From the NCBI RefSeq assembly GCF_018977255.1, contig NW_024704742.1, forward strand, positions 94,676,001 through 94,740,000: a stretch of 64,000 nt of DNA, read 5' to 3'. The stretch comes from Callorhinchus milii (lineage: Eukaryota). Position 1 is the stretch's first letter. The number at the start of each line of letters is the position of its first letter. This document shows positions 1 to 64,000 of the stretch, piece after piece. The notes beneath the pieces are model-generated. The model saw only the letters and a list, made by a program, of their open reading frames with translations, made no database searches and was not told where the DNA came from. The position numbers and the translations under genes were made by a program.

Positions 1-910
1 TATAAGTACACAATATATTGCAATTGAACTGAATAGTTTTGATTGAACCACCTTCAAAGATTCAACAAGTCCATTTATGGGACATTGTTACAGTTAGAAA
101 CCCATTTCTTCTTGTATGAAGGAACAAAAACTTTTGTTGAATTTTTGAATTTCATTCAAGCTACAATCCCCCCCACACTATTTTTCAGACTTTATTTCAA
201 TAAGTACATTAATACATAAAATACAAATAAATGTCTCTGCAAGGTTGTTGTCAATCATTAACTAAGTGAAGGACTTGAGCATGGATGTTGATTTCAGTGG
301 AGATGGTCAGAATTTGCAATGAATCTTTTCGTACCCTGTCACTGGTTCCTTTCAGTACAGCATTTTAATGTGAGCAACATTCTTAGTTAAACCTGAAGAA
401 AATATTCACTTAACAATTAAGTATTTGTTAAAAATTTAAATCCATCCATTCGTTCTGTGAATTTGTTCATGGAAGATAAGGTAATATTTGATGGATTCCT
501 TCCTTAGAACTACCTATTAATAATACTTGTATTTGATTTAGTGGCTTATCGTGTTGTTGAGACGTCTCAAAGCCTTCATAGAATATATTGTAAAGTGAAT
601 TGACTGTATATTTTCTGGTGAAATGCGGCAGCCAATTGCACACAGCAGTGTCTCACAAATAGTCGTGGATTGAGTGATCACTTTTTTTTATAACTACATT
701 TTATTTTGAATTCTACTTTGTCCTGTTCTGTTACAAGTCCCGCCTGAAAACCTTCCTGATTCTCCCCCCACACTTCCCCCTCCGGTTCGGAGTCAGGCTC
801 CGCCACTGTTAAGCGCTCTGAGATGCTACCTTGCGTGGAGGGCGCTATATAAGTGCAAGTTGTTGTTAATTATCGGTAAGAACTGAATAAATAAATGTTC
901 TCTGCTACAG

Positions 911-994
911 GACCAAAATATTTCAAGATATCGAGAGACTGATTCATGCAAATGATGTCATAGATAAGATTGTATATGATCTTGATTTAATAAG
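911..994 (+). CDS. AGTPBP1: AGTPBP1/CCP1 internal coding exon (1st in window)
   Basis: ctacag|...|gtgagt; phase 2/2; translates [27 protein letters not shown], matching CCP1 as recalled ([20 protein letters not shown]). Confidence 0.93.
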
Positions 995-1004
995 GTGAGT
1001 TTAA

Positions 1005-1262
1005 TGCCAGCCTCCTACTTGTTCCTTGCACACTCTGCTCCACCATTGGAGGTCGCGCTTTAGTCATTTCGCCCTGCAACTGTGGAACACTCCCTCTCAA
1101 TCCCTCCCCCTTGCCCATTCTCTCCCCTTTTTCAAGTCCTGCTAGAAAACCTTCCTTTTCGGTCCTGCTTATGGTCACCCCCCTCAGTGTCAGGCTCTAC
1201 CACTGCTAAGTGCTCTGAGATGCGTAACTTGTATGGAGGGCGCTATATAAGTGCATGTTGTT
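1005..1262 (+). mobile_element. L2 LINE 3' fragment occupying most of a short intron
   Basis: GGTCGCGCTTT...TGTGGAACAC..., tail AAGTGCTCTGAGATGCG...GAGGGCGCTATATAAGTGCA; related tail at ~735-868. Confidence 0.75.
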
Positions 1263-1367
1263 TAATAAAATCTGGCTCATCGTTGCTGATTTTTCCACTT
1301 CAAAAGTTAAAGTTTATCTCTGATGTTGAAATTATATACTTGATGTCTTCCCCCCTCTCTCACTCAG

Positions 1368-1454
1368 CTATCCGTTAACTGAAGATGGAGACACTCTGAG
1401 GTTCAATTCACGATTTGAATCTGGAAATCTACGAAAAGCAATTCAAATCCGAAA
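1368..1454 (+). CDS. AGTPBP1: AGTPBP1 coding exon (2nd in window), FESGNL motif
   Basis: actcag|...|gtaagt; [34 protein letters not shown] is a conserved CCP prodomain motif. Confidence 0.96.
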
Positions 1455-1735
1455 GTAAGTTTGAAGAGTTTCTTTTTTAAACAAACAAATGATTTTTTAT
1501 AAGCAGAATAAGATTAAACTGTTTAATGTGCTGCAACAATTGCTGTGCCCTCTACTTCAAACAAATCAACTGCACAGAAATGCGCAGATGGTCATCTCAT
1601 ATATGCCATCAAGGCTAGTACTCATCAGCCTATTGTTCTTGAATGGGGTTGGAAGGGCTCTTTCTGAACAGTGTTTCTTTCAACCCTTCTCAACATGAAA
1701 TCTTTCTTTCAACCCTTCTCAGCATGCACCCTATA

Positions 1736-2400
1736 CAATAACAACAACTTGGATTTATATAGTGCCCTCCACACCTGACGACATCTCAGAGCACTTCACA
1801 GTAACGTATCCTGGGGCTGAGCCAGGGGGAGAGGGAGGAAGGTGACCAAAAGTGCGGTCGAAAAGAAAGGTCTTCAGCAGGGACCTGAAAATAGGAAGAG
1901 AGGGGGCGATTCAAAGGGTGTGAGGAAGGGAGTTCCAGAGCCTCGGGACATAGTGCCTGAAGGCACGGCCGCCGAGGGTGGAGTGGAAGACTCGGGGGAC
2001 AAGGAGGAGGCCAGACCCGGAGGAACGAAGGCAATGGGTACTGTTTTGGGGAGAGAGGAGGTCAGAGAGGTAGGGGGGTGCAGAGGAGTGGAGGGATTTG
2101 AAGACAAGGGTGAGGATCTTGAAGTCAATCCTCTCTGGGATAGGGAGCCAGTGCAGTCTGGCAAGGACTGGAGTAATCGGGGAGCGGAGTTTGGTGCGGG
2201 TGAGAATGCGGGCGGCAGAGTTTTGAATAATCTGGATTTTATGGATGGCAGTGGATGGGAGGCCGGGAGGAGGACGTTAGAATAGTCCAGCCGAGAGGTG
2301 ACAAAGGCATGGAACAGGGTTTTAGTGGCTTTCGGAGAGAGGTATTGGCGGAGACAGGTGATGCGTCGGAGGTGGAAGAAAGCAATACTGGTGAGGGATA
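1736..2400 (-). mobile_element. L2 LINE 3' fragment (second subfamily)
   Basis: Purine-rich on +; minus strand has degenerate SRLDY, DFKIL and LWNSLP coding segments and a (TTG)n tail. Confidence 0.8.
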
Positions 2401-3149
2401 CTGATACTGCATACTGCTAATATGTGCAACTTTGAAATGTTAAAGTGGCATTTGGAACTTGAATTCCACCCATTCGAAGGCTGCTGCTCAAATCTTACAG
2501 ATGTAGGTCCATCCAACACTTTCACAATAGGCCAACAGTGATAGCAAAATTTCTGAACTGTGCTACAATTGTCTCAATGCAAACCTTTTCCTGAGATGAA
2601 CTTACCTCTGTAAATTGGTTACAGGCTCCTGCAGATTTGGTCTGGTAGCTGTGCAATCTTTCTTTGCACACTCACATGCAAATGTTCTCCAATTTTCATT
2701 TATTTTCACAATTTATTTGATCAATACCACATTATTGAACTGAGGTTGGGTAAGTCACCTGCTCCCAAACATCTGTAATGAGCCAACCACCAAAAACTCT
2801 TAGTGTTTCGCAACCTCTTTTCTTCAAACTCTCGTCGAGACAGCAACTTGTATGGAGAATCATACGTATTGCCCCACGCAAAGGTCAAAAAACAATGGAT
2901 CACAACAGGATTCAATAAATAGCGATTCATTTGTAAATAGAGAATTCTACTGATAACTGTCAGTATGCTGTTGTAAGAGGAATGGTGTAACAGTTGGGTT
3001 ACCAAAAGGATCACCTAGTAGGGCTTTTGAGTCACTAATGTGAAATTGTGTTGAAAACCATTGCTTTTCCCACCCTGATGTTTCATCCATGTTATTGTTG
3101 TTTTTGATTGTCTGAAGACTATTGGATCACATAATGGTTTAAATTCTAG

Positions 3150-3410
<261 letters not shown>

Positions 3411-4079
3411 TGACTGCCCACCTTGTTTACTTGTTATCTCCAGTTGTCAAGTAGAAATGCATTAGAAATAGCACGCGCTCTCCTCGTTCCTGCTGCTTCT
3501 GCAGTCGGAGCCTGCATGGATATGGATGGCAAATAATGAGCAAATTGTCCCACTCTCCTCGTTGAAGAAATTCAACCTGAGGTTAGATTATCAACTTTTT
3601 TCCCGGAATCAGTGCATGCAAATTTTGGACAATTCAGTCTGAATTTTTCAGCTTGTTTTCTACAGAAAACCAGCTTGATAAGTGAGAGTAGGTTCCAAAT
3701 TTGTCTGAAATTTGAAAGCTTGAAATGCTAAGGAAAAAAAAGTTTTGATTGCCTGCCTTGCCCTACCCTGCACTTTGTATTGATGGGCAGTAAAGCCTGA
3801 GTCTTATCAATCATTGCCTCCATGCAACTGTTATTTTTAGAAATGGTGGCAGTGAAAGTGAAGACAGTGGCAGCCCTACCACCAACAGGACTAGTAGGAC
3901 CAACAACACCTCTGTACCAAGATTCAGTAATTTTATTTGCACCTACCAGTGATGGGGGGAAAAAAGTAAGGAGGGAAGCAAGAGGGCTTTGGCTACTGAG
4001 GCCACCTGGTTATTTCTCACATTCCCTGACTCAGATTCCACATCATCAATACATATATCACTGTTAAGTCATTTGTGAG

Positions 4080-4500
4080 CATGTCTTGACATGTGGAAAC
4101 CCATCACCATGCTTAAGAGTATCCAAACCAAGCTGAGATTTCCATGCATCCCACCTACACATGGAAATCCCAGAGATAGATTGTTGGAATGGAATGTGCA
4201 CTCTCTCCCTGGAGGGATGTATCCTGCTTACTTAATTCCAGAAAGAATCAGGTGCAGGTTGGTAAGAGTCAAGGCTTGGGGACCCCAGAGTGTGCATTGA
4301 GGTACTGCTGGAGACCAACCAACTAAAACAGCAAAGCTTACCATTGATATGTCTGGCAAGCCTCCTCGCTGCTTGTCTATCAAGGACCACCATACCCGTT
4401 AGTGCTTTGGCTTGCAGGGTTAACAGTGGGATAATTCTCTGCCTCCAGTGACTGGTCTGCCCTTCCAAGTCCTGCTGTTCAGCCAGGCTGGCTGTGCTGT
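4080..4500. repeat. Unclassified dispersed repeat, copy 1 of 5
   Basis: Shares GAAACCCA(T/G)CACCAT.CTTAAGA.TAT.CAAACC, CTAATTCCAGA, GTACTGCTGGA..CAACTAAAAC and TGCAGGGTTAA(C/T)AG blocks with 28318-28575 (same strand) and 26270-26620, 55262-55577, 57650-57955 (opposite strand). Confidence 0.75.
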
Positions 4501-5727
4501 GGGCTTCTGTTTGTCACTTTAAGCATAAATCAACAATGTGAAATGCCAATCTTTTTTGGTATTTTTGTTAGGGTATCAGGCACCAGACATGACCTCAGAT
4601 GCCATTTTTCCACCATTGACACCAGCAAAGGTGAATGTGCAGCCAAATGGATAAATAAATTTAAAAAATAAAAATGGAGCTAGGCAAACCTGGAAGTTGT
4701 CGTTTATAAGCATTAGGATAATAATTTTAGGGATGTGTAAGGGTGTTCAATAGTAGGTAGATTTGTGTTTGCTCCTTTAGGCACCCAGTTCACCAATTTG
4801 GCTGAGAAGTAATTAGTGCGTAATAATGTTTTGTTGAAATTCAGTGGAGGTGAACAAAATGATGAATTGCATGAGAAAGTGAAATTGAACTGCATGATGT
4901 GATGAGTATTTTTGTTCCCTAGAGTAGACTGAATTACAGGTTGTTCCTTTCTTGTAAATGAGCTACAATCTGATGTATTGTCTAACACTGTTGGTTGTGG
5001 GGGTGGGTTGTGGGGGGGGGCGGAGGAATACTGTTTCTTGTTTGGTTGATTTAAGGTATTTATCTCATCAGTGATACTGTCAATCATTCAACTAATGTTT
5101 TGGGTAAAGCATTTAATAAGTCAATAATGCTGTATCAGTAGGATGACTGGGCAGTGAGTCATTTTCAAATATCATAGCGTTTATGTAAAGGGAATTCCCG
5201 CAGGCTTCAAGACAAACGTTTTTACATCTATTGATGATGCATCTCTGCATGTGTGGAACACCAAGTGCTGTGGAGTATGCAGCCTCAAGGTGCTACATGA
5301 GTCTAAATGTTAACAAGCATAGAAGAGTGTGTGCGGTCTTGTAATGTGTGGGCATTTTTCTGATCCCAGATAGTATTGTGGGAGGCGGACAGAGTAGTAC
5401 ACTGAAACTCAAGCAAGGTAATTTAGTGCAGCTAAAAACAGCACTGGTAGCACTTGCATTAATATAGTGCTCTTCACCCGGTCAGTTCTAATGACCAGCA
5501 AGTTGGAATCTGCATTATATACGCAGGGTTATTGGAATTTTTTTTGATTTTCATTGGCTGCTGATTATTATTTTTCACTTTTTATAAGTTTTTTTTCAAT
5601 GAATTTTCATACTTGGTGGGTAAAAAACAGGCAAATCAACAATCATAATATTCAGTCAAACACCTGGGGCTCTTCTGCTGCCTCAGTAAAAGTGAGCGTT
5701 TTAAACTCCCATTGTGAATCATTCAAA

Positions 5728-6136
5728 CTACAACAACATTTGTATAGTGCCTTTCATGTCAGGAGGACGACCGATCTGGTGGTTGGGATCAGGATGAGTG
5801 GAGGGCGGGGGGGGGGGGGGGGGGTAGGATAGTGACCGAACACACGGTCGAAGAGCAGGGGTCTTGAGACGGGTTTTGAAGGAAGCAAGGAAGGTGGTGA
5901 GGCGGAGGGACTGTGGATGGAGTTCCAGAGGGTGGGGGCAGAGAGGCTGAAGGCCCACCTGCCAATGGTGGGGCGGGCAAGGCGGGGGACATGAAGCAAC
6001 CTGGAGCCCGCTGAGCGGAAGGAGCGGACAGGTTGGTAGAGGGTCAGGAGTTCACAGAAGTATGGAGGAGCGAAGCAGTGGAGGACTTTGAAGGTGAGGA
6101 CTAGGATCTTGAACTGTATCTCTGAGTGATGGGGGA
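5728..6136 (-). mobile_element. L2 LINE 3' fragment
   Basis: ORF reads IQFKILVLTFKVLHCFAPPYFCELL...AFSLSAPTLWNSI; a short opposite-strand L2 tail follows at ~6150-6243. Confidence 0.85.
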
Positions 6137-7108
6137 GTTTAGGCTCTTTCTCCCTCGTGTCCAAAAGCCCTGACTGTCCAACGCCTTGGGACATCTTTCT
6201 GACATGAAGGGGGCTATAGAAGTGTAATTTGTTGTTGTTGTTGCACAACTGTGACCCAACTAACTTTGTAAAGCTCCAAAACGTGTTAATTCATTTTTTT
6301 TGCGTAATTCTCCGTCTTCTGGTATTGCTAAAGAAATCTATTTTTCTTGATAAAAAGTTACTTGTGTCAGACTGTAGAATATTTCAGAAAAACAACTAAT
6401 ATCAATGTTTGCTGATTTTTTTTCCAAATCCAGAGAAGCCTAAACATATCCAGGGAAGATTTTAAATGTACTGTGTAAAGCCGTGTCTGTGTCTCAAAGC
6501 AATAAACCAGTCACGTTACTTGATGACTAGGTAGCAGAATTCTAAACACTTATAGCTGTTAGGTCTAAATCAAATTATAGCAGAGACTAAATTCGGTATT
6601 GTTTTATAAATAAAAACTCTTTGTTTTGAATGCTTTTATAAGAAGCAAAAAGGTCTGTCATTATTACTAATTATTTTTGAATTTTATATCAAGAGTGCAT
6701 TTTTTAATTAATAGCAAAAGATGAGAAATTTATCTTTCAAGAATTGTATTCCATCAAGAAGACCTATTTTTGACAAGTTAAGCTATCCACCATGTGTTTT
6801 CTTATGATGGGTGGGCAGGCACCTCAGCTTGCCTGTACATCCCATTACAGGGTTGGAATGTAAAATACTGCACTCATGACGTCTACACACAGCAGACAAA
6901 CTGTCCAGCCAAGATATAGTCACAATAGTTGATTTAGAAGAAACTCTGCATGAGGCAATATTGCTTGAGAAGTTGTTGGCTTCACGTTTGAGTGAAATTT
7001 ATTTTACAACTCATAGCACCTACTCACTTTCCATGACTTGAAACAGCTTTTTTTAAAATCTATTTTACTGTTGTAGTATGTTGTAGGTAATAAGCAGACA
7101 ATCCATTT

Positions 7109-7483
7109 GGGTGTCAGTCTGGCTCAGCTGTGTCAGAAAGGTTGTGGGTTTGATCTCCACATCAAGACCTTCTGTTTATAGTCTAGGTGACACTCCATTG
7201 CAGTGCATTGCTTCAGGTAGGATAAGATGTTAAGTTGAGGTCCCATCTGCCTGTTCATTATTCAAAAAGAGAAGGTAGTTTCTGACCAGTGTCCTGACCA
7301 ACAATTTTCCAGATAAAATTGACTTCTTAGATGTTTGTGAGACAAATCGGTTGCTTTGTTCACCCACAAATACAGTCAAGTCATTACACTTTACAGAACC
7401 TTTGAGATGCTTTGAGATATTCTCGACACGATAACATGACTTAATAATGTCCTATACCAAATGTAAGGATTATTATTATAATT
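7109..7483 (+). mobile_element. DeuSINE-like element, diverged
   Basis: Collinear similarity with the 44557-44977 and 51455 copies. Confidence 0.7.
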
Positions 7484-7649
7484 ACACTGATGAACAAATA
7501 TATAAATCTTTCTATTTCTAATTAGTGTTTATGCATGTTGGCTATTTTGGAACAAAACAACAAATTATTTAAAAAATTGCTGTTACGAATTCACTTTAAG
7601 ACTTGTTTGTATTTGTTTTACAATAAACGTAGAATCAACTAGGACATTG

Positions 7650-7866
7650 GGAGAAACTTTCTTTTTGAAATATGCCATGGGATCTTTAAAATCCACCTGA
7701 ACAGGCAGACAGCACCTCGGTTTAACGTCTCATCCAAAGCATGGCACCTTCAAAAATCCATTTGAGTGTCATCTTAGACTATATGAGACCCAAGTCATGA
7801 CATGGGGCTTGAACCCAGAATCTCTGACTAAGAGGCAAGAGTGCTACCAAATCAGCCAGGTTGTCG
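7650..7866 (-). mobile_element. DeuSINE-like element, 5' half
   Basis: TGCCATGGGATCTTTAAAATCCACCTGAACAGGCAGAC..CCTCGGTTTAACGTCTCATCC matches 44778-44850. Confidence 0.75.
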
Positions 7867-7941
7867 CTTTTTATTGTTGCTCTCACATCACAAGCCATGT
7901 CTAAATATAACTAGCAATGTAATTAAATTTATATTTGATAT

Positions 7942-8120
7942 AGGAATAATTTGATATAGTGCCTTATCATGTCTTCGAAACGTCTCAAAGTGCTTCACAC
8001 AATATACTGAATTGACTTGACTGTATATTTTCGTGAATTGAATTGACTGCATATTTTGTTGGCGAAATTCAGCAGCCAATTGCACACAGCAGTGTCCCAC
8101 AAACAACTGTGGATTGAATA
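7942..8120 (-). mobile_element. SINE 3' fragment
   Basis: CAGCCAATTGCACACAGCAGTGTCCCACAAAC block and tail; a similar fragment lies at ~525-680. Confidence 0.75.
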
Positions 8121-8381
8121 TCGAATTTATTTTATTTTTTTCATTTTTCACTTTTTTTTAAGTACTTCTCACATCAGGATGATGTCTCAAAGTGCTTCAC
8201 AGGATTTTCTGTAAAGTATGGTGCCTGTATTTTGTAGACAAACGTGGTAGAGAAACTAGAGATTAAACCTCATAGCTATAAAGTCTTGGTAATTTGCTGG
8301 CACTGAAACTTGCCCGTTATGTTTGGTATTTTACTCAACTGGATTCTAGTGTTGTTAGTAATTATTATTTTTGTTTTAAAG

Positions 8382-8469
8382 GTATGCATCCATTAATGTA
8401 CTCTGTTCAGGCAGCCTTGAATGGCAGCCCACAGTGGATTCGCACAGGAACAGATATCTGTTACTACAA
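8382..8469 (+). CDS. AGTPBP1: AGTPBP1 coding exon (4th in window)
   Basis: ttaaag|...|gtaagt; [29 protein letters not shown]; frame continuous with neighbouring exons. Confidence 0.95.
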
Positions 8470-10727
8470 GTAAGTATGTGTACTTCGGGTGACCAAAGGC
8501 ACGGTCGAAGAGGAGGGTTTTGAAGGAGGCAAGGGAGGGTGCAAGGGGAAGGGTCTGTGAAATGGAGTTCCCCCCTTGCCATTTCAAATTAATTGGCAAC
8601 TCATTGTAGCATATTGCTTTTGCAAATTAACAACCATATGGTCTTACATAACATTCACTTCATTTCTGTTTAATCTCTGTAATGTGCTTTCAGACTTACC
8701 GAAAAGCACTGTATAATTGTAAGATATTATTGAACGGCACAAGAGGTGAGAGGACTGAGCCATTTCAGCGGTGTGTGGAATGGTACTTTTCTTTGTGATC
8801 CTTCCTGGATTATTTTATACTTTTTATAATTATATAAATAGTTCTGTAAATCTGAGACTGCTGTCTCTCCAACGAAGAATTATGTTCAACACTGACTTTA
8901 AGATGGATGTCAGGGATAGATTTCATACAAAGGCTACTTTATGTCTCCGAATTATCAAATCTTTTGCTCCTTGTTCTGACCATAACTGTATGAAGACTCA
9001 GATCGTGGAGTTCAGAGCACTGTACTCTCTTGACTTTCATTTCTGAATTTCTCCAAGCACCCGAACCAATTATCTAAATAAATTATCATTCACCTGTTTT
9101 TGGGACCTTTTCACAAAATAACTGCTATTTACATGGATTTTTTTTAGAAAAATTGTACTTTGTGGTCTGTTGCAACCCAATTCTAAGAAACGAGGAAACT
9201 ATTTAATGTACACAATGCCAAAGGAAATCTTGGACTAAACTTGTAACAGTTGGGGAGCTTGAATGAGTTTCACAGTTGGAGAGTAATGAACAATAGTGTT
9301 ATAGAATGCACGTAAAGAGCGATGGGTAGATAGAAGAATATTGGATGAAGATAATATACCAATAGGAAAACAATTATATGGTGATTTTTGTTGTTAATTT
9401 CACAAATGTAAATATAACTGGAGCAATTAAAGGTAGGCTGTGAAAATTCAGATTAAATTCCTTGCGCAAACTGGACTCGGAAGCTGTAATGCACAAGACT
9501 TTGAAATTGAAGCTATTGTTACTTAACACTAGGGGGCAAATTGTGATATTGTAAATTATTAAAATAGGTATTGCATGTTGTGAACAATAATTTGTTACCA
9601 AAGCTTAAACATAAAAATGTAGAATATTGATTTAAAATACAGGGCTCATCTCTATAAATCACCTTTAGACTTTTTAAAAAAATAAATTGTATTGTGGGAA
9701 AAGTGCCTTTTGATATTTGATGAACAGCAGCTATACAGGGAACGGGGGGAAGTTAAAAGCTAGTTAATTTATTGAGATATTTCTGCACGTGGTATTGATT
9801 CACCTCAAAGCTCCAAGCCTAGGGAAAGCGGCTGCAGGGAGGGAGAAAAAGCTCTGGCCTACACTGGTCTGGTGTTGACCACTATGGAGGCAGATGCATT
9901 TCTGTGGACAGCAGGACAGTGATGATGTTCTCACACATTCCATGCTGAGCTGTGCAGCTCACCAAGAAACTTGCAGGAAGTTTCTGGTACCTGCTATCTA
10001 CATAGTGAGGGCCCACTTGATCACAGCCTTCGAGAAAACCAATCTTAACATTTTCCGTATGTTTGTCCTAAAATTATCCATCACATATCTGAACTTTAAA
10101 AGTACTATGCAAATACGTATTATTATTATTATTGTTTTGAATCTTAGCCTTTATTCTACTGCCTTGGCATGTCAAACTATCATTCTGAGGTTACTTTGTT
10201 TATCTCCTTTGAGATGAGGGCTCTTTAGTCTTTTTTGTCTCTCTTCAAGCAAAGCCACTATTCAGGTTAAAATGAAGCATGTAGACGTTCCTAAACGTAA
10301 AAGGTTTTCTGCATCCCTAAGGTGAGATCCAGGACTAAGCTTTTGGTGATTTGTGGTTAAAAATAATCTCCAAATTTAGCTGGCGATTAAGTGTATTTAG
10401 CAACTAGCTGTGGAAAAACATTGATGTGAAATATATTGCATATAAATTATTAAGCAGTTCATGGCATTATCTCACATGTGTGGCATTAAATAATGCGAGT
10501 TGTTTTTGTCTGAAATGTAACCATGTACAGATCTGATTTAGTCCAAACAGCATTTGGAATACTGCTCTACTAGGAATTAAGTATTGTCTTCCTTTTGGTG
10601 GCCTGGTTAATCGGGGAAAAAATCCCCTTCTATGCACATCTCAAATTGCGCGAGTGAAGTGCTCACCCCAAGTTTGGTACTGTGAATTGTGGGTGAATTC
10701 TAACAAAATTTTACTTTTCTTCCATAG

Positions 10728-10872
10728 GAATCATTTTTCTAGAAGTTCAATGGCAGCTGGGGGTCAGAAAGGGAAGTCTTATTACACTCTGACATATACA
10801 GTGAATTTTTCTCACAAGGATGATGTGTGTTATTTTGCTTACCACTACCCATATACCTACTCTACCTTACAG
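10728..10872 (+). CDS. AGTPBP1: AGTPBP1 coding exon (5th in window), YPYTYS motif
   Basis: ccatag|...|gtaatg; [48 protein letters not shown]. Confidence 0.96.
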
Positions 10873-11835
10873 GTAATGTGTGTACAATGTGGTTTAAATC
10901 TAATTTACCTTTCAATCATTAATCAGAAGTAGAACAATGGGCAAAATAATCACATCCTTCAGAATGCGGTTACCTGTTTTATACACCATTAGTGTTTTCC
11001 CAAATTAAAACTTTAAACCTCTCCATCATGCTGGAATTTCAAGCCTGCATGTACAGAAATGCAAAACCAATTTGGCGGGAGAGGGAAAAATGTTTTCTAT
11101 TCAAACTATCCACTTGGCGAAAAGGAAAATATGGTTATAAAATGGAACTGTGTTGTTTGCACTCTCGGATAATTAATGTTCTCTGCTGACTGGTCTGGAG
11201 CCTTTGGACTGTTGCCCTTGCACGTCCTCAAAGTTGATTTCCTACACCCTCTTGGAATGTGTAGTATCTTTGGATTTCTTCTCTTTCATTGATCTCTCCT
11301 TGGATCCAGCAGATTCTGTGGGGATTCTTGATTGTCCTGAGGCCTGTAGCCAATTCCCATCTCTCAATAGCTCTCTTTCTAATTCAAGTTGTGTGTTTGT
11401 ATTGCTTGTTTTTTAGTATATTGATGACTCTCGTACTGTTTCACTATGTAATTAATACCTCTTAGCTACTGACAGTATAGGATTCTAGTTTCTGAGCCTC
11501 TCTCCCCAAATTTGGTCAGTGTTTTTGATATTTGTATATTGATTTGGAAAATGATTTTTTTTAAAAAAAGCTATCTCTAATGAGAGATTCCCCAGTTTTA
11601 CTGATATCTGGCCACACCCAACAACAGGGACTTCTTTGTGCCAGAGAACGTGTTTGAATGACGGTGCTGTCATTACATACCTGGATAAGCACAGTCTCTA
11701 ATAAAGGTGGAAAATGCAGAGTAAAAACTTATTGTAAAGAGATTATTCTAGGTTTCTTACACTATAGGTCATCATTCCTGAGTTTCCCCACACCGTAATG
11801 ACAAAATATTTAAACATTTGTTTTTGTTTACACAG

Positions 11836-11989
11836 ATGCACATTCAAAAGCTGCAAGCGTTACATGATCCTCAGCAGATCTATTTACAAGAAGATTCACT
11901 GTGTGAAACGTTAGGAGGTAATCCTTGCCCAGTACTGACCATCACTTCCATGCCAGAGTCTAAGCACTGGGAACACATTTGTCAGTTCA
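11836..11989 (+). CDS. AGTPBP1: AGTPBP1 coding exon (6th in window)
   Basis: acacag|...|gtgagt; MHIQKLQALHDPQQIYLQEDSLCETLGGNPCPVLTITSMPESKHWEHICQF. Confidence 0.95.
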
Positions 11990-13784
11990 GTGAGTAATCA
12001 AGATGTTTTATTCATTATAATTGTAAATGTATTTTGGACATAACCCATCATATAATTGTATTATTTAATTCTGTAATCGAGCAATACATAGGTGGGTTTG
12101 TGCACTGATTAAGACCTTGTATATGTTGGCTGCTTATAGAAACCTGAAACATTCTCAGATTATTTTCAAACCATGCCGAGTTGAGAATTCTGAATGTAAA
12201 CAGTTTCAAAAGTTTTCAATTTGATCCCTTGTTTAGATTTCCACCCTCTATTTTTCTTCCTTGCCCCTTTGCCCAGTCAGAGGATGATTTGTTGTTCTTA
12301 ATCTGTGTCTGTCCGTCCAGTAGTAGAAGTGCAACCTGTGTTTGCCTCCCCTCAGGGCCTAGAAATACTGTGGAACTCGCTCTGTCACAGTGTACAGGTT
12401 CTGTACTACGAGGATATACGTCCCTCTCACCACCCCACCCACCCGATTTCCTATCCTCTCTCTTCAACCCCCTCCCCCACAGCAGTGGGTGAATCGTTCA
12501 GTCATTGTGTCCCCTCTCTCTGGAACTCCAATCCTCTAATGCCTCCACTTCATCTCTATCTCTACATCTTTAAAACCCTGCCTTAAGACCCATCTTATTA
12601 TTATTATTATCTCTTTGACCTCTCTATAAATTACTCAGCATAGAATATTGTTAGGGTAGGCAGGTTTCAAAAATTATTTATGCAAAAGAAACCCTCATTT
12701 CTGGATCTTTTGCAGAAGTAACCTGCAGATTTGTATTTTTTTTCTAGCAACAAATAGATACGTTGAGAAAAATGAAAAGTGATTTGTGTTTGCTCAAGTG
12801 GTATTTGAATTGCTTTGTTTTTTTGCGTGGGGGATGGGGGGGCTAAAAGTTTGGAAAAATATACTAATTAGGATTATTATGCGAGTTTTGCAAATGTATG
12901 TGTAATAGACTCCATGTGTAAATGTGTGCACTGAGGAAATTAAAGATGCCCTTGAATAATCAACAAAAAGGATTTATGAATTATTGTAATAACTAATGCT
13001 TTTCATTGATTATTTACATAGTTGAGAGGACCTGCAATTTTCTTTGTACAGTTGCACATGATTTACTTATGATGTTTGATGCACATGCATTTACACGTTA
13101 GACATCATTTTGCTGTTTAAGATGAGCCAGGAGAACAATTTTGATAGGTCTATTAGCAATTTTAGGGAAAAATGTTCCTTATAATGAAGCTGCTCCTGAA
13201 ATTAGATAATTACATAGGAATGCATAGAATCACAGACCATCTGACATTTTAGACGTAACAAATTTAGAAAATAAGTTAAATAACTTAGGTACTCCATCTC
13301 GTAAACCTTTCTGTTTGCTTTTATCCTATTTATGCTTTAATAATTTAATTATGCCCACAAAGCATGCAGTCAATTCACTTTACAGTGTCGCTTTGAGACA
13401 TCTCGAAGATGTGATAAGGCGCTATATCAAATGCAAGGATTATTATTATTTAATGCTCTAATATGAAATTAAACCTCAAAAAATCTGCCTTAATACCTTT
13501 AAGAAAAACAGCTCATTTATGAATAAACTGATATTGTACAATAATAATCCTTGTATTTACCATGTAAAAGATTGCATTTTAGAAATGCAAGAAATGTTTA
13601 AATTGTGTTGTAAGGGCAGAAACTTCTAATAACTTTGATATGTCCTCCTGTCGTGAAGGATACTATATCAAATGTAATGATTATTATTAATTAGAATTTA
13701 GTGCATTTCTCTGTAAATCACAGTGAAAGAATGCAGGTATGTGTACTCAAGTACTTAATTCCTTTTTAAAACAATCTTCTGCAG

Positions 13785-13965
13785 GAAACCGGCCTTACAT
13801 TTTCCTTTCGTCTCGTGTGCACCCTGGAGAGAGCAACTCCAGTTGGGTGATGAAGGGCACCCTAGAGTTTTTAATGAGCAACAGCTTGGCAGCTCAAAGC
13901 TTACGGGACTCTTACATTTTCAAAATTATCCCCATGCTAAACCCAGATGGTGTTATTAATGGAAG
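13785..13965 (+). CDS. AGTPBP1: AGTPBP1 coding exon (7th in window), zinc-binding HxxE
   Basis: ctgcag|...|gtgagt; [59 protein letters not shown]. Confidence 0.97.
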
Positions 13966-14184
13966 GTGAGTCTCTTTATACCACATTATGTTACTTTGCA
14001 ATAGTTTTATAAATACAAAAGTTTTACAAGGTATAATAGAACTCTGTTATAAAGCGTATTGTTATAATAAGGGTTTTCTTATAGCTTAATTGGGATTTGG
14101 GCTCCAACCTTTATTTTACCAAAATTCCAAAATACACATGCTAGCTCCATCATATTGGAAGCCAAAATGGTCAACTTCCGGGTG

Positions 14185-14561
14185 TGGAGTCCTATAGCGT
14201 ATTGGTTAGAGTACTAACACGCGAGAGGACCTCGGTTCGATTCCAGTGTGGGGTGAAACCTTAGGCAACCTTCCTTACTCCTCTGTTAACTAGCAGTAAC
14301 TAGGAACCTGGTTGTTAGTCAATTGGCGGATTGCTTTCTGGGGGTAATAATCCGTTCTCTCCCCCCCCCCCCCCCAAAACAAATACATAAATAATAATAA
14401 ATTGGTCACTCAATACAAGACTGTTTGTGGGACACTACTGTGCACAATCGGCTGCCAAGTTTCGCCCACAAAAGTATACAGTCAATTCACTTTACAGAAT
14501 ATTCTGTTGAGACGTCTCAACAATGTGATAAGGCACTATATCAGATGCAAGGGTTATTATT
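14185..14561 (+). mobile_element. Full-length tRNA-derived SINE, longer subfamily
   Basis: Head GGAGTCCTATAGCGTATTGG...GGTTCGATTCC; extra internal block TAGGAACCTGGTTGTTAGTCAATTGGCGGATTGC also at 31282 (+) and ~55200-55250 (-); same tail. Confidence 0.85.
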
Positions 14562-15469
14562 TGGTCATTTTGCTTTCATACCATCCTCTTATCATAGTTC
14601 AATGTATATGTGTCTCCATGTATCTACCACATTGGGTTTGACTGCTAAAAATGGGAGATTATTTACTACTTCAAGATTTAAACCTAAAATCTAACCAATG
14701 AATAAATCAAATGAAATCAACCATTTCATAATGATATTTTGCAGCTAATACGTAGTTGGAGTAGCAGCAGATTAAATAACTTAGTCACACTTTGAGTGTT
14801 TCAATTATACAGTTCAATAACACAATACTTTCAGCAGACCACTTTTTCCTGAGCCCTTTTCCCCCGTCTACAAATACACTTACATTTGCAACTCACACAA
14901 GTAAATTTTAAGATCTTGATAAAAGCCCTGGCACTAGAGATTTTTCAAATGGAAGTTTGTGCTGTCACTGAACTTGGCTCTCATTTGATATACCTACCAT
15001 TCTTTATAGTGCTATCACTGATTGGATTACAAAAGATTGTTTGATTTTTAGATTGCCAGATGTCTGCATTGAAAGATCAAAGAATCTCTTGGGATTCGAC
15101 CAGTTGAAGCGAAATATTCAGATCATGATATTAAACAGTCTTTCACAATGCAATCTGGTATTTGTGATGTTAACAATGATAGTGTGTTTAAATTGCAGTT
15201 CTTTATTAAGGCAGGGTAGTAGTATTTCTTAATCCACTTATACTATAGAGTTGCTATTTTTAATGTAATCTTTGTATTGAATGAGCACCATCTTTACAGA
15301 CCAGTATATTGACTTTTAAGGGACCCAATTCAAAGTTTAAAAAGAAAGCAGTGGCAGTCCACTTGGAATAAATCAGTCTCGAGGTTTTGGCTTCACACCA
15401 TTTACAGCATAACAGCAGCACTGTAAAGCAAACTTTATGAACCTTTTACAAAAATCCTAATCCTACAAA

Positions 15470-16339
15470 AATTTATAGTTATAATAACTTAACCTCCACC
15501 CCAGACATGGAACTATGTTATTTTTAGGTAGGGTACCCAAATCCACGCATAATATTGTTGCTTTACGTTTAATGTTGATAAGGAAATGAATCTCACCAGC
15601 TCATCAGTGACATTAGAATATTAACTGGACTTCGAGTGCCTGGGCTTTGCATAAAAGTTGCCTCCAGAAATTAAGATGTCTAACCAGCAGCGTAACTCTA
15701 GCTCATGTTGCTCTATTACCAACGCTTGGTTGATATGAAATCTGTAGTTCAATTGAGCAATCTGATGATTCGTTTCTTTAAACTAGCAAATTTCAATGTG
15801 TAAATTTAGCTTTCAGGATCATATTTGTCTCCTTGTTAACTGAGACTGCCTATTGCATAGTTAAACTGCCACATATTTTGATCACTCTTGCCTAGAATCC
15901 TTGAGAAACCACTGGTTTGGGGTTTTCTGAAGAAGTCCATTTTAAAGATAAAGAAATGCTGTGTACTTGTATAATAAACTTCACAATTTTCATTAAATCT
16001 AAATAATTTAATTTGTTTTTAAAAAGGTAAAGTAAAAAGGTAGTTTTTTTGACAACATATCACAATGTATTTTAAATGTATTTTCTAAATAGTTTACCTT
16101 TTTGTGATTTATAATAAGTTTCTGTGAGTGAAGATATAATATGTGAAATCGTACCAATGCATATCCTGGAATGCAAAGGCCCTCGACTAAAAGTGAAGTC
16201 AAATAAGTTATTCTAACTCCTGAAGAAATATCATTGGCAAGCCCATTTTTAGAATATTATGCGTGGATTTGGGTACTCTATCTAAAGATAACATAATTCC
16301 ATGTCTGGGGTGGAGGTTAAGTTATTATAACTATAAATT
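15470..16339. repeat. 87 bp inverted repeat pair (15470-15556 / 16253-16339)
   Basis: Arms are reverse complements with 4 mismatches. Confidence 0.93.
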
Positions 16340-17089
16340 CAAGAAATTGAGCTAGGTTTCATGAGCAGAAGAAGATTAATAGGATCATGATTGAAATGAA
16401 ACTTTGACAGTACTTTCATAATTAGAAAAAACGACTGAAAACAGGTGGCCATAGACAAGATTGTTAGGATTTACTTTCTTTGGAAAGAACAATGGAAACG
16501 ATTCTGATTAAAAACATGTAATGTTAGTGCTGCACCTTCTTTAAAAAATAGTGTATGGATGAAAATCTGGTTATGAATATGATAGTTTTCTGGTACAAGT
16601 ATTCAACACAAAATATGTGGGACACTTATGCGTAAATTGGCTGCCACCTTTGCCTACAGTTGCACAATCAATACACTTTACAAAAATCTGTTTGAAGTTC
16701 TTTGAAGATATTTTGACTTTATAAGGCACTGTATCAAATGTATTATTGTATTAATTTTATTATAAAAGAAATAATTAATACACGGACTGTGGAGGATGTT
16801 ATACACCTTGTGTAAACCATCTAAATGCGGGCTTATTATATATTATGTGTAAACTGTGTGTAAACAAATGTGCACAGAGGGAATTAGCCAACGGAAAAGT
16901 TATAAAATAATAAACTACCAATCCAATTCATTGGTGTTTCCAGAAGTGTACCTTTAATTTTCTTTGGACACGTTTTTGTACATGATGGTTACCTCCTCCC
17001 TGCCTCTGGCTGTGCCACTTTTAAGCCCTCCAAGACGAGGGCCATATATAAATGCAAGATGTTATGATTTACACGTAGCACATAATATA

Positions 17090-17303
17090 TTGAGTTGTTC
17101 GGATCTGGAATGCATTGCCTGAAAGGGTGGTGGAAGACGATTCAATAACAACTTTTAAGAGAGAAGTAGATAATTATTTGGAGGGGACAAGTTTGCAGGA
17201 CTATGGGGAGAGAGTGGGGGAGAGGGATTGATTTGGATAGCTCTTTTCAAAGAGCAGGCACAATGGGCCGAATGGCCTCCTTCTGTGCTCTATGATTCTA
17301 TGA
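17090..17303 (+). mobile_element. CR1-clade LINE 3' end
   Basis: Encodes VVRIWNALPERVVEDDSITTFKREVDNYL; 3' UTR ATGGGCCGAATGGCCTCCTTCTGTGCT and ATTCTATG terminal repeat. Confidence 0.85.
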
Positions 17304-17421
17304 ACTGCATTTACATGTGGTTTGCACATTGTAATTAATAGAACATAGTTCATAGAATGCAATGCAATAGAATGCAATGGGCTTCAATTTCTTATTCTGT
17401 GTTTTGTTTTCTGTTCTGAAG

Positions 17422-17551
17422 TCATCGCTGTTCTTTAAGTGGAGAGGATCTGAACCGGCAATGGCTAAACCCTAATCCGGAAATTCACCCAACAATTTAT
17501 CATACCAAGGGGCTCCTGCAGTACTTGGCCAGCATACATCGTACTCCTCTG
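17422..17551 (+). CDS. AGTPBP1: AGTPBP1 coding exon (8th in window), DLNR motif
   Basis: ctgaag|...|gtaaga; [43 protein letters not shown]. Confidence 0.96.
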
Positions 17552-17729
17552 GTAAGAGTGAAGAAAAAAGCAACCTTGTGTCTTAACTACAATTTGGAAT
17601 AATCCTATTTTAATGCTATTATAAATGTTCGAGACTGCACATTTGCTTTACAACTTTCCACAGCTTCTGTTGACCAAAGTGAAAAGGGGACTATATCAAT
17701 CACAACAACATTTGTATAACAACAAGATT

Positions 17730-18400
17730 CAACAACAACAAGATTCCATTTATTGAGCGCCTTTCACGTCGGGAGGACGTCCCAAGGCGCTGTACAGTTG
17801 GGTCAGGACCCGAGCATTGGGGGGGAAATGGTAAGGGTGAGGGGAGGGAAGGGAGGGGGCGAGGAGGGGGTAGAGAGTCGAGAGGAGAGCTGAAGGCACG
17901 GTCAAAGAGAAAGGTCTTGAGACCGGTCTTGAAGGAGGAAAGGGAGGAAGCAAAGCGTAGGCACTGGGGGATGGAGTTCCAGAGCCTAGGGGCTGAGAGG
18001 CTGAAGGCCCGGCCACCGATGGTAGGGCGGTTGGGGCGGGGGATGTGGAGCAGACCGGAGCCAGAGGAACGGAGGGTACGGGCAGGTAGGTAGGGGAATA
18101 GTAGGTCAGAGAGGTAGGAGGGAGCAAGGCCGTGAATGACCTTGTAGGTGAGGATGAGGATCTTGAATTCCATCCTCTGGGGGATGGGGAGCCAGTGGAG
18201 GCGAGCGAGGGTGGGAGTGATGTGGTCCTGGTGCTGGACAGTACACGAGCTGCAGAGTTCTGAATGACCTGCAGCTTGTGGAGGGAGGTGCCGGGAAGGC
18301 CGGCGAGGAGAGAGTTCCCATAGTCCAGTCTTGAGGTGATAAAGGCGTGGACCAGAGTTTCAGCAGCGTGAGGTAGTGCCGTAGTCTGGCGATGTTTTGG
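17730..18400 (-). mobile_element. L2-clade LINE, 5'-truncated young copy (ORF2 C-terminus + 3' UTR)
   Basis: Frames read AETLVHAFITSRLDYGNSLLAGLP...LQVIQNSAAR and FKILILTYK..HGLAPSYLSDLL...RTLRS...GGRAFSLSAPRLWNS.P...FKTGLKTFLF, typical of L2 ORF2; stem-loop and (TTG)n tail. Confidence 0.92.
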
Positions 18401-20371
18401 AGTAACACAAAAAGTAGGGAAAATAAACTTCTCAAAAATATAACTGATTAGAAATGAAGTGGAAGTTGTATAGGTAAAGTGGCAGCTCATCTGCTCCAGG
18501 AGTGTCCTATGAACAAAAATGATGAGAGCAGCTAATTCATGTTAATTGGAGGTAAATTTGAATTAGAAGGATTATACAAGACATGATAGCTGGAAGACGA
18601 CTACCAGTTTTATCTGGTAAAATAAATACTGTATTAGCATTTTGTTTAGACATGATAGCTATTGTCTGTTTTACTACAGCAATCTTTTTAAGCGCAGCTA
18701 AATAAGACGATCACTGGCATATGTTGTATAAAATGCTCATTTAATTTTGATTGTCTTAAAATTCAGGCATCATTGGTTTGTGAATAGTACCTCTCAGTAT
18801 ATTATTATAGAATGCACATCAAGGTAACCCTAAAATGCATGGTTAATTTGTCAATAATCTTGCATTGGTAATGTCACAACTTTGTCCATCAGAGATTGCC
18901 TTCAATGTCAGCTAAAACTATTCCATCAAAATAAAGCATTCTACAATGAAACGGTTCAATACATCATTCAAAATATTGTACTATATAAATTCTTTTCATA
19001 AAGTTAGTGGAAAGGAAGAATTACATGATGTTGTCTGACCTGTCTCGATGAAATTATTTTCTTGTAATTGCTTCTTCCCACTTGTTATTGAAGCACTAAA
19101 GGATTTCAACAACCATATAAAGGGCTTACCATGACAAAATAATTCAAAGAATGTTATCAATTAGCGAATACTCCATAGGTTTTGTGCATTTCTTGCTATT
19201 CTGTTTAGTAATCAACAGTACAAAATTGCAGGAAGTTGTTTGTCCAGATGTTTTGGGAGAAACAAGCTCAGTAGACCCTCATATAATAATTATCCTTGCA
19301 TTTGATATAGCACCTTATCACATCATCAATATGTTTTAAAGTGCTGCAGAGGTTTTTACTTTAAGTGTAATGACTATGTATTTTGTAGGCGAACACCGCA
19401 ATCGATCTGTGCACAGCAATGTCCCATATATATCATACATATATATATATCATATACTAAATGTGGAGTACACTTTCAGCTTCCAGCACAGACTCGCTGG
19501 CTTCCTGAGATAATGTGCAGGAAGGAAGGTTCTCCTGACATCTGGCGGTGCCTTAGCAACCGCTCGAAACACTCGAGAGTTTAATGATGTCAGTGGGGAT
19601 CTGCTACCCAGAAGTGCTGAGGTACTTTATAATGTGATCTGTTATAATGGAGGTTGGAATTTATGGACCTAAATCACCGGGTTATAACGTGAGCCAATTA
19701 CATTAAATATGATAATGAGACGGCATATTTATTTTAATCCACAGTATTTTGGCTTGTATTTTACTGCTTTTTGCTTCTGGCCTAATTCTCTTTCCTCCTT
19801 TACACATTTACATGTAAATAAGTAGATGATTTCAAAGTCATCATTGTATCATAAGAAAGATTATGTTAACAAAGTCTAAAATATAGAGAATTAGAGATGA
19901 TGATGATGTAGTGTTTTGTTAAAAAAAAGCCTGAAAATCCAGTGATTATTGTAGATTACAAACTTGGGAGAAACGATGCTCGTGACTGTCAGGGGCAGGA
20001 AGAGACCATCGGTCTATTTGATCCCAAAGACAACTTCCCACAAGACCCGGCTATCTCATCTGATTACCCAAAGTCCCTTTAATTTTCAGGAACTTGTCTG
20101 GCCGCATTCTGAAACTATTAATGGGAATGCTCACTTTCTATCAGTACTTTTCTGTTAAGTATAGCTAACGTAAGTGGGATATTGGAGGTACTGTGACATT
20201 TGGAGCTTTATGCCTAATAATAATAATAATAATCCTTGCATTTGATATAGCGCTAATCACGTCGTTGAGACTCCTATGCAGCAAGTGCTGCATAGAATAT
20301 ATTGTAAAGTGATGTGACTGTCCTATGTTTGTTTGGAGTGGAGTTGTACCAGTTTATAATGTGGGACTGTT

Positions 20372-20662
20372 CATATGCCTTGCTCGCCCCACTATCGGCG
20401 GGCAGGCCTTCTGCCACTCTGCACTCATCCTCTGGAACTCCATCCTGCAGTCCCTCCGTCTTGCCTCTTTCCTCGCCACCTTCAAGACCTACTTCAAGAC
20501 TCTCCTCTTCGACCGAGCTTTCGATCTCCCTGCTTGCCCCCCCCCCCCCCCGCCCTCCCCCACCGAGACCTTCAGCTCGGGTCCATAACTCTGTCTGTCC
20601 AGGGCCTTGGATGTACTCCCGACATGAAAGGCGCTATACAAATGTAATTTGGTTGTTGTTGT
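20372..20662 (+). mobile_element. L2 LINE 3' fragment
   Basis: ORF LARPTIGGQAFCHSALILWNSILQSLRLASFLATFKTYFKTLLFDRAF plus (TTG)n tail. Confidence 0.85.
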
Positions 20663-22114
20663 TCATTTCCAAATCAAAAGCCTATCTGCCCTTATAATAG
20701 ATAGAAATACAGACTTTTATTTTCTACCCTGCTCATTTATATATTTATCTCAGTGTATTTAACTGTCCTGTCCTGCACCTACTAAATTTCGCTCACAAAA
20801 TATAGTCAATTTACCTTACAATATATTCTGTGAAGCGCTTTGAGATGTCTCGAAGATGTAATAAGGCGCTATATCAAATGCAAGGATTATTATTAAAGTG
20901 TAGTCAGTGCACTTTATGGTAAATCATATGAGGCTCTTTAAGACTTCCTCTTGACATAAAAGGTGCTACAGTATATCAAATGCAAGGATTATTTTTAATA
21001 ACAATATTTGTGCTGCTGGACTTTTTGTCAGCATTCCAGTAAAATGTAAATACATCTTCCCACTATCTTATCCAGCTAGGACTGTTGTTCCCTTTAGGCT
21101 TTGGCTTTTAGAGTTAACAGGAGCCAAGTGGGAAGAATCCAGAAAGAGGAGGGAAAGACGGTTGGCAGGAGAGGGGATACATGTTGGATGGATGTGTTTA
21201 TTCTCCGAGACATCTCCAACTAATTACTTTTTTGTTTCATCTTCTTTCGCTGAGTGTTTTAAAACTCGGTGTCCCCATTAAATGCACTCGTCCTCTTGTG
21301 AAATGTTCAAATTGAACTAAACCATTTATAATTTAAACCCCCCAAAATAAGTACTTAAGCCTGAAGTTGTTTACAAAGTGCTGATGAGTAAGTTTGTTTT
21401 AAATAAATGATCAGTAGAGATTCAGCTAATGGTGGGGGAATGCATTTAGTATTCTTAATCTGTGGTTTGAGTAAGATAAAGGGTCCCATTTTATCCACAG
21501 CAGCTCTTTAATGTAACCGTAATATACCATGACCACTGAATATACAATCTTTAAAGGCACACTTGTGAATCGAGAATCCATGCAGAATACTTGATATACT
21601 ATATAACACTATTCAAAAAGAGAGGGAAATTTCTCTCAGTGCCCTAACCAACATTCCCCCATATAATATTAGTCACTCACTTCATGCGAGACATTGCTAT
21701 GCACAAATTAACTGCTGTGTTTGCCCACAAAATACACAGTCACTGCCCTTTACAGTATATCCTTTGAGACATCAAAGCGCTTTGAGACATCATCCAGACG
21801 CGAAAACCACTTGCGTTATGCAAAGATTCTTATTAACAACAACAAAATTACATTTATATAGTGCCTTTCATGTTGGGAGGAATTATTAAATTCCAACATG
21901 AGAAAAAAAATGTATGCTAAATGCCAAAAATAACATTATTGAAAGGACACCCATTTTACCACACTTTCTTTCTCCAATAATACTATATCAAATCCAGATT
22001 TCAACACTTGAGGGACGATTAGTTCACCTTTTTTGATTTTTTTTTGATCAAAAACACAGTAATTTGTTCATCCATGGTTTTTTCCTACAATTTACTCAGT
22101 TGTACTTCAAACCT

Positions 22115-22542
22115 TGCCACTCATTTTCTCAGCAGTCCCTCATCTCCGCAATATCGCCCAGCTCCACCACTATCTCTCCTCAGACCGTATCAAGCTCATC
22201 ACCTTTAGGCTCAGCTGCTCTAATGCCCTGCTTGCTGGTCTTCCAGCTTCCCCCCCCACCCCCGCCACACACACAACCTGCAGACCATCCAGAACTTTGC
22301 AGCCCATATCCTCTGCACCAGACCAGCACCCGTATCTTGGTTTGGCTCCACTGGTTCCTTATCTCTCAATCCCTCACCAGATTGAATTGATAGTTCTCAT
22401 CCACACTTTCAAATGCCTCCTTGGGCCCACCCCGTCTGACCTCTGTGACCCGGCTGCCGTGACCAGTCAGGAAACTTTGGCCTTCATATACCCTATCCTT
22501 CCACAGTGAAAGGTACTATATAAATCTAAACTGTTGTTGTTT
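22115..22542 (+). mobile_element. Degenerate L2 fragment
   Basis: HLRNIAQLHHYLS...RLSCSNALLAGLP; L2 tail at ~22505-22542. Confidence 0.7.
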
Positions 22543-22789
22543 ACCATCTGAATTAAACCCCTAGCTGTAAGTGAGAGATATTGTGCTTTGACAGTCTGTC
22601 CTGCTAAATATTACAGGCCAATTAATTGCTGTTTAATATATGAATTAACTGCTGCAGTGTTACTTACAGCAGACTTTGTGTTTCACATATTAAACCATGG
22701 AAAATAAATCTGACTTGCAAGTTGACCTTCGTTTAACCCAATGCTTTGAGCAGCTGTTTGACTCCAGTTAATGTTTTAGTATTTGCTCA

Positions 22790-23500
22790 AGTCACCCCGC
22801 TTCCCCTTCCTCCCCTCAGTCCTACAGATCACTATTTCATCTCCCTTAATTCCTCCATTCCCCCTCCCTGCCATCCATCTCACATGCATTTCCTATTGTG
22901 CCTGGAGAAAAATCCCCCTCCGTGCCTTCTCCTGCCCTGGAGGCATCTAAACTCCTTCCCCTCTGGCCCTCCTCCTGCAATGATGTACCCTCCTCGGTCA
23001 CCCTTCTAAATAACTTCCTCATGGACATCCTCGATACCCTTGCCCCATTATCTCCCGCACCACCTCCTACTCGCACAAGTCACCCTGGTACATCAGCCAC
23101 CTCCACTCCTTCAAATCTCAGGTGTGCTACGCCAAAGCACCTGGCGCAAATCCAGATTGGCAGTTCAACATCAGATCCTGCAGGACTGCACCAGGATCTA
23201 CCGCTCTGCCATCGCTTCAGCTAAGTCATCCTTTTATTCCAAAATCATCTTGGAAACAAAAGACAACTCCAGACTCTTCTTTCTACTGTTAACCAAATCC
23301 TCCATCCACCCTCCCATGCCTCTGCCATCTCCTCCAACACCAAATACGAGGAGATGATGGATTTCCTTGAGCCCAAAGTTGAGGGGATTGGCTCTGCTTC
23401 CTCTAACCCCTCTACCACCACCCCATCCACACCCCTCGCTCCCTCATCCCTCCCTCCACACTTTTGACCCTGTCCCGCCCTCTTTGCTCACTTCCTTTCA
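22790..23500 (+). mobile_element. L2 ORF2 internal fragment (endonuclease-RT linker)
   Basis: Frames with TDHYFIS, ILDTLAPL, WRKSRLAVQHQI...YRSAIASAKSSFYSKII...NSRLFF, as in L2 ORF2. Confidence 0.75.
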
Positions 23501-23502
23501 CA

Positions 23503-23749
23503 AGGGTGAAATCTTGGGCAAGTTTCCTTACTCCACACGCCTAATAATAATCCCTCCAAAAACAAAACAGTAATAAATTGGTCATTTTCAATCCACGACT
23601 GTTTGTGGGACACTGCTGTGCGCAATTGACTGCCGCGTTTCGCCCACAAATATGCGGTCAATTCACTTTACAATCTATTTTGTGAAGCGCTTTGAGACGT
23701 CGAGAAGACGTGAAAAGCGCTATATCAAATGCAAGGATTATTATTATTA
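23503..23749 (+). mobile_element. 5'-truncated SINE (short family)
   Basis: Matches the 28861 copy from GGG(T/C)GAAA..TTGGGCAAG to the (ATT)n tail. Confidence 0.85.
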
Positions 23750-23985
23750 CTTACTGTCACCAACCCACTCACATCCTGAGAAGTTGGAATGTCAAAACCA
23801 TTGGCTTCTTCTTGGTGGTAATGCTCCGATAGGTTTGTGGAACATAGTTCAATAAATCATACATACAGACAGAGATTGTAATGGTAGGCTATGTCACAGA
23901 ATTGTTGCTTCTGCTTTCTGTGTATCAGTAAAGAAAATGATCAATATTTGTTTTCATAATTTCAATGTGGGATTAAACATTTGGC

Positions 23986-24608
23986 CTCTCCCTCCGTCAG
24001 TGTGCTCTGGTCTGCTACATGTCTCCCGCCCTACCATCGGTGGAGTCCTGTAGCTCAGTGGTCAGAACACTCGCTTTGCAAGTGAGAGACCTGAGTTCAA
24101 TTCCAGTCAGGGCGAAACCTTGGGCAAGTTTCCTTACTCCACACGCCTAATGATAATCCCTCCAAAATCAAAAACAATAATAAATTGGTCATTTTCAATC
24201 TACGAATGTTTGTGGGACATTGCTGTGCGCAATTGGCTGCCGCGTTCGCCACAGTCAATTCACTTTACAGTGTGTTCTGTGAAGCGCTTTGGGACGTCCT
24301 CCCGACATGAAAAGCGCTATATCAAATGCAAGGATTATTATTATTATTATTGTTGGCCGGGCGTTCAGCCTCTCTGCCCCCACACTCTGGAACTGCATTC
24401 CACGGTCCCTTCGCCTCACTTCCTCCCTTGCCTCCTTCAAGACCCTTCTCTTCGATCGTACCTTTGGTAGCCCTCCCACCTCTCTGCCTTCCCTCACTCC
24501 TCCGCCACCCCTCCCCCGTGCTCGGGGCCCCGACACCTGACTGTTCAGCGCTTTAGGGTGTCCTCCCGACATGAAAGGCACTCTATAAATGTAATTTTGT
24601 TGTTGTTG
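23986..24608 (+). mobile_element. L2 3' fragment split by a SINE
   Basis: 23986-24041 and 24355-24608 join into continuous L2 sequence ending in (TTG)n, 80 bp upstream of an exon. Confidence 0.85.
24042..24353 (+). mobile_element. Full-length tRNA-derived SINE nested in an L2 fragment
   Basis: Same head and tail as the 28861 copy; interrupts L2 sequence ACCATCGGT|GGCCGGG. Confidence 0.9.
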
Positions 24609-24687
24609 TGGCTCTTAGGGATGATCCATACAGGAGCTACTCGAGAGTTTTTTTTCATGCCTTTTTCACTCCACCGTTGTATTGCAG

Positions 24688-24819
24688 GTATTTTGTGATT
24701 ATCATGGTCACTCACGCAAGAAAAACGTCTTCATGTATGGCTGCAGCATTAAGGAGACGGTGTGGCAGACTGACGTTAGTGCCTCCTCATGTGACCTTCA
24801 GGAAGATCTCGGCTACAGA
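24688..24819 (+). CDS. AGTPBP1: AGTPBP1 coding exon (9th in window), third zinc ligand DYHGH
   Basis: ttgcag|...|gtgagt; [44 protein letters not shown]. Confidence 0.97.
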
Positions 24820-25892
24820 GTGAGTATGCACTCAACACTCAATCATCCATTGAAAGCAGGTCACTTCTGAGTTTACAGTTGTGAACAACTGTATCTATTG
24901 ACAATCAGACAATAGTTTTAGTAAAATCTAATGCTCTATTTACAACAATACCTGAATTAACCTTTTTTGAATTGTCTTCAAGTTGACCAGACCCACCCAC
25001 CATAAGAGATTGTCTTAAATTCTGGATAATTTGGAGCAAACGGCAATCTGGATAATACTTCATTGCTTCACGTAAAGGCAGCATACAAGAATGACTAGTA
25101 GTCACTGCGATATTCTCTAGGACATTGAAGTAAAAATGTTTGTTCAAAATAAAATGCCTTGGCTGAACCATGTGTAATATTAGTGACTTTTGAATAAAGA
25201 GGTTTTAGCTGATAAACTATTTTCTGAAAGTTAATTGGAACAGGAACAATTAGACTGGAAAAGCTTCTTCATAAAATGAAAGTGAGCAAGTAGGACTAGA
25301 CTAGTCTGCCTTAAGAGAAAGGTGATGTACTGCTCCTGAAGTTTGCAATTATCTTGATTAGTGCAGTCGGAGGTCAAAACTTGAAACTTAAAGGTGTGTG
25401 GGGATCATGTTCATAGGCAATATGGAAACATTCAGTCAAAAGGTAACACAATCTGCCCTTTACATCGCCAATGCAGAGCAGACTCCACTGTGAGTGCATG
25501 AGTTTGGAAGAGGTATATGGGAATTATTACAAGTCGAGTAATGTGGGAAGTAGCAGAAGTATAGATGCATGTGGAGGAGAAAATCCCTGGGGAAGAACAG
25601 TGGTGATGGAGAGTGAAAGGTTTTGTGAAGGATCAGGAAAGCTGATTGGGTTGGGGATAATTGATCATTTGCTGGGATCATATTGTAGGTGGCAGAAATG
25701 GCAGAAGACAACCTAGCAAATAGGTTGCAGGTGAGGAGAAATAGGTAACTGGTATTATTTCTTTTGGGGGAAGGGGGAAAAATGATAGAAGCTTCAATTT
25801 TTCTTTTGGGGGAATAAAGAGAAATAATGCCATATAGAAAATTTATATTATATAATTAAATTTCATATTTTGTTTGCTTTTAATGTTTCTAG

Positions 25893-26084
<192 letters not shown>

Positions 26085-27270
26085 TAGCTCACATGTATTT
26101 TCTGATACTGTAAGCCTATTCTCAGGACTACCAATCGAAGTTGAGATTTTTGCTGATGTGTTATGATCATGAATCTGTAATCTGATACCTGAAGCATGCA
26201 GATCACTAGTACTTCAAAGGTACTGTTAATGGCAGATAAGCCAATATGGCTTAATAGCAGGACTAGGAGGAGCAGATCTTTGAGAGTTGGGCTTTTTCCC
26301 ACTTAGCTCCTATTAACCCTGCAAACCAAAGCAGAGATAAGCTTGCTCATGTTCGCAACTGTAATCTACATAGTTTTAGCTGGTTAAACTCCAGTATTAC
26401 CTCCAGTGCACAATATAAGGTCCTCAAGACTTATCTCTTGCTAACCTGGACCTTAGTTGGGATTCAGTAAGCAGAGTGTGTCCCTCTGGGTAAGAGAGGG
26501 AGGGACTCCATAACAGAATGGGCACTCCATAACATATTAGTGCTCTGCTGTACAAATAAGCTGAAGCACCCGGAACTTGCTTCCCTGGAGGAGGTAGAAG
26601 TGAGAGCTGAGAAATCAAGAGAACACACTGGAACATTACAGTAGAATAATTAAATTAGTATTTCAAAACGGCAAAGAATAAAGCAGTAATACAATTCGAG
26701 TCACATCAGGTGAAAAAAAGAACATGTTTGGACTGGGAAGAGAGTTTTGTGTGTGAAAGGTCAACTTTCAGGTGAAGAGGATATTATGATTACGTACTCT
26801 GGATACAAAGATTGCTCCTCGTTCATTAATTTAAGTAGGAAGTAATTCACCGAAAGCTGTTTTCTGCATTAACATGTTGAGGATTGAAGGACCATTTTTC
26901 TGCTTAATAAGTTAAAATTTTACCTCTCTCTCGTTCTCCATCCTTCTCTTGTTCCCTCATTTATATGCTTATTTGAAGAATATTGTGCACTTAAATATTA
27001 TCTCATATAAAATAGTACTTTTACAATATTGGGCAATTAACAATGTTTACACCCAGTATTCTTTGTTATAAACCTCAGTGCGTATTCAGTGTTTGGAGCT
27101 TTCAGTCACAGTGTACAAATATCTTTGTGAAACTGGTTAACAATATAGAACAACAGCAAACTGTTCAGGATTCAAGAAAAATGATCAGCCTAATACTAAT
27201 GGCATCAATAAAACAACATCTTATAAAATACGAAGTTTTGTAGTTCAATACCACATATTCTGTTCCAAAG

Positions 27271-27431
27271 GGTAATCAGATAGGAACAAGAGAACTGGAA
27301 GAGATGGGAGCTAAGTTCTGCATTGGCCTTCTACGTCTCAAGAGGTTGACATCGCCTGTGGAATATAGACTGCCTCGCAGCTTCCTGGATGTGGAAAGGG
27401 ATTTGATTGAAAACAGATGCAGTGTCACCAG
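27271..27431 (+). CDS. AGTPBP1: AGTPBP1 penultimate coding exon
   Basis: ccaaag|...|gtaggg; [53 protein letters not shown]. Confidence 0.96.
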
Positions 27432-28860
27432 GTAGGGCCTCACCTAATGCAGCTGATTGAGTACACTGAACCAAATGAAAAATTAATTCAAGTTGCCTTT
27501 GTTGGGCAAAGAATTTTTCAGAACCCAAAGGCCGAATGCTTTTAATAAATTCCCGGAATTGTCTTCGTAGCTATAGAGTTGAGAATATAATGGATGGGAG
27601 GATTTGAGACTGAATTGTTTCTCTTTGACCCTTCCACTCTGTCTCCTACCCCCCCACCCTCATTCCCCATCTGTTGCACATTTGTAGTTTTTAAACTACA
27701 AATGGATTTTAAAAAAAATGCAGACAGTTGAACTGATTTACTAAATAATTATATATACAAAGTCATTTATCTAATCTTTGTATTGAAATCATAAGTTTTA
27801 AATCAAATCTTTTGGTAATAAACTACTTCCCCAGGCAACTTGCGCAGTGTTGGACATTTCACAGCTGCAGAGCTCTTTTTTTCTGTCAGCAAACTTCAAA
27901 AGGGGCTTATGAGATTTTTTTTTACTCTCCCCTTATTGAAATCAGTGTGGATCTAATACACAAGTGTTCTCAGAGAAAATTTAAGAGAAAATTGAAACAT
28001 GTGCCATAGTTTCAAGTGTGTCACCAGAGGTATTCATTCATATACATCGAATTTACATACATATACTGTACAATGCGGAAACAGGCCATCTGGCCCAACT
28101 AGTCCATGTGGATGTTTATACTCCACATAAGCCTCCATCCTCTCCTAATCCCACTCTCCTAAATCAGTCTATTCCCTTGTGTTATTTTTTAAAATCAATT
28201 TTTTTTATTAACCTTTTACACTTTTGCCCAGTGATGAGGGGGAAACAGTACTAAGATCATGTCCTAACATTGTTCATCAATCATTCACCTGTGCCACGAC
28301 AAATTTTTGGTCAGTCAGGTGTCTGACACATGCAGAAACCCAGCACCATTCTTAAGAATATCCAAACCAGACAGAGTTCCACATTTGTATGCCACCCCCA
28401 CATGGAAATGTTCCCTGTGTCTGGAATGGAATGTGTGCTGTCTACCTGGAGGTATGCACTCTGCCTACCTAATTCCAGAGAGTATTAGGTGTAGCTTGGC
28501 AAGAGCTACACCTAATACTCCCAGAATGTGCGTTGGAGTACTGCTGGATTTTAATCAACTAAAACCACATAGCAAATACAACGAATAGCTTTGAAATCCT
28601 TCATCATTGACAATTTCCATGGAAGATAAACTTCCTACCTTTCAAAGCGATGACTATACCAAAAATTGTGATGGAGTTGATATATTTCTATGTGTGCTTG
28701 TGCTTTGCCAACACAAATTAATGTTGCCCTTGTACTGCATTTTGTGAATTAATGCCTTTTAAAATTGTTCTTACATTTCTTGTACAGAGTGGAAGCTTTG
28801 ATTTAATCAGTAGAGATGACTTCCATTTTGTACCGGTGAACAGATGTTAGGTAAAGCTTA

Positions 28861-29189
28861 GGAGTCCTGTAGCTCAGTGGTTAGAGCACTCGCTTTGCAA
28901 GTGAGAGACCTGAGTTCATTTCCAGGCAGAGGGCGAAACCTTGGGCAAGTTTCCTTACTCCACACGCCTAATAATAATCCCTCCAAAAAAAAAAAACAAT
29001 AATTAAATTGGTCATTTTCAATCTACGACTGTTTGTGGGACATTGCTGTGCGCAATTGGCTGCCGCGTTCGCCCACAAATATACAGTCAATTCACTTTAC
29101 AGTGTGTTCTGTGAAGCGCTTTGGGACGTCCTCCCGACGTGAAAAGCGCTATATCAAATGCAAGGATTATTATTATTATTATTATTATT
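28861..29189 (+). mobile_element. Full-length young tRNA-derived SINE (short family, L2-type 3' tail)
   Basis: tRNA-like head GGAGTCCTGTAGCTCAGTGGTTAGAGC (A box) ... GAGTTCATTTCC (B box-like), body, stem-loop tail, (ATT)n end. Confidence 0.92.
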
Positions 29190-29569
29190 AAATAGACAAA
29201 GGCTTTCTAGTTATGAAGGCAAAGGGAGTGTCTTGGACAGCCATCTTGTTGCAGATAACATAATTTTGCGAATTTCATCAAGTTATAGTATATATATATA
29301 TATCTATACACATCTAAACCAAAATTAAATACCTATCAGCTGCAAACAAAATTAGTTGAGGTAGAAGGACTTTTTTTTTGTTTCTGTGTTCATGTTGTAC
29401 TTTCTTTTTTTATGTTCATTATTTAATTTTTTTTACCGTTACAAATTAGGTTGGTGCTAAGCAGGGTTTTTTTTGTGTGTTTAGAAGTCTTTTGAACTTA
29501 ATTACATCTTGAATTGGTCTGCCTCATAACAATTCTACTTATTGCACTCGGCATCTTAAACATACTGAA

Positions 29570-30070
29570 CCATTCTGAACAAAATGCAACGCAGCCTCAT
29601 TTACAATGCAATGTTTGGGATCCATAAAATTCAACTCTTATTATAGTGAGGCTCAGTAGCAGGTTATACCGAGCGTGAAGTAAAGAGTGATGCACGAGGA
29701 GTGCGCTGGACGGTTCCTGAGCTGAAAGAAAAAATGGCCAACTTCCAGATCAGTGGGTCACCACAACATCACTTCCTGTTGTGTGCACTTGCCCTGGTGA
29801 CCTGAAAGTTGACCTTTTTAGTGCGGGAAGCTAAAATGGTCGCTTTCTGGTTCATAGTTTGCCCCCGATGTCACTTCCTGCTTTGTTAATGTGCAAATGA
29901 TGGAGATCTTTCCGAATGAACTGGAAGTCTGTCATTTTAGTGAAAAAAGCTGTGCTCCTTATGGAAAATAAGCAGGCCCACAGGGTGCATATGGAATGAA
30001 AGGAGTGAACTGTGCAATTGCATTATAAATGAATTTGTGCAATAGTGAAGCAAATTACAGCTTCACTGTA
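29570..30070. mobile_element. Possible old non-autonomous DNA transposon (MITE-like)
   Basis: Left part resembles ~14030-14184 and the reverse complement of ~19620-19700; internal palindromic units; ends in TTCACTGTA, reminiscent of pogo/Tigger termini. Confidence 0.4.
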
Positions 30071-31274
30071 TCACTGCTCCCAACTCTTGAATCCACTGCT
30101 GGAGCTGATGAATGGTTACAGAGAAAAATTACTGGAATATTTATATTTTCAAATGGATAAAAAAAGTGTTTTACAATAAGTAATGGCAAGCAAAGTGACT
30201 ATTTGTATTGGCAAAATGGCAGCCGTTTTGCGCACTGCAAGGTTTCAAAAGGGAGGCACAAGGTGAATGACCAATTTCATCTGGAGGTATATTCTCTTGT
30301 GAATCGTGTAATGGGATTTTTAACATTTACCCAAGTTCAGACAGTAATCCTGTTTAACATTGCAACGCTACACTTCCACAATGTAGTGCTCCACTAGCAT
30401 TGCACTGGAGTGTCACCCAACAGGAGCTTTGAATCCTCAACTTGATTAAGAGACAAGATTAACACCAATTGACGCCTTTATGGACTTCAGAGAATGAAGC
30501 ATCAACTCTTCGCTTTTGGTCTCTTCCTGTCCTTTCAGGAGCCTTCTCTTGCCAAAGCTTCTCTGAGCTAACTCATCTTTCCACCAATCTTCAGTTTTGA
30601 TGCTTCAGTTGCCAGCTCTCTTATATAAAGGAGCTTGTCCCATCCAACACTAGTTATATTAGTTTGGCAGGAAGTTAACTACATTTTGTTCTAACATAAG
30701 ATCTGCCCCTCCAGACCATATTTTATGCTGTTACATCTGTTGGATCAGTTGTTTAAATCCGAGTGGGAGCATAGTGCACATTAGGTGTAAGGTGACAGCT
30801 TACTAAGGATCAATTGGATCATGATGAAGTTTGCAGCAATGGCACAGTGGAGCGAAAAACTTGGCTGAATTTTGACTCGCAGTATTACTTCATTGTCCAC
30901 ACACCTCGTTGTTCATGTTTATTTATGCTTTCGGGTATTTCAAATAAAATTGGTACAATTTCGGCACTTATAGAATGGTGATCATAAGAGAGCGATGAAT
31001 CAAGAAGGACCTTTAAGCCCATTTGGTCTCATCCTTCCAGAAAACTCATGCTACTATCTTCCCATTACACCATCAAGTTATTTCATAAATAGGTCAGATG
31101 TCCTGGGTGAAACCACGCACCCAGGACATCTGACCCATGCTAACCCTTTCCAGTTGTTAATCATCTGTGCATTGGGCTTAGGATTCCATATAGAATCTTT
31201 TTTCTCTTTTCTGCCAGGCTGTTCAGTTGAGATGTCCTCATAGAGAAGAAGGGGCAGTAGGTTGGTGAGGTACT

Positions 31275-31529
31275 TAAGTAAGTAGGAACCCAGTTGTTAG
31301 TCAATTGGCGGATTGCTTTTCCAGGAATAATATTCCCTCCAAAAAATAATAATAATTTGGTCACTCAATCCATGACTGTTTGTGGGACACTGCTGTGCAC
31401 AATTGGCTGCCAAGTTTTGCCCACTAAATATACAGTCAATTTACTTTACAGTATATTCTGTGAAGCACTTTGAAACGTCTCCAAGACGTGATAAGGCGCT
31501 CTATCAAATGCAAGGATTATTATTATTAC
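31275..31529 (+). mobile_element. 5'-truncated SINE (longer subfamily)
   Basis: Matches body and tail of the 14185 copy. Confidence 0.85.
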
Positions 31530-32899
31530 TTTCACGTTCTGTATTTTTGCACTTCTCTTGAGTGGTTGTCTAAGCCACCTACCTATCTGTGGCTATCACT
31601 TTTGGGGGTGGGCAAGTGATATTGTTTTTCTAAGCCACAGATAGGTGAGTAAAATAACTCTAAAAGATGGGGAGAGAGGAAACAAAATTAAGGTTCATGA
31701 ATATGAAAATGTGGGCAAATTATACACTATGGTTACTAAACATTGTAAATTTCACACGTTGTAACCTATATTCATTGGCATAGTTGTAATACTCTGGAAG
31801 AAAATAATGACATAAGATGGATTTGTTGACAGGTCTCCAAAGCTCTGAAGATGAATTGCAATGGGTGGGTGTTGGGGAGAGGTCGCCAACGTTGCCCTCT
31901 GGTTATCATACTCAAATCATAAAGAAGCACTGTAAAATGGTTCTGTAAGAATTGGAATCAGCTGTGATTCTAATGTTTCTGAATCCGATGGTTATTGTTC
32001 TACATAAATCTTAAATAACTATCAGGTACAATTAGAATTTAAAATGTATTCATAACTCTTCAAGTTTGCTTGTGTAGATAGGGTGAAAGCTTTCAAATCA
32101 TTCTTGGATCTGATAAGTAGGCTGTGGTGTGATTAATTGAAATAAAAAATGGACCTGATGGATTTTAATTAACAAATTTGCAACGAAGCATTAACCAGTT
32201 TAAGGCAGTCACAGATTGCATAGCATGTCAGTGATTGATCTGCCGATCTCACAGAATCCCAAATGTGTTTCACTGAGCAAATCAGTCCATTTGATTTTTG
32301 CAATCCTTTTGAGCCCTTTAGAGACAAACTCGTTAACTCTTGTGTACTAATTTGTTTCCTAATTTTGCTTTTCAGACCTATGTTTGACACTGAATAAAGT
32401 GCTCATTGATTGTTTTAATATCACTATTTGTCATAAAATTGTCTCCTATTTGTCATGAAAATAGCTTGAAGATGGAAGGCATCACAAGAGTTTGTTTCTC
32501 ATGCACATTTAATAAGTTTTGTGCTATTTTGATGTTTCATAAGATCATGAAAGATTCAGGAAAGAAGGCCTTTCAGCCCATTTAATATCATCCTTTCGAA
32601 ATACCAACCTTTTCATCATCTCATTGCATCATCAAGCTGTTTGTTAAATGCATTGTCCACTGTCCTCTGTCCTGACTTCACTCCCTAGTTATCCATTTCA
32701 GCTGTTGAATTCCTGCTTTCATGATACCTGATTACATCTCTAGCTGTGTGGCAGAGAGAGAGTGCAATATGTAGAGTTTTGCTCTCGATACTCTGTGTAG
32801 ATTCTTTGGATTGGTATCAAGTCGTGCGGTTCAGCTCAGCCGCTCTTGTGTTCTTTACATATCTGTGGAAGTATGGTTTAAATATTATTAATTCTCCAC

Positions 32900-33630
32900 T
32901 AGATCACAAGAAGTTCGGATGAAGAAGGCCCTTTGGACTATTTAATATCATCCGTCAAGAATATCAACCCAACCATTTTCCCATTACAGCATGAAGCTGC
33001 TTTTTAAATGAGTCCAGTGTGTTGGCCTCACTCAACTATAACCCACTCCAGCTGGTGACATTCTCTCACTAAAGAAATACCTCCTCGTGTTTGACCTATC
33101 ATTATTCCTCACCACTCTGAATCTGTGCCCTCTTGTTCTGCTGTCTCAACATATATGAAAGTATTGTTCTGGGTTTACTTTATCTTATATAGTTCTCAGA
33201 TCTCCACTGAGATGTCCCATCAAGGGTGAAGACTCATAGTTTATCTCGTTATTCCTAACAGATCATCCTTCAAACGATGGTTACCAATTTTGCTGTTCTC
33301 ATCTGCATTGCCTCTTGGTCCTGGGCAGCCCCCTTAAGTCACAGTAACAAGTTCTGTAGGAGCAGCTTGACCTACGCATGTATAGCTTGAATTTAGATGC
33401 TGAACTCAACTAATATTGTCATTTGGGTTATTATCATGTTCACTTTGCTTCCTGCTGCTTCACACCATTTAGACATTGTGATTGCCCAGTCAATGGCTTG
33501 GTTACTTACTTTCAGTTTTCTTGATAAACTCTATGCCATGCGTGGAGTGTGTGTGCCTCATATTTATATGCCCTATAAATACAGAACCTTGCATTGTCTA
33601 TATTGAACTTGATGTGCCTGTGATCATTTC
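32900..33630 (-). mobile_element. Old CR1-like LINE fragment
   Basis: Begins with the same tail family (ATCACAAGAAG..GATGAAGAAGGCCCTTTGG) followed by degenerate ORF2-like sequence. Confidence 0.6.
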
Positions 33631-36600
33631 AGTTATATTACATCTATTTAATGTGTAATTTGATGTGTATAACTAGTTGATCTAGTGTGTTACTACCAAG
33701 AGTTACGTGATTATTAAAGCAAATTGGCTATTTCCGACCATGACTATTTCCTAATTTGGCAGTATATTTTTGATGGATTTGCTAAAATTGTTTTGTTATA
33801 GTGTAGTTTGTAGGACTCGGATACAATTATATATTTTTTTGGCTGGTGCTTTAGCTAAATAAATGCTTTCGACATGTTTACTTTGTCGGATGTCAGTAGC
33901 CAGCACTTTCTGGGAAAAATCCCATTCTGTGAAGTTCTACAAAATAAGAGTGCATGTTCATGTTTTTAAACTTGCAGCTGAATTGTGTCCTTCTGATCGA
34001 CTTTCCACACAAAAAGAAACTGTTTAAGGATGCATTTTGCTGCTATTGAAAAACCCGTAACTAGAAATGGACAGTTATTTGAACATTACATTTGACCTAC
34101 TGTAAAAGTTCAAAACAGTGAGATTTTTATGTTTGTTCATGTGTACTTGTAATGTAATTATAATACTGTGATCCATGGAAAATGCTTTAATTATAATTGA
34201 AATTGTAATTGAAATTGTAATCCATTACAATTAAATAATTGAAATTATTTAATTGTAATTGAAAATGCTTTAATTAATCTATAGAAAAAATTGTTTCGTG
34301 CATTCATATCAAGTCAAAAAAGTCTTTTTTTATTGTCAATTTTACTCCCAACCCTTATTGAAGGTCATTGCTGAGAGTATGGCAAATGTGGCTTGACAGT
34401 GAGTATTGGCAGGCATTTACACTTGAAGGACATCACTTCCTCAGACCAGTTCTGTCCTCACCTTATGTGCACCTGTATTAAGGGTAACATTCAGGAGCAG
34501 GAAACACAAATGATTTTCCCCAAGGGTGAAGAGGCCTGTGTTGCAGCCTTATTGCTGTTTTGGCAGATTAGCTAATTAGCACAGACCAGGGTTTAAAACC
34601 TGGATCAAATCATATCTACACCATGTAACAAAGCAGTTTTGGTAAAGCAAAACTCTCAACAACCTCATCTGCTTTGCTTTTGTGTCCTTCATTAGGTGGT
34701 GGATCTATCCACTGAGTCTTTAAGAGAGCTTGAAAGAAGTGCTGTAACTTTTCAGCTGTGGAATGTATGGGACAACTGGTTCAATGCGGATGTTGTCCTT
34801 TCGTGGAAACCAATCAGACTTTGCATGATATAATCAAAATCATACAAAATGCCTCGCTACGTGAAAGGCGCTGTACAAATGTAATTTTGTATTGTATTTT
34901 AAGGATGGAAGTGGAGTTAGATCTTTTTGATTTCTTTTTAGGATCAACCACCATCAGTAGTTGATCTGACATTTTGAATGACTTGAGTAGAAAGTGTTAC
35001 AGAAGACACAGCTAACCACTGAATTCAGTTATATTCTAAAAATGTTTCACTTTGTAGGTCTTATGATTTCTTCCAATCTGTGTCTCTGGAGTTCAGCAAG
35101 AGTTTTAATTGATCCTCAATTAAAATGAGTAAGGATTGACACTGATATCGCACCAAGGGGCTTTCAGCAGCTCGATTGTGCAGAAGTGGTCAAACACCGC
35201 TCAGCCAGGCTGATAAAGTGATCATTTGCGATGCAGATATTTGAAAACTGTTAACAATATAATCAATATATATTGAGCTTGGCAGAGTGCTTCATCACCC
35301 TAACTGGTAACCAAAGATCTTATTTAGACAAATGTCAATCAGTGCTTTGGTATTGAAGTATTGACTGGTGGAAGTAGTGTGGAGGGCATTTGCGTGATGG
35401 CCTAAAACATTCTGGGTGGATCTTTACTTATTCTTGCATGTTGCATGTTACAAAAAAATGTTTTGATAGATTTAGTGCTGCGTGCTTGTATTCTGAGAGG
35501 ATGGTTCAGTAACTAGTCATGTATTGATCAGGGTTTTGTGACCGGTTTTGTATGCAATGTTGCTATTTCACACAGAATCAAACTACTAATCATTGGACTT
35601 AATCATAGTCAGCCTTTATTGCTGTTGTATTATTGAACAAAGTGAAGTAACACTAATAAAAGTCAAAAGATGTTTACTATAAAAATTAGTTTTTAGTGGC
35701 ATGTATATATTTTACACACCTGCACGTACATCTTACATGTATAGTATAAGCATTGCTCAGTGAATATTGGCTCTAAGTTTAAAAAATAATTTGGCAATTC
35801 AATGTACACAAAACAGCTATTATTGTAATTTCATCTGGATTCAGATTGCTGTATATATTTTGTATTATTATGCAACTTTTGTTCACAGCTCTATATTGCT
35901 TTTTGGTTTCAGAATTAAAAACTGAAATTGAGTAATGTTAATGCCAGCTTTATGTATGCAAGCAATCGATGGATGCCATGCAATTTATTAACTTAAAACA
36001 ATGTTCACTGTAGTGTGTCTGCTTCACCACTTGAGGGTGCAAAATGATTTCCATAACATAAAGAACAATCTCTTAGCATGAAGGGATCCAATAGACCACT
36101 TTCTAACTCGCTGTCAGTTTTGCTTTTCTCTGTTAATGCTTGATTGTAAAATAAATAGTCTTAAGAAATCTCAAAGCCTCCTCTTTGCTTATTTTAACCA
36201 CCAAGGTTTGAGAGAGTAATATGATCTAGATTTGGAATGTTGTTTGCAGTTTTGGGTATCAGAAGGGGGTTTAGACAAGAGAACTCTGATTTGCTTCTGG
36301 GACTGAGAGAGCGAAGTTGGCAGAAAACAGTCGCAGAGCTGATTTCATTAGAAAAAAGGTGATTGAAGATAGATGTGATCGGGGTCTTTAAAATGCAGAA
36401 AGGCAAAGATGAGGAAAATGTAATCAGGCTCATCCATGAGAACCAACCAAAAGATATAGGTTTACAATTAAAATGAGACTGGAGATGAGAAAATTCCACA
36501 TCCCCCCGACTCTAATGGATATTTCCCAAGAAAAGCAGTTGATCAGTTAACTCCTTCATAAACAGCTCAATAAGTATCAATATCATACTGTAGTATACAG

Positions 36601-37883
36601 GCATAGGTGCAGCCTGAAATGGTCAAATATATAGGAAAACAGTAACAGGAGGAGGCCATAGGGCCCATTGGGCATGTTCCACATTTTATTAGAAACTGGG
36701 AGGTCTTTTAATCCCAAATCAAGAGACACAATTATCTCTGTTCTTTGGAGACTGGGGGGGGGGGGGGGGGGGGCGGGGGAAGGATAAGGAAGAGGGATGG
36801 AGGTCATGTATGTGTAGCATCAACTCATTTAAATATACAATAACCTTAACCCTACACTAGGGTTACAATATTTTTTAAATCAACCATTTAAAAATACACA
36901 GTCAATCCACTTTACAATATATTCTGTGAAGCGTTTTGAGATGTCTTAACAATGGGATATGGCGCTATATCAAATGCAAGGATTATTATTATTCCTTAAG
37001 TAAGGTAACTGTCCTGGTGTCAGTAGCCTGTCAATCAGGGCTACAGTATTCCATCACAGACGCTGACTGTAGAAAGACTGCAGATGCTAACGCTGGTAAT
37101 TCAAACTGAGTTGTGCTCAAGGATTTCACTCTATTACCAGTTTTCCAGCCTGATTTGTCATTTGTGATAGACCACACACGATTGTCAAGCCAAGGAGCTG
37201 AATGTTTGTAACTAAAGGAAGTTTGCAAAGCTTTTCATACAAAAATGTAGGTGTAATTTCGCAGCCTCGGCAGTGATCGTCTTTTTCACAATCTGGTAGT
37301 TCTGATCATTATACGTTTGGGAGCAGAGGTATAGATTAAATGTAAAAATGTTGATATTGAGTCATATTCTTTAGATGCACCCTTAGTCATGCATGATTTT
37401 TCATATATTCTGTATAATAATCTAATGCTTTGCAGTCTACAGTTCTGCCTGCTTAAACAGTGCACAGCCTTGGCAGCAATAAATCCACATGATTAAGTAT
37501 TTTCTTGGCAGCTTTGTGTCCTGTAATTGTCAGACTCTGAAACAAGCTTGTCTCGTTGTTTGTACAGCTGATAATTTTAATAGACGCCATGATAGATCCT
37601 TTTGATCTTTCTTCAATTTCTTGTTACATGACAAGATTCAATGTCCTGGATCCCATAAAAATGAACTACTCGAGGGCTGGGTTCACAGAACATCAGAACT
37701 GCATAATCCACCCTGCTATTGCCACAGGATGGAAGTTTGGCAAATCATGTGTACTCTTGACTTTGTTCTCACAATACATCACTAAAAAATATAGAATTAA
37801 AAAAAGTAATTTAAACTATTTTTCTTGCCTTTAAGTAATTTCATTGCAAGATCACTCCTAATATCACTCTCCTAATATAAACA

Positions 37884-38092
37884 GTAATAATCCCTCCAAA
37901 AAGCAAAGCTATAATAAATTGGTCATTTTCAATCCATGACCGTTTGTGGGACACTGCTGTGCACAATTGGCTGCCGCGTTTTGCCCACAAATATACGGTC
38001 AATTCAATTTAAAGCATATTCTGTAAAGCGCTTTGAGACATCTAGAAGACGTGAAAAGCGCTATATCAAATGCAAGGATTGTTACATTATTA
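37884..38092 (+). mobile_element. 5'-truncated SINE
   Basis: Body and tail match the 28861 copy; tail-to-tail with the 38424-38746 copy. Confidence 0.85.
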
Positions 38093-38423
38093 TAGTAGTT
38101 TTAACACTGATCTTCTCAAGCAGTTTGTTGGATAGTAAAAGTATCTTGAAAGAGGGCAGGTGAGAACAAGTACCCCCATTGATTTCTCTAGTTTTACTTT
38201 CTGTAGTTAACAGCTCTATTACTGAGAAAGCTCATAGTTGTCAGCTGGTTGTACTCTGTGAACCTGATATACAGCGGTCTTGTTGAATCCTTTAAGCTGT
38301 GAGAACAGTCAAGCCCACAACATGATGAGCTAAGGAGAGCGGAGACAAGAGTCAATATTATAAACTAGTAATAATAGGCAGTAATAACTATCTGAACTGT
38401 ATCAGACAATGGAGTACAGCTTC

Positions 38424-38746
38424 AATAATAATAATAATAATAATCCTTGCATTTGATATAGCGCTTTTCACGTCGGAAGGACGTCCCAAAGCACTTCACA
38501 GAACACACTGTAAAGTGAATTGACTGTATATTTGTGGGCGAACGCGGCAGCCAATTGCGCACAGCAATGTCCCACAAACAGTCGTAGATTGAAAATGACC
38601 AATTTAATTATTGTTTTTTGGAGGGATTATTATTAGGCTCTGTGTGGAGTAAGGAAACTTGCCCAAGGTTTCGCCCTCTGCCTGGAATTGAACTCAGGTC
38701 TCTCACTTGCAAAGCGAGTGCTCTAACCACTGAGCTACAGGACTCC
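38424..38746 (-). mobile_element. Full-length young tRNA-derived SINE, near-identical to 28861-29189
   Basis: Reverse complement matches the 28861 copy with only a handful of differences. Confidence 0.92.
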
Positions 38747-40079
38747 TAAGCTTTGCCTAACATCTGTTCACCGGTACAAAATGGAAGTCATCTCTACTGA
38801 TTAAATCAAAGCTTCCACTCTGTACAAGAAATGTAAGAACAATTTTAAACATCAAATATCTGAACTGAATTATTTAAATATTTTCAATAATAACAATACT
38901 CACTTGGTATGTTGGATCTCAGCATATCGTTTAAGAACTTAAATCCATTCTGGGGTAATCTGGATTAGAAAAATCCAAACAGTGTCATGTGACATAGTGT
39001 ACATAGTGTAGAAATAATCTCTGATCAATTGTTTGCCCACAAAATACAAATTACAGTATATTCTGGTAAGTGTTTTAAGATGTCCTCCCAATGTACAAGG
39101 TGCATCAAATGTAAGGATTTTTTTTGTGGCAAAGGAATGAGGGAAACAGAACATCTGTGGACACAGAATACTCAGAACTTCATGATGCAAAAAATGTCTC
39201 TCAGAAAAGCTTTGTGACATTAATGTGCATATAGGTGGTATTTATAGGGAGTGTCAGTGGGCAGTGGTGAGGGTACAGCTTTTAAAGTATGAATGGATAT
39301 TTTCAACCAATTATGCTTAGTATTTTGGTCCAAAGTCACAATAATAAGTTTAGTGAAAGAAATATTCCACTCACTTGCAATGGTTGTGTACCTTCTGTTT
39401 TGTTTTTCCGTTAGATGTTTACTAACAAGTTTCTATAAATGGAATCTTGTTGTTGTTGTTGTTTTGGTCCCTACTCCATTCGCATTGTTGCAAATGTTTA
39501 ATGTTCATTTATTAGCCAGTGTCAAACAAGAAACAATTTCAACAATTTTGGCAAGTCTCATTGTTATTTATTAAAACGTCAAGTATTTAAAGGCATTATT
39601 GACTCAGCATTTTTATCTAAATTTCACCTAGATTTCATTAAGGCAGAGTAAAGTATGAAACAACAAAAACCTATTGACATCAAATTTCTGAGCTGTATTA
39701 ATTCTCATGGTCTTTGCCTTAAGACCATTGCGTAGAATTTATACATTATTGGAAAATTCTTGAATTTATTGTTAATTTGGAAGCTATGCTCCTCAGTTCT
39801 TAAAGAAAGCTTGCATTTATATAGCACCCTTCAGGCGGGATAATGTCTTGTTTGCACTTGTGATTGCTTGTGAGATGAATGATCAGTTAATCTGGGGTTG
39901 TTGGTCGTACTTTAAAAATAAATGGTGCACATCAGGAGTGAGATCACGGAAATAATGCACTTCTGAACACAAAATATTATTTTTCTAATTGCTGCAGTTA
40001 GTGGTGTTGGCTAGAAAAACTGCGGCCTTTCAGCGGATCTTAGAAGAGATTGAGGAAGTAATATTGAGCAATATTTTGA

Positions 40080-40360
40080 GAAATTTCAGGACAGGAAGAA
40101 AGAATTCAGATTCAAGGAAGACAGGGCACAGGTTCAAGGTCACAAAGGGGAATTTTAGGACAGTCACCAGTATTTCTTTACACAGAGCACAATAACAGCT
40201 CGAGGGAGTTAGCAACAAGCGTGAGAGAGGCCAGGTTGCAGAATTCGTACAAAACAAATGACTTGATACAGTGATGGCAAGATGATAATCTTGGTATTTT
40301 GGGAAGGCTAAGATCAAATGGGCCTAAGGGCCTTCTCTGTCCAGACTTCTGGTGATTTAC
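40080..40360 (+). mobile_element. Old CR1-like LINE 3' fragment
   Basis: TGHRFKV..G.FRT....FFTQR-like coding remnant and AAATGGGCCTAAGGGCCTTCT tail; related pieces at ~42510-42727 (+), 30980-31140 (-), 32540-32700 (-), 59580-59850 (-). Confidence 0.65.
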
Positions 40361-43300
40361 TAGCGCTATGTAAATGCTCTTGTGAGAACTAGTTGTACAA
40401 TTAGCTAGTTATACTATATTCACTTGATTTTGAGTTTGGATTTCATTGCCACTGAGCAGAAACAGCCAAGTCAATTCAAGCAAGTCCCATTAAATTGTTT
40501 ATTGACATGAAGATACTATTCTGACTTAGAATGATTGAATGCTGGGTGTGATATTGTTTTGGGAAAAATGGGTGGGTGGGTGGGAGGTAGCTGATGATAG
40601 TGATCGAAGTTTCCTGCTGTTAAGAGAGTTCCACGAGTCCCTGGACAGGTTGAAATTGGATCACAGAAATGTGTGACAGATGGAGTGCTATGCCAGTCTG
40701 AAAGATTGAAGAATTTACTCTGCAATGTTTGACCCTTTGTAAAAAAATTAAGATTTGATTCCCACTCTGCATGCACAACAGCTGTAAAACTATCTGTAGC
40801 ATAACCTGATTCTTGATATGAACAAATCTTTAAAAAAATAGTTAATGCTCAATGCCAATTTCTAAAAAAAATTAAACTTATGTTCTCTCAGATGAGCAGC
40901 TAACATACCTGCTGTTAAAAACCCAAATCTAGGGTCTTGTAAGCAATATTTGTTTTCTCCCCTCTGAATGATTTCTGAATAAAATCTTAGAAAACAGAAA
41001 TAGAAAACAGATATTCTGTGAAGAATTCAGTTTTTGGGAATAAATGTGAATTAAAATTCCATTGAAAATCAGAAGAGCGTAACGGGTACATCTGTTGTAA
41101 ATGCTGTACATAGATTTCCCCCGTGTGCAATAAGACAAATACTTAAATTCCATAGTCCGAGCTGAAAGAGTTCTTGGTGACTTCTCTGAAATGCAATAAG
41201 CAGTGAAGTGACCCGAAGAGCGCAAATTTAATTTCATTATATAGCACCAAGCACTGCTGTAAGAGGGCCCAGCTCCATAGGGAAATACTGTCCCCAGACC
41301 TAATGGTCTTTAATTGTTGCTTCGCTCTGCCATAGATACCACTTGAAATGCCTCGTGACATCATTCCACCTTAAGAATGTATGCAATTAGATCTCTGAGC
41401 CCGTACTTACTTACAAGTTTTAACTGGCTCGATAATTTACCTACTGTTCGAGAAACTTTCCTTTTTGCTGAAATTATAGTGGATAACCAGCCATGGTATA
41501 ATGCCAATTATAATTGTGTCCAATGAACACATTTGCAGATTTACAAAGACTGTGTCCTATAACCCACTAAATTAGCTTTTTTGCTCCTCTTAGGTTCCGC
41601 GTTTCATATGAGACGTTTATAATAATTAACCCTTTAATTGATCTAGCAACTTTCATGTCAGGTGGCAGTCTCAAAGCACTTGGCAGGATTTGCTGTAACA
41701 TGTAGTGACTCTGTATTTTATAAGTGTAACATTAAAGAATTGAGTTTGATTGTCTTTACCGTAATGTTCTGGAAGGTCATTTCCTTTTTCAGCATGGTTA
41801 GAAGTTGAAGGTCGGATAGATTGATTTGGACTGAAATGTGTCTCGTAAATTGTATGAGGTTAGCTCTTTATTGCACTATTTTTATATCCTATCTACCTTG
41901 GTGTGTTTTGCATTGAGGAAGATGAGCAGTGTGCAGTGTCTTGGTTTGTCTTCTATTTGTGCATTGCTGGTGCTGACAAACTACACAAAATTCACATAAT
42001 TATTATCTACAAATGCCTTATTCGTAACCCAGGAAGAAAACCTTTCTCACCATGTCCGGAATGTTTTTGAGCAAATTGAACTTCCAGGGCATAAGAATTT
42101 GCCAGCAATCATTTTATTTTCCCTGTTTTTGTGTTTTTTTTTCTTTCCTTGTGCCATTTAGCATTCCCTGGTTTTGGAGCAGCGGTGGATAAGTGACCTG
42201 CACCATCTCAGTGTAAATGCCAATCCTGATCTGTGCCAGCAAGTCAGAGAGAGTAGCCGGGGTGACTCGGGTTATTTTCTGCCCTCCCCCTTGCATCCAT
42301 GGCTCAGTTTGTTTCAAGTCTTTTTTTTGACATTGGCAAGTTTTTTTTAATGTACCACAGAATATTAATATAAATATAGTATGTAGTTTTGATGTAAAGT
42401 GGTTCAATAGATTCTATCAAAGAATATAAGATTAAAGCTAATAACTAGTGATGGGCTGAATGGCTGTCTGTGCTGTAAACTTTATATGATGCTTTATCCG
42501 GTGCAATTATTTGAGAGGAGCAAATACCAGGAAATATTTCATTACCCAGAGGGTAATTAAGGACTAGAACAGGTCACCGGGAAGATAATTTAGGTCCAGA
42601 TGCTGAACTCGCTTAAGAAACTGCTTGATGCTGTGAATGGGAGGACAGCAGGGTGGATATTCTGGGAGGATGAGATCAAATAGGCCAAATTGTCTTATTC
42701 ATCTGAACCTCTCTTGTGGTCTTGTGATTAAAGGTGTGTGTTCTTGTGCTGGTCTGTCTCTGTGATTTGCAAGGCTAATGATTATGTAAATTTTGGATTA
42801 GTCATCGGTTACACAGCAGTAAAACTTTTAAATACTGTCTTCTAGGAAGAAGAAAAACTGCATTAAAGGGCATTATTTTTCAGTTTTGTTGCTTTACTGA
42901 AAGGTTAGCCAGCTACATTCGATTGGTCTATTTGAAGCACATTTGTGGAAAAAAAAACGAGCATTGAAGCAGTATATCCAAAAATCTTTGATTTTTTAAT
43001 TGATCACTAGAGACCAAAAGTACCCCGAAAACATGGTTTGCACATTTTCAAATTGTTGTCTCAGTACTGCTGTCATCGAAGAGCAAATATTAAGTCAGTG
43101 CGCAAAACTGAGCAAACTAATGAATGGGGAGGGATTGCGGACAGTACTGGAAGCTGTTTGTGGTTGAACGACTCACACCTCCTCAGTTTCATCTTGAACT
43201 TCTTTGATGCTTTTTTTATCCATCTTAGGCCTCCGTTCGATAGGACTGAAACTCGACTCCCACTTTACACATGCACACCAGTCAGACTTGCACCTGTGCC

Positions 43301-44556
43301 CGGGTTAGTAAAAGGTCAAAGTTCAGAATGTCAGAATAGCCAACGATTACATTTGTAGTCCACGGAGCTGACCTGAAATCCTCCTTTTACTCATTTTGAG
43401 CAGTTTCAGCAGATCTGTAGAGAGCTGTGTCTCAGGGCTCTGGCTTTCTCTTGCTAGGCCAGCGTTCTGGGACTTTTGCAAATAAAAAAAACTGTACTCT
43501 CGTATTTCAGGGCTTGAAATCCAACAAATTAATGGGAATCTGTTTTTATTTGATTACGGTGAAAAACTGAGAAGTTGTAGACCTTAATGGGGGACCCACA
43601 CTGGATTTTGAACTACTGTACTTACCTAATGAAATATTGAGAAGCACTTAGCGCTGCCAAACAAAATCTTTAGCTGCCCTCCAGGGAAAGTAGGGGTCGG
43701 ATGGTTGCTTGTTTTTCTTTGCCTTTGTCCCAACGAGCGTTCGGTGACTTGACGGGAGTCTTGTTTTTCAAACCTCTACACTTGCATTAATGGCAGCTAA
43801 TCGCTTTACCTTGAAGAAGTGTTTTAGCACATTACTGGAGGAAACAATTAGAGTGTCTGCAAGTTATAACATGCTCCTGAATTACCTGGTGCCTTGGAGA
43901 TGCATGAGAAGAAAATTGAGTTTGGTCGGTTCAAGTGTGTGGAAGCTTCAGTTCAAAGCTGCAGCAGACTTTGCTACGAATATTCCTTGAAATCTCTGGC
44001 TAAATGGTATTGAGAGATTTCTACTTGTGATAGAGCATTACCCGGTTTAACAATAGGTCATTGAGTAAATCGTGTGTAATTTAAACATAATTAAATTTAA
44101 AACCAGCAAACGTAACAACCTGAATGGAATAATGAGGATGTCCATCTTGGCCCTACATTTTTCGAATAAAATTAATCTCTAAACATTTTCTAACTGCTGT
44201 TTTTTATAAAAAAGAACGATTTTTGTGGTGTAATAGAAGATAAAGGATATTTAGATATTCAGGTGCATTCTGAACGCTTAACACTTAGAATACTGTCTGG
44301 TTTGGAGAAACTCAACGGCAATAACATGCATTCATATAGCACCCTTCAGGCCAGGTAGCGTTTCGGAGTACTTAACAGTGACTCCTGTTTCTTTTCAGGT
44401 TGTACGGTACTACAGAGTTGATTTATTTTACTGTAATATTCCTGTAATAACAAATTAAATTAAAACCCCAATCTTAAATGCTTTACCTAACCTTGCCTTG
44501 TCAAACCTTTATTCTTTCTACTCTCTTTTTCCTAACCCTTTCTCTGCCCTATTTTG

Positions 44557-44977
44557 AATAATAATAATAAAAATCCTTGCATTTGATATAACGGCTTATC
44601 ACGGTGTTGAGACGTCTCAAAGCATCTCACAGGATAAACCGTAAAGTGGATTGTATCCACATTGGACTATATCCACAGTTGCGCACAGTAATGTCCCACA
44701 AAGAACCATGGAGTGAGTGACCAATTTTATTTGGGGGCCAGGACATTTGGGAAAAGCTCCCTTCTCTTTTTGAATAGTGCCATGGGATCTTTAACATCCA
44801 CCTGAACAGACAGATGGGACCTTGGTTTAACGTCTCTTCCGAAGGATGGCATCTCTGACAATGCATCCCTAGCACTGCATTGGAGTGTCAGCTTAGACTG
44901 TGATTCCAAGTCCCAACTTGAACCCACAACCTTCTGACTCAGTCGAGAGTCCTACCAACTGAGTCAGACTGACCCAC
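44557..44977 (-). mobile_element. DeuSINE-like element (tRNA head + Deu core + L2-type tail)
   Basis: Minus strand reads CTCAGTTGGTAG...GGTTCAAG, then GACGTTAAACCAAGGTCCC..CTGTTCAGGTGGATGTTAAAGATCCCATGGCACTATT, resembling the Deu core of SacSINE1/AmnSINE1/SINE3 as recalled. Confidence 0.8.
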
Positions 44978-45454
44978 TGAAACTTTTTTTTTCTCTTCTA
45001 CCTACCATAAACCTTTTTTTTTAAAAAAAAGCTTTTATTGCGGTTTTAAACCTTTCTTTTTCCCCCAACGGACCTCCTCTTCCACCTGAGGGTGGCAGCA
45101 ACACTTTTTCCTCAAAAGTTTTTCATTCACTTTACTTCAGCTTGGGAGACTGCCTCAAATTGGGATGACATATTTCCTCCTTTAACAAAGGGATTTCCAC
45201 GAGAAGAAAATACACGTTAGATGTAGCAGATCTGTCACACTTTTAGCTTAATGCAGATGCAATAACTATGAAACACAATTTAAATCTTTGTTGCATTAGC
45301 TTCTCACTACTTCTTTAGAGGTACAATCTTAAGGATCATCCACCTCATTCACATCAGTCAGAGTTGCCCCACTTAGTCACTATAGATTACAATGGGTGTT
45401 CCAGACATAGTTTCCTGCCACTCAACTGCAGATTGTTTCTGGATTTACAAAGAA

Positions 45455-45875
45455 TGTACAGCATGCAAACAGGACTCAGCCCAAACAATCCATGTTTATA
45501 CTCCACGTGAGTCTCCACCCATTCCTTTACTCCTTCCCATACTCTTTTATTCCCCTCTCTCTTATGTGAAGGGCTAACTTCCTCTTGGACGCATCTACAC
45601 TATCTGATTCAACCACCACTTCAGTCCCACAATCTCACTACCTTATGCATACCCTCGTTCTAAATTCTCTTTTAGATCCCCTAGACTCCCCAACCAGTGG
45701 AAACAGCTTGTTTATGTTAACCTTATCAAACCCTTTTATAATTTTGAACACTTCTATTAGGTCCCCTCTTAAACATCTCTGGAGAGAAAAAGGCCCAATC
45801 TATCCATTCTATCCTGATAGCAGTAACGTACCAGCCTTGGTATCATCCTCATCAAGTTGCCATCCTTGCTTTAAA
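45455..45875 (-). mobile_element. Degenerate CR1-like fragment
   Basis: GCATCTACACTATCTGATTCAACCAC and CCCTTTTATAATTTTGAACACTTCTATTAGGTCCCCTCT (RGDLIEVFKIIKG on minus strand). Confidence 0.7.
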
Positions 45876-47090
45876 GCATGGTGATGTATTTCTCTGTGTG
45901 TCAAACACCCGGCTGACAAAAAAAATGGATATGGACATGCACACCAATTTTTCAGGGATGTGATTTAATCATGCCATTCGGCTGACAGTTATAAACTGCT
46001 CGAGTTTTGCTGTCATGGTTTATGACATCATTTGAACTCTTTGTTGCATTTACTAATGAATATTTGATTTGATGGAATAATTGTCTCTGCAAAATATTAT
46101 TTGTAGGTTCAGTCATGTACTTCGTCATGTTGCATTCAAATATTTTATTTAAATAATGGTTGAATCTGAAATTTATGCCTTATTTAGTGGACGTACACAC
46201 TTTATAGTATTTGGAGAAAAATTGGTGGATTGAATTATGTATTAGCCATACCATTTCCCGATGCACTTGACGATTCATCCTATTGCGTGTTGTGTTTTCT
46301 CTGGAGAGCAACCGGGGGATTGTATTCCAGCTCCAGCAGAGATCTGCTCTGACAAAGCCTCAGATTTCAGCTTTAAAAAAAACACAATGAAGGTCACTAA
46401 AGTCTTTCCATTTTGGATCATTGTAAAATGCACCGTTTTCTGCAGGGCAACCCCTCTCCTGATCAATTTGGGGTATTATATTATCAGAACCATTGGTTTC
46501 AATTTTCTATTGATCAGTATCCCTCAGTATTACAAAGGGGTCTTTTACTGATATAAAAACAATATCGCCAGTATGGACTAGGTTGCTTGTTTCAGTGTAT
46601 TCTTGTAAAAGCCAAGTTATTGTTGCTGCTACTTTGTACTTTAGGATCTAAAGTGCAAATTAGAATTAGACTTTAAAACATCTGCTATTATACAAAGAAT
46701 CCATAGGAAATAAGGCTCGTGTGCAATGATTGTGTTTAACAATGTGCAAAGCCTGGCTGGATTCAGATCATTCCTATATTGCGGACAAGTGTATGGGAGT
46801 TTAAAGGTACAGCATACCAGCATTGTGCTGTAGTATTACATTTTACTAACTGCAGCACATGCACTCGAGTTCTTTAATCTGTGTTTGTGGTTGGCCAAGC
46901 AGTCTTAGGTCATCAATTTAGTGGAGCCTTACATTGTGTGTTAAAAGCATCTTTAAAAATATTTTCATTTCTGTACCATAAGATAAATTAATTCCTGCAG
47001 TTGTTTGGTTTTTAAAGGTTGCAGGATTTCCACTGAAATCTTACGGAACTGTTGGTTTTCAACGTTGTGTGTGTTTTTCTGTGTCCACAG

Positions 47091-47286
47091 TCCCACCACC
47101 CAGGTCCTTGAAGATGATGAACCACGCTGCCTTGAGGAGATCGATTACAGTGCTGAGAGCAGCGATGAGCAGGACATCGACCTAAATGAAACCACAGGAG
47201 ACTTTGACGCGCAATACTTTGACCCAAGCGCACAGGAGGAGCAGCTCTCTGACTCTGAAGTCCCTAAGAGAGACATCTTTCTTTAA
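47091..47286 (+). CDS. AGTPBP1: AGTPBP1 terminal coding exon with stop codon (acidic tail)
   Basis: ccacag| after a 19.66 kb intron; (S)[67 protein letters not shown]; this tail is typical of CCP1. Confidence 0.95.
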
Positions 47287-48150
47287 GTTTTAAGTCGCCA
47301 AAGAGACTGAAGAAACAAGTGATTAATTCCTACAGCCAATAGAGGAAACCAAATTAGGATTCACATATTCTGCTCTGAGCAAGAACTAGCTCACTCAGGC
47401 TTATTGGCTAAATTGATAAGAAATATGGTTGGTAACTTCGGAAAAAAAATGGATTGGGATTTATTTAATGTTGACTTTAAGTGCATTCGTACTAGACAGA
47501 CACACTGCTGTTTTTGTTTCCCTGGAAGCAACTGCATGGCTAAAGATTGTTTCCCTGGTTTTGTATGTGATTTTATTTTTCTTCTTCCTGTGCTCCCCTT
47601 CCTTACCCTCATTCCCCCCTCTCCCACTGCCCACCGGACTATGTTCGCCTGCCATACACGCAAGATGATTTGAAAGTATGTCCAGTGGTATTTTGAGTGC
47701 TCTTAATATATTGTGGAAAAATCTTGGTATTACTTTGTACAACAGTCAGCTGTTGAGACTTCAAATGATGTATGTATTTATTTCTCTACTTTTTTTTAAG
47801 ATGTGTCAGATATGATTCCAGGTTTGCTTGACAGGAAATTATAGACTGCTTGAACTACTACATTCAAATATTGAGAATAGTAATTGTGACTTATTGAATT
47901 GATCTCTTCCAAACTGTGTCCATCCTCCTGCTGGAAGTCTACAAGTATGAAAGTTAGCACCTTGCTGTGGATTCTACAAGAGACGAAAGTTAGCTTTTAT
48001 TCACTGTATTTAAAAAGTCAACATTACCATACTGCGTTGACGTTTGGCCTCTTATATGTACAGTGAACTGTTGTTGGCTTCTGATCAATGGTGAAATTAT
48101 GTGATTTTGATTTTCAGACTATGAATTAAAAGATTTGTATCGTGAAGATT
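47287..48150 (+). other. Probable AGTPBP1 3' UTR
   Basis: Follows the stop codon, has no recognisable transposon, and ends near an ATTAAA hexamer; 3' end is an estimate. Confidence 0.55.
48125..48130 (+). promoter_or_regulatory. Candidate polyadenylation signal ATTAAA
   Basis: Variant hexamer about 840 nt after the stop, with upstream TGTA motifs and a T/G-rich tract downstream. Confidence 0.5.
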
Positions 48151-48859
48151 GTCCGTTGCATTTCTACCTCATTTGGAATGCTCCATGTATTTGCGAGTAT
48201 TGCCAAGTGATGCTCATTTACATTGTTATGGGGGAAGGGGAAAGAAGACAAGGGGCATAACAGATCAGCATGTATTTTAGTTTTTTTTACTTGTTTGCAC
48301 AGGCAGGTATGTTGGAGGAATATTACTTCTGAAGCTATTTCCCTTCTCCCATAAATACACGTGGGACTGACAAGACAGTCATTACATTATCATTCCTAAA
48401 GTACACGGCCTTGTGTGCAATTAGCCTCTTTACAATTAGTCTTCTCTTTATCTCTGGTTTTGTGTGCTGCACAAAGACAATACTGCCATCATAAAAAGGC
48501 TTAACCACCCAAGTTACATCAGGTTATTTATTGGGTAATGAAGCAGTAACACGTCTAGAGTCAGCGCATGGTAGGTGGGATCTACTGCTCCAGCCGTGAA
48601 TCTTAGCTCATGTCAACAGTCCCTTGTTGTTATTCCAGCGCTGGTTACATAAGTCACAGTGATACAGCACAGAAATGGGACATTTGGCTCAACCAGTCTG
48701 CGTCAGACATGAGCCCCCACTTCCCTATTCTCCGCTCTTCCTCTCTTCCCTTCTCCCTCATGTATGCATTTAAGCTTTCTCTTAAATATAAAGATGCTAC
48801 TCATCCAAATTGTTTTCCCTTCTTAGTAATATTGACTGTGCTTGGTACTCCCCTGCCCC

Positions 48860-49240
48860 ACAATGCAATAGAAATTGACATTTATACACTACCTGTCACG
48901 TCAAGACATCTCAAAGCACTGGGGGGACGGCCAAAACATAGTCAAAGAGGAAGGTTTTGAGACAAACCTTGAAGGAGGGCAAGGGAAGGGACTCTGGGAT
49001 GGAGTTCTGGAGAGTTGGGGGAGATCCGCTGAAAGCCAGACTACCGAGGGTGGGGTGGGTGGGGCAGGGGGGTTATGAAGCAGGCTGGACGCAGGAAGCA
49101 GCCTGGTGGATGAGGTTTGAAGAGGTCACAGAACTAGGGTGAGGCAAGACCACAGGGATTTAAAGGTTAGGAAGAAGATCTCAAACTCGATCCCCTGGGG
49201 AGCCAGTGGACCCGGGCTAGGATGACGATGATAGGCATGC
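48860..49240 (-). mobile_element. Degenerate L2 3' fragment
   Basis: GGTTTTGAGACAAACCTTGAAGGAGG..GGATGGAGTTCTGGAG matches other minus-strand L2 copies. Confidence 0.7.
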
Positions 49241-50623
49241 AGAGCTTGTGTATGCTTTGTCTGCGGCCATTCGTAATGTACAAGGTGTTGTCCGGTTACT
49301 GTATTTGAGTGCAGAGACCATTACTCTCCCGCCTAATCCTATCCTCATTCAATGCCCAAACATGCTCACTTTCCAGCTGGAGCCACTGTACAGTGATCAG
49401 GAGAAACCTGTCTGTTTTTACCCTTTCCCAGCCCACAGATGGTGAGGTCAATCGTATCGCTACCCCATTTGAGGTCAGCTAACCTAGCACAGACTGGAAT
49501 TTGAATGTGGGATCTTCTAATTGTGTCTGACGCAGGGTCATGCTAAGAATTTTTGCTTTTAAAAAGTATTCCAAGAATATGTACAAAGTTAAGATTGATT
49601 TAGGTGAAACCTGTATTACATAGGGGTGTCGCAGTAAGACCTACAATAAAACCCCATGGTTAAAACAATACTTAGAAAGAAATCTCCCAGTGGTTTCCAG
49701 ACAATACTTATGTTGGAATCAGGAAATACTCCTGGTAAAGTTAAATGTTGCATTGCTTTACGAGGTTTATAAAAATTCATTTTGCTTTACACTATGTAGT
49801 AGAAAAGTGTTCTGTTTGATATGAAGACAGTCCTTAAGATGACTGGTCCAGTTTTGATCCCTGGTGTTTGCCTGTTCTCAGTAGCACTGGCCCGAGGAGG
49901 GAACAAAATCAATGAGGTATCTTGTTCTTAATTTCTATTATTGACCCCAGCTAGAAAATCTGCAGGTGGCTCTCATCGGCTTACAGGTCAGGTCAGCTGT
50001 GACTCGCAGCTTTCCACCAGTTCTCTCTAGTTTTCCCTACAAAATACACAGTCACTACTGTACTATAAATCCTTTGAAGCACTTTGCATGTACTCCTTAC
50101 ATGAAAAGGGCTTTATCAAATGCAAGGATTATTATTTAGGATCCTGCAGGAAGAACACCTCTTTGTTGACCAAAAGATTGACAGCTGCAACCTGTTTTTA
50201 CTATCGCCACCCTCAGACAAGGATTCATAAGGGCCAACAAGTACAGGGAGGAAGTGCTGCAACACTCACACCTTCATACAAATTGTGATCTAGTAGATTT
50301 ATGGCATTTGGATAAAAACTGGTCAGACAGTGTGACAAACACTGAGTTTCGTGCTGTTTTTGGGGTGCAAAATGGATACCAAACTGCAGAAGAAAAACAA
50401 AATGATCAGAAACCTTTATGAGCCTTTTAATAAAAACATTTGCCTGTTTTATAAATGTGATTTTGCAAAAGCCCTTGAAAGTAATTTTGTTCATTTTAGA
50501 GTAACTGTAGCATGTACATACTGCAGAGATGGTCAACAAGAGCACCCAATGACAAGCATTAATTTGATTCCCAGATGAAGGTATTTGCGAAGAATAATTC
50601 AGGATTAGCTGTGTGGAATTAAA

Positions 50624-50990
50624 CAATAATAATTATTGCATTTAATATAGAACCTTTTCAAGTCATTGGGAGGGCTCAAAGAGCTTCACACCATATACTG
50701 CAAAGTGTAGTGACTGTGTGTTTTGTAGGTGAAGATGGCAATCAATTTGTGCCCCAAAAATTTCCCCAAAACAGCCATTGAAGTGAATGATCAGTTTTAT
50801 CTGTGAGAAACTCCCTTCTCTTTTAGGGTAATGCCACAAGACCATTAATGCATCCGCCTGAACAAGTGGATGGAAACTTAATACCTCCTCCAAACAACAG
50901 TACCTCAGACAATGCAGCGCTCCCCCAGCGATGCATTGGAGCATCGGACAAGGCTATGGGCTCAATGTCCCACAGTGGGGTTAAGTCCTG
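50624..50990 (-). mobile_element. DeuSINE-like element, diverged
   Basis: Tail at 50625-50700 and core similarity to the 44557 copy. Confidence 0.65.
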
Positions 50991-51454
50991 ATATGGGATA
51001 AAGAAGGAAAAGTAGGACCAGATCAAGAGGTGCAGGATGAAGTTAAAGTATGAAACCGAAAACTACACGCAAATGACTTGTAACATATTGTAAGATAATG
51101 GACAGGGTTATTCATGATACAAACATAAGACGTCTAGAAGACGTGAAAAGCGCTATACCAAATGCAAGGATTATTATAATCTATGTTCCTAGGTAATCTC
51201 AGATGGGAGTAAGATATGTTTTATGTATTGAAGACATAAGGCACTATATCAAATGCAAGAATTATATATGCACAATATTTTAAAGGCAAAAACAACTGAC
51301 TCTGCAGTAATATGGTTTTAATTGGGCTTTAAAGTTGGATTCATGATTTGGGGTTTTCCTTGAGGGTCATTTCCTGAACTGTTGTGGATTAGAAGCACTC
51401 AGAGGTATTGGGTATTCCCCAGCTCCTACCCGTGATGCAGAAGGTCCTGTGCAT

Positions 51455-51838
51455 GTGTGTCAGCCGGGCTCAGTTGGTAGCACACTACCCTCTGAATGAG
51501 TAGGTTCAAACCCCACGTCGGGACTTGGAACACATATAATCTAAGCCGACACTCCAATGCATTCAAATGACATGTTAAACCGAGGACCCACTTGCCTGTT
51601 CCGGTGAACGTTAAACAACCCGTCTCTCTATTCGAAATGCGTTTCTCCCTTTCTCCTGGACAACAATCCCCCAAAATAAAATTGTTCATTCACTTCATAG
51701 CTCTTTGTGGAACATTGATGTGGGGCTGCCACATTTGGCTCACAAAACACACAGTCACTACACTTTACTGTATATTTTGTGAAGAATTTGAGATGTCTTC
51801 TTGATGTGAAAGGTGCTATACCAAACGTTTGCTTATTA
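51455..51838 (+). mobile_element. DeuSINE-like element, diverged
   Basis: GGCTCAGTTGGTAGCAC head, GTTAAACCGAGGACCC core, same tail. Confidence 0.75.
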
Positions 51839-54800
51839 ATATAAGCAAACAACAACCACTCATTATGCATAAAATGTAAATTTGTCAAACTAAGATTAGA
51901 TGGAAATGACCAAATACTTCATTGAATGTGATGGATCCAGTATTACTAAGACCAAGTAATGGTTAACTTGAAAAACAAGGTAACTGTGGTGTAATGTGAA
52001 GGGTAAATATACATAGATATTATAGAGTTTTTACTGTCCTTTGGGATCAAGAAGAAATCTTGAATAACTTTTCCTCAGGAGAGTAAATTAATTGGTCCAT
52101 AAATTCCATGGTAGGGTGGATTGTACCCAGTCTTTGGGAGGTGGAAGCTTGATGTCGTATTTCATAATGGAATTCCTTAATTAGGAAAATGGCTTTCTTT
52201 CCATCACATTCACTCCATGAAAACTCCAATCCGATCCAAACTACTTCTGGAGTGGATTTTTAACAGGTCAATGGTAATTCCAACAGGAATCCTTTAGTAA
52301 GCAATCTAGTTAAAAATTAGACCTCAATAACAACTTTCATTGATATGCACCTTTCACATGGGATTGCATCTTGGAATGCTTAATCAGGTAAAAAAAAGGT
52401 TTTTAAACGTCACAGTGAGCAAACAGTAAATTGGTTGGGCAAGCTGCCTGTCTGTGTTCAGTAATATAAATGGCAACAGTGAATGCCTCAAGTAGGTGGA
52501 CACTAAGATACTCAGATGTTTGCTTCTAATACCCTAGAGTTGAGTAATCCAAGTGTGGTTTGATTAATGACTCTTGAATAAACTGCATGATAAAATATAT
52601 TGCCCAAAACTGCAGCCAAGAAGGTTTGTGACAGTATAAATGTCTGGATGACTATGTTAGTCAGTTATATATACACATGTTGCACATTTCTTTCATTGAA
52701 AGATGAGGGAACATTAACTGCAACTTCAGTAACACAAGTGGAGAGTATTTTATTCATGTAAAATCTCAAAAATCCATATTGAAAATAATTAAGTCAAGTA
52801 ACATGATTGAAAATACATAATGTCAAAAATGCGGTAGTCTTATCAAAATCGGTCGTTTTCGAAATAAGAATCAAGTTTCATCATAATGAAATTTAAAGTT
52901 AAGAATAATGACAGCAATATTCTTAGGTTTGGTTTGTAAATTGTACTTTCTGAACAATCACTGACTTATGATGAAATCAGTTTTCTCTGAAATTTATTTA
53001 ATAAAATAAATGTCATTTAAAAAAAAATTGGATAAATACTTCAGGAAAAGTAATACTAAAGGCTACAAAGAAAGAGCAGTATTACAGCAATTACAAATAG
53101 CTCCAATGGGGGAGCTAGTACCAGCACAATCACAACGGGCTGAACATCTTCCTTCTGTGCGTGCTGTAAATTCTAGGAAAAATACTCAATTTAAAGATAC
53201 AGCTCTGCTTATCAAAAATACCTCAAACACGGGAATAAATCCCTTGGGGTAAAATTTTCAGCAGTTTTATTAGCCAAATCCTTTGTTTATTTGCAATACA
53301 AGGAATGTGGTCACCTACAAAATGCACAGCCACTACACTTCATAGTAAATCCATTGAAGTGCATCCCAATGTGAAAGGTGCTATATCAAATGCAAGGATT
53401 ATTTTATTATTATTCACGAAACTACTGAAAATTGGACCGTGTAGGATTTATTCCATGGTGTTCATGGTATTTTTGATAAGTGGAATTGTATCTTAAAAAT
53501 TCACAGCTCACACAAAATTGTGTTCACCTCTTTAATATGAGTGAAGAAAGACACTCAAGCTGAGTGCTTTACACTTGAGGTCAAAGTAAACAAACCTGAT
53601 GATTGGTTATGTGTTCCAGGTATTGATTTAGTGCGCTCTAACATTACACAGAAACATAGCTGGCCATATAATTGCTATTTATCCATATAGTATTGTGTAT
53701 TCCACATTAATACTGTACTGTCCCCCATCTTCAATTCATAAAACTAAAACCACCTAATGTCCAGTCAGCTCCATTACCTTTATTCAGCGCAAACATGTAG
53801 GGACAGAGGAACTGCTGGTCGAGAAAAGACCAAGGTCCATCTAATTCGCCTTCTATCATCCTGATAGTCGCATGTTACAGTAATGGAGATGTTGATAGCA
53901 ATTAATTCTGTATGGATTAGTCTACAACAGAGTGGAAAACTTTGGGAACCTTACATCCAGAGTTACGTGGTTCTTCCAAGCCATGCTACACTTAATATAT
54001 GTCATATCTCAATTTACTCATATACTGTATACCAAATCTATCTAGTAAATGTAAGTTGTTATCTAATTTGCATTTGAATGAATCGAATACAATATGCATC
54101 CTGCTTATGTCTTTTAATGTCCCAGACATTAATCTAGCTAATATCCCTCCCTCATCTAATTCACTCTGAAAGAAGAAACCCAACAGATAAATGGCAAATC
54201 AACTCATTGTTTGTGAGACATTGCTGGTGAAAATTAGTTGTCATATTTGCTTGCATAATAACCTTCATTTATAATCATTCTCATTTTGTGAAATGCTTTG
54301 AGACATTCATCTGAAATATTAGATGCTCCACAAGTGGAATCTGTCGCTGTTGACTTCTCTAACGGACCTGTTTTTACACAGTGCAATTTATCAAACAAGC
54401 AAGTGGAGCCTGTAACATCTACACAGTGAAAAATCTACACAGGACTACTCATAACTAGAAAAGACTAAATACTTGACAGAGTGAATTGAATTATCAGTGA
54501 TAATTTTTTTTACAGTTAAAATATGAAGTGGCACTTTTGGGGATATTTTAATTTCATTGTATACTTATTCTTATGTTAGTAAGTAGTCCAGCTCAGTGCA
54601 GCTTCTTAGAAGCTCATGTTATTCACTCCGAATAATTTCTATGGAAACTAGTTAAATGTAAAATGACCATAATTTTTGTTTAACTGTACAGTTTTACAGT
54701 CTATATTCACAATGTTAATTTATGGAGCAGATTAATGATCCACATTCTCACCTTTGTAAAGTCTAATCTGTTAAACTTGACCCATTATAATGAGCAATTA

Positions 54801-57800
54801 CTAGCTCATTATTTAGCAACCACCAGAGTTTAGCCACAGTAAATGTCGTGCTCTTACATTATTTTTGGACTGTCCTGTTATTGTAAATATTAAATATTAG
54901 TAATAATCCTTACATTTAATATAGCACCTTTCATGTCAGGAGAACACCTCAAAGTGCTTCACAGGATTTACTATAAAGTGGGGTGACTGTGTATTTTTGT
55001 GGGTGACAGAGCATACTTCATTGTGTTTTATGCACTCCTTTTAAAACAATAAAAGTGTAAAAAAAAGTGATAAATTCAGCAATACAGTTGCAGTGCAATC
55101 TGAATATATTGTAAAGTGGATTGACTGTATGTTTAGGGCAGAATGTGGCAGTCAATTGTGCACAGTAGTGTCCTACAACAGCCGTGAGTAATCAAGGGAT
55201 TATTACCCCCGGAAAACGATGCGGCAATCAACTAACAACCGGGTTCCTACTTAATGTTGGATAAACAGAGGCGTGGAAGGGCAGCTGAATCATTGGGACA
55301 GGGTCTCTTCCCAATCAGCTCCTGTTAACCCTGCAATCCTAAACCCTAACGGGTAGGTTGGACCTAGCTGGACAAGCAGCGGGAAAGCTTGTTGGACATT
55401 CTGGCACTTGCCAACCTGCAGCTAATACTTTCCAGATTAGGAAAGCAGGATGTGTCCTTTCAGAGAGAATGTGCATTTCCTTCCAATAAATATCTCTGTA
55501 ATTTCCTGTAAAGGTGGGATACTCAGTTTGGTTTGAATACTCTTAAGCATGGTGATGGGTTTCTGTACGTCAGACCAAAAGAAATGTGCTGCAGCTGATT
55601 CTAACGGCCTTATCCTGACATATTTTCTATAAGCCTCAGAGACCAAACAGCCCATATGGCATGTGGCTAAGATATGCATTGCCTGGCTGTGGTTTCTAAT
55701 CAATGCTGTCTGCTTCATGAGAGCTGCTGTACAGTGTACAATTGAAAGGAGGGAAAGAGAGGGTGTGAACAACACTTAAATAGAATCGCACCTGAAACAG
55801 GTGAGAGGAAACCTTGACGCAAAATAATTTGAATAATCACTGCACGAAATTAAAACATATTTTATAATACAGTACAAATTTACATTTATATAGAGCTTTT
55901 CACATTGCGAGGACATCATAAGGCATTGAGTGGGCCAGGGCTTGCACCTGAGCTGAGAGTGAGGGCAGGGGGGAGAGGAGGGAAAGATGGCTGAAAGAGA
56001 ATTAAAGAGAAAGATCGATAGACCTTGAAGGTGGCGAGAAAAGGGAGGGGTGGGTCTAAGGCACCCCTTTGTACATTCAACTTGGCAGTTACGATTGGAT
56101 AGAATAATTTTAATGTGTTCTTAAAAAGACTGGCTTCCAAATGAAAACTCAGTTTAAGAATTCTTAACATAAGTCTCCGCAGTGTTATATTTTAAGCAAA
56201 ATCTCAGACAGCCTGAAATCTCTCAGCCAGTCTAATGCTGGCTGAGTTTTCAGGCTTCACTCTCAATCATGTGTCCCATTTATCCTAAATAGCTCAGGTT
56301 GTCCAGTGTCTCGGGACACTCAGGCCACTGTAGCTGGAGTGACTGTTTCATCCAGGATCTTAGAATGATAATAAATCTTTCCTCGTCTCAGATGTCTAAA
56401 GACTTATGTCCCTTTCAAACGAATTTCAAGTGTACCAAGGAATACTTTTAATGCATTTACCTGAAAGTTGATCTGGTTGAGCTATAATCAGCTTCATGTC
56501 ATGTCAGTATTCCAGTAATGCAAACATTGATTTCAGTTTTTAAAACATACGTCAAAATCCCTAAACCTCCCTCCCAAAAATAAACATTCCTGGGAGTTTC
56601 CTTTTCTTCTTTTGTTCTCAATTTCTCAGATTCTACAGCTTGTGGTGTGATTTCATGGTGTTTCGAAATTTAGTCTTTGTACTGTCCATGCAATGGCTGC
56701 AAATTCATCCATTTGATTGTCTTTGAAAGATCTCTGCAGTGTTTCATACTTAAAATTCTAATTGAAAGGTGTAGTGTGCTGGCCAATAATCCTCCAGGTA
56801 TCGGTTATTCATTTCATGGCTGTTTTATGGGACATTGCTGTGTGCAAATTGGCTGCCGCATATTGCCTTCGAATATACCTTCACTACATTTGACAGCAAT
56901 TCTCTGTGATGCGCTTTGAGGCATTTTCAATCATAGGCGCTATATCAAATGCAAGGATTTTATTACTATGTGACTGTTCAACTCCTTGTGATGTACTATG
57001 GTTTGATGATGAACCTCAAAATAGCGACACTCACCAAGTAAAATGAATTCCTAGGAACTAGGAAATCCAACAATATTCAGATTCAGACATTTGCCCACCT
57101 CCCTCATAGTCCCTCAACCTTAAAATATTCCTCATCACAGCTCTGCCTTAAAACATAAGAGGAAATCTATACACTAAGTGCTTCAGAGAAGAAGGCTGAG
57201 CCGTTTCAGATAGCGTTCAATTTCAGAAAGATTAGGTACATCTTTTATCTGTGGAGGGCAAACTTGTCCAAGAACTGCAAAGCTCCCCCAGGACAACATA
57301 TCGGTAGGGGGTGAGGGGGAAGGGCTGATATCAGGTACATCTGGAACTGAAGGAAGAGGAGGAAAAAATCTGGTGATAGGAAACAACCACAACTTGCATG
57401 TATACAGCACCCCTCACGCAGGATAGCATCCCGGAGCACTTTAGTCTAGAAACAAACTATATCTAGAGTTCACACTGGTAGGAATTGTTTGGAATTGAGC
57501 GCAGTTTGATTCCGATCTGCATTTGGCTAAAATAGAATCAGGTTTGTCTGAGAATATGCTTTGTAAACAATTTAGAAATATTCTGCAGTTAAGAAAATAC
57601 AGTCCCAGAACATGCAGGGATTCTTCTCACTCATCTCCTGATAAACCTGCAAGCCAAAGCCCTGATGCGTGGGGTGGTTCTAGCTGGAGAAGCAATGGGA
57701 AGCTTGCCAGGCAATGCTTGCAATGGCAAACAATGTGGTTTTAGCTGGTTAGGCTCCAGCAGTACCCTAACTGGCCGTGGCTCTTGCTAACCTGCATCTA

Positions 57801-60798
57801 ATACTCTCTGGAACTAGGTAAACAGGATGTGTCCCTTCAGTAAAAGAAAGTGAACATTCTATTCCAGACACAGTGAAATTTCCATGTGTGGGCGGCAAGC
57901 ATATGTGGAACTACGTTCACCACCCACACATGGCAGTCTGGTTTAAATACTCTTACACTTTGTGTTGTCTCGAGGACGTGATAAAGCTCTATATTAAATG
58001 CAAGGATTATTATTATTATTAAAACACATTGAGCAAAACTCTGGTTAAAAATGTATGTAAAAAGGCTCAGCAGACTCTGCCTGCATATCCCTCAGCCCAC
58101 CATCATCATAGAGCCTTTAGCCATCTCTGCTTCCCATCTTCTGGAACTCCCTCCCTCAGCCCCTGATTCTCACTACTTCTCTTCAAAAACCACCAAAAAC
58201 CCAATTTATTTGACAGTTCCTACTGTCACCTCCCTTCTTCTGCCTCTACCTGCCCCACTCATGAACCAGCATTGTCCCTTTGAAACCCTCTCTGAGATGG
58301 TTTTCTAGGTGAAAGGCACTGTAAAAGCATAATGCTGTAAAATTAAACTGGATAACTGAGTAGCAGAGTGCTTGTCTAGCTCAGGGACCACCTTACCATT
58401 AGGCATTTGACTTGCAGCAGTGAGTGTATCAAATTCCACACATACATATAAGATGTGAATTACTGTGGACTTGCCTGCCTTTGCCAAGGAAATGCTCCAC
58501 TCAGCCAATTCAGCAAGATCATTCATCTTACCACTCCCTAAAAAGCATAGTTTTAGAACATACAGTATGTAACTCATTGTAGCAACCATGACGGTGTGAA
58601 AGGCTGAGTAGTAACACCAATATTATTCCATTCCAGATTATTCTGCTCCTAAATCAAGTGTTCAAAATAACTGCCCTAGCCAAGATGTGTTTGAAATAAC
58701 CCAAGATCACAATATTTGGGAGATGGAATGGGCTCCTGCTACGGCGTTGTAATTTCTGTGACTCTGAAACATCTCTAGAGACTTCCACAGTTACATCTCC
58801 AAATGAAAGCCATATAGTAATTCCTCCTTTTAAAATTCCACAGTCCATTCTATCTTTGATGCCAGGCTAATTAAAATCTGTGACTCTACTTGTAACTATA
58901 AAATAATATTTACGGCATAGTTTTAGAAGTATGAATATATTGTGTTACAATGGGGTTCACATAGTGGTACATTTGATATTTATCATATCGTATATATCTG
59001 TATGTGGCAGAGGAAGCCCCCTTTCCCAATACAGTTCTCAATGTGAAATTTGTGAATTCAAGTGCCCAGCGTTAGACTTCCAGCTCACAGCATTTAAATA
59101 CCAGTTACTAGGCTACCAGCTGCTTTACAGGATAAAGCTAAGCAGCAATGAAAAACCCACAAGCTGCAAGTCAGACATCCAGTGCCACATTTCTGACATC
59201 ATGGACACTGCTATTGAGGACACCATCCGGTAGTCACTTGTGGCATGTCCACATCCAATTAATAATTGAATTTAACTCTAAACTGATCCCAAAATCCACC
59301 TTGTGTGTATTAATGAAATGTGTCTTTATGCCTCTGTGGCTATATATCTATTGCCGTGTGTATTTAACTGTAATATAACTGTAACTATTGGGGAAGAATT
59401 ATGGTGAGCATGATGCCCATCGCTTCTGCCGATTACAATATGATTATAATCTCTTTCATGGCTGGCCACATAACACTAAATGTAATTTTTATCCACATAT
59501 AGGTACATATAATAGCTGTGTGGTGTGTGTCATGCTAACATTACACACATGGCAGGAAGTTTTACAATGGATGTTGCATTATCACAGGATCAAAGGAAAG
59601 GTTTGGATGAAGAAGGTCCTTTGGCCTATCTGATCTCATTCCTCCAGGTTGCTCACCTTATTGTCTTCCCATCACAGTATCAAGCCATTTGTTAAATGAG
59701 TCCAGTATCATGGAATCATCCATCCTTCCTGGTAACCCGTTTCAATCACTAATTGCCCTTTGGGTAACATAATACTTCTTGGTGTCTGACTTGAAACTGC
59801 CCGTTGCAACTCTAAACTAATGTCATTTTATTCTACTGTTTCATTGCATCTGAAAGTAAACATACCAAAGACAAAATATTAGAAAATAGCTTTATCTTCT
59901 ACTTTTCAGGGACAAGATTGTACCTTTCAGAGGTGATCATCTGCTCATTGGAAAATACACTGTACCTGGCAAGCGAGCAACACCGATTACTGACCTGTCT
60001 GTCCAGAGCCTTGGGACGTCTTCCTGACATGAAAGGCCCTATACAGATGTAATTTGTGGTTGACCTTGAGTTATGAATTTCTGTGCTGTACACTTCTATG
60101 GTTCTATGGGATACTGACTGAGCTGAGAAGAATGAGCACAATTAAAAAGATAGCTTGCGAATCTTTAAGCCCAATTATTGTGCCCAAGTCTATAACAGTG
60201 CTGTGAAAAGTCACCTTTCTCAACCCATTTATATTTGTTTACACAAGTCCTAATAATAATATCTAATTGTTTTTAAACTATTGACTAGAGGGAATAAGCA
60301 CAGATTAGGGTGTGTAAATCTGCCGCTCCCTGCTGAGTCTAATAGGAACTATAATTTTGAATTCAGAAGATGGAATTTGACAAATGGAAACAAAATGTCC
60401 AGTGAATCTCATACACGACTCTCTCTCACTGTGGTACAGGTCAAATTAACAAGTGCAAACCTGTTTCTAAATCTAATATTCAGATTTGAGTTCTTCACTA
60501 TGTTCTACCAAGACAACTTCAAGCTTCAAAGCTGCTCCCATTGTGTTAAAAGCCCTTGAAGTACCATAGCAACAGTAGTCATGACTTATGGTGTCTGTGG
60601 TCTTGTACATGAGGGATTCTGCCAGGATTTCACTGTGAAAATAAGATTCGGTGAAATGCTAGCACATGAGCACTACAAATACTACAATGCCTTTTGTACT
60701 CTCAGACCTGTCATCGGTTTCTTTCTAGATCCGAATTAATCAACTCAACTTATATGTACATAGTACCTCTGTTTGTGTGAAAATGGGTGTTTATGCAG

Positions 60799-60848
60799 TG
60801 TGTGTGCAGTATGTGTATGTATGTGTGTGTGTGTGTGTGAGAGTGAGT
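60799..60848. repeat. Short (TG)n microsatellite
   Basis: Direct inspection. Confidence 0.85.
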
Positions 60849-61932
60849 CTGAATGTCATGTATGCATTATGAGAATATGTGTATATGTTTTAAGCCAAAA
60901 ACATGCCTATGTGCCCAAAACTCTCTCTTCATTTCCTATGGAAAAGTTTTTTCCTGCTGATAATGCTTGGTTATGTCTAACTACACAGTGTTTCCTTCTC
61001 CACCCCTTGTTCTCACTGTTGCAAATGCTAATCTTTTAATTATTAATCTCTCTGTTCAAGCCTCCAGCTACTTCTCTCTTTTTCAAACATCTCAAAGTTG
61101 TTCTGCTACTGAAAATAGCATGTTTCCACATAGCTTGTCTTTCTACTGTATCACACTTTGTAGGGGCGAGACTCTCTCTTTATAGATATACTAGGACGAG
61201 GAATGTCCTATCAAGCAGTGGTTGAGACAGAATCCATATTAGTTTTTAGGGGGGAATTTTAATAATAATAATAATCCTTGCATTTCATATATCCCCTTAT
61301 CATATCAAAATGGCTCAAAGTGCTTCATAGTAGTTATTGTTAAGTGTAGTAACTGTATTTGTAGGTAGCCAAAGCTCAACCTCAATAATACAAAAATGGG
61401 TGCATCAAAGGCATCACTCTGCGCACTGCACGACACTTCAGATGGAGATTCATTAAGTGGATTTAAGTGGAATTGTTAAGAGAAAAACAGTTTTCTGCTG
61501 AGTTGTGGTGATGGTGGGTGGGGGTGGGGGCGGTAAAGAGACTGCATATTGTGACTGTCGTTGTCAACATCGGAACTCAGAAATGCTCATCCTCCAATTC
61601 TTCAAAGTACAGAACTCTAAACTTCAAAATAGCAGACTTGAGTCCATTGGAGTTACCAGAACTTAATAGATCTGTCCACGGTTTCATTGTGTTAGCTCTA
61701 ATACAGAAATAATAATCACTCTTGATGTCAGCCTGGATTTTTTCATTCTTATAGGAATGCTCTCCTGAGTTCTCTCTCTAAATCTCTCCACCTCACACCG
61801 TCCTCTCTGCTTTCAAAACCCTTCTAATTCTGAATCTCCTTGATAAAAACCTAGGCCACCTCCGTCCTACAACTTTCCTCTGCCCTGACACTATCTCCTA
61901 CGCGGCTCAGTCTCTCGTTCCATTTCTATGAT

Positions 61933-62248
61933 GTGGTCTGCTCCACATCCCCCGCCCCAACCACCCTACCATCAGTGGCCGGGCCTTCAGCCTCTCAGGC
62001 CCTCGGCTCTGGAACTCTATCCCCCAGTGCCTTCGCCGCCTCCTCCCTTTCCTCCTTCAAGGCCGGTCTCAAGAACTTTCTCTTTGACCTTCAGCTCTCC
62101 TCTCGACTCTCTACCCCCTCCTCGCTCCCTCCCTTCCCTCCCCTCACCATTTCCCCCTGCTCGGGTCCTGACCCAACTGTACAGCGCCTTGGGACGTCCT
62201 CCCGACGTGAAAGGCGCTCAATAAATGGAATCTTGTTGTTGTTGTTGT
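61933..62248 (+). mobile_element. L2 LINE 3' fragment, nearly identical to the 17730 copy
   Basis: Same 3' UTR ...CCTGACCCAACTGTACAGCGCCTTGGGACGTCCTCCCGACGTGAAAGGCGCTCAATAAATGGAATCTTGTTGTTG. Confidence 0.9.
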
Positions 62249-62749
62249 ATGAAGTAGTTGGGCCACTTTATAAATGAAAATTGTTGTTATAATCAAATTA
62301 CATCTGGAAACTAGGAGAAGTGAAGAATGACATCATCTCATACAATCAGCATGGAAATGGCTGTTGAAATTCTCCTTAACCAATAGTTTCTAAATACCAT
62401 TGGTTAAATAAATTGGAGACTTAACCTGTACAGACCAAAGGTTAAAGATGGCACTCAGCATGTCAATGAATCATTGCAATCATTAGCCTTGAATACCAAT
62501 CGCGTCAGTAAATTAACGTACCTTTGAACAAATAATGCAGATGGATTACTATGCTAATTGTTTAAATTTATTGCAGAGATCTTCATGGATATGGAATAAA
62601 TTTGGGTTTAGTGTGTTACCATGACCTTGACTTATTGTCAGTGTTGGATAATAATATTGATGCTGATTTGATCTGATCTCACGTGTAACCCAGCACAGCA
62701 TTCCTCCTTATAACCTGGGCCAATAGAACAGTTTGGCTGCACTTCTCCC

Positions 62750-62915
62750 ACGGAATCCGCTACAAAAAACACCCTCCTCTGCTACACATGCAGCTTCCGG
62801 CCCGCGGGCCTCCCGGCTGTTTAACTGACATCACTGTGGGAGGGGCGCCACCGGACACACATGCGCAGTGCGGCGCAAGCGGCAAATGGGCTTCACTCGG
62901 AGGCCCCACTGTGAG
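62750..62915. promoter_or_regulatory. CpG-rich promoter-like patch
   Basis: Local CpG enrichment outside any repeat; CTTCCGG (ETS/GABP) 62794-62800, TGACATCA (CRE/ATF-like) 62826-62833, GGAGGGGCG (GC box) 62839-62847, CATGCGCA (NRF1-like) 62860-62867. Confidence 0.6.
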
Positions 62916-62918
62916 GAT

Positions 62919-63261
62919 TGTGTGTGTCTCTGTGTGAGTGTGAGTGTCTGTGTGTGTGTCTGTGTGAGTGTGAGTGTCTGTGTGAGTGTGTGTGTGAGTG
63001 TGTGTCTCTGTGTGTGAGTGTCTGTGTGAGTGTCTGTGAGTGTGTGTGTGTGAGTGTGTGTGTGAGTGTGAGTGTGTGAGTGTGTGTGTCTGTGTGTGAG
63101 TGTCTGTGTGTGTGAGTGTCTGTGTGTGTGTGTCTGTGTGTGTGTGTCTCTGTGTGTGTGTGTGTGTGTGTGTGAGTGTGTGTGTGTGTGTGAGTGTCTC
63201 TGTGTGTGTGTGTGTGAGTGTCTGTGTGTGAGTGTGTGTGTGTGAGTGTCTGTGTGTGTGA

Positions 63262-63294
<33 letters not shown>

Positions 63295-63363
63295 AGTGTC
63301 TGTGTGTGTGTGTGTGAGTGTCTGTGTGTGTGTGAGTGTCTGTGTGTGTGTGTGTGTGTGTGA

Positions 63364-63397
<34 letters not shown>

Positions 63398-63407
63398 CTC
63401 TGTGTGT

Positions 63408-63441
<34 letters not shown>

Positions 63442-63689
63442 GTGTCTGTGTGTGTGTGTGTGAGTGTCTGTGTGAGTGTCTGTGAGTGTGTGTGTGAGTG
63501 TGTGTGTGAGTGTGAGTGTGTGAGTGTGTGTCTCTGTGTGTGAGTGTCTGTGTGTGTGTGTCTGTGTGTGTGTGTCTCTGTGTGTGTGTGAGTGTGTGTG
63601 TGAGTGTGTGTGTGTGTGTGAGTGTCTCTGTGTGTGTGTGTGTGAGTGTCTGTGTGTGAGTGTATGTGTGTGAGTGTCTGTGTGTGTGA

Positions 63690-63722
<33 letters not shown>

Positions 63723-63791
63723 AGTGTCTGTGTGTGTGTGTGTGAGTGTCTGTGTGTGTGTGAGTGTCTGTGTGTGTGTGTGTGTGTGTGA

Positions 63792-63828
<37 letters not shown>

Positions 63829-64000
63829 TCTGTGTGTGTGTGAGTGTGTGTGTGTGTGTGTGTGAGTGTCTCTGTGTGTGTGTGTGTGAGTGTCTCTGTG
63901 TGTGTGTGTGAGTGTCTGTGTGTGTCTCTGTGTGTGTGTGAGTGTCTGTGTGAGTGTCTGTGTGTGTGTGAGTGTCTCTGTGTGTGTGTCTGTGAGTGTG
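62919..64000. repeat. Long compound (TG)n microsatellite with GA/TC interruptions, running past the window end
   Basis: Direct inspection: (TG)n interrupted by TGAGTG, GTCTGT and GTCTCT units. Confidence 0.97.

Follow-up and report, generated by a model that had tools for sequence, protein, structure and literature searches.

The window, by which we mean the whole 64,000-nucleotide stretch of Callorhinchus milii DNA that was analysed, is free of N letters and contains exons of a cytosolic carboxypeptidase gene, recognised from the exon translations and their GT/AG ends; from the protein sequence we take this gene to be AGTPBP1/CCP1-like. Pfam domains PF18027 and PF00246 were detected on two of the six exon-bearing frames scanned, and seven of the nine frames scanned, including three LINE-like fragments, gave no Pfam match. 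The last intron of the gene holds two SINE copies in opposite orientation, each with the same 5' flank. Both arms of this inverted pair lie within that one intron (27432-47090), as an earlier note on this DNA had stated, and together with their interior they make up 51% of it. The inserted left arm contained one weak 5' splice-site-like string, and no strong 3' splice site was found in it. The parts of the locus are listed below, where records 1 and 6 are contigs of run X1.

24042..24354, + strand: a further full-length member (the third) of this young SINE group, whose 5' flank is unrelated; it served as the control for the SINE 5' end
27432..47090, + strand: last intron of the carboxypeptidase gene (19,659 nt; GT/AG ends)
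~27271-27431 and 47091-47286, + strand: exons bordering the last intron, upstream exon and last coding exon
28758..29189, + strand: left arm, interpreted as a derived polymorphic insertion made of donor flank and a whole SINE (alignment; absent from X1 record 1)
28758..28860, + strand: copy of the 103-bp non-SINE flank, its first three bases being the TTT microhomology
28861..29189, + strand: full-length tRNA-Ala-derived SINE copy (ARAGORN; Rfam RF00005, 36.4 bits; family alignment)
28864-28934, ~29113-29152 and 29166-29189, + strand: head, predicted 3' stem-loop (fold of 29095-29189) and (ATT)8 tail of the left-arm SINE
29190..38423, no strand: 9.2-kb interior, collinear with the left flank and uninverted (X1 record 1)
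37885..38093, + strand: older 5'-truncated SINE copy, inverted to the donor (85% identity) and 331 nt from the right arm
38424..38746, - strand: donor SINE, antisense to the host gene, with an (ATT)7 tail
38747..38849, - strand: 103-bp flank native to the donor SINE, running on unbroken past 38850 (X1 record 6)

The arms had been described as reverse complements, and local alignment confirmed this. Positions 28758-29186 of the forward strand aligned with 38849-38424 of the reverse strand over 432 columns at 97.0% identity, with 4 substitutions in 423 ungapped columns and two indels, one of 3 nt (AGA, present in the right arm) and one of 6 nt in an A-run. The tail contains eight ATT units in the left arm, where it reaches 29189, versus seven in the right arm. 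The substitutions were spread evenly (1 in 103 positions of the flank, 3 in 320 of the SINE), as is expected of a single copying event. Within the flank, 28758-28860 and 38849-38747 were identical at 102 of 103 positions (E 1e-48), and no third copy was present in the window, where the remaining matches reached at most 20 nt (E 0.7). When the 801 non-self HSPs of a BLAST pair screen were filtered for stretches of 40 bases or more matched by one partner only, at an identity of at least 80%, only two separated pairs passed, the arms and an 87-bp pair at 15470/16339, together with two self-palindromes. No target site duplication (TSD) was evident at the outer ends of the arms, including any of 3-5 bp, in agreement with the earlier note.

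ARAGORN identified tRNA-Ala(tgc) heads at 28864-28934 and 38673-38743, both with RF00005 above its gathering score; across 23000-40000 the three tRNA heads were the only Rfam matches above gathering, four others being at chance level. The diagnostic strings said to be common to both arms and missing from the SINE copy at 24042 were indeed distributed in this way. Among the aligned copies in the window, the donor SINE stands apart by an insertion of 3 nt and two C>T changes. An AAGCT, a candidate TSD, flanks it on either side, offset by 1-2 bases.

We compared the window with contigs of four of the 24 runs listed, namely X1 (same species, other sample), X5, and X15 and X17 (organism B). The comparison comprised table pieces from 25 records, and the statements made from it hold among the matches listed. 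Record 1 of X1 (2457 letters) placed 407 letters on 28355-28760 and 2032 letters on 29199-31229, collinear and on the same strand, and carried 18 letters between 28760 and 29199 where the window has 438 (29159-29198 was skipped in the comparison). Record 6 (731 letters, depth 9.08) covered 38729-39459 unbroken, with 2 other letters and no gap, reaching from 18 bases inside the SINE head across the entire flank and over the outer junction; the depth of the other listed X1 pieces was near this value (3.9-7.8). Since one X1 contig has an empty site on the left and another keeps the right-arm flank on its outer neighbour, the right arm served as the donor for an insertion that is now the left arm, and the 9.2-kb interior has kept its orientation. 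Within the species the presence of the left arm is polymorphic, which the note had not considered; the empty allele was seen in one contig of one run (X1) and the filled allele is known from the window, its junctions occurring in no contig among the matches listed. The single mismatch claimed for the shared flank was found, but the 103 bp consist of about 100 new bases plus a 3-nt TTT microhomology (28758-28760), these three bases being common to target and donor because the arm-less contig matches through 28760. The listed contigs of the organism B runs X15 and X17 lay on 27207-28480, 32341-34637 and 35052-36739, and none among the matches listed bridged a junction. One 2-nt indel of the SINE had a share of 2% in one arm versus 11% in the other, with some differences uncounted in this comparison, and loose ends at 28930 in all four runs suggest that many copies of the SINE family lack the extra AG.

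Taken as a whole, the evidence makes it very probable that the left arm really exists as a polymorphic insertion and that the right arm was its template. The earlier view that the left SINE is not an independent insertion, and that the event was recent and local, is upheld. Inverted duplicates flanking a segment are the textbook signature of a staggered-break inversion, and the note had proposed that 29190-38423 was inverted with the arm duplicated at both ends. Such an event predicts a strand change, and there is none in record 1, where the left outer flank runs straight into the left edge of the interior, both read on one strand; in record 6 the right arm is still attached to its own outer flank. 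In the comparison with another haplotype that the note had called for, the collinearity of the arm-less contig contradicts the inversion and leaves it with almost no probability.

A SINE subfamily with a 100-bp 5' extension, of which the arms would be two independent members, would explain the tail-exact ends. A repeated flank would be expected, from the way contigs are built, to break and deepen a contig, whereas record 6 is unbroken over the 103 bp at single-copy depth and runs on into unique sequence. The extension was found in two copies in the window and at single-copy depth in X1, and two members of a rare subfamily would hardly lie 9 kb apart. The 103 bp are thus not part of a common repeat, and the 5'-extended variant that had been suggested is extremely improbable. 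Somewhat different evidence bears on an assembly artefact, in which the left arm would be a misplaced copy of the right arm, perhaps from the other haplotype. X1 lacks the left arm, the left-arm junctions are in no contig among the matches listed, and the arm divergence is near haplotype divergence, all of which would fit an artefact. It is nevertheless very improbable in our judgement: both junctions are clean and preserve the collinearity of the empty site within 9 bases, there is no N anywhere in the window, the point at which the insert stops makes biological sense, and with a left-junction homology of 3 nt an assembler would not be expected to make the join unless reads spanned it.

The arms have diverged by 0.95%, close to the divergence between X1 and the window (18/2437 on record 1, 0.74%; 29/7034 over eight listed pieces), as expected of a polymorphism. 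With the clock of 1.0-1.1e-3 per site per My given in the accessible part of a published study (PMC5499810), the copy would be 4.3-4.7 My old, with a 95% range of about 1-12. The left-arm insertion is probably a neutral intronic polymorphism of a few million years, and the locus, taken singly, probably a neutral structural polymorphism. We see in it a copy-paste scar of familiar type and fairly recent date, neither an inversion nor a new element.

We then weighed the routes by which the copy could have been made. The left arm has the structure of a 5' transduction, with unique upstream sequence joined to an element and a 3' end at the tail. A true transduction would involve an antisense read-through transcript that starts at least 100 bases upstream of the right SINE and ends at its tail, is retrotransposed by L2 enzymes with 5' truncation at TTT, and lands 9 kb away. 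The exact end of the copy at the (ATT)n tail, the intact predicted 3' stem-loop and junction features compatible with L2 insertion are consistent with this, and L1 and SVA cases driven by upstream promoters appear in the available text of PMC12350158. The transcript would, however, be antisense to the host gene, and upstream of the donor on the donor strand we found no CpG island (CpG o/e 0.07-0.54 in six of six bins, 38850-47090) and no TATA match (38747-39200). The flank appears single-copy in X1, so that the source made no other close copy there. Moreover, the computed chance that a diffusible RNA would land less than 10 kb from its source is about 2 in 100,000 (~2e-5), unless it acts in cis, a value so low that it argues for a local template. 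A true 5' transduction is, on this evidence, quite unlikely.

The origin that we favour, with a likelihood somewhat short of even, is a single local, DNA-templated copying event. A DNA end would have arisen at about 28760/29190 and been primed on the SINE (ATT)n tail, either by an L2 reverse transcriptase starting a normal target-primed SINE insertion there or by direct pairing of the AT-rich end with the tail. The growing bottom strand would have annealed to the inverted SINE 9.2 kb downstream, by fold-back on its own strand or by strand invasion, and been copied through the SINE head and about 100 bases of unique flank; after release it would have been joined to the left end through the 3-nt TTT microhomology, with the loss of 0-9 target bases. 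We infer that the product would resemble a 5' transduction without needing an upstream promoter. As far as the accessible sections of the sources go, L2-clade insertions show TSDs that are short or missing, slight truncation of the target, microhomology at the two junctions and flank-derived 5' extra bases (PMC2666801, PMC4245944), L1 insertions can carry local inverted duplications primed by 2-bp homology (10.1101/2024.12.14.628481), and human germline inverted duplications are a known class of structural variant with a median of 284 bp and mostly 1-15 bp of microhomology (PMC12350158). Some points count against the DNA route. A donor 9.2-9.7 kb away is far for template switching (the part available of one MMBIR screen describes a search within 100 bp; PMC8421209), and a tail-exact end is equally expected of an RNA template. 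Over the 186 bp at its 3' end the left arm has no identified derived base in common with the donor, so this portion may have originated from a different SINE RNA.

Twin priming on the nascent host pre-mRNA would use such an RNA. The L2 reverse transcriptase would prime the SINE RNA tail on the bottom strand, the top-strand end (ending in TTTT) would find the AAA of 38847-38849 in pre-mRNA that is still attached, pair with it and copy the flank and the antisense SINE, and the two cDNAs would anneal inside the SINE. This would account for the locality, the inverted orientation and the tail-exact end with no antisense promoter. A top-strand primer on sense RNA gives an inverted copy, the TTT microhomology is rightly placed, the donor is antisense and within the same last intron, and the lack of shared derived bases in the 3' 186 bp is in keeping with a second RNA. 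In the portions of the reports at hand, L1 is reported to undergo twin priming that involves two different RNAs (10.1101/2024.12.14.628481), and transcribed sequence is over-represented among templated insertions (PMC5110952). We nonetheless consider the route unlikely: no splice or editing imprint was identified in the copy, a 3-nt primer on RNA would be weak, a DNA fold-back would give the same product, and the shared derived indels (2 in the 5' 143 bp of the SINE versus 0 in the 3' 186 bp) are too few to mark a chimera. The SINE RNA-protein particle could possibly have been drawn in by pairing with the antisense SINE in the pre-mRNA. That the L2/SINE machinery of this fish repeatedly uses the nascent pre-mRNA of the cut gene as a second template is, in our view, a rather unlikely generalisation; if true, retrotransposition would here act in cis and be coupled to transcription, and introns would be seeded by this route with inverted repeats that are near-perfect.

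Gene conversion between the inverted SINEs had also been put forward. Its plain form falls, as X1 has no SINE at the left site, but a two-step form survives, in which an ordinary, perhaps 5'-truncated SINE inserts on the left and a later break is repaired by one-sided invasion of the right SINE that runs 100 bases into its flank. The tail-exact 3' end would be explained, long homology would be supplied for invasion at 9 kb, and shared derived bases were found only 5' of 29004; SDSA and intrachromosomal conversion are among the mechanisms listed for non-classical L1 inserts in the section of PMC1920257 available. Two events would be needed on one haplotype within a few My, however, and the even divergence along the arms and the X1 site lacking a SINE also speak against this course, which we hold to be improbable.

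The note had further suggested that the arms could form a long dsRNA. On energy grounds the two arms could pair as RNA (-789 kcal/mol for the left with the right arm, versus -272 for the 37885..38093 copy with the donor), but that inverted copy, 331 nt from the right arm, is closer and would be expected to compete as the nearest pairing partner. Mismatch counts in run X5, guessed to be RNA, were 51 A>G and 60 T>C versus 54 and 67 in X1, in tables swamped by genome-wide SINE copies at 80% likeness and taken from contigs, which drop rare variants.

The locus offers a well-resolved example in which the empty allele, the donor and the direction of copying are known, and it shows that additional 5' flank on a SINE can reflect copying from nearby rather than transduction or the scar of an inversion. 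As the species seems to have both filled and empty alleles, it should be possible to test within it how a near-perfect intronic duplex of 420 bp acts on editing or splicing. In a literature search made mostly by title, in open papers without their supplements, we found no case of a SINE that had been copied together with its 5' flank to a place 10 kb away or less.

The comparisons that follow extend to the accessible portions of the reports cited. The CmiSINEs of Callorhinchus milii (SINE2-1_CM, SINE2-1B_CM) are mobilised by L2-2_CM (PMC5499810). The SINE studied here shares with them a tRNA-Ala head, a very high copy number and a 3' region common to other repeats in the window, its putative assignment to the group relying on the tRNA-Ala-derived head (ARAGORN, RF00005); it differs in that the left arm includes some 100 bases of unique 5' flank from the donor and did not insert independently. 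In L1 insertions with local inverted duplications (10.1101/2024.12.14.628481) and ZfL2 insertions with 5' extra bases (PMC4245944, PMC2666801), as here, the element tail forms one junction and inverted local DNA the other, with 2-3 nt of microhomology and little or no TSD. In contrast to those cases, the template here is 9.2-9.7 kb away, the element body matches the local donor, and the insertion is germline and polymorphic; in the L1 inverted duplications, small hairpins on the reciprocal end act as primers, but our donor lies on the tail-primed side.

L1 and SVA 5' transductions (PMC12350158) similarly combine an element with unique upstream sequence and end at the element tail. They stem from upstream promoters and are scattered genome-wide, whereas the present case is one copy 9 kb off, of a Pol III-type SINE for which no promoter was found. 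Germline inverted duplications and MMBIR insertions (PMC12350158, PMC8421209) resemble the left arm as segregating, inverted copies of a few hundred bases with a microhomology junction, but here one end is a SINE tail and the donor lies far beyond the 100 bp searched in the MMBIR screen. The left arm also resembles class 2 TSIPs (PMC5110952): these are polymorphic insertions on a scale of 73-414 bp with an intact donor, microhomology, no TSD of 5 bp or more and a possible microdeletion, and the left arm, its filled allele being known from the window only, is likewise polymorphic, with an intact donor, microhomology and neither TSD nor poly(A). Class 2 TSIP donors are distant regions, whereas the donor of the left arm lies 9.2 kb away in the same intron.

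The inverted-repeat arms of about 430 bp described in the earlier note were present: local alignment of 28758-29186 (plus strand) with 38849-38424 (minus strand) gave 97.0% identity over 432 columns. Of the 423 ungapped columns, 4 hold substitutions; the right arm also carries 3 extra nt, and the length of an A-run differs by 6 nt between the arms. The shared identity was also confirmed to continue past the SINE 5' end, through 103 bp upstream of the head (102/103 identical). This 5' end was set by the third full copy at 24042, whose flank is unrelated. The heads of all three full-length copies are tRNA-Ala-like, a likeness by description, rather than to a Repbase consensus, to the CmiSINEs of elephant shark, for which the cited passages of PMC5499810 give a tRNA-Ala-like head and a tail common to the L2-2_CM LINE. 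The third copy (24042-24354) is nested in another repeat, kin of 17730-18056 and 61935-62244, with a duplication of at most 1-3 bases. These two members of a second repeat family are inverted, 91% identical and 44 kb apart, and the repeat-pair census found no unique flank common to them. Three open frames were listed in the window:
1874-2416, minus strand, open frame
17700-18359, minus strand, open frame
23010-23357, plus strand, open frame
None of the three gave a Pfam match; they presumably resemble fragments of LINE (L2/CR1-type) ORF2.

The host gene, on the plus strand, encodes a cytosolic carboxypeptidase (Pfam PF18027, PF00246). As had been claimed, both arms lie in its last intron (27432-47090) and span about half of it (51%), with no exon between them. 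Judged by its protein, the gene is probably AGTPBP1/CCP1. The inserted arm adds two sense-strand ATTAAA hexamers to this intron (29002-29007 and 29187-29192), one of which arises at the tail-target junction; the first site reads AATAAA in other family copies. Both are possible weak intronic polyadenylation signals.

Contigs from 4 of 24 listed public runs were compared over 27200-40400, with 29159-29198 skipped as repeat. Run X1 comes from another sample of the same species, the best-matching organism, for which four similar samples, X1 among them, were listed. Its record 1 (2457 letters, depth 6.95) matched 28355-28760 with letters 2051-2457 and 29199-31229 with letters 1-2032, on one strand, and has 18 letters between the two matches where the window has 438. 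This contig is the left site without the arm, and the empty site is known from this one contig of one run. Of the 18 letters, nine probably correspond to the unique stretch 29190-29198; the remaining nine are either target bases lost at insertion or ATT-like bases masked by the tail. Record 6 of X1 (731 letters, depth 9.08) lies without gaps on 38729-39459 and spans 18 bases of the SINE head, the entire flank and the outer junction. The empty site and this continuity together establish that the right arm is native, that the left arm is a copy and that the orientation of the interior is unchanged. The staggered-break inversion of the 9.2-kb interior, proposed in the earlier note together with an orientation check of 29190-38423 against another haplotype, was therefore rejected as hardly credible, since record 1 carries the left flank and the unreversed interior on one strand. 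It is also very improbable that the 103 bp belong to a SINE subfamily with an extended 5' end: a repeated flank would be expected to break and deepen the contig, but record 6 crosses it unbroken at its depth of 9.08, and no third copy of the flank was found within the window. The filled allele was not found among the contig matches listed for the four runs over 27200-40400, and none of the pieces listed from the two runs of a second organism bridged a junction. That the left arm was produced by assembly is quite improbable; we take it as a real feature, an inverted copy of the right SINE and flank that is polymorphic.

The arms diverge by 0.95%, evenly between flank (1/103) and SINE (3/320), while X1 and the window differ at 18 of 2437 positions on record 1 and at 29 of 7034 over the eight pieces listed (0.41%). 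Because these divergences are similar, the copy is about as old as the split of the haplotypes. On the clock in the cited passages of PMC5499810 (1.0-1.1e-3 per site and My), it dates to 4.3-4.7 My ago (with a 95% range of about 1-12 My), a rough date because the same passages also quote a rate roughly sixfold slower. Immediately left of the site (28355-28760) the empty X1 haplotype differs from the window at 10/406 positions (2.5%), against 8/2031 to the right; the excess possibly reflects an old haplotype or mutagenic repair.

Any explanation must account for the 3' limit of the copy exactly at the (ATT)n tail, for its start about 100 bases 5' of the head, at a TTT common to target and donor, and for its inverted position 9.2 kb from the donor. 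The chance of a diffusible RNA landing so close is about 2 in 100,000, so the template was local. We tentatively favour, at somewhat less than an even chance, a single DNA-templated event that copied SINE and flank from the right arm. At the left site, a DNA end of the bottom strand would have been primed on the SINE tail, by L2 reverse transcriptase or through AT-rich microhomology; the growing end may then have switched template by annealing to the inverted SINE downstream, and copying would have run through the head and flank before joining at TTT. The long distance between donor and site counts against this route. For L2-clade insertions, the cited parts of PMC2666801 and PMC4245944 describe target-site duplications that are short or absent, targets truncated by a little, both ends showing microhomology, and flank-derived extra 5' bases (clade background in part of PMC4760211).

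Twin priming with nascent pre-mRNA as second template would give the same product with no need of an antisense promoter and, though unlikely, ranks first among the alternatives. True 5' transduction is slightly less likely: because the donor and the host gene run in opposite senses, it requires an antisense transcript, and neither a CpG island nor a TATA match for one was found upstream of the donor. A recurrent nascent-RNA-templated insertion route is doubtful. The gene conversion between inverted SINEs suggested earlier survives in a two-step form, SINE insertion followed by one-sided conversion, comparable to the conversion listed for non-classical L1 inserts in the cited part of PMC1920257, and is improbable. 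Among the SINE copies aligned from the window, two derived indels are common to the arms, both 5' of 29004. None was identified over the final 186 bases, in which the left arm shows the common state and two C>T changes mark the right arm; this distribution suits both the two-step route and twin priming, with too few indels to decide.

The dsRNA formerly proposed from the arms is energetically possible, with a predicted duplex of -789 kcal/mol and perfect runs of 126, 94 and 66 pairs, but the right arm has a plus-strand SINE copy only 331 nt away, at 37885-38093 (predicted duplex -272 kcal/mol), which would compete as a pairing partner. In human Alus that undergo editing, the distance to the closest inverted partner averages 682 bp if both are in the same intron (PMC2533698, in part). 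The SINE/LINE tail motif occurs 19 times on the plus and 10 times on the minus strand across the whole window, and many inverted pairs are thus already in the intron. Imperfect palindromes lie inside the interior at 34221-34262 (42 bases) and 31089-31138 (50 bases). The host gene holds a second two-copy inverted pair, 15470-15556 and 16253-16339 (87 bp, 83/87 or 95% identical, 697 nt apart), in otherwise unique intronic sequence between exons at about 13.9 and 17.4 kb, with no SINE at its ends. Local inverted copies may be common in this genome, though inverted pairs are perhaps also spotted more readily than direct ones. A long degenerate GT-rich simple-repeat array occupies 62805-64000, reaching the window end.

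A literature search, mostly by title, found no publication on the copying of a SINE together with its 5' flank to a site less than 10 kb away. L1 insertions bearing local inverted duplications are known (10.1101/2024.12.14.628481, in part); in the cases cited the fold-back sits on the opposite end, a further point against the favoured route. In humans, germline inverted duplications of similar size that carry microhomology form a known class, according to the cited part of PMC12350158. In outline the left arm resembles a 5' transduction, with a hypothetical promoter. It behaves like a locally templated insertion, similar to the class 2 templated sequence insertion polymorphisms that the cited part of PMC5110952 describes but without their distant donor.
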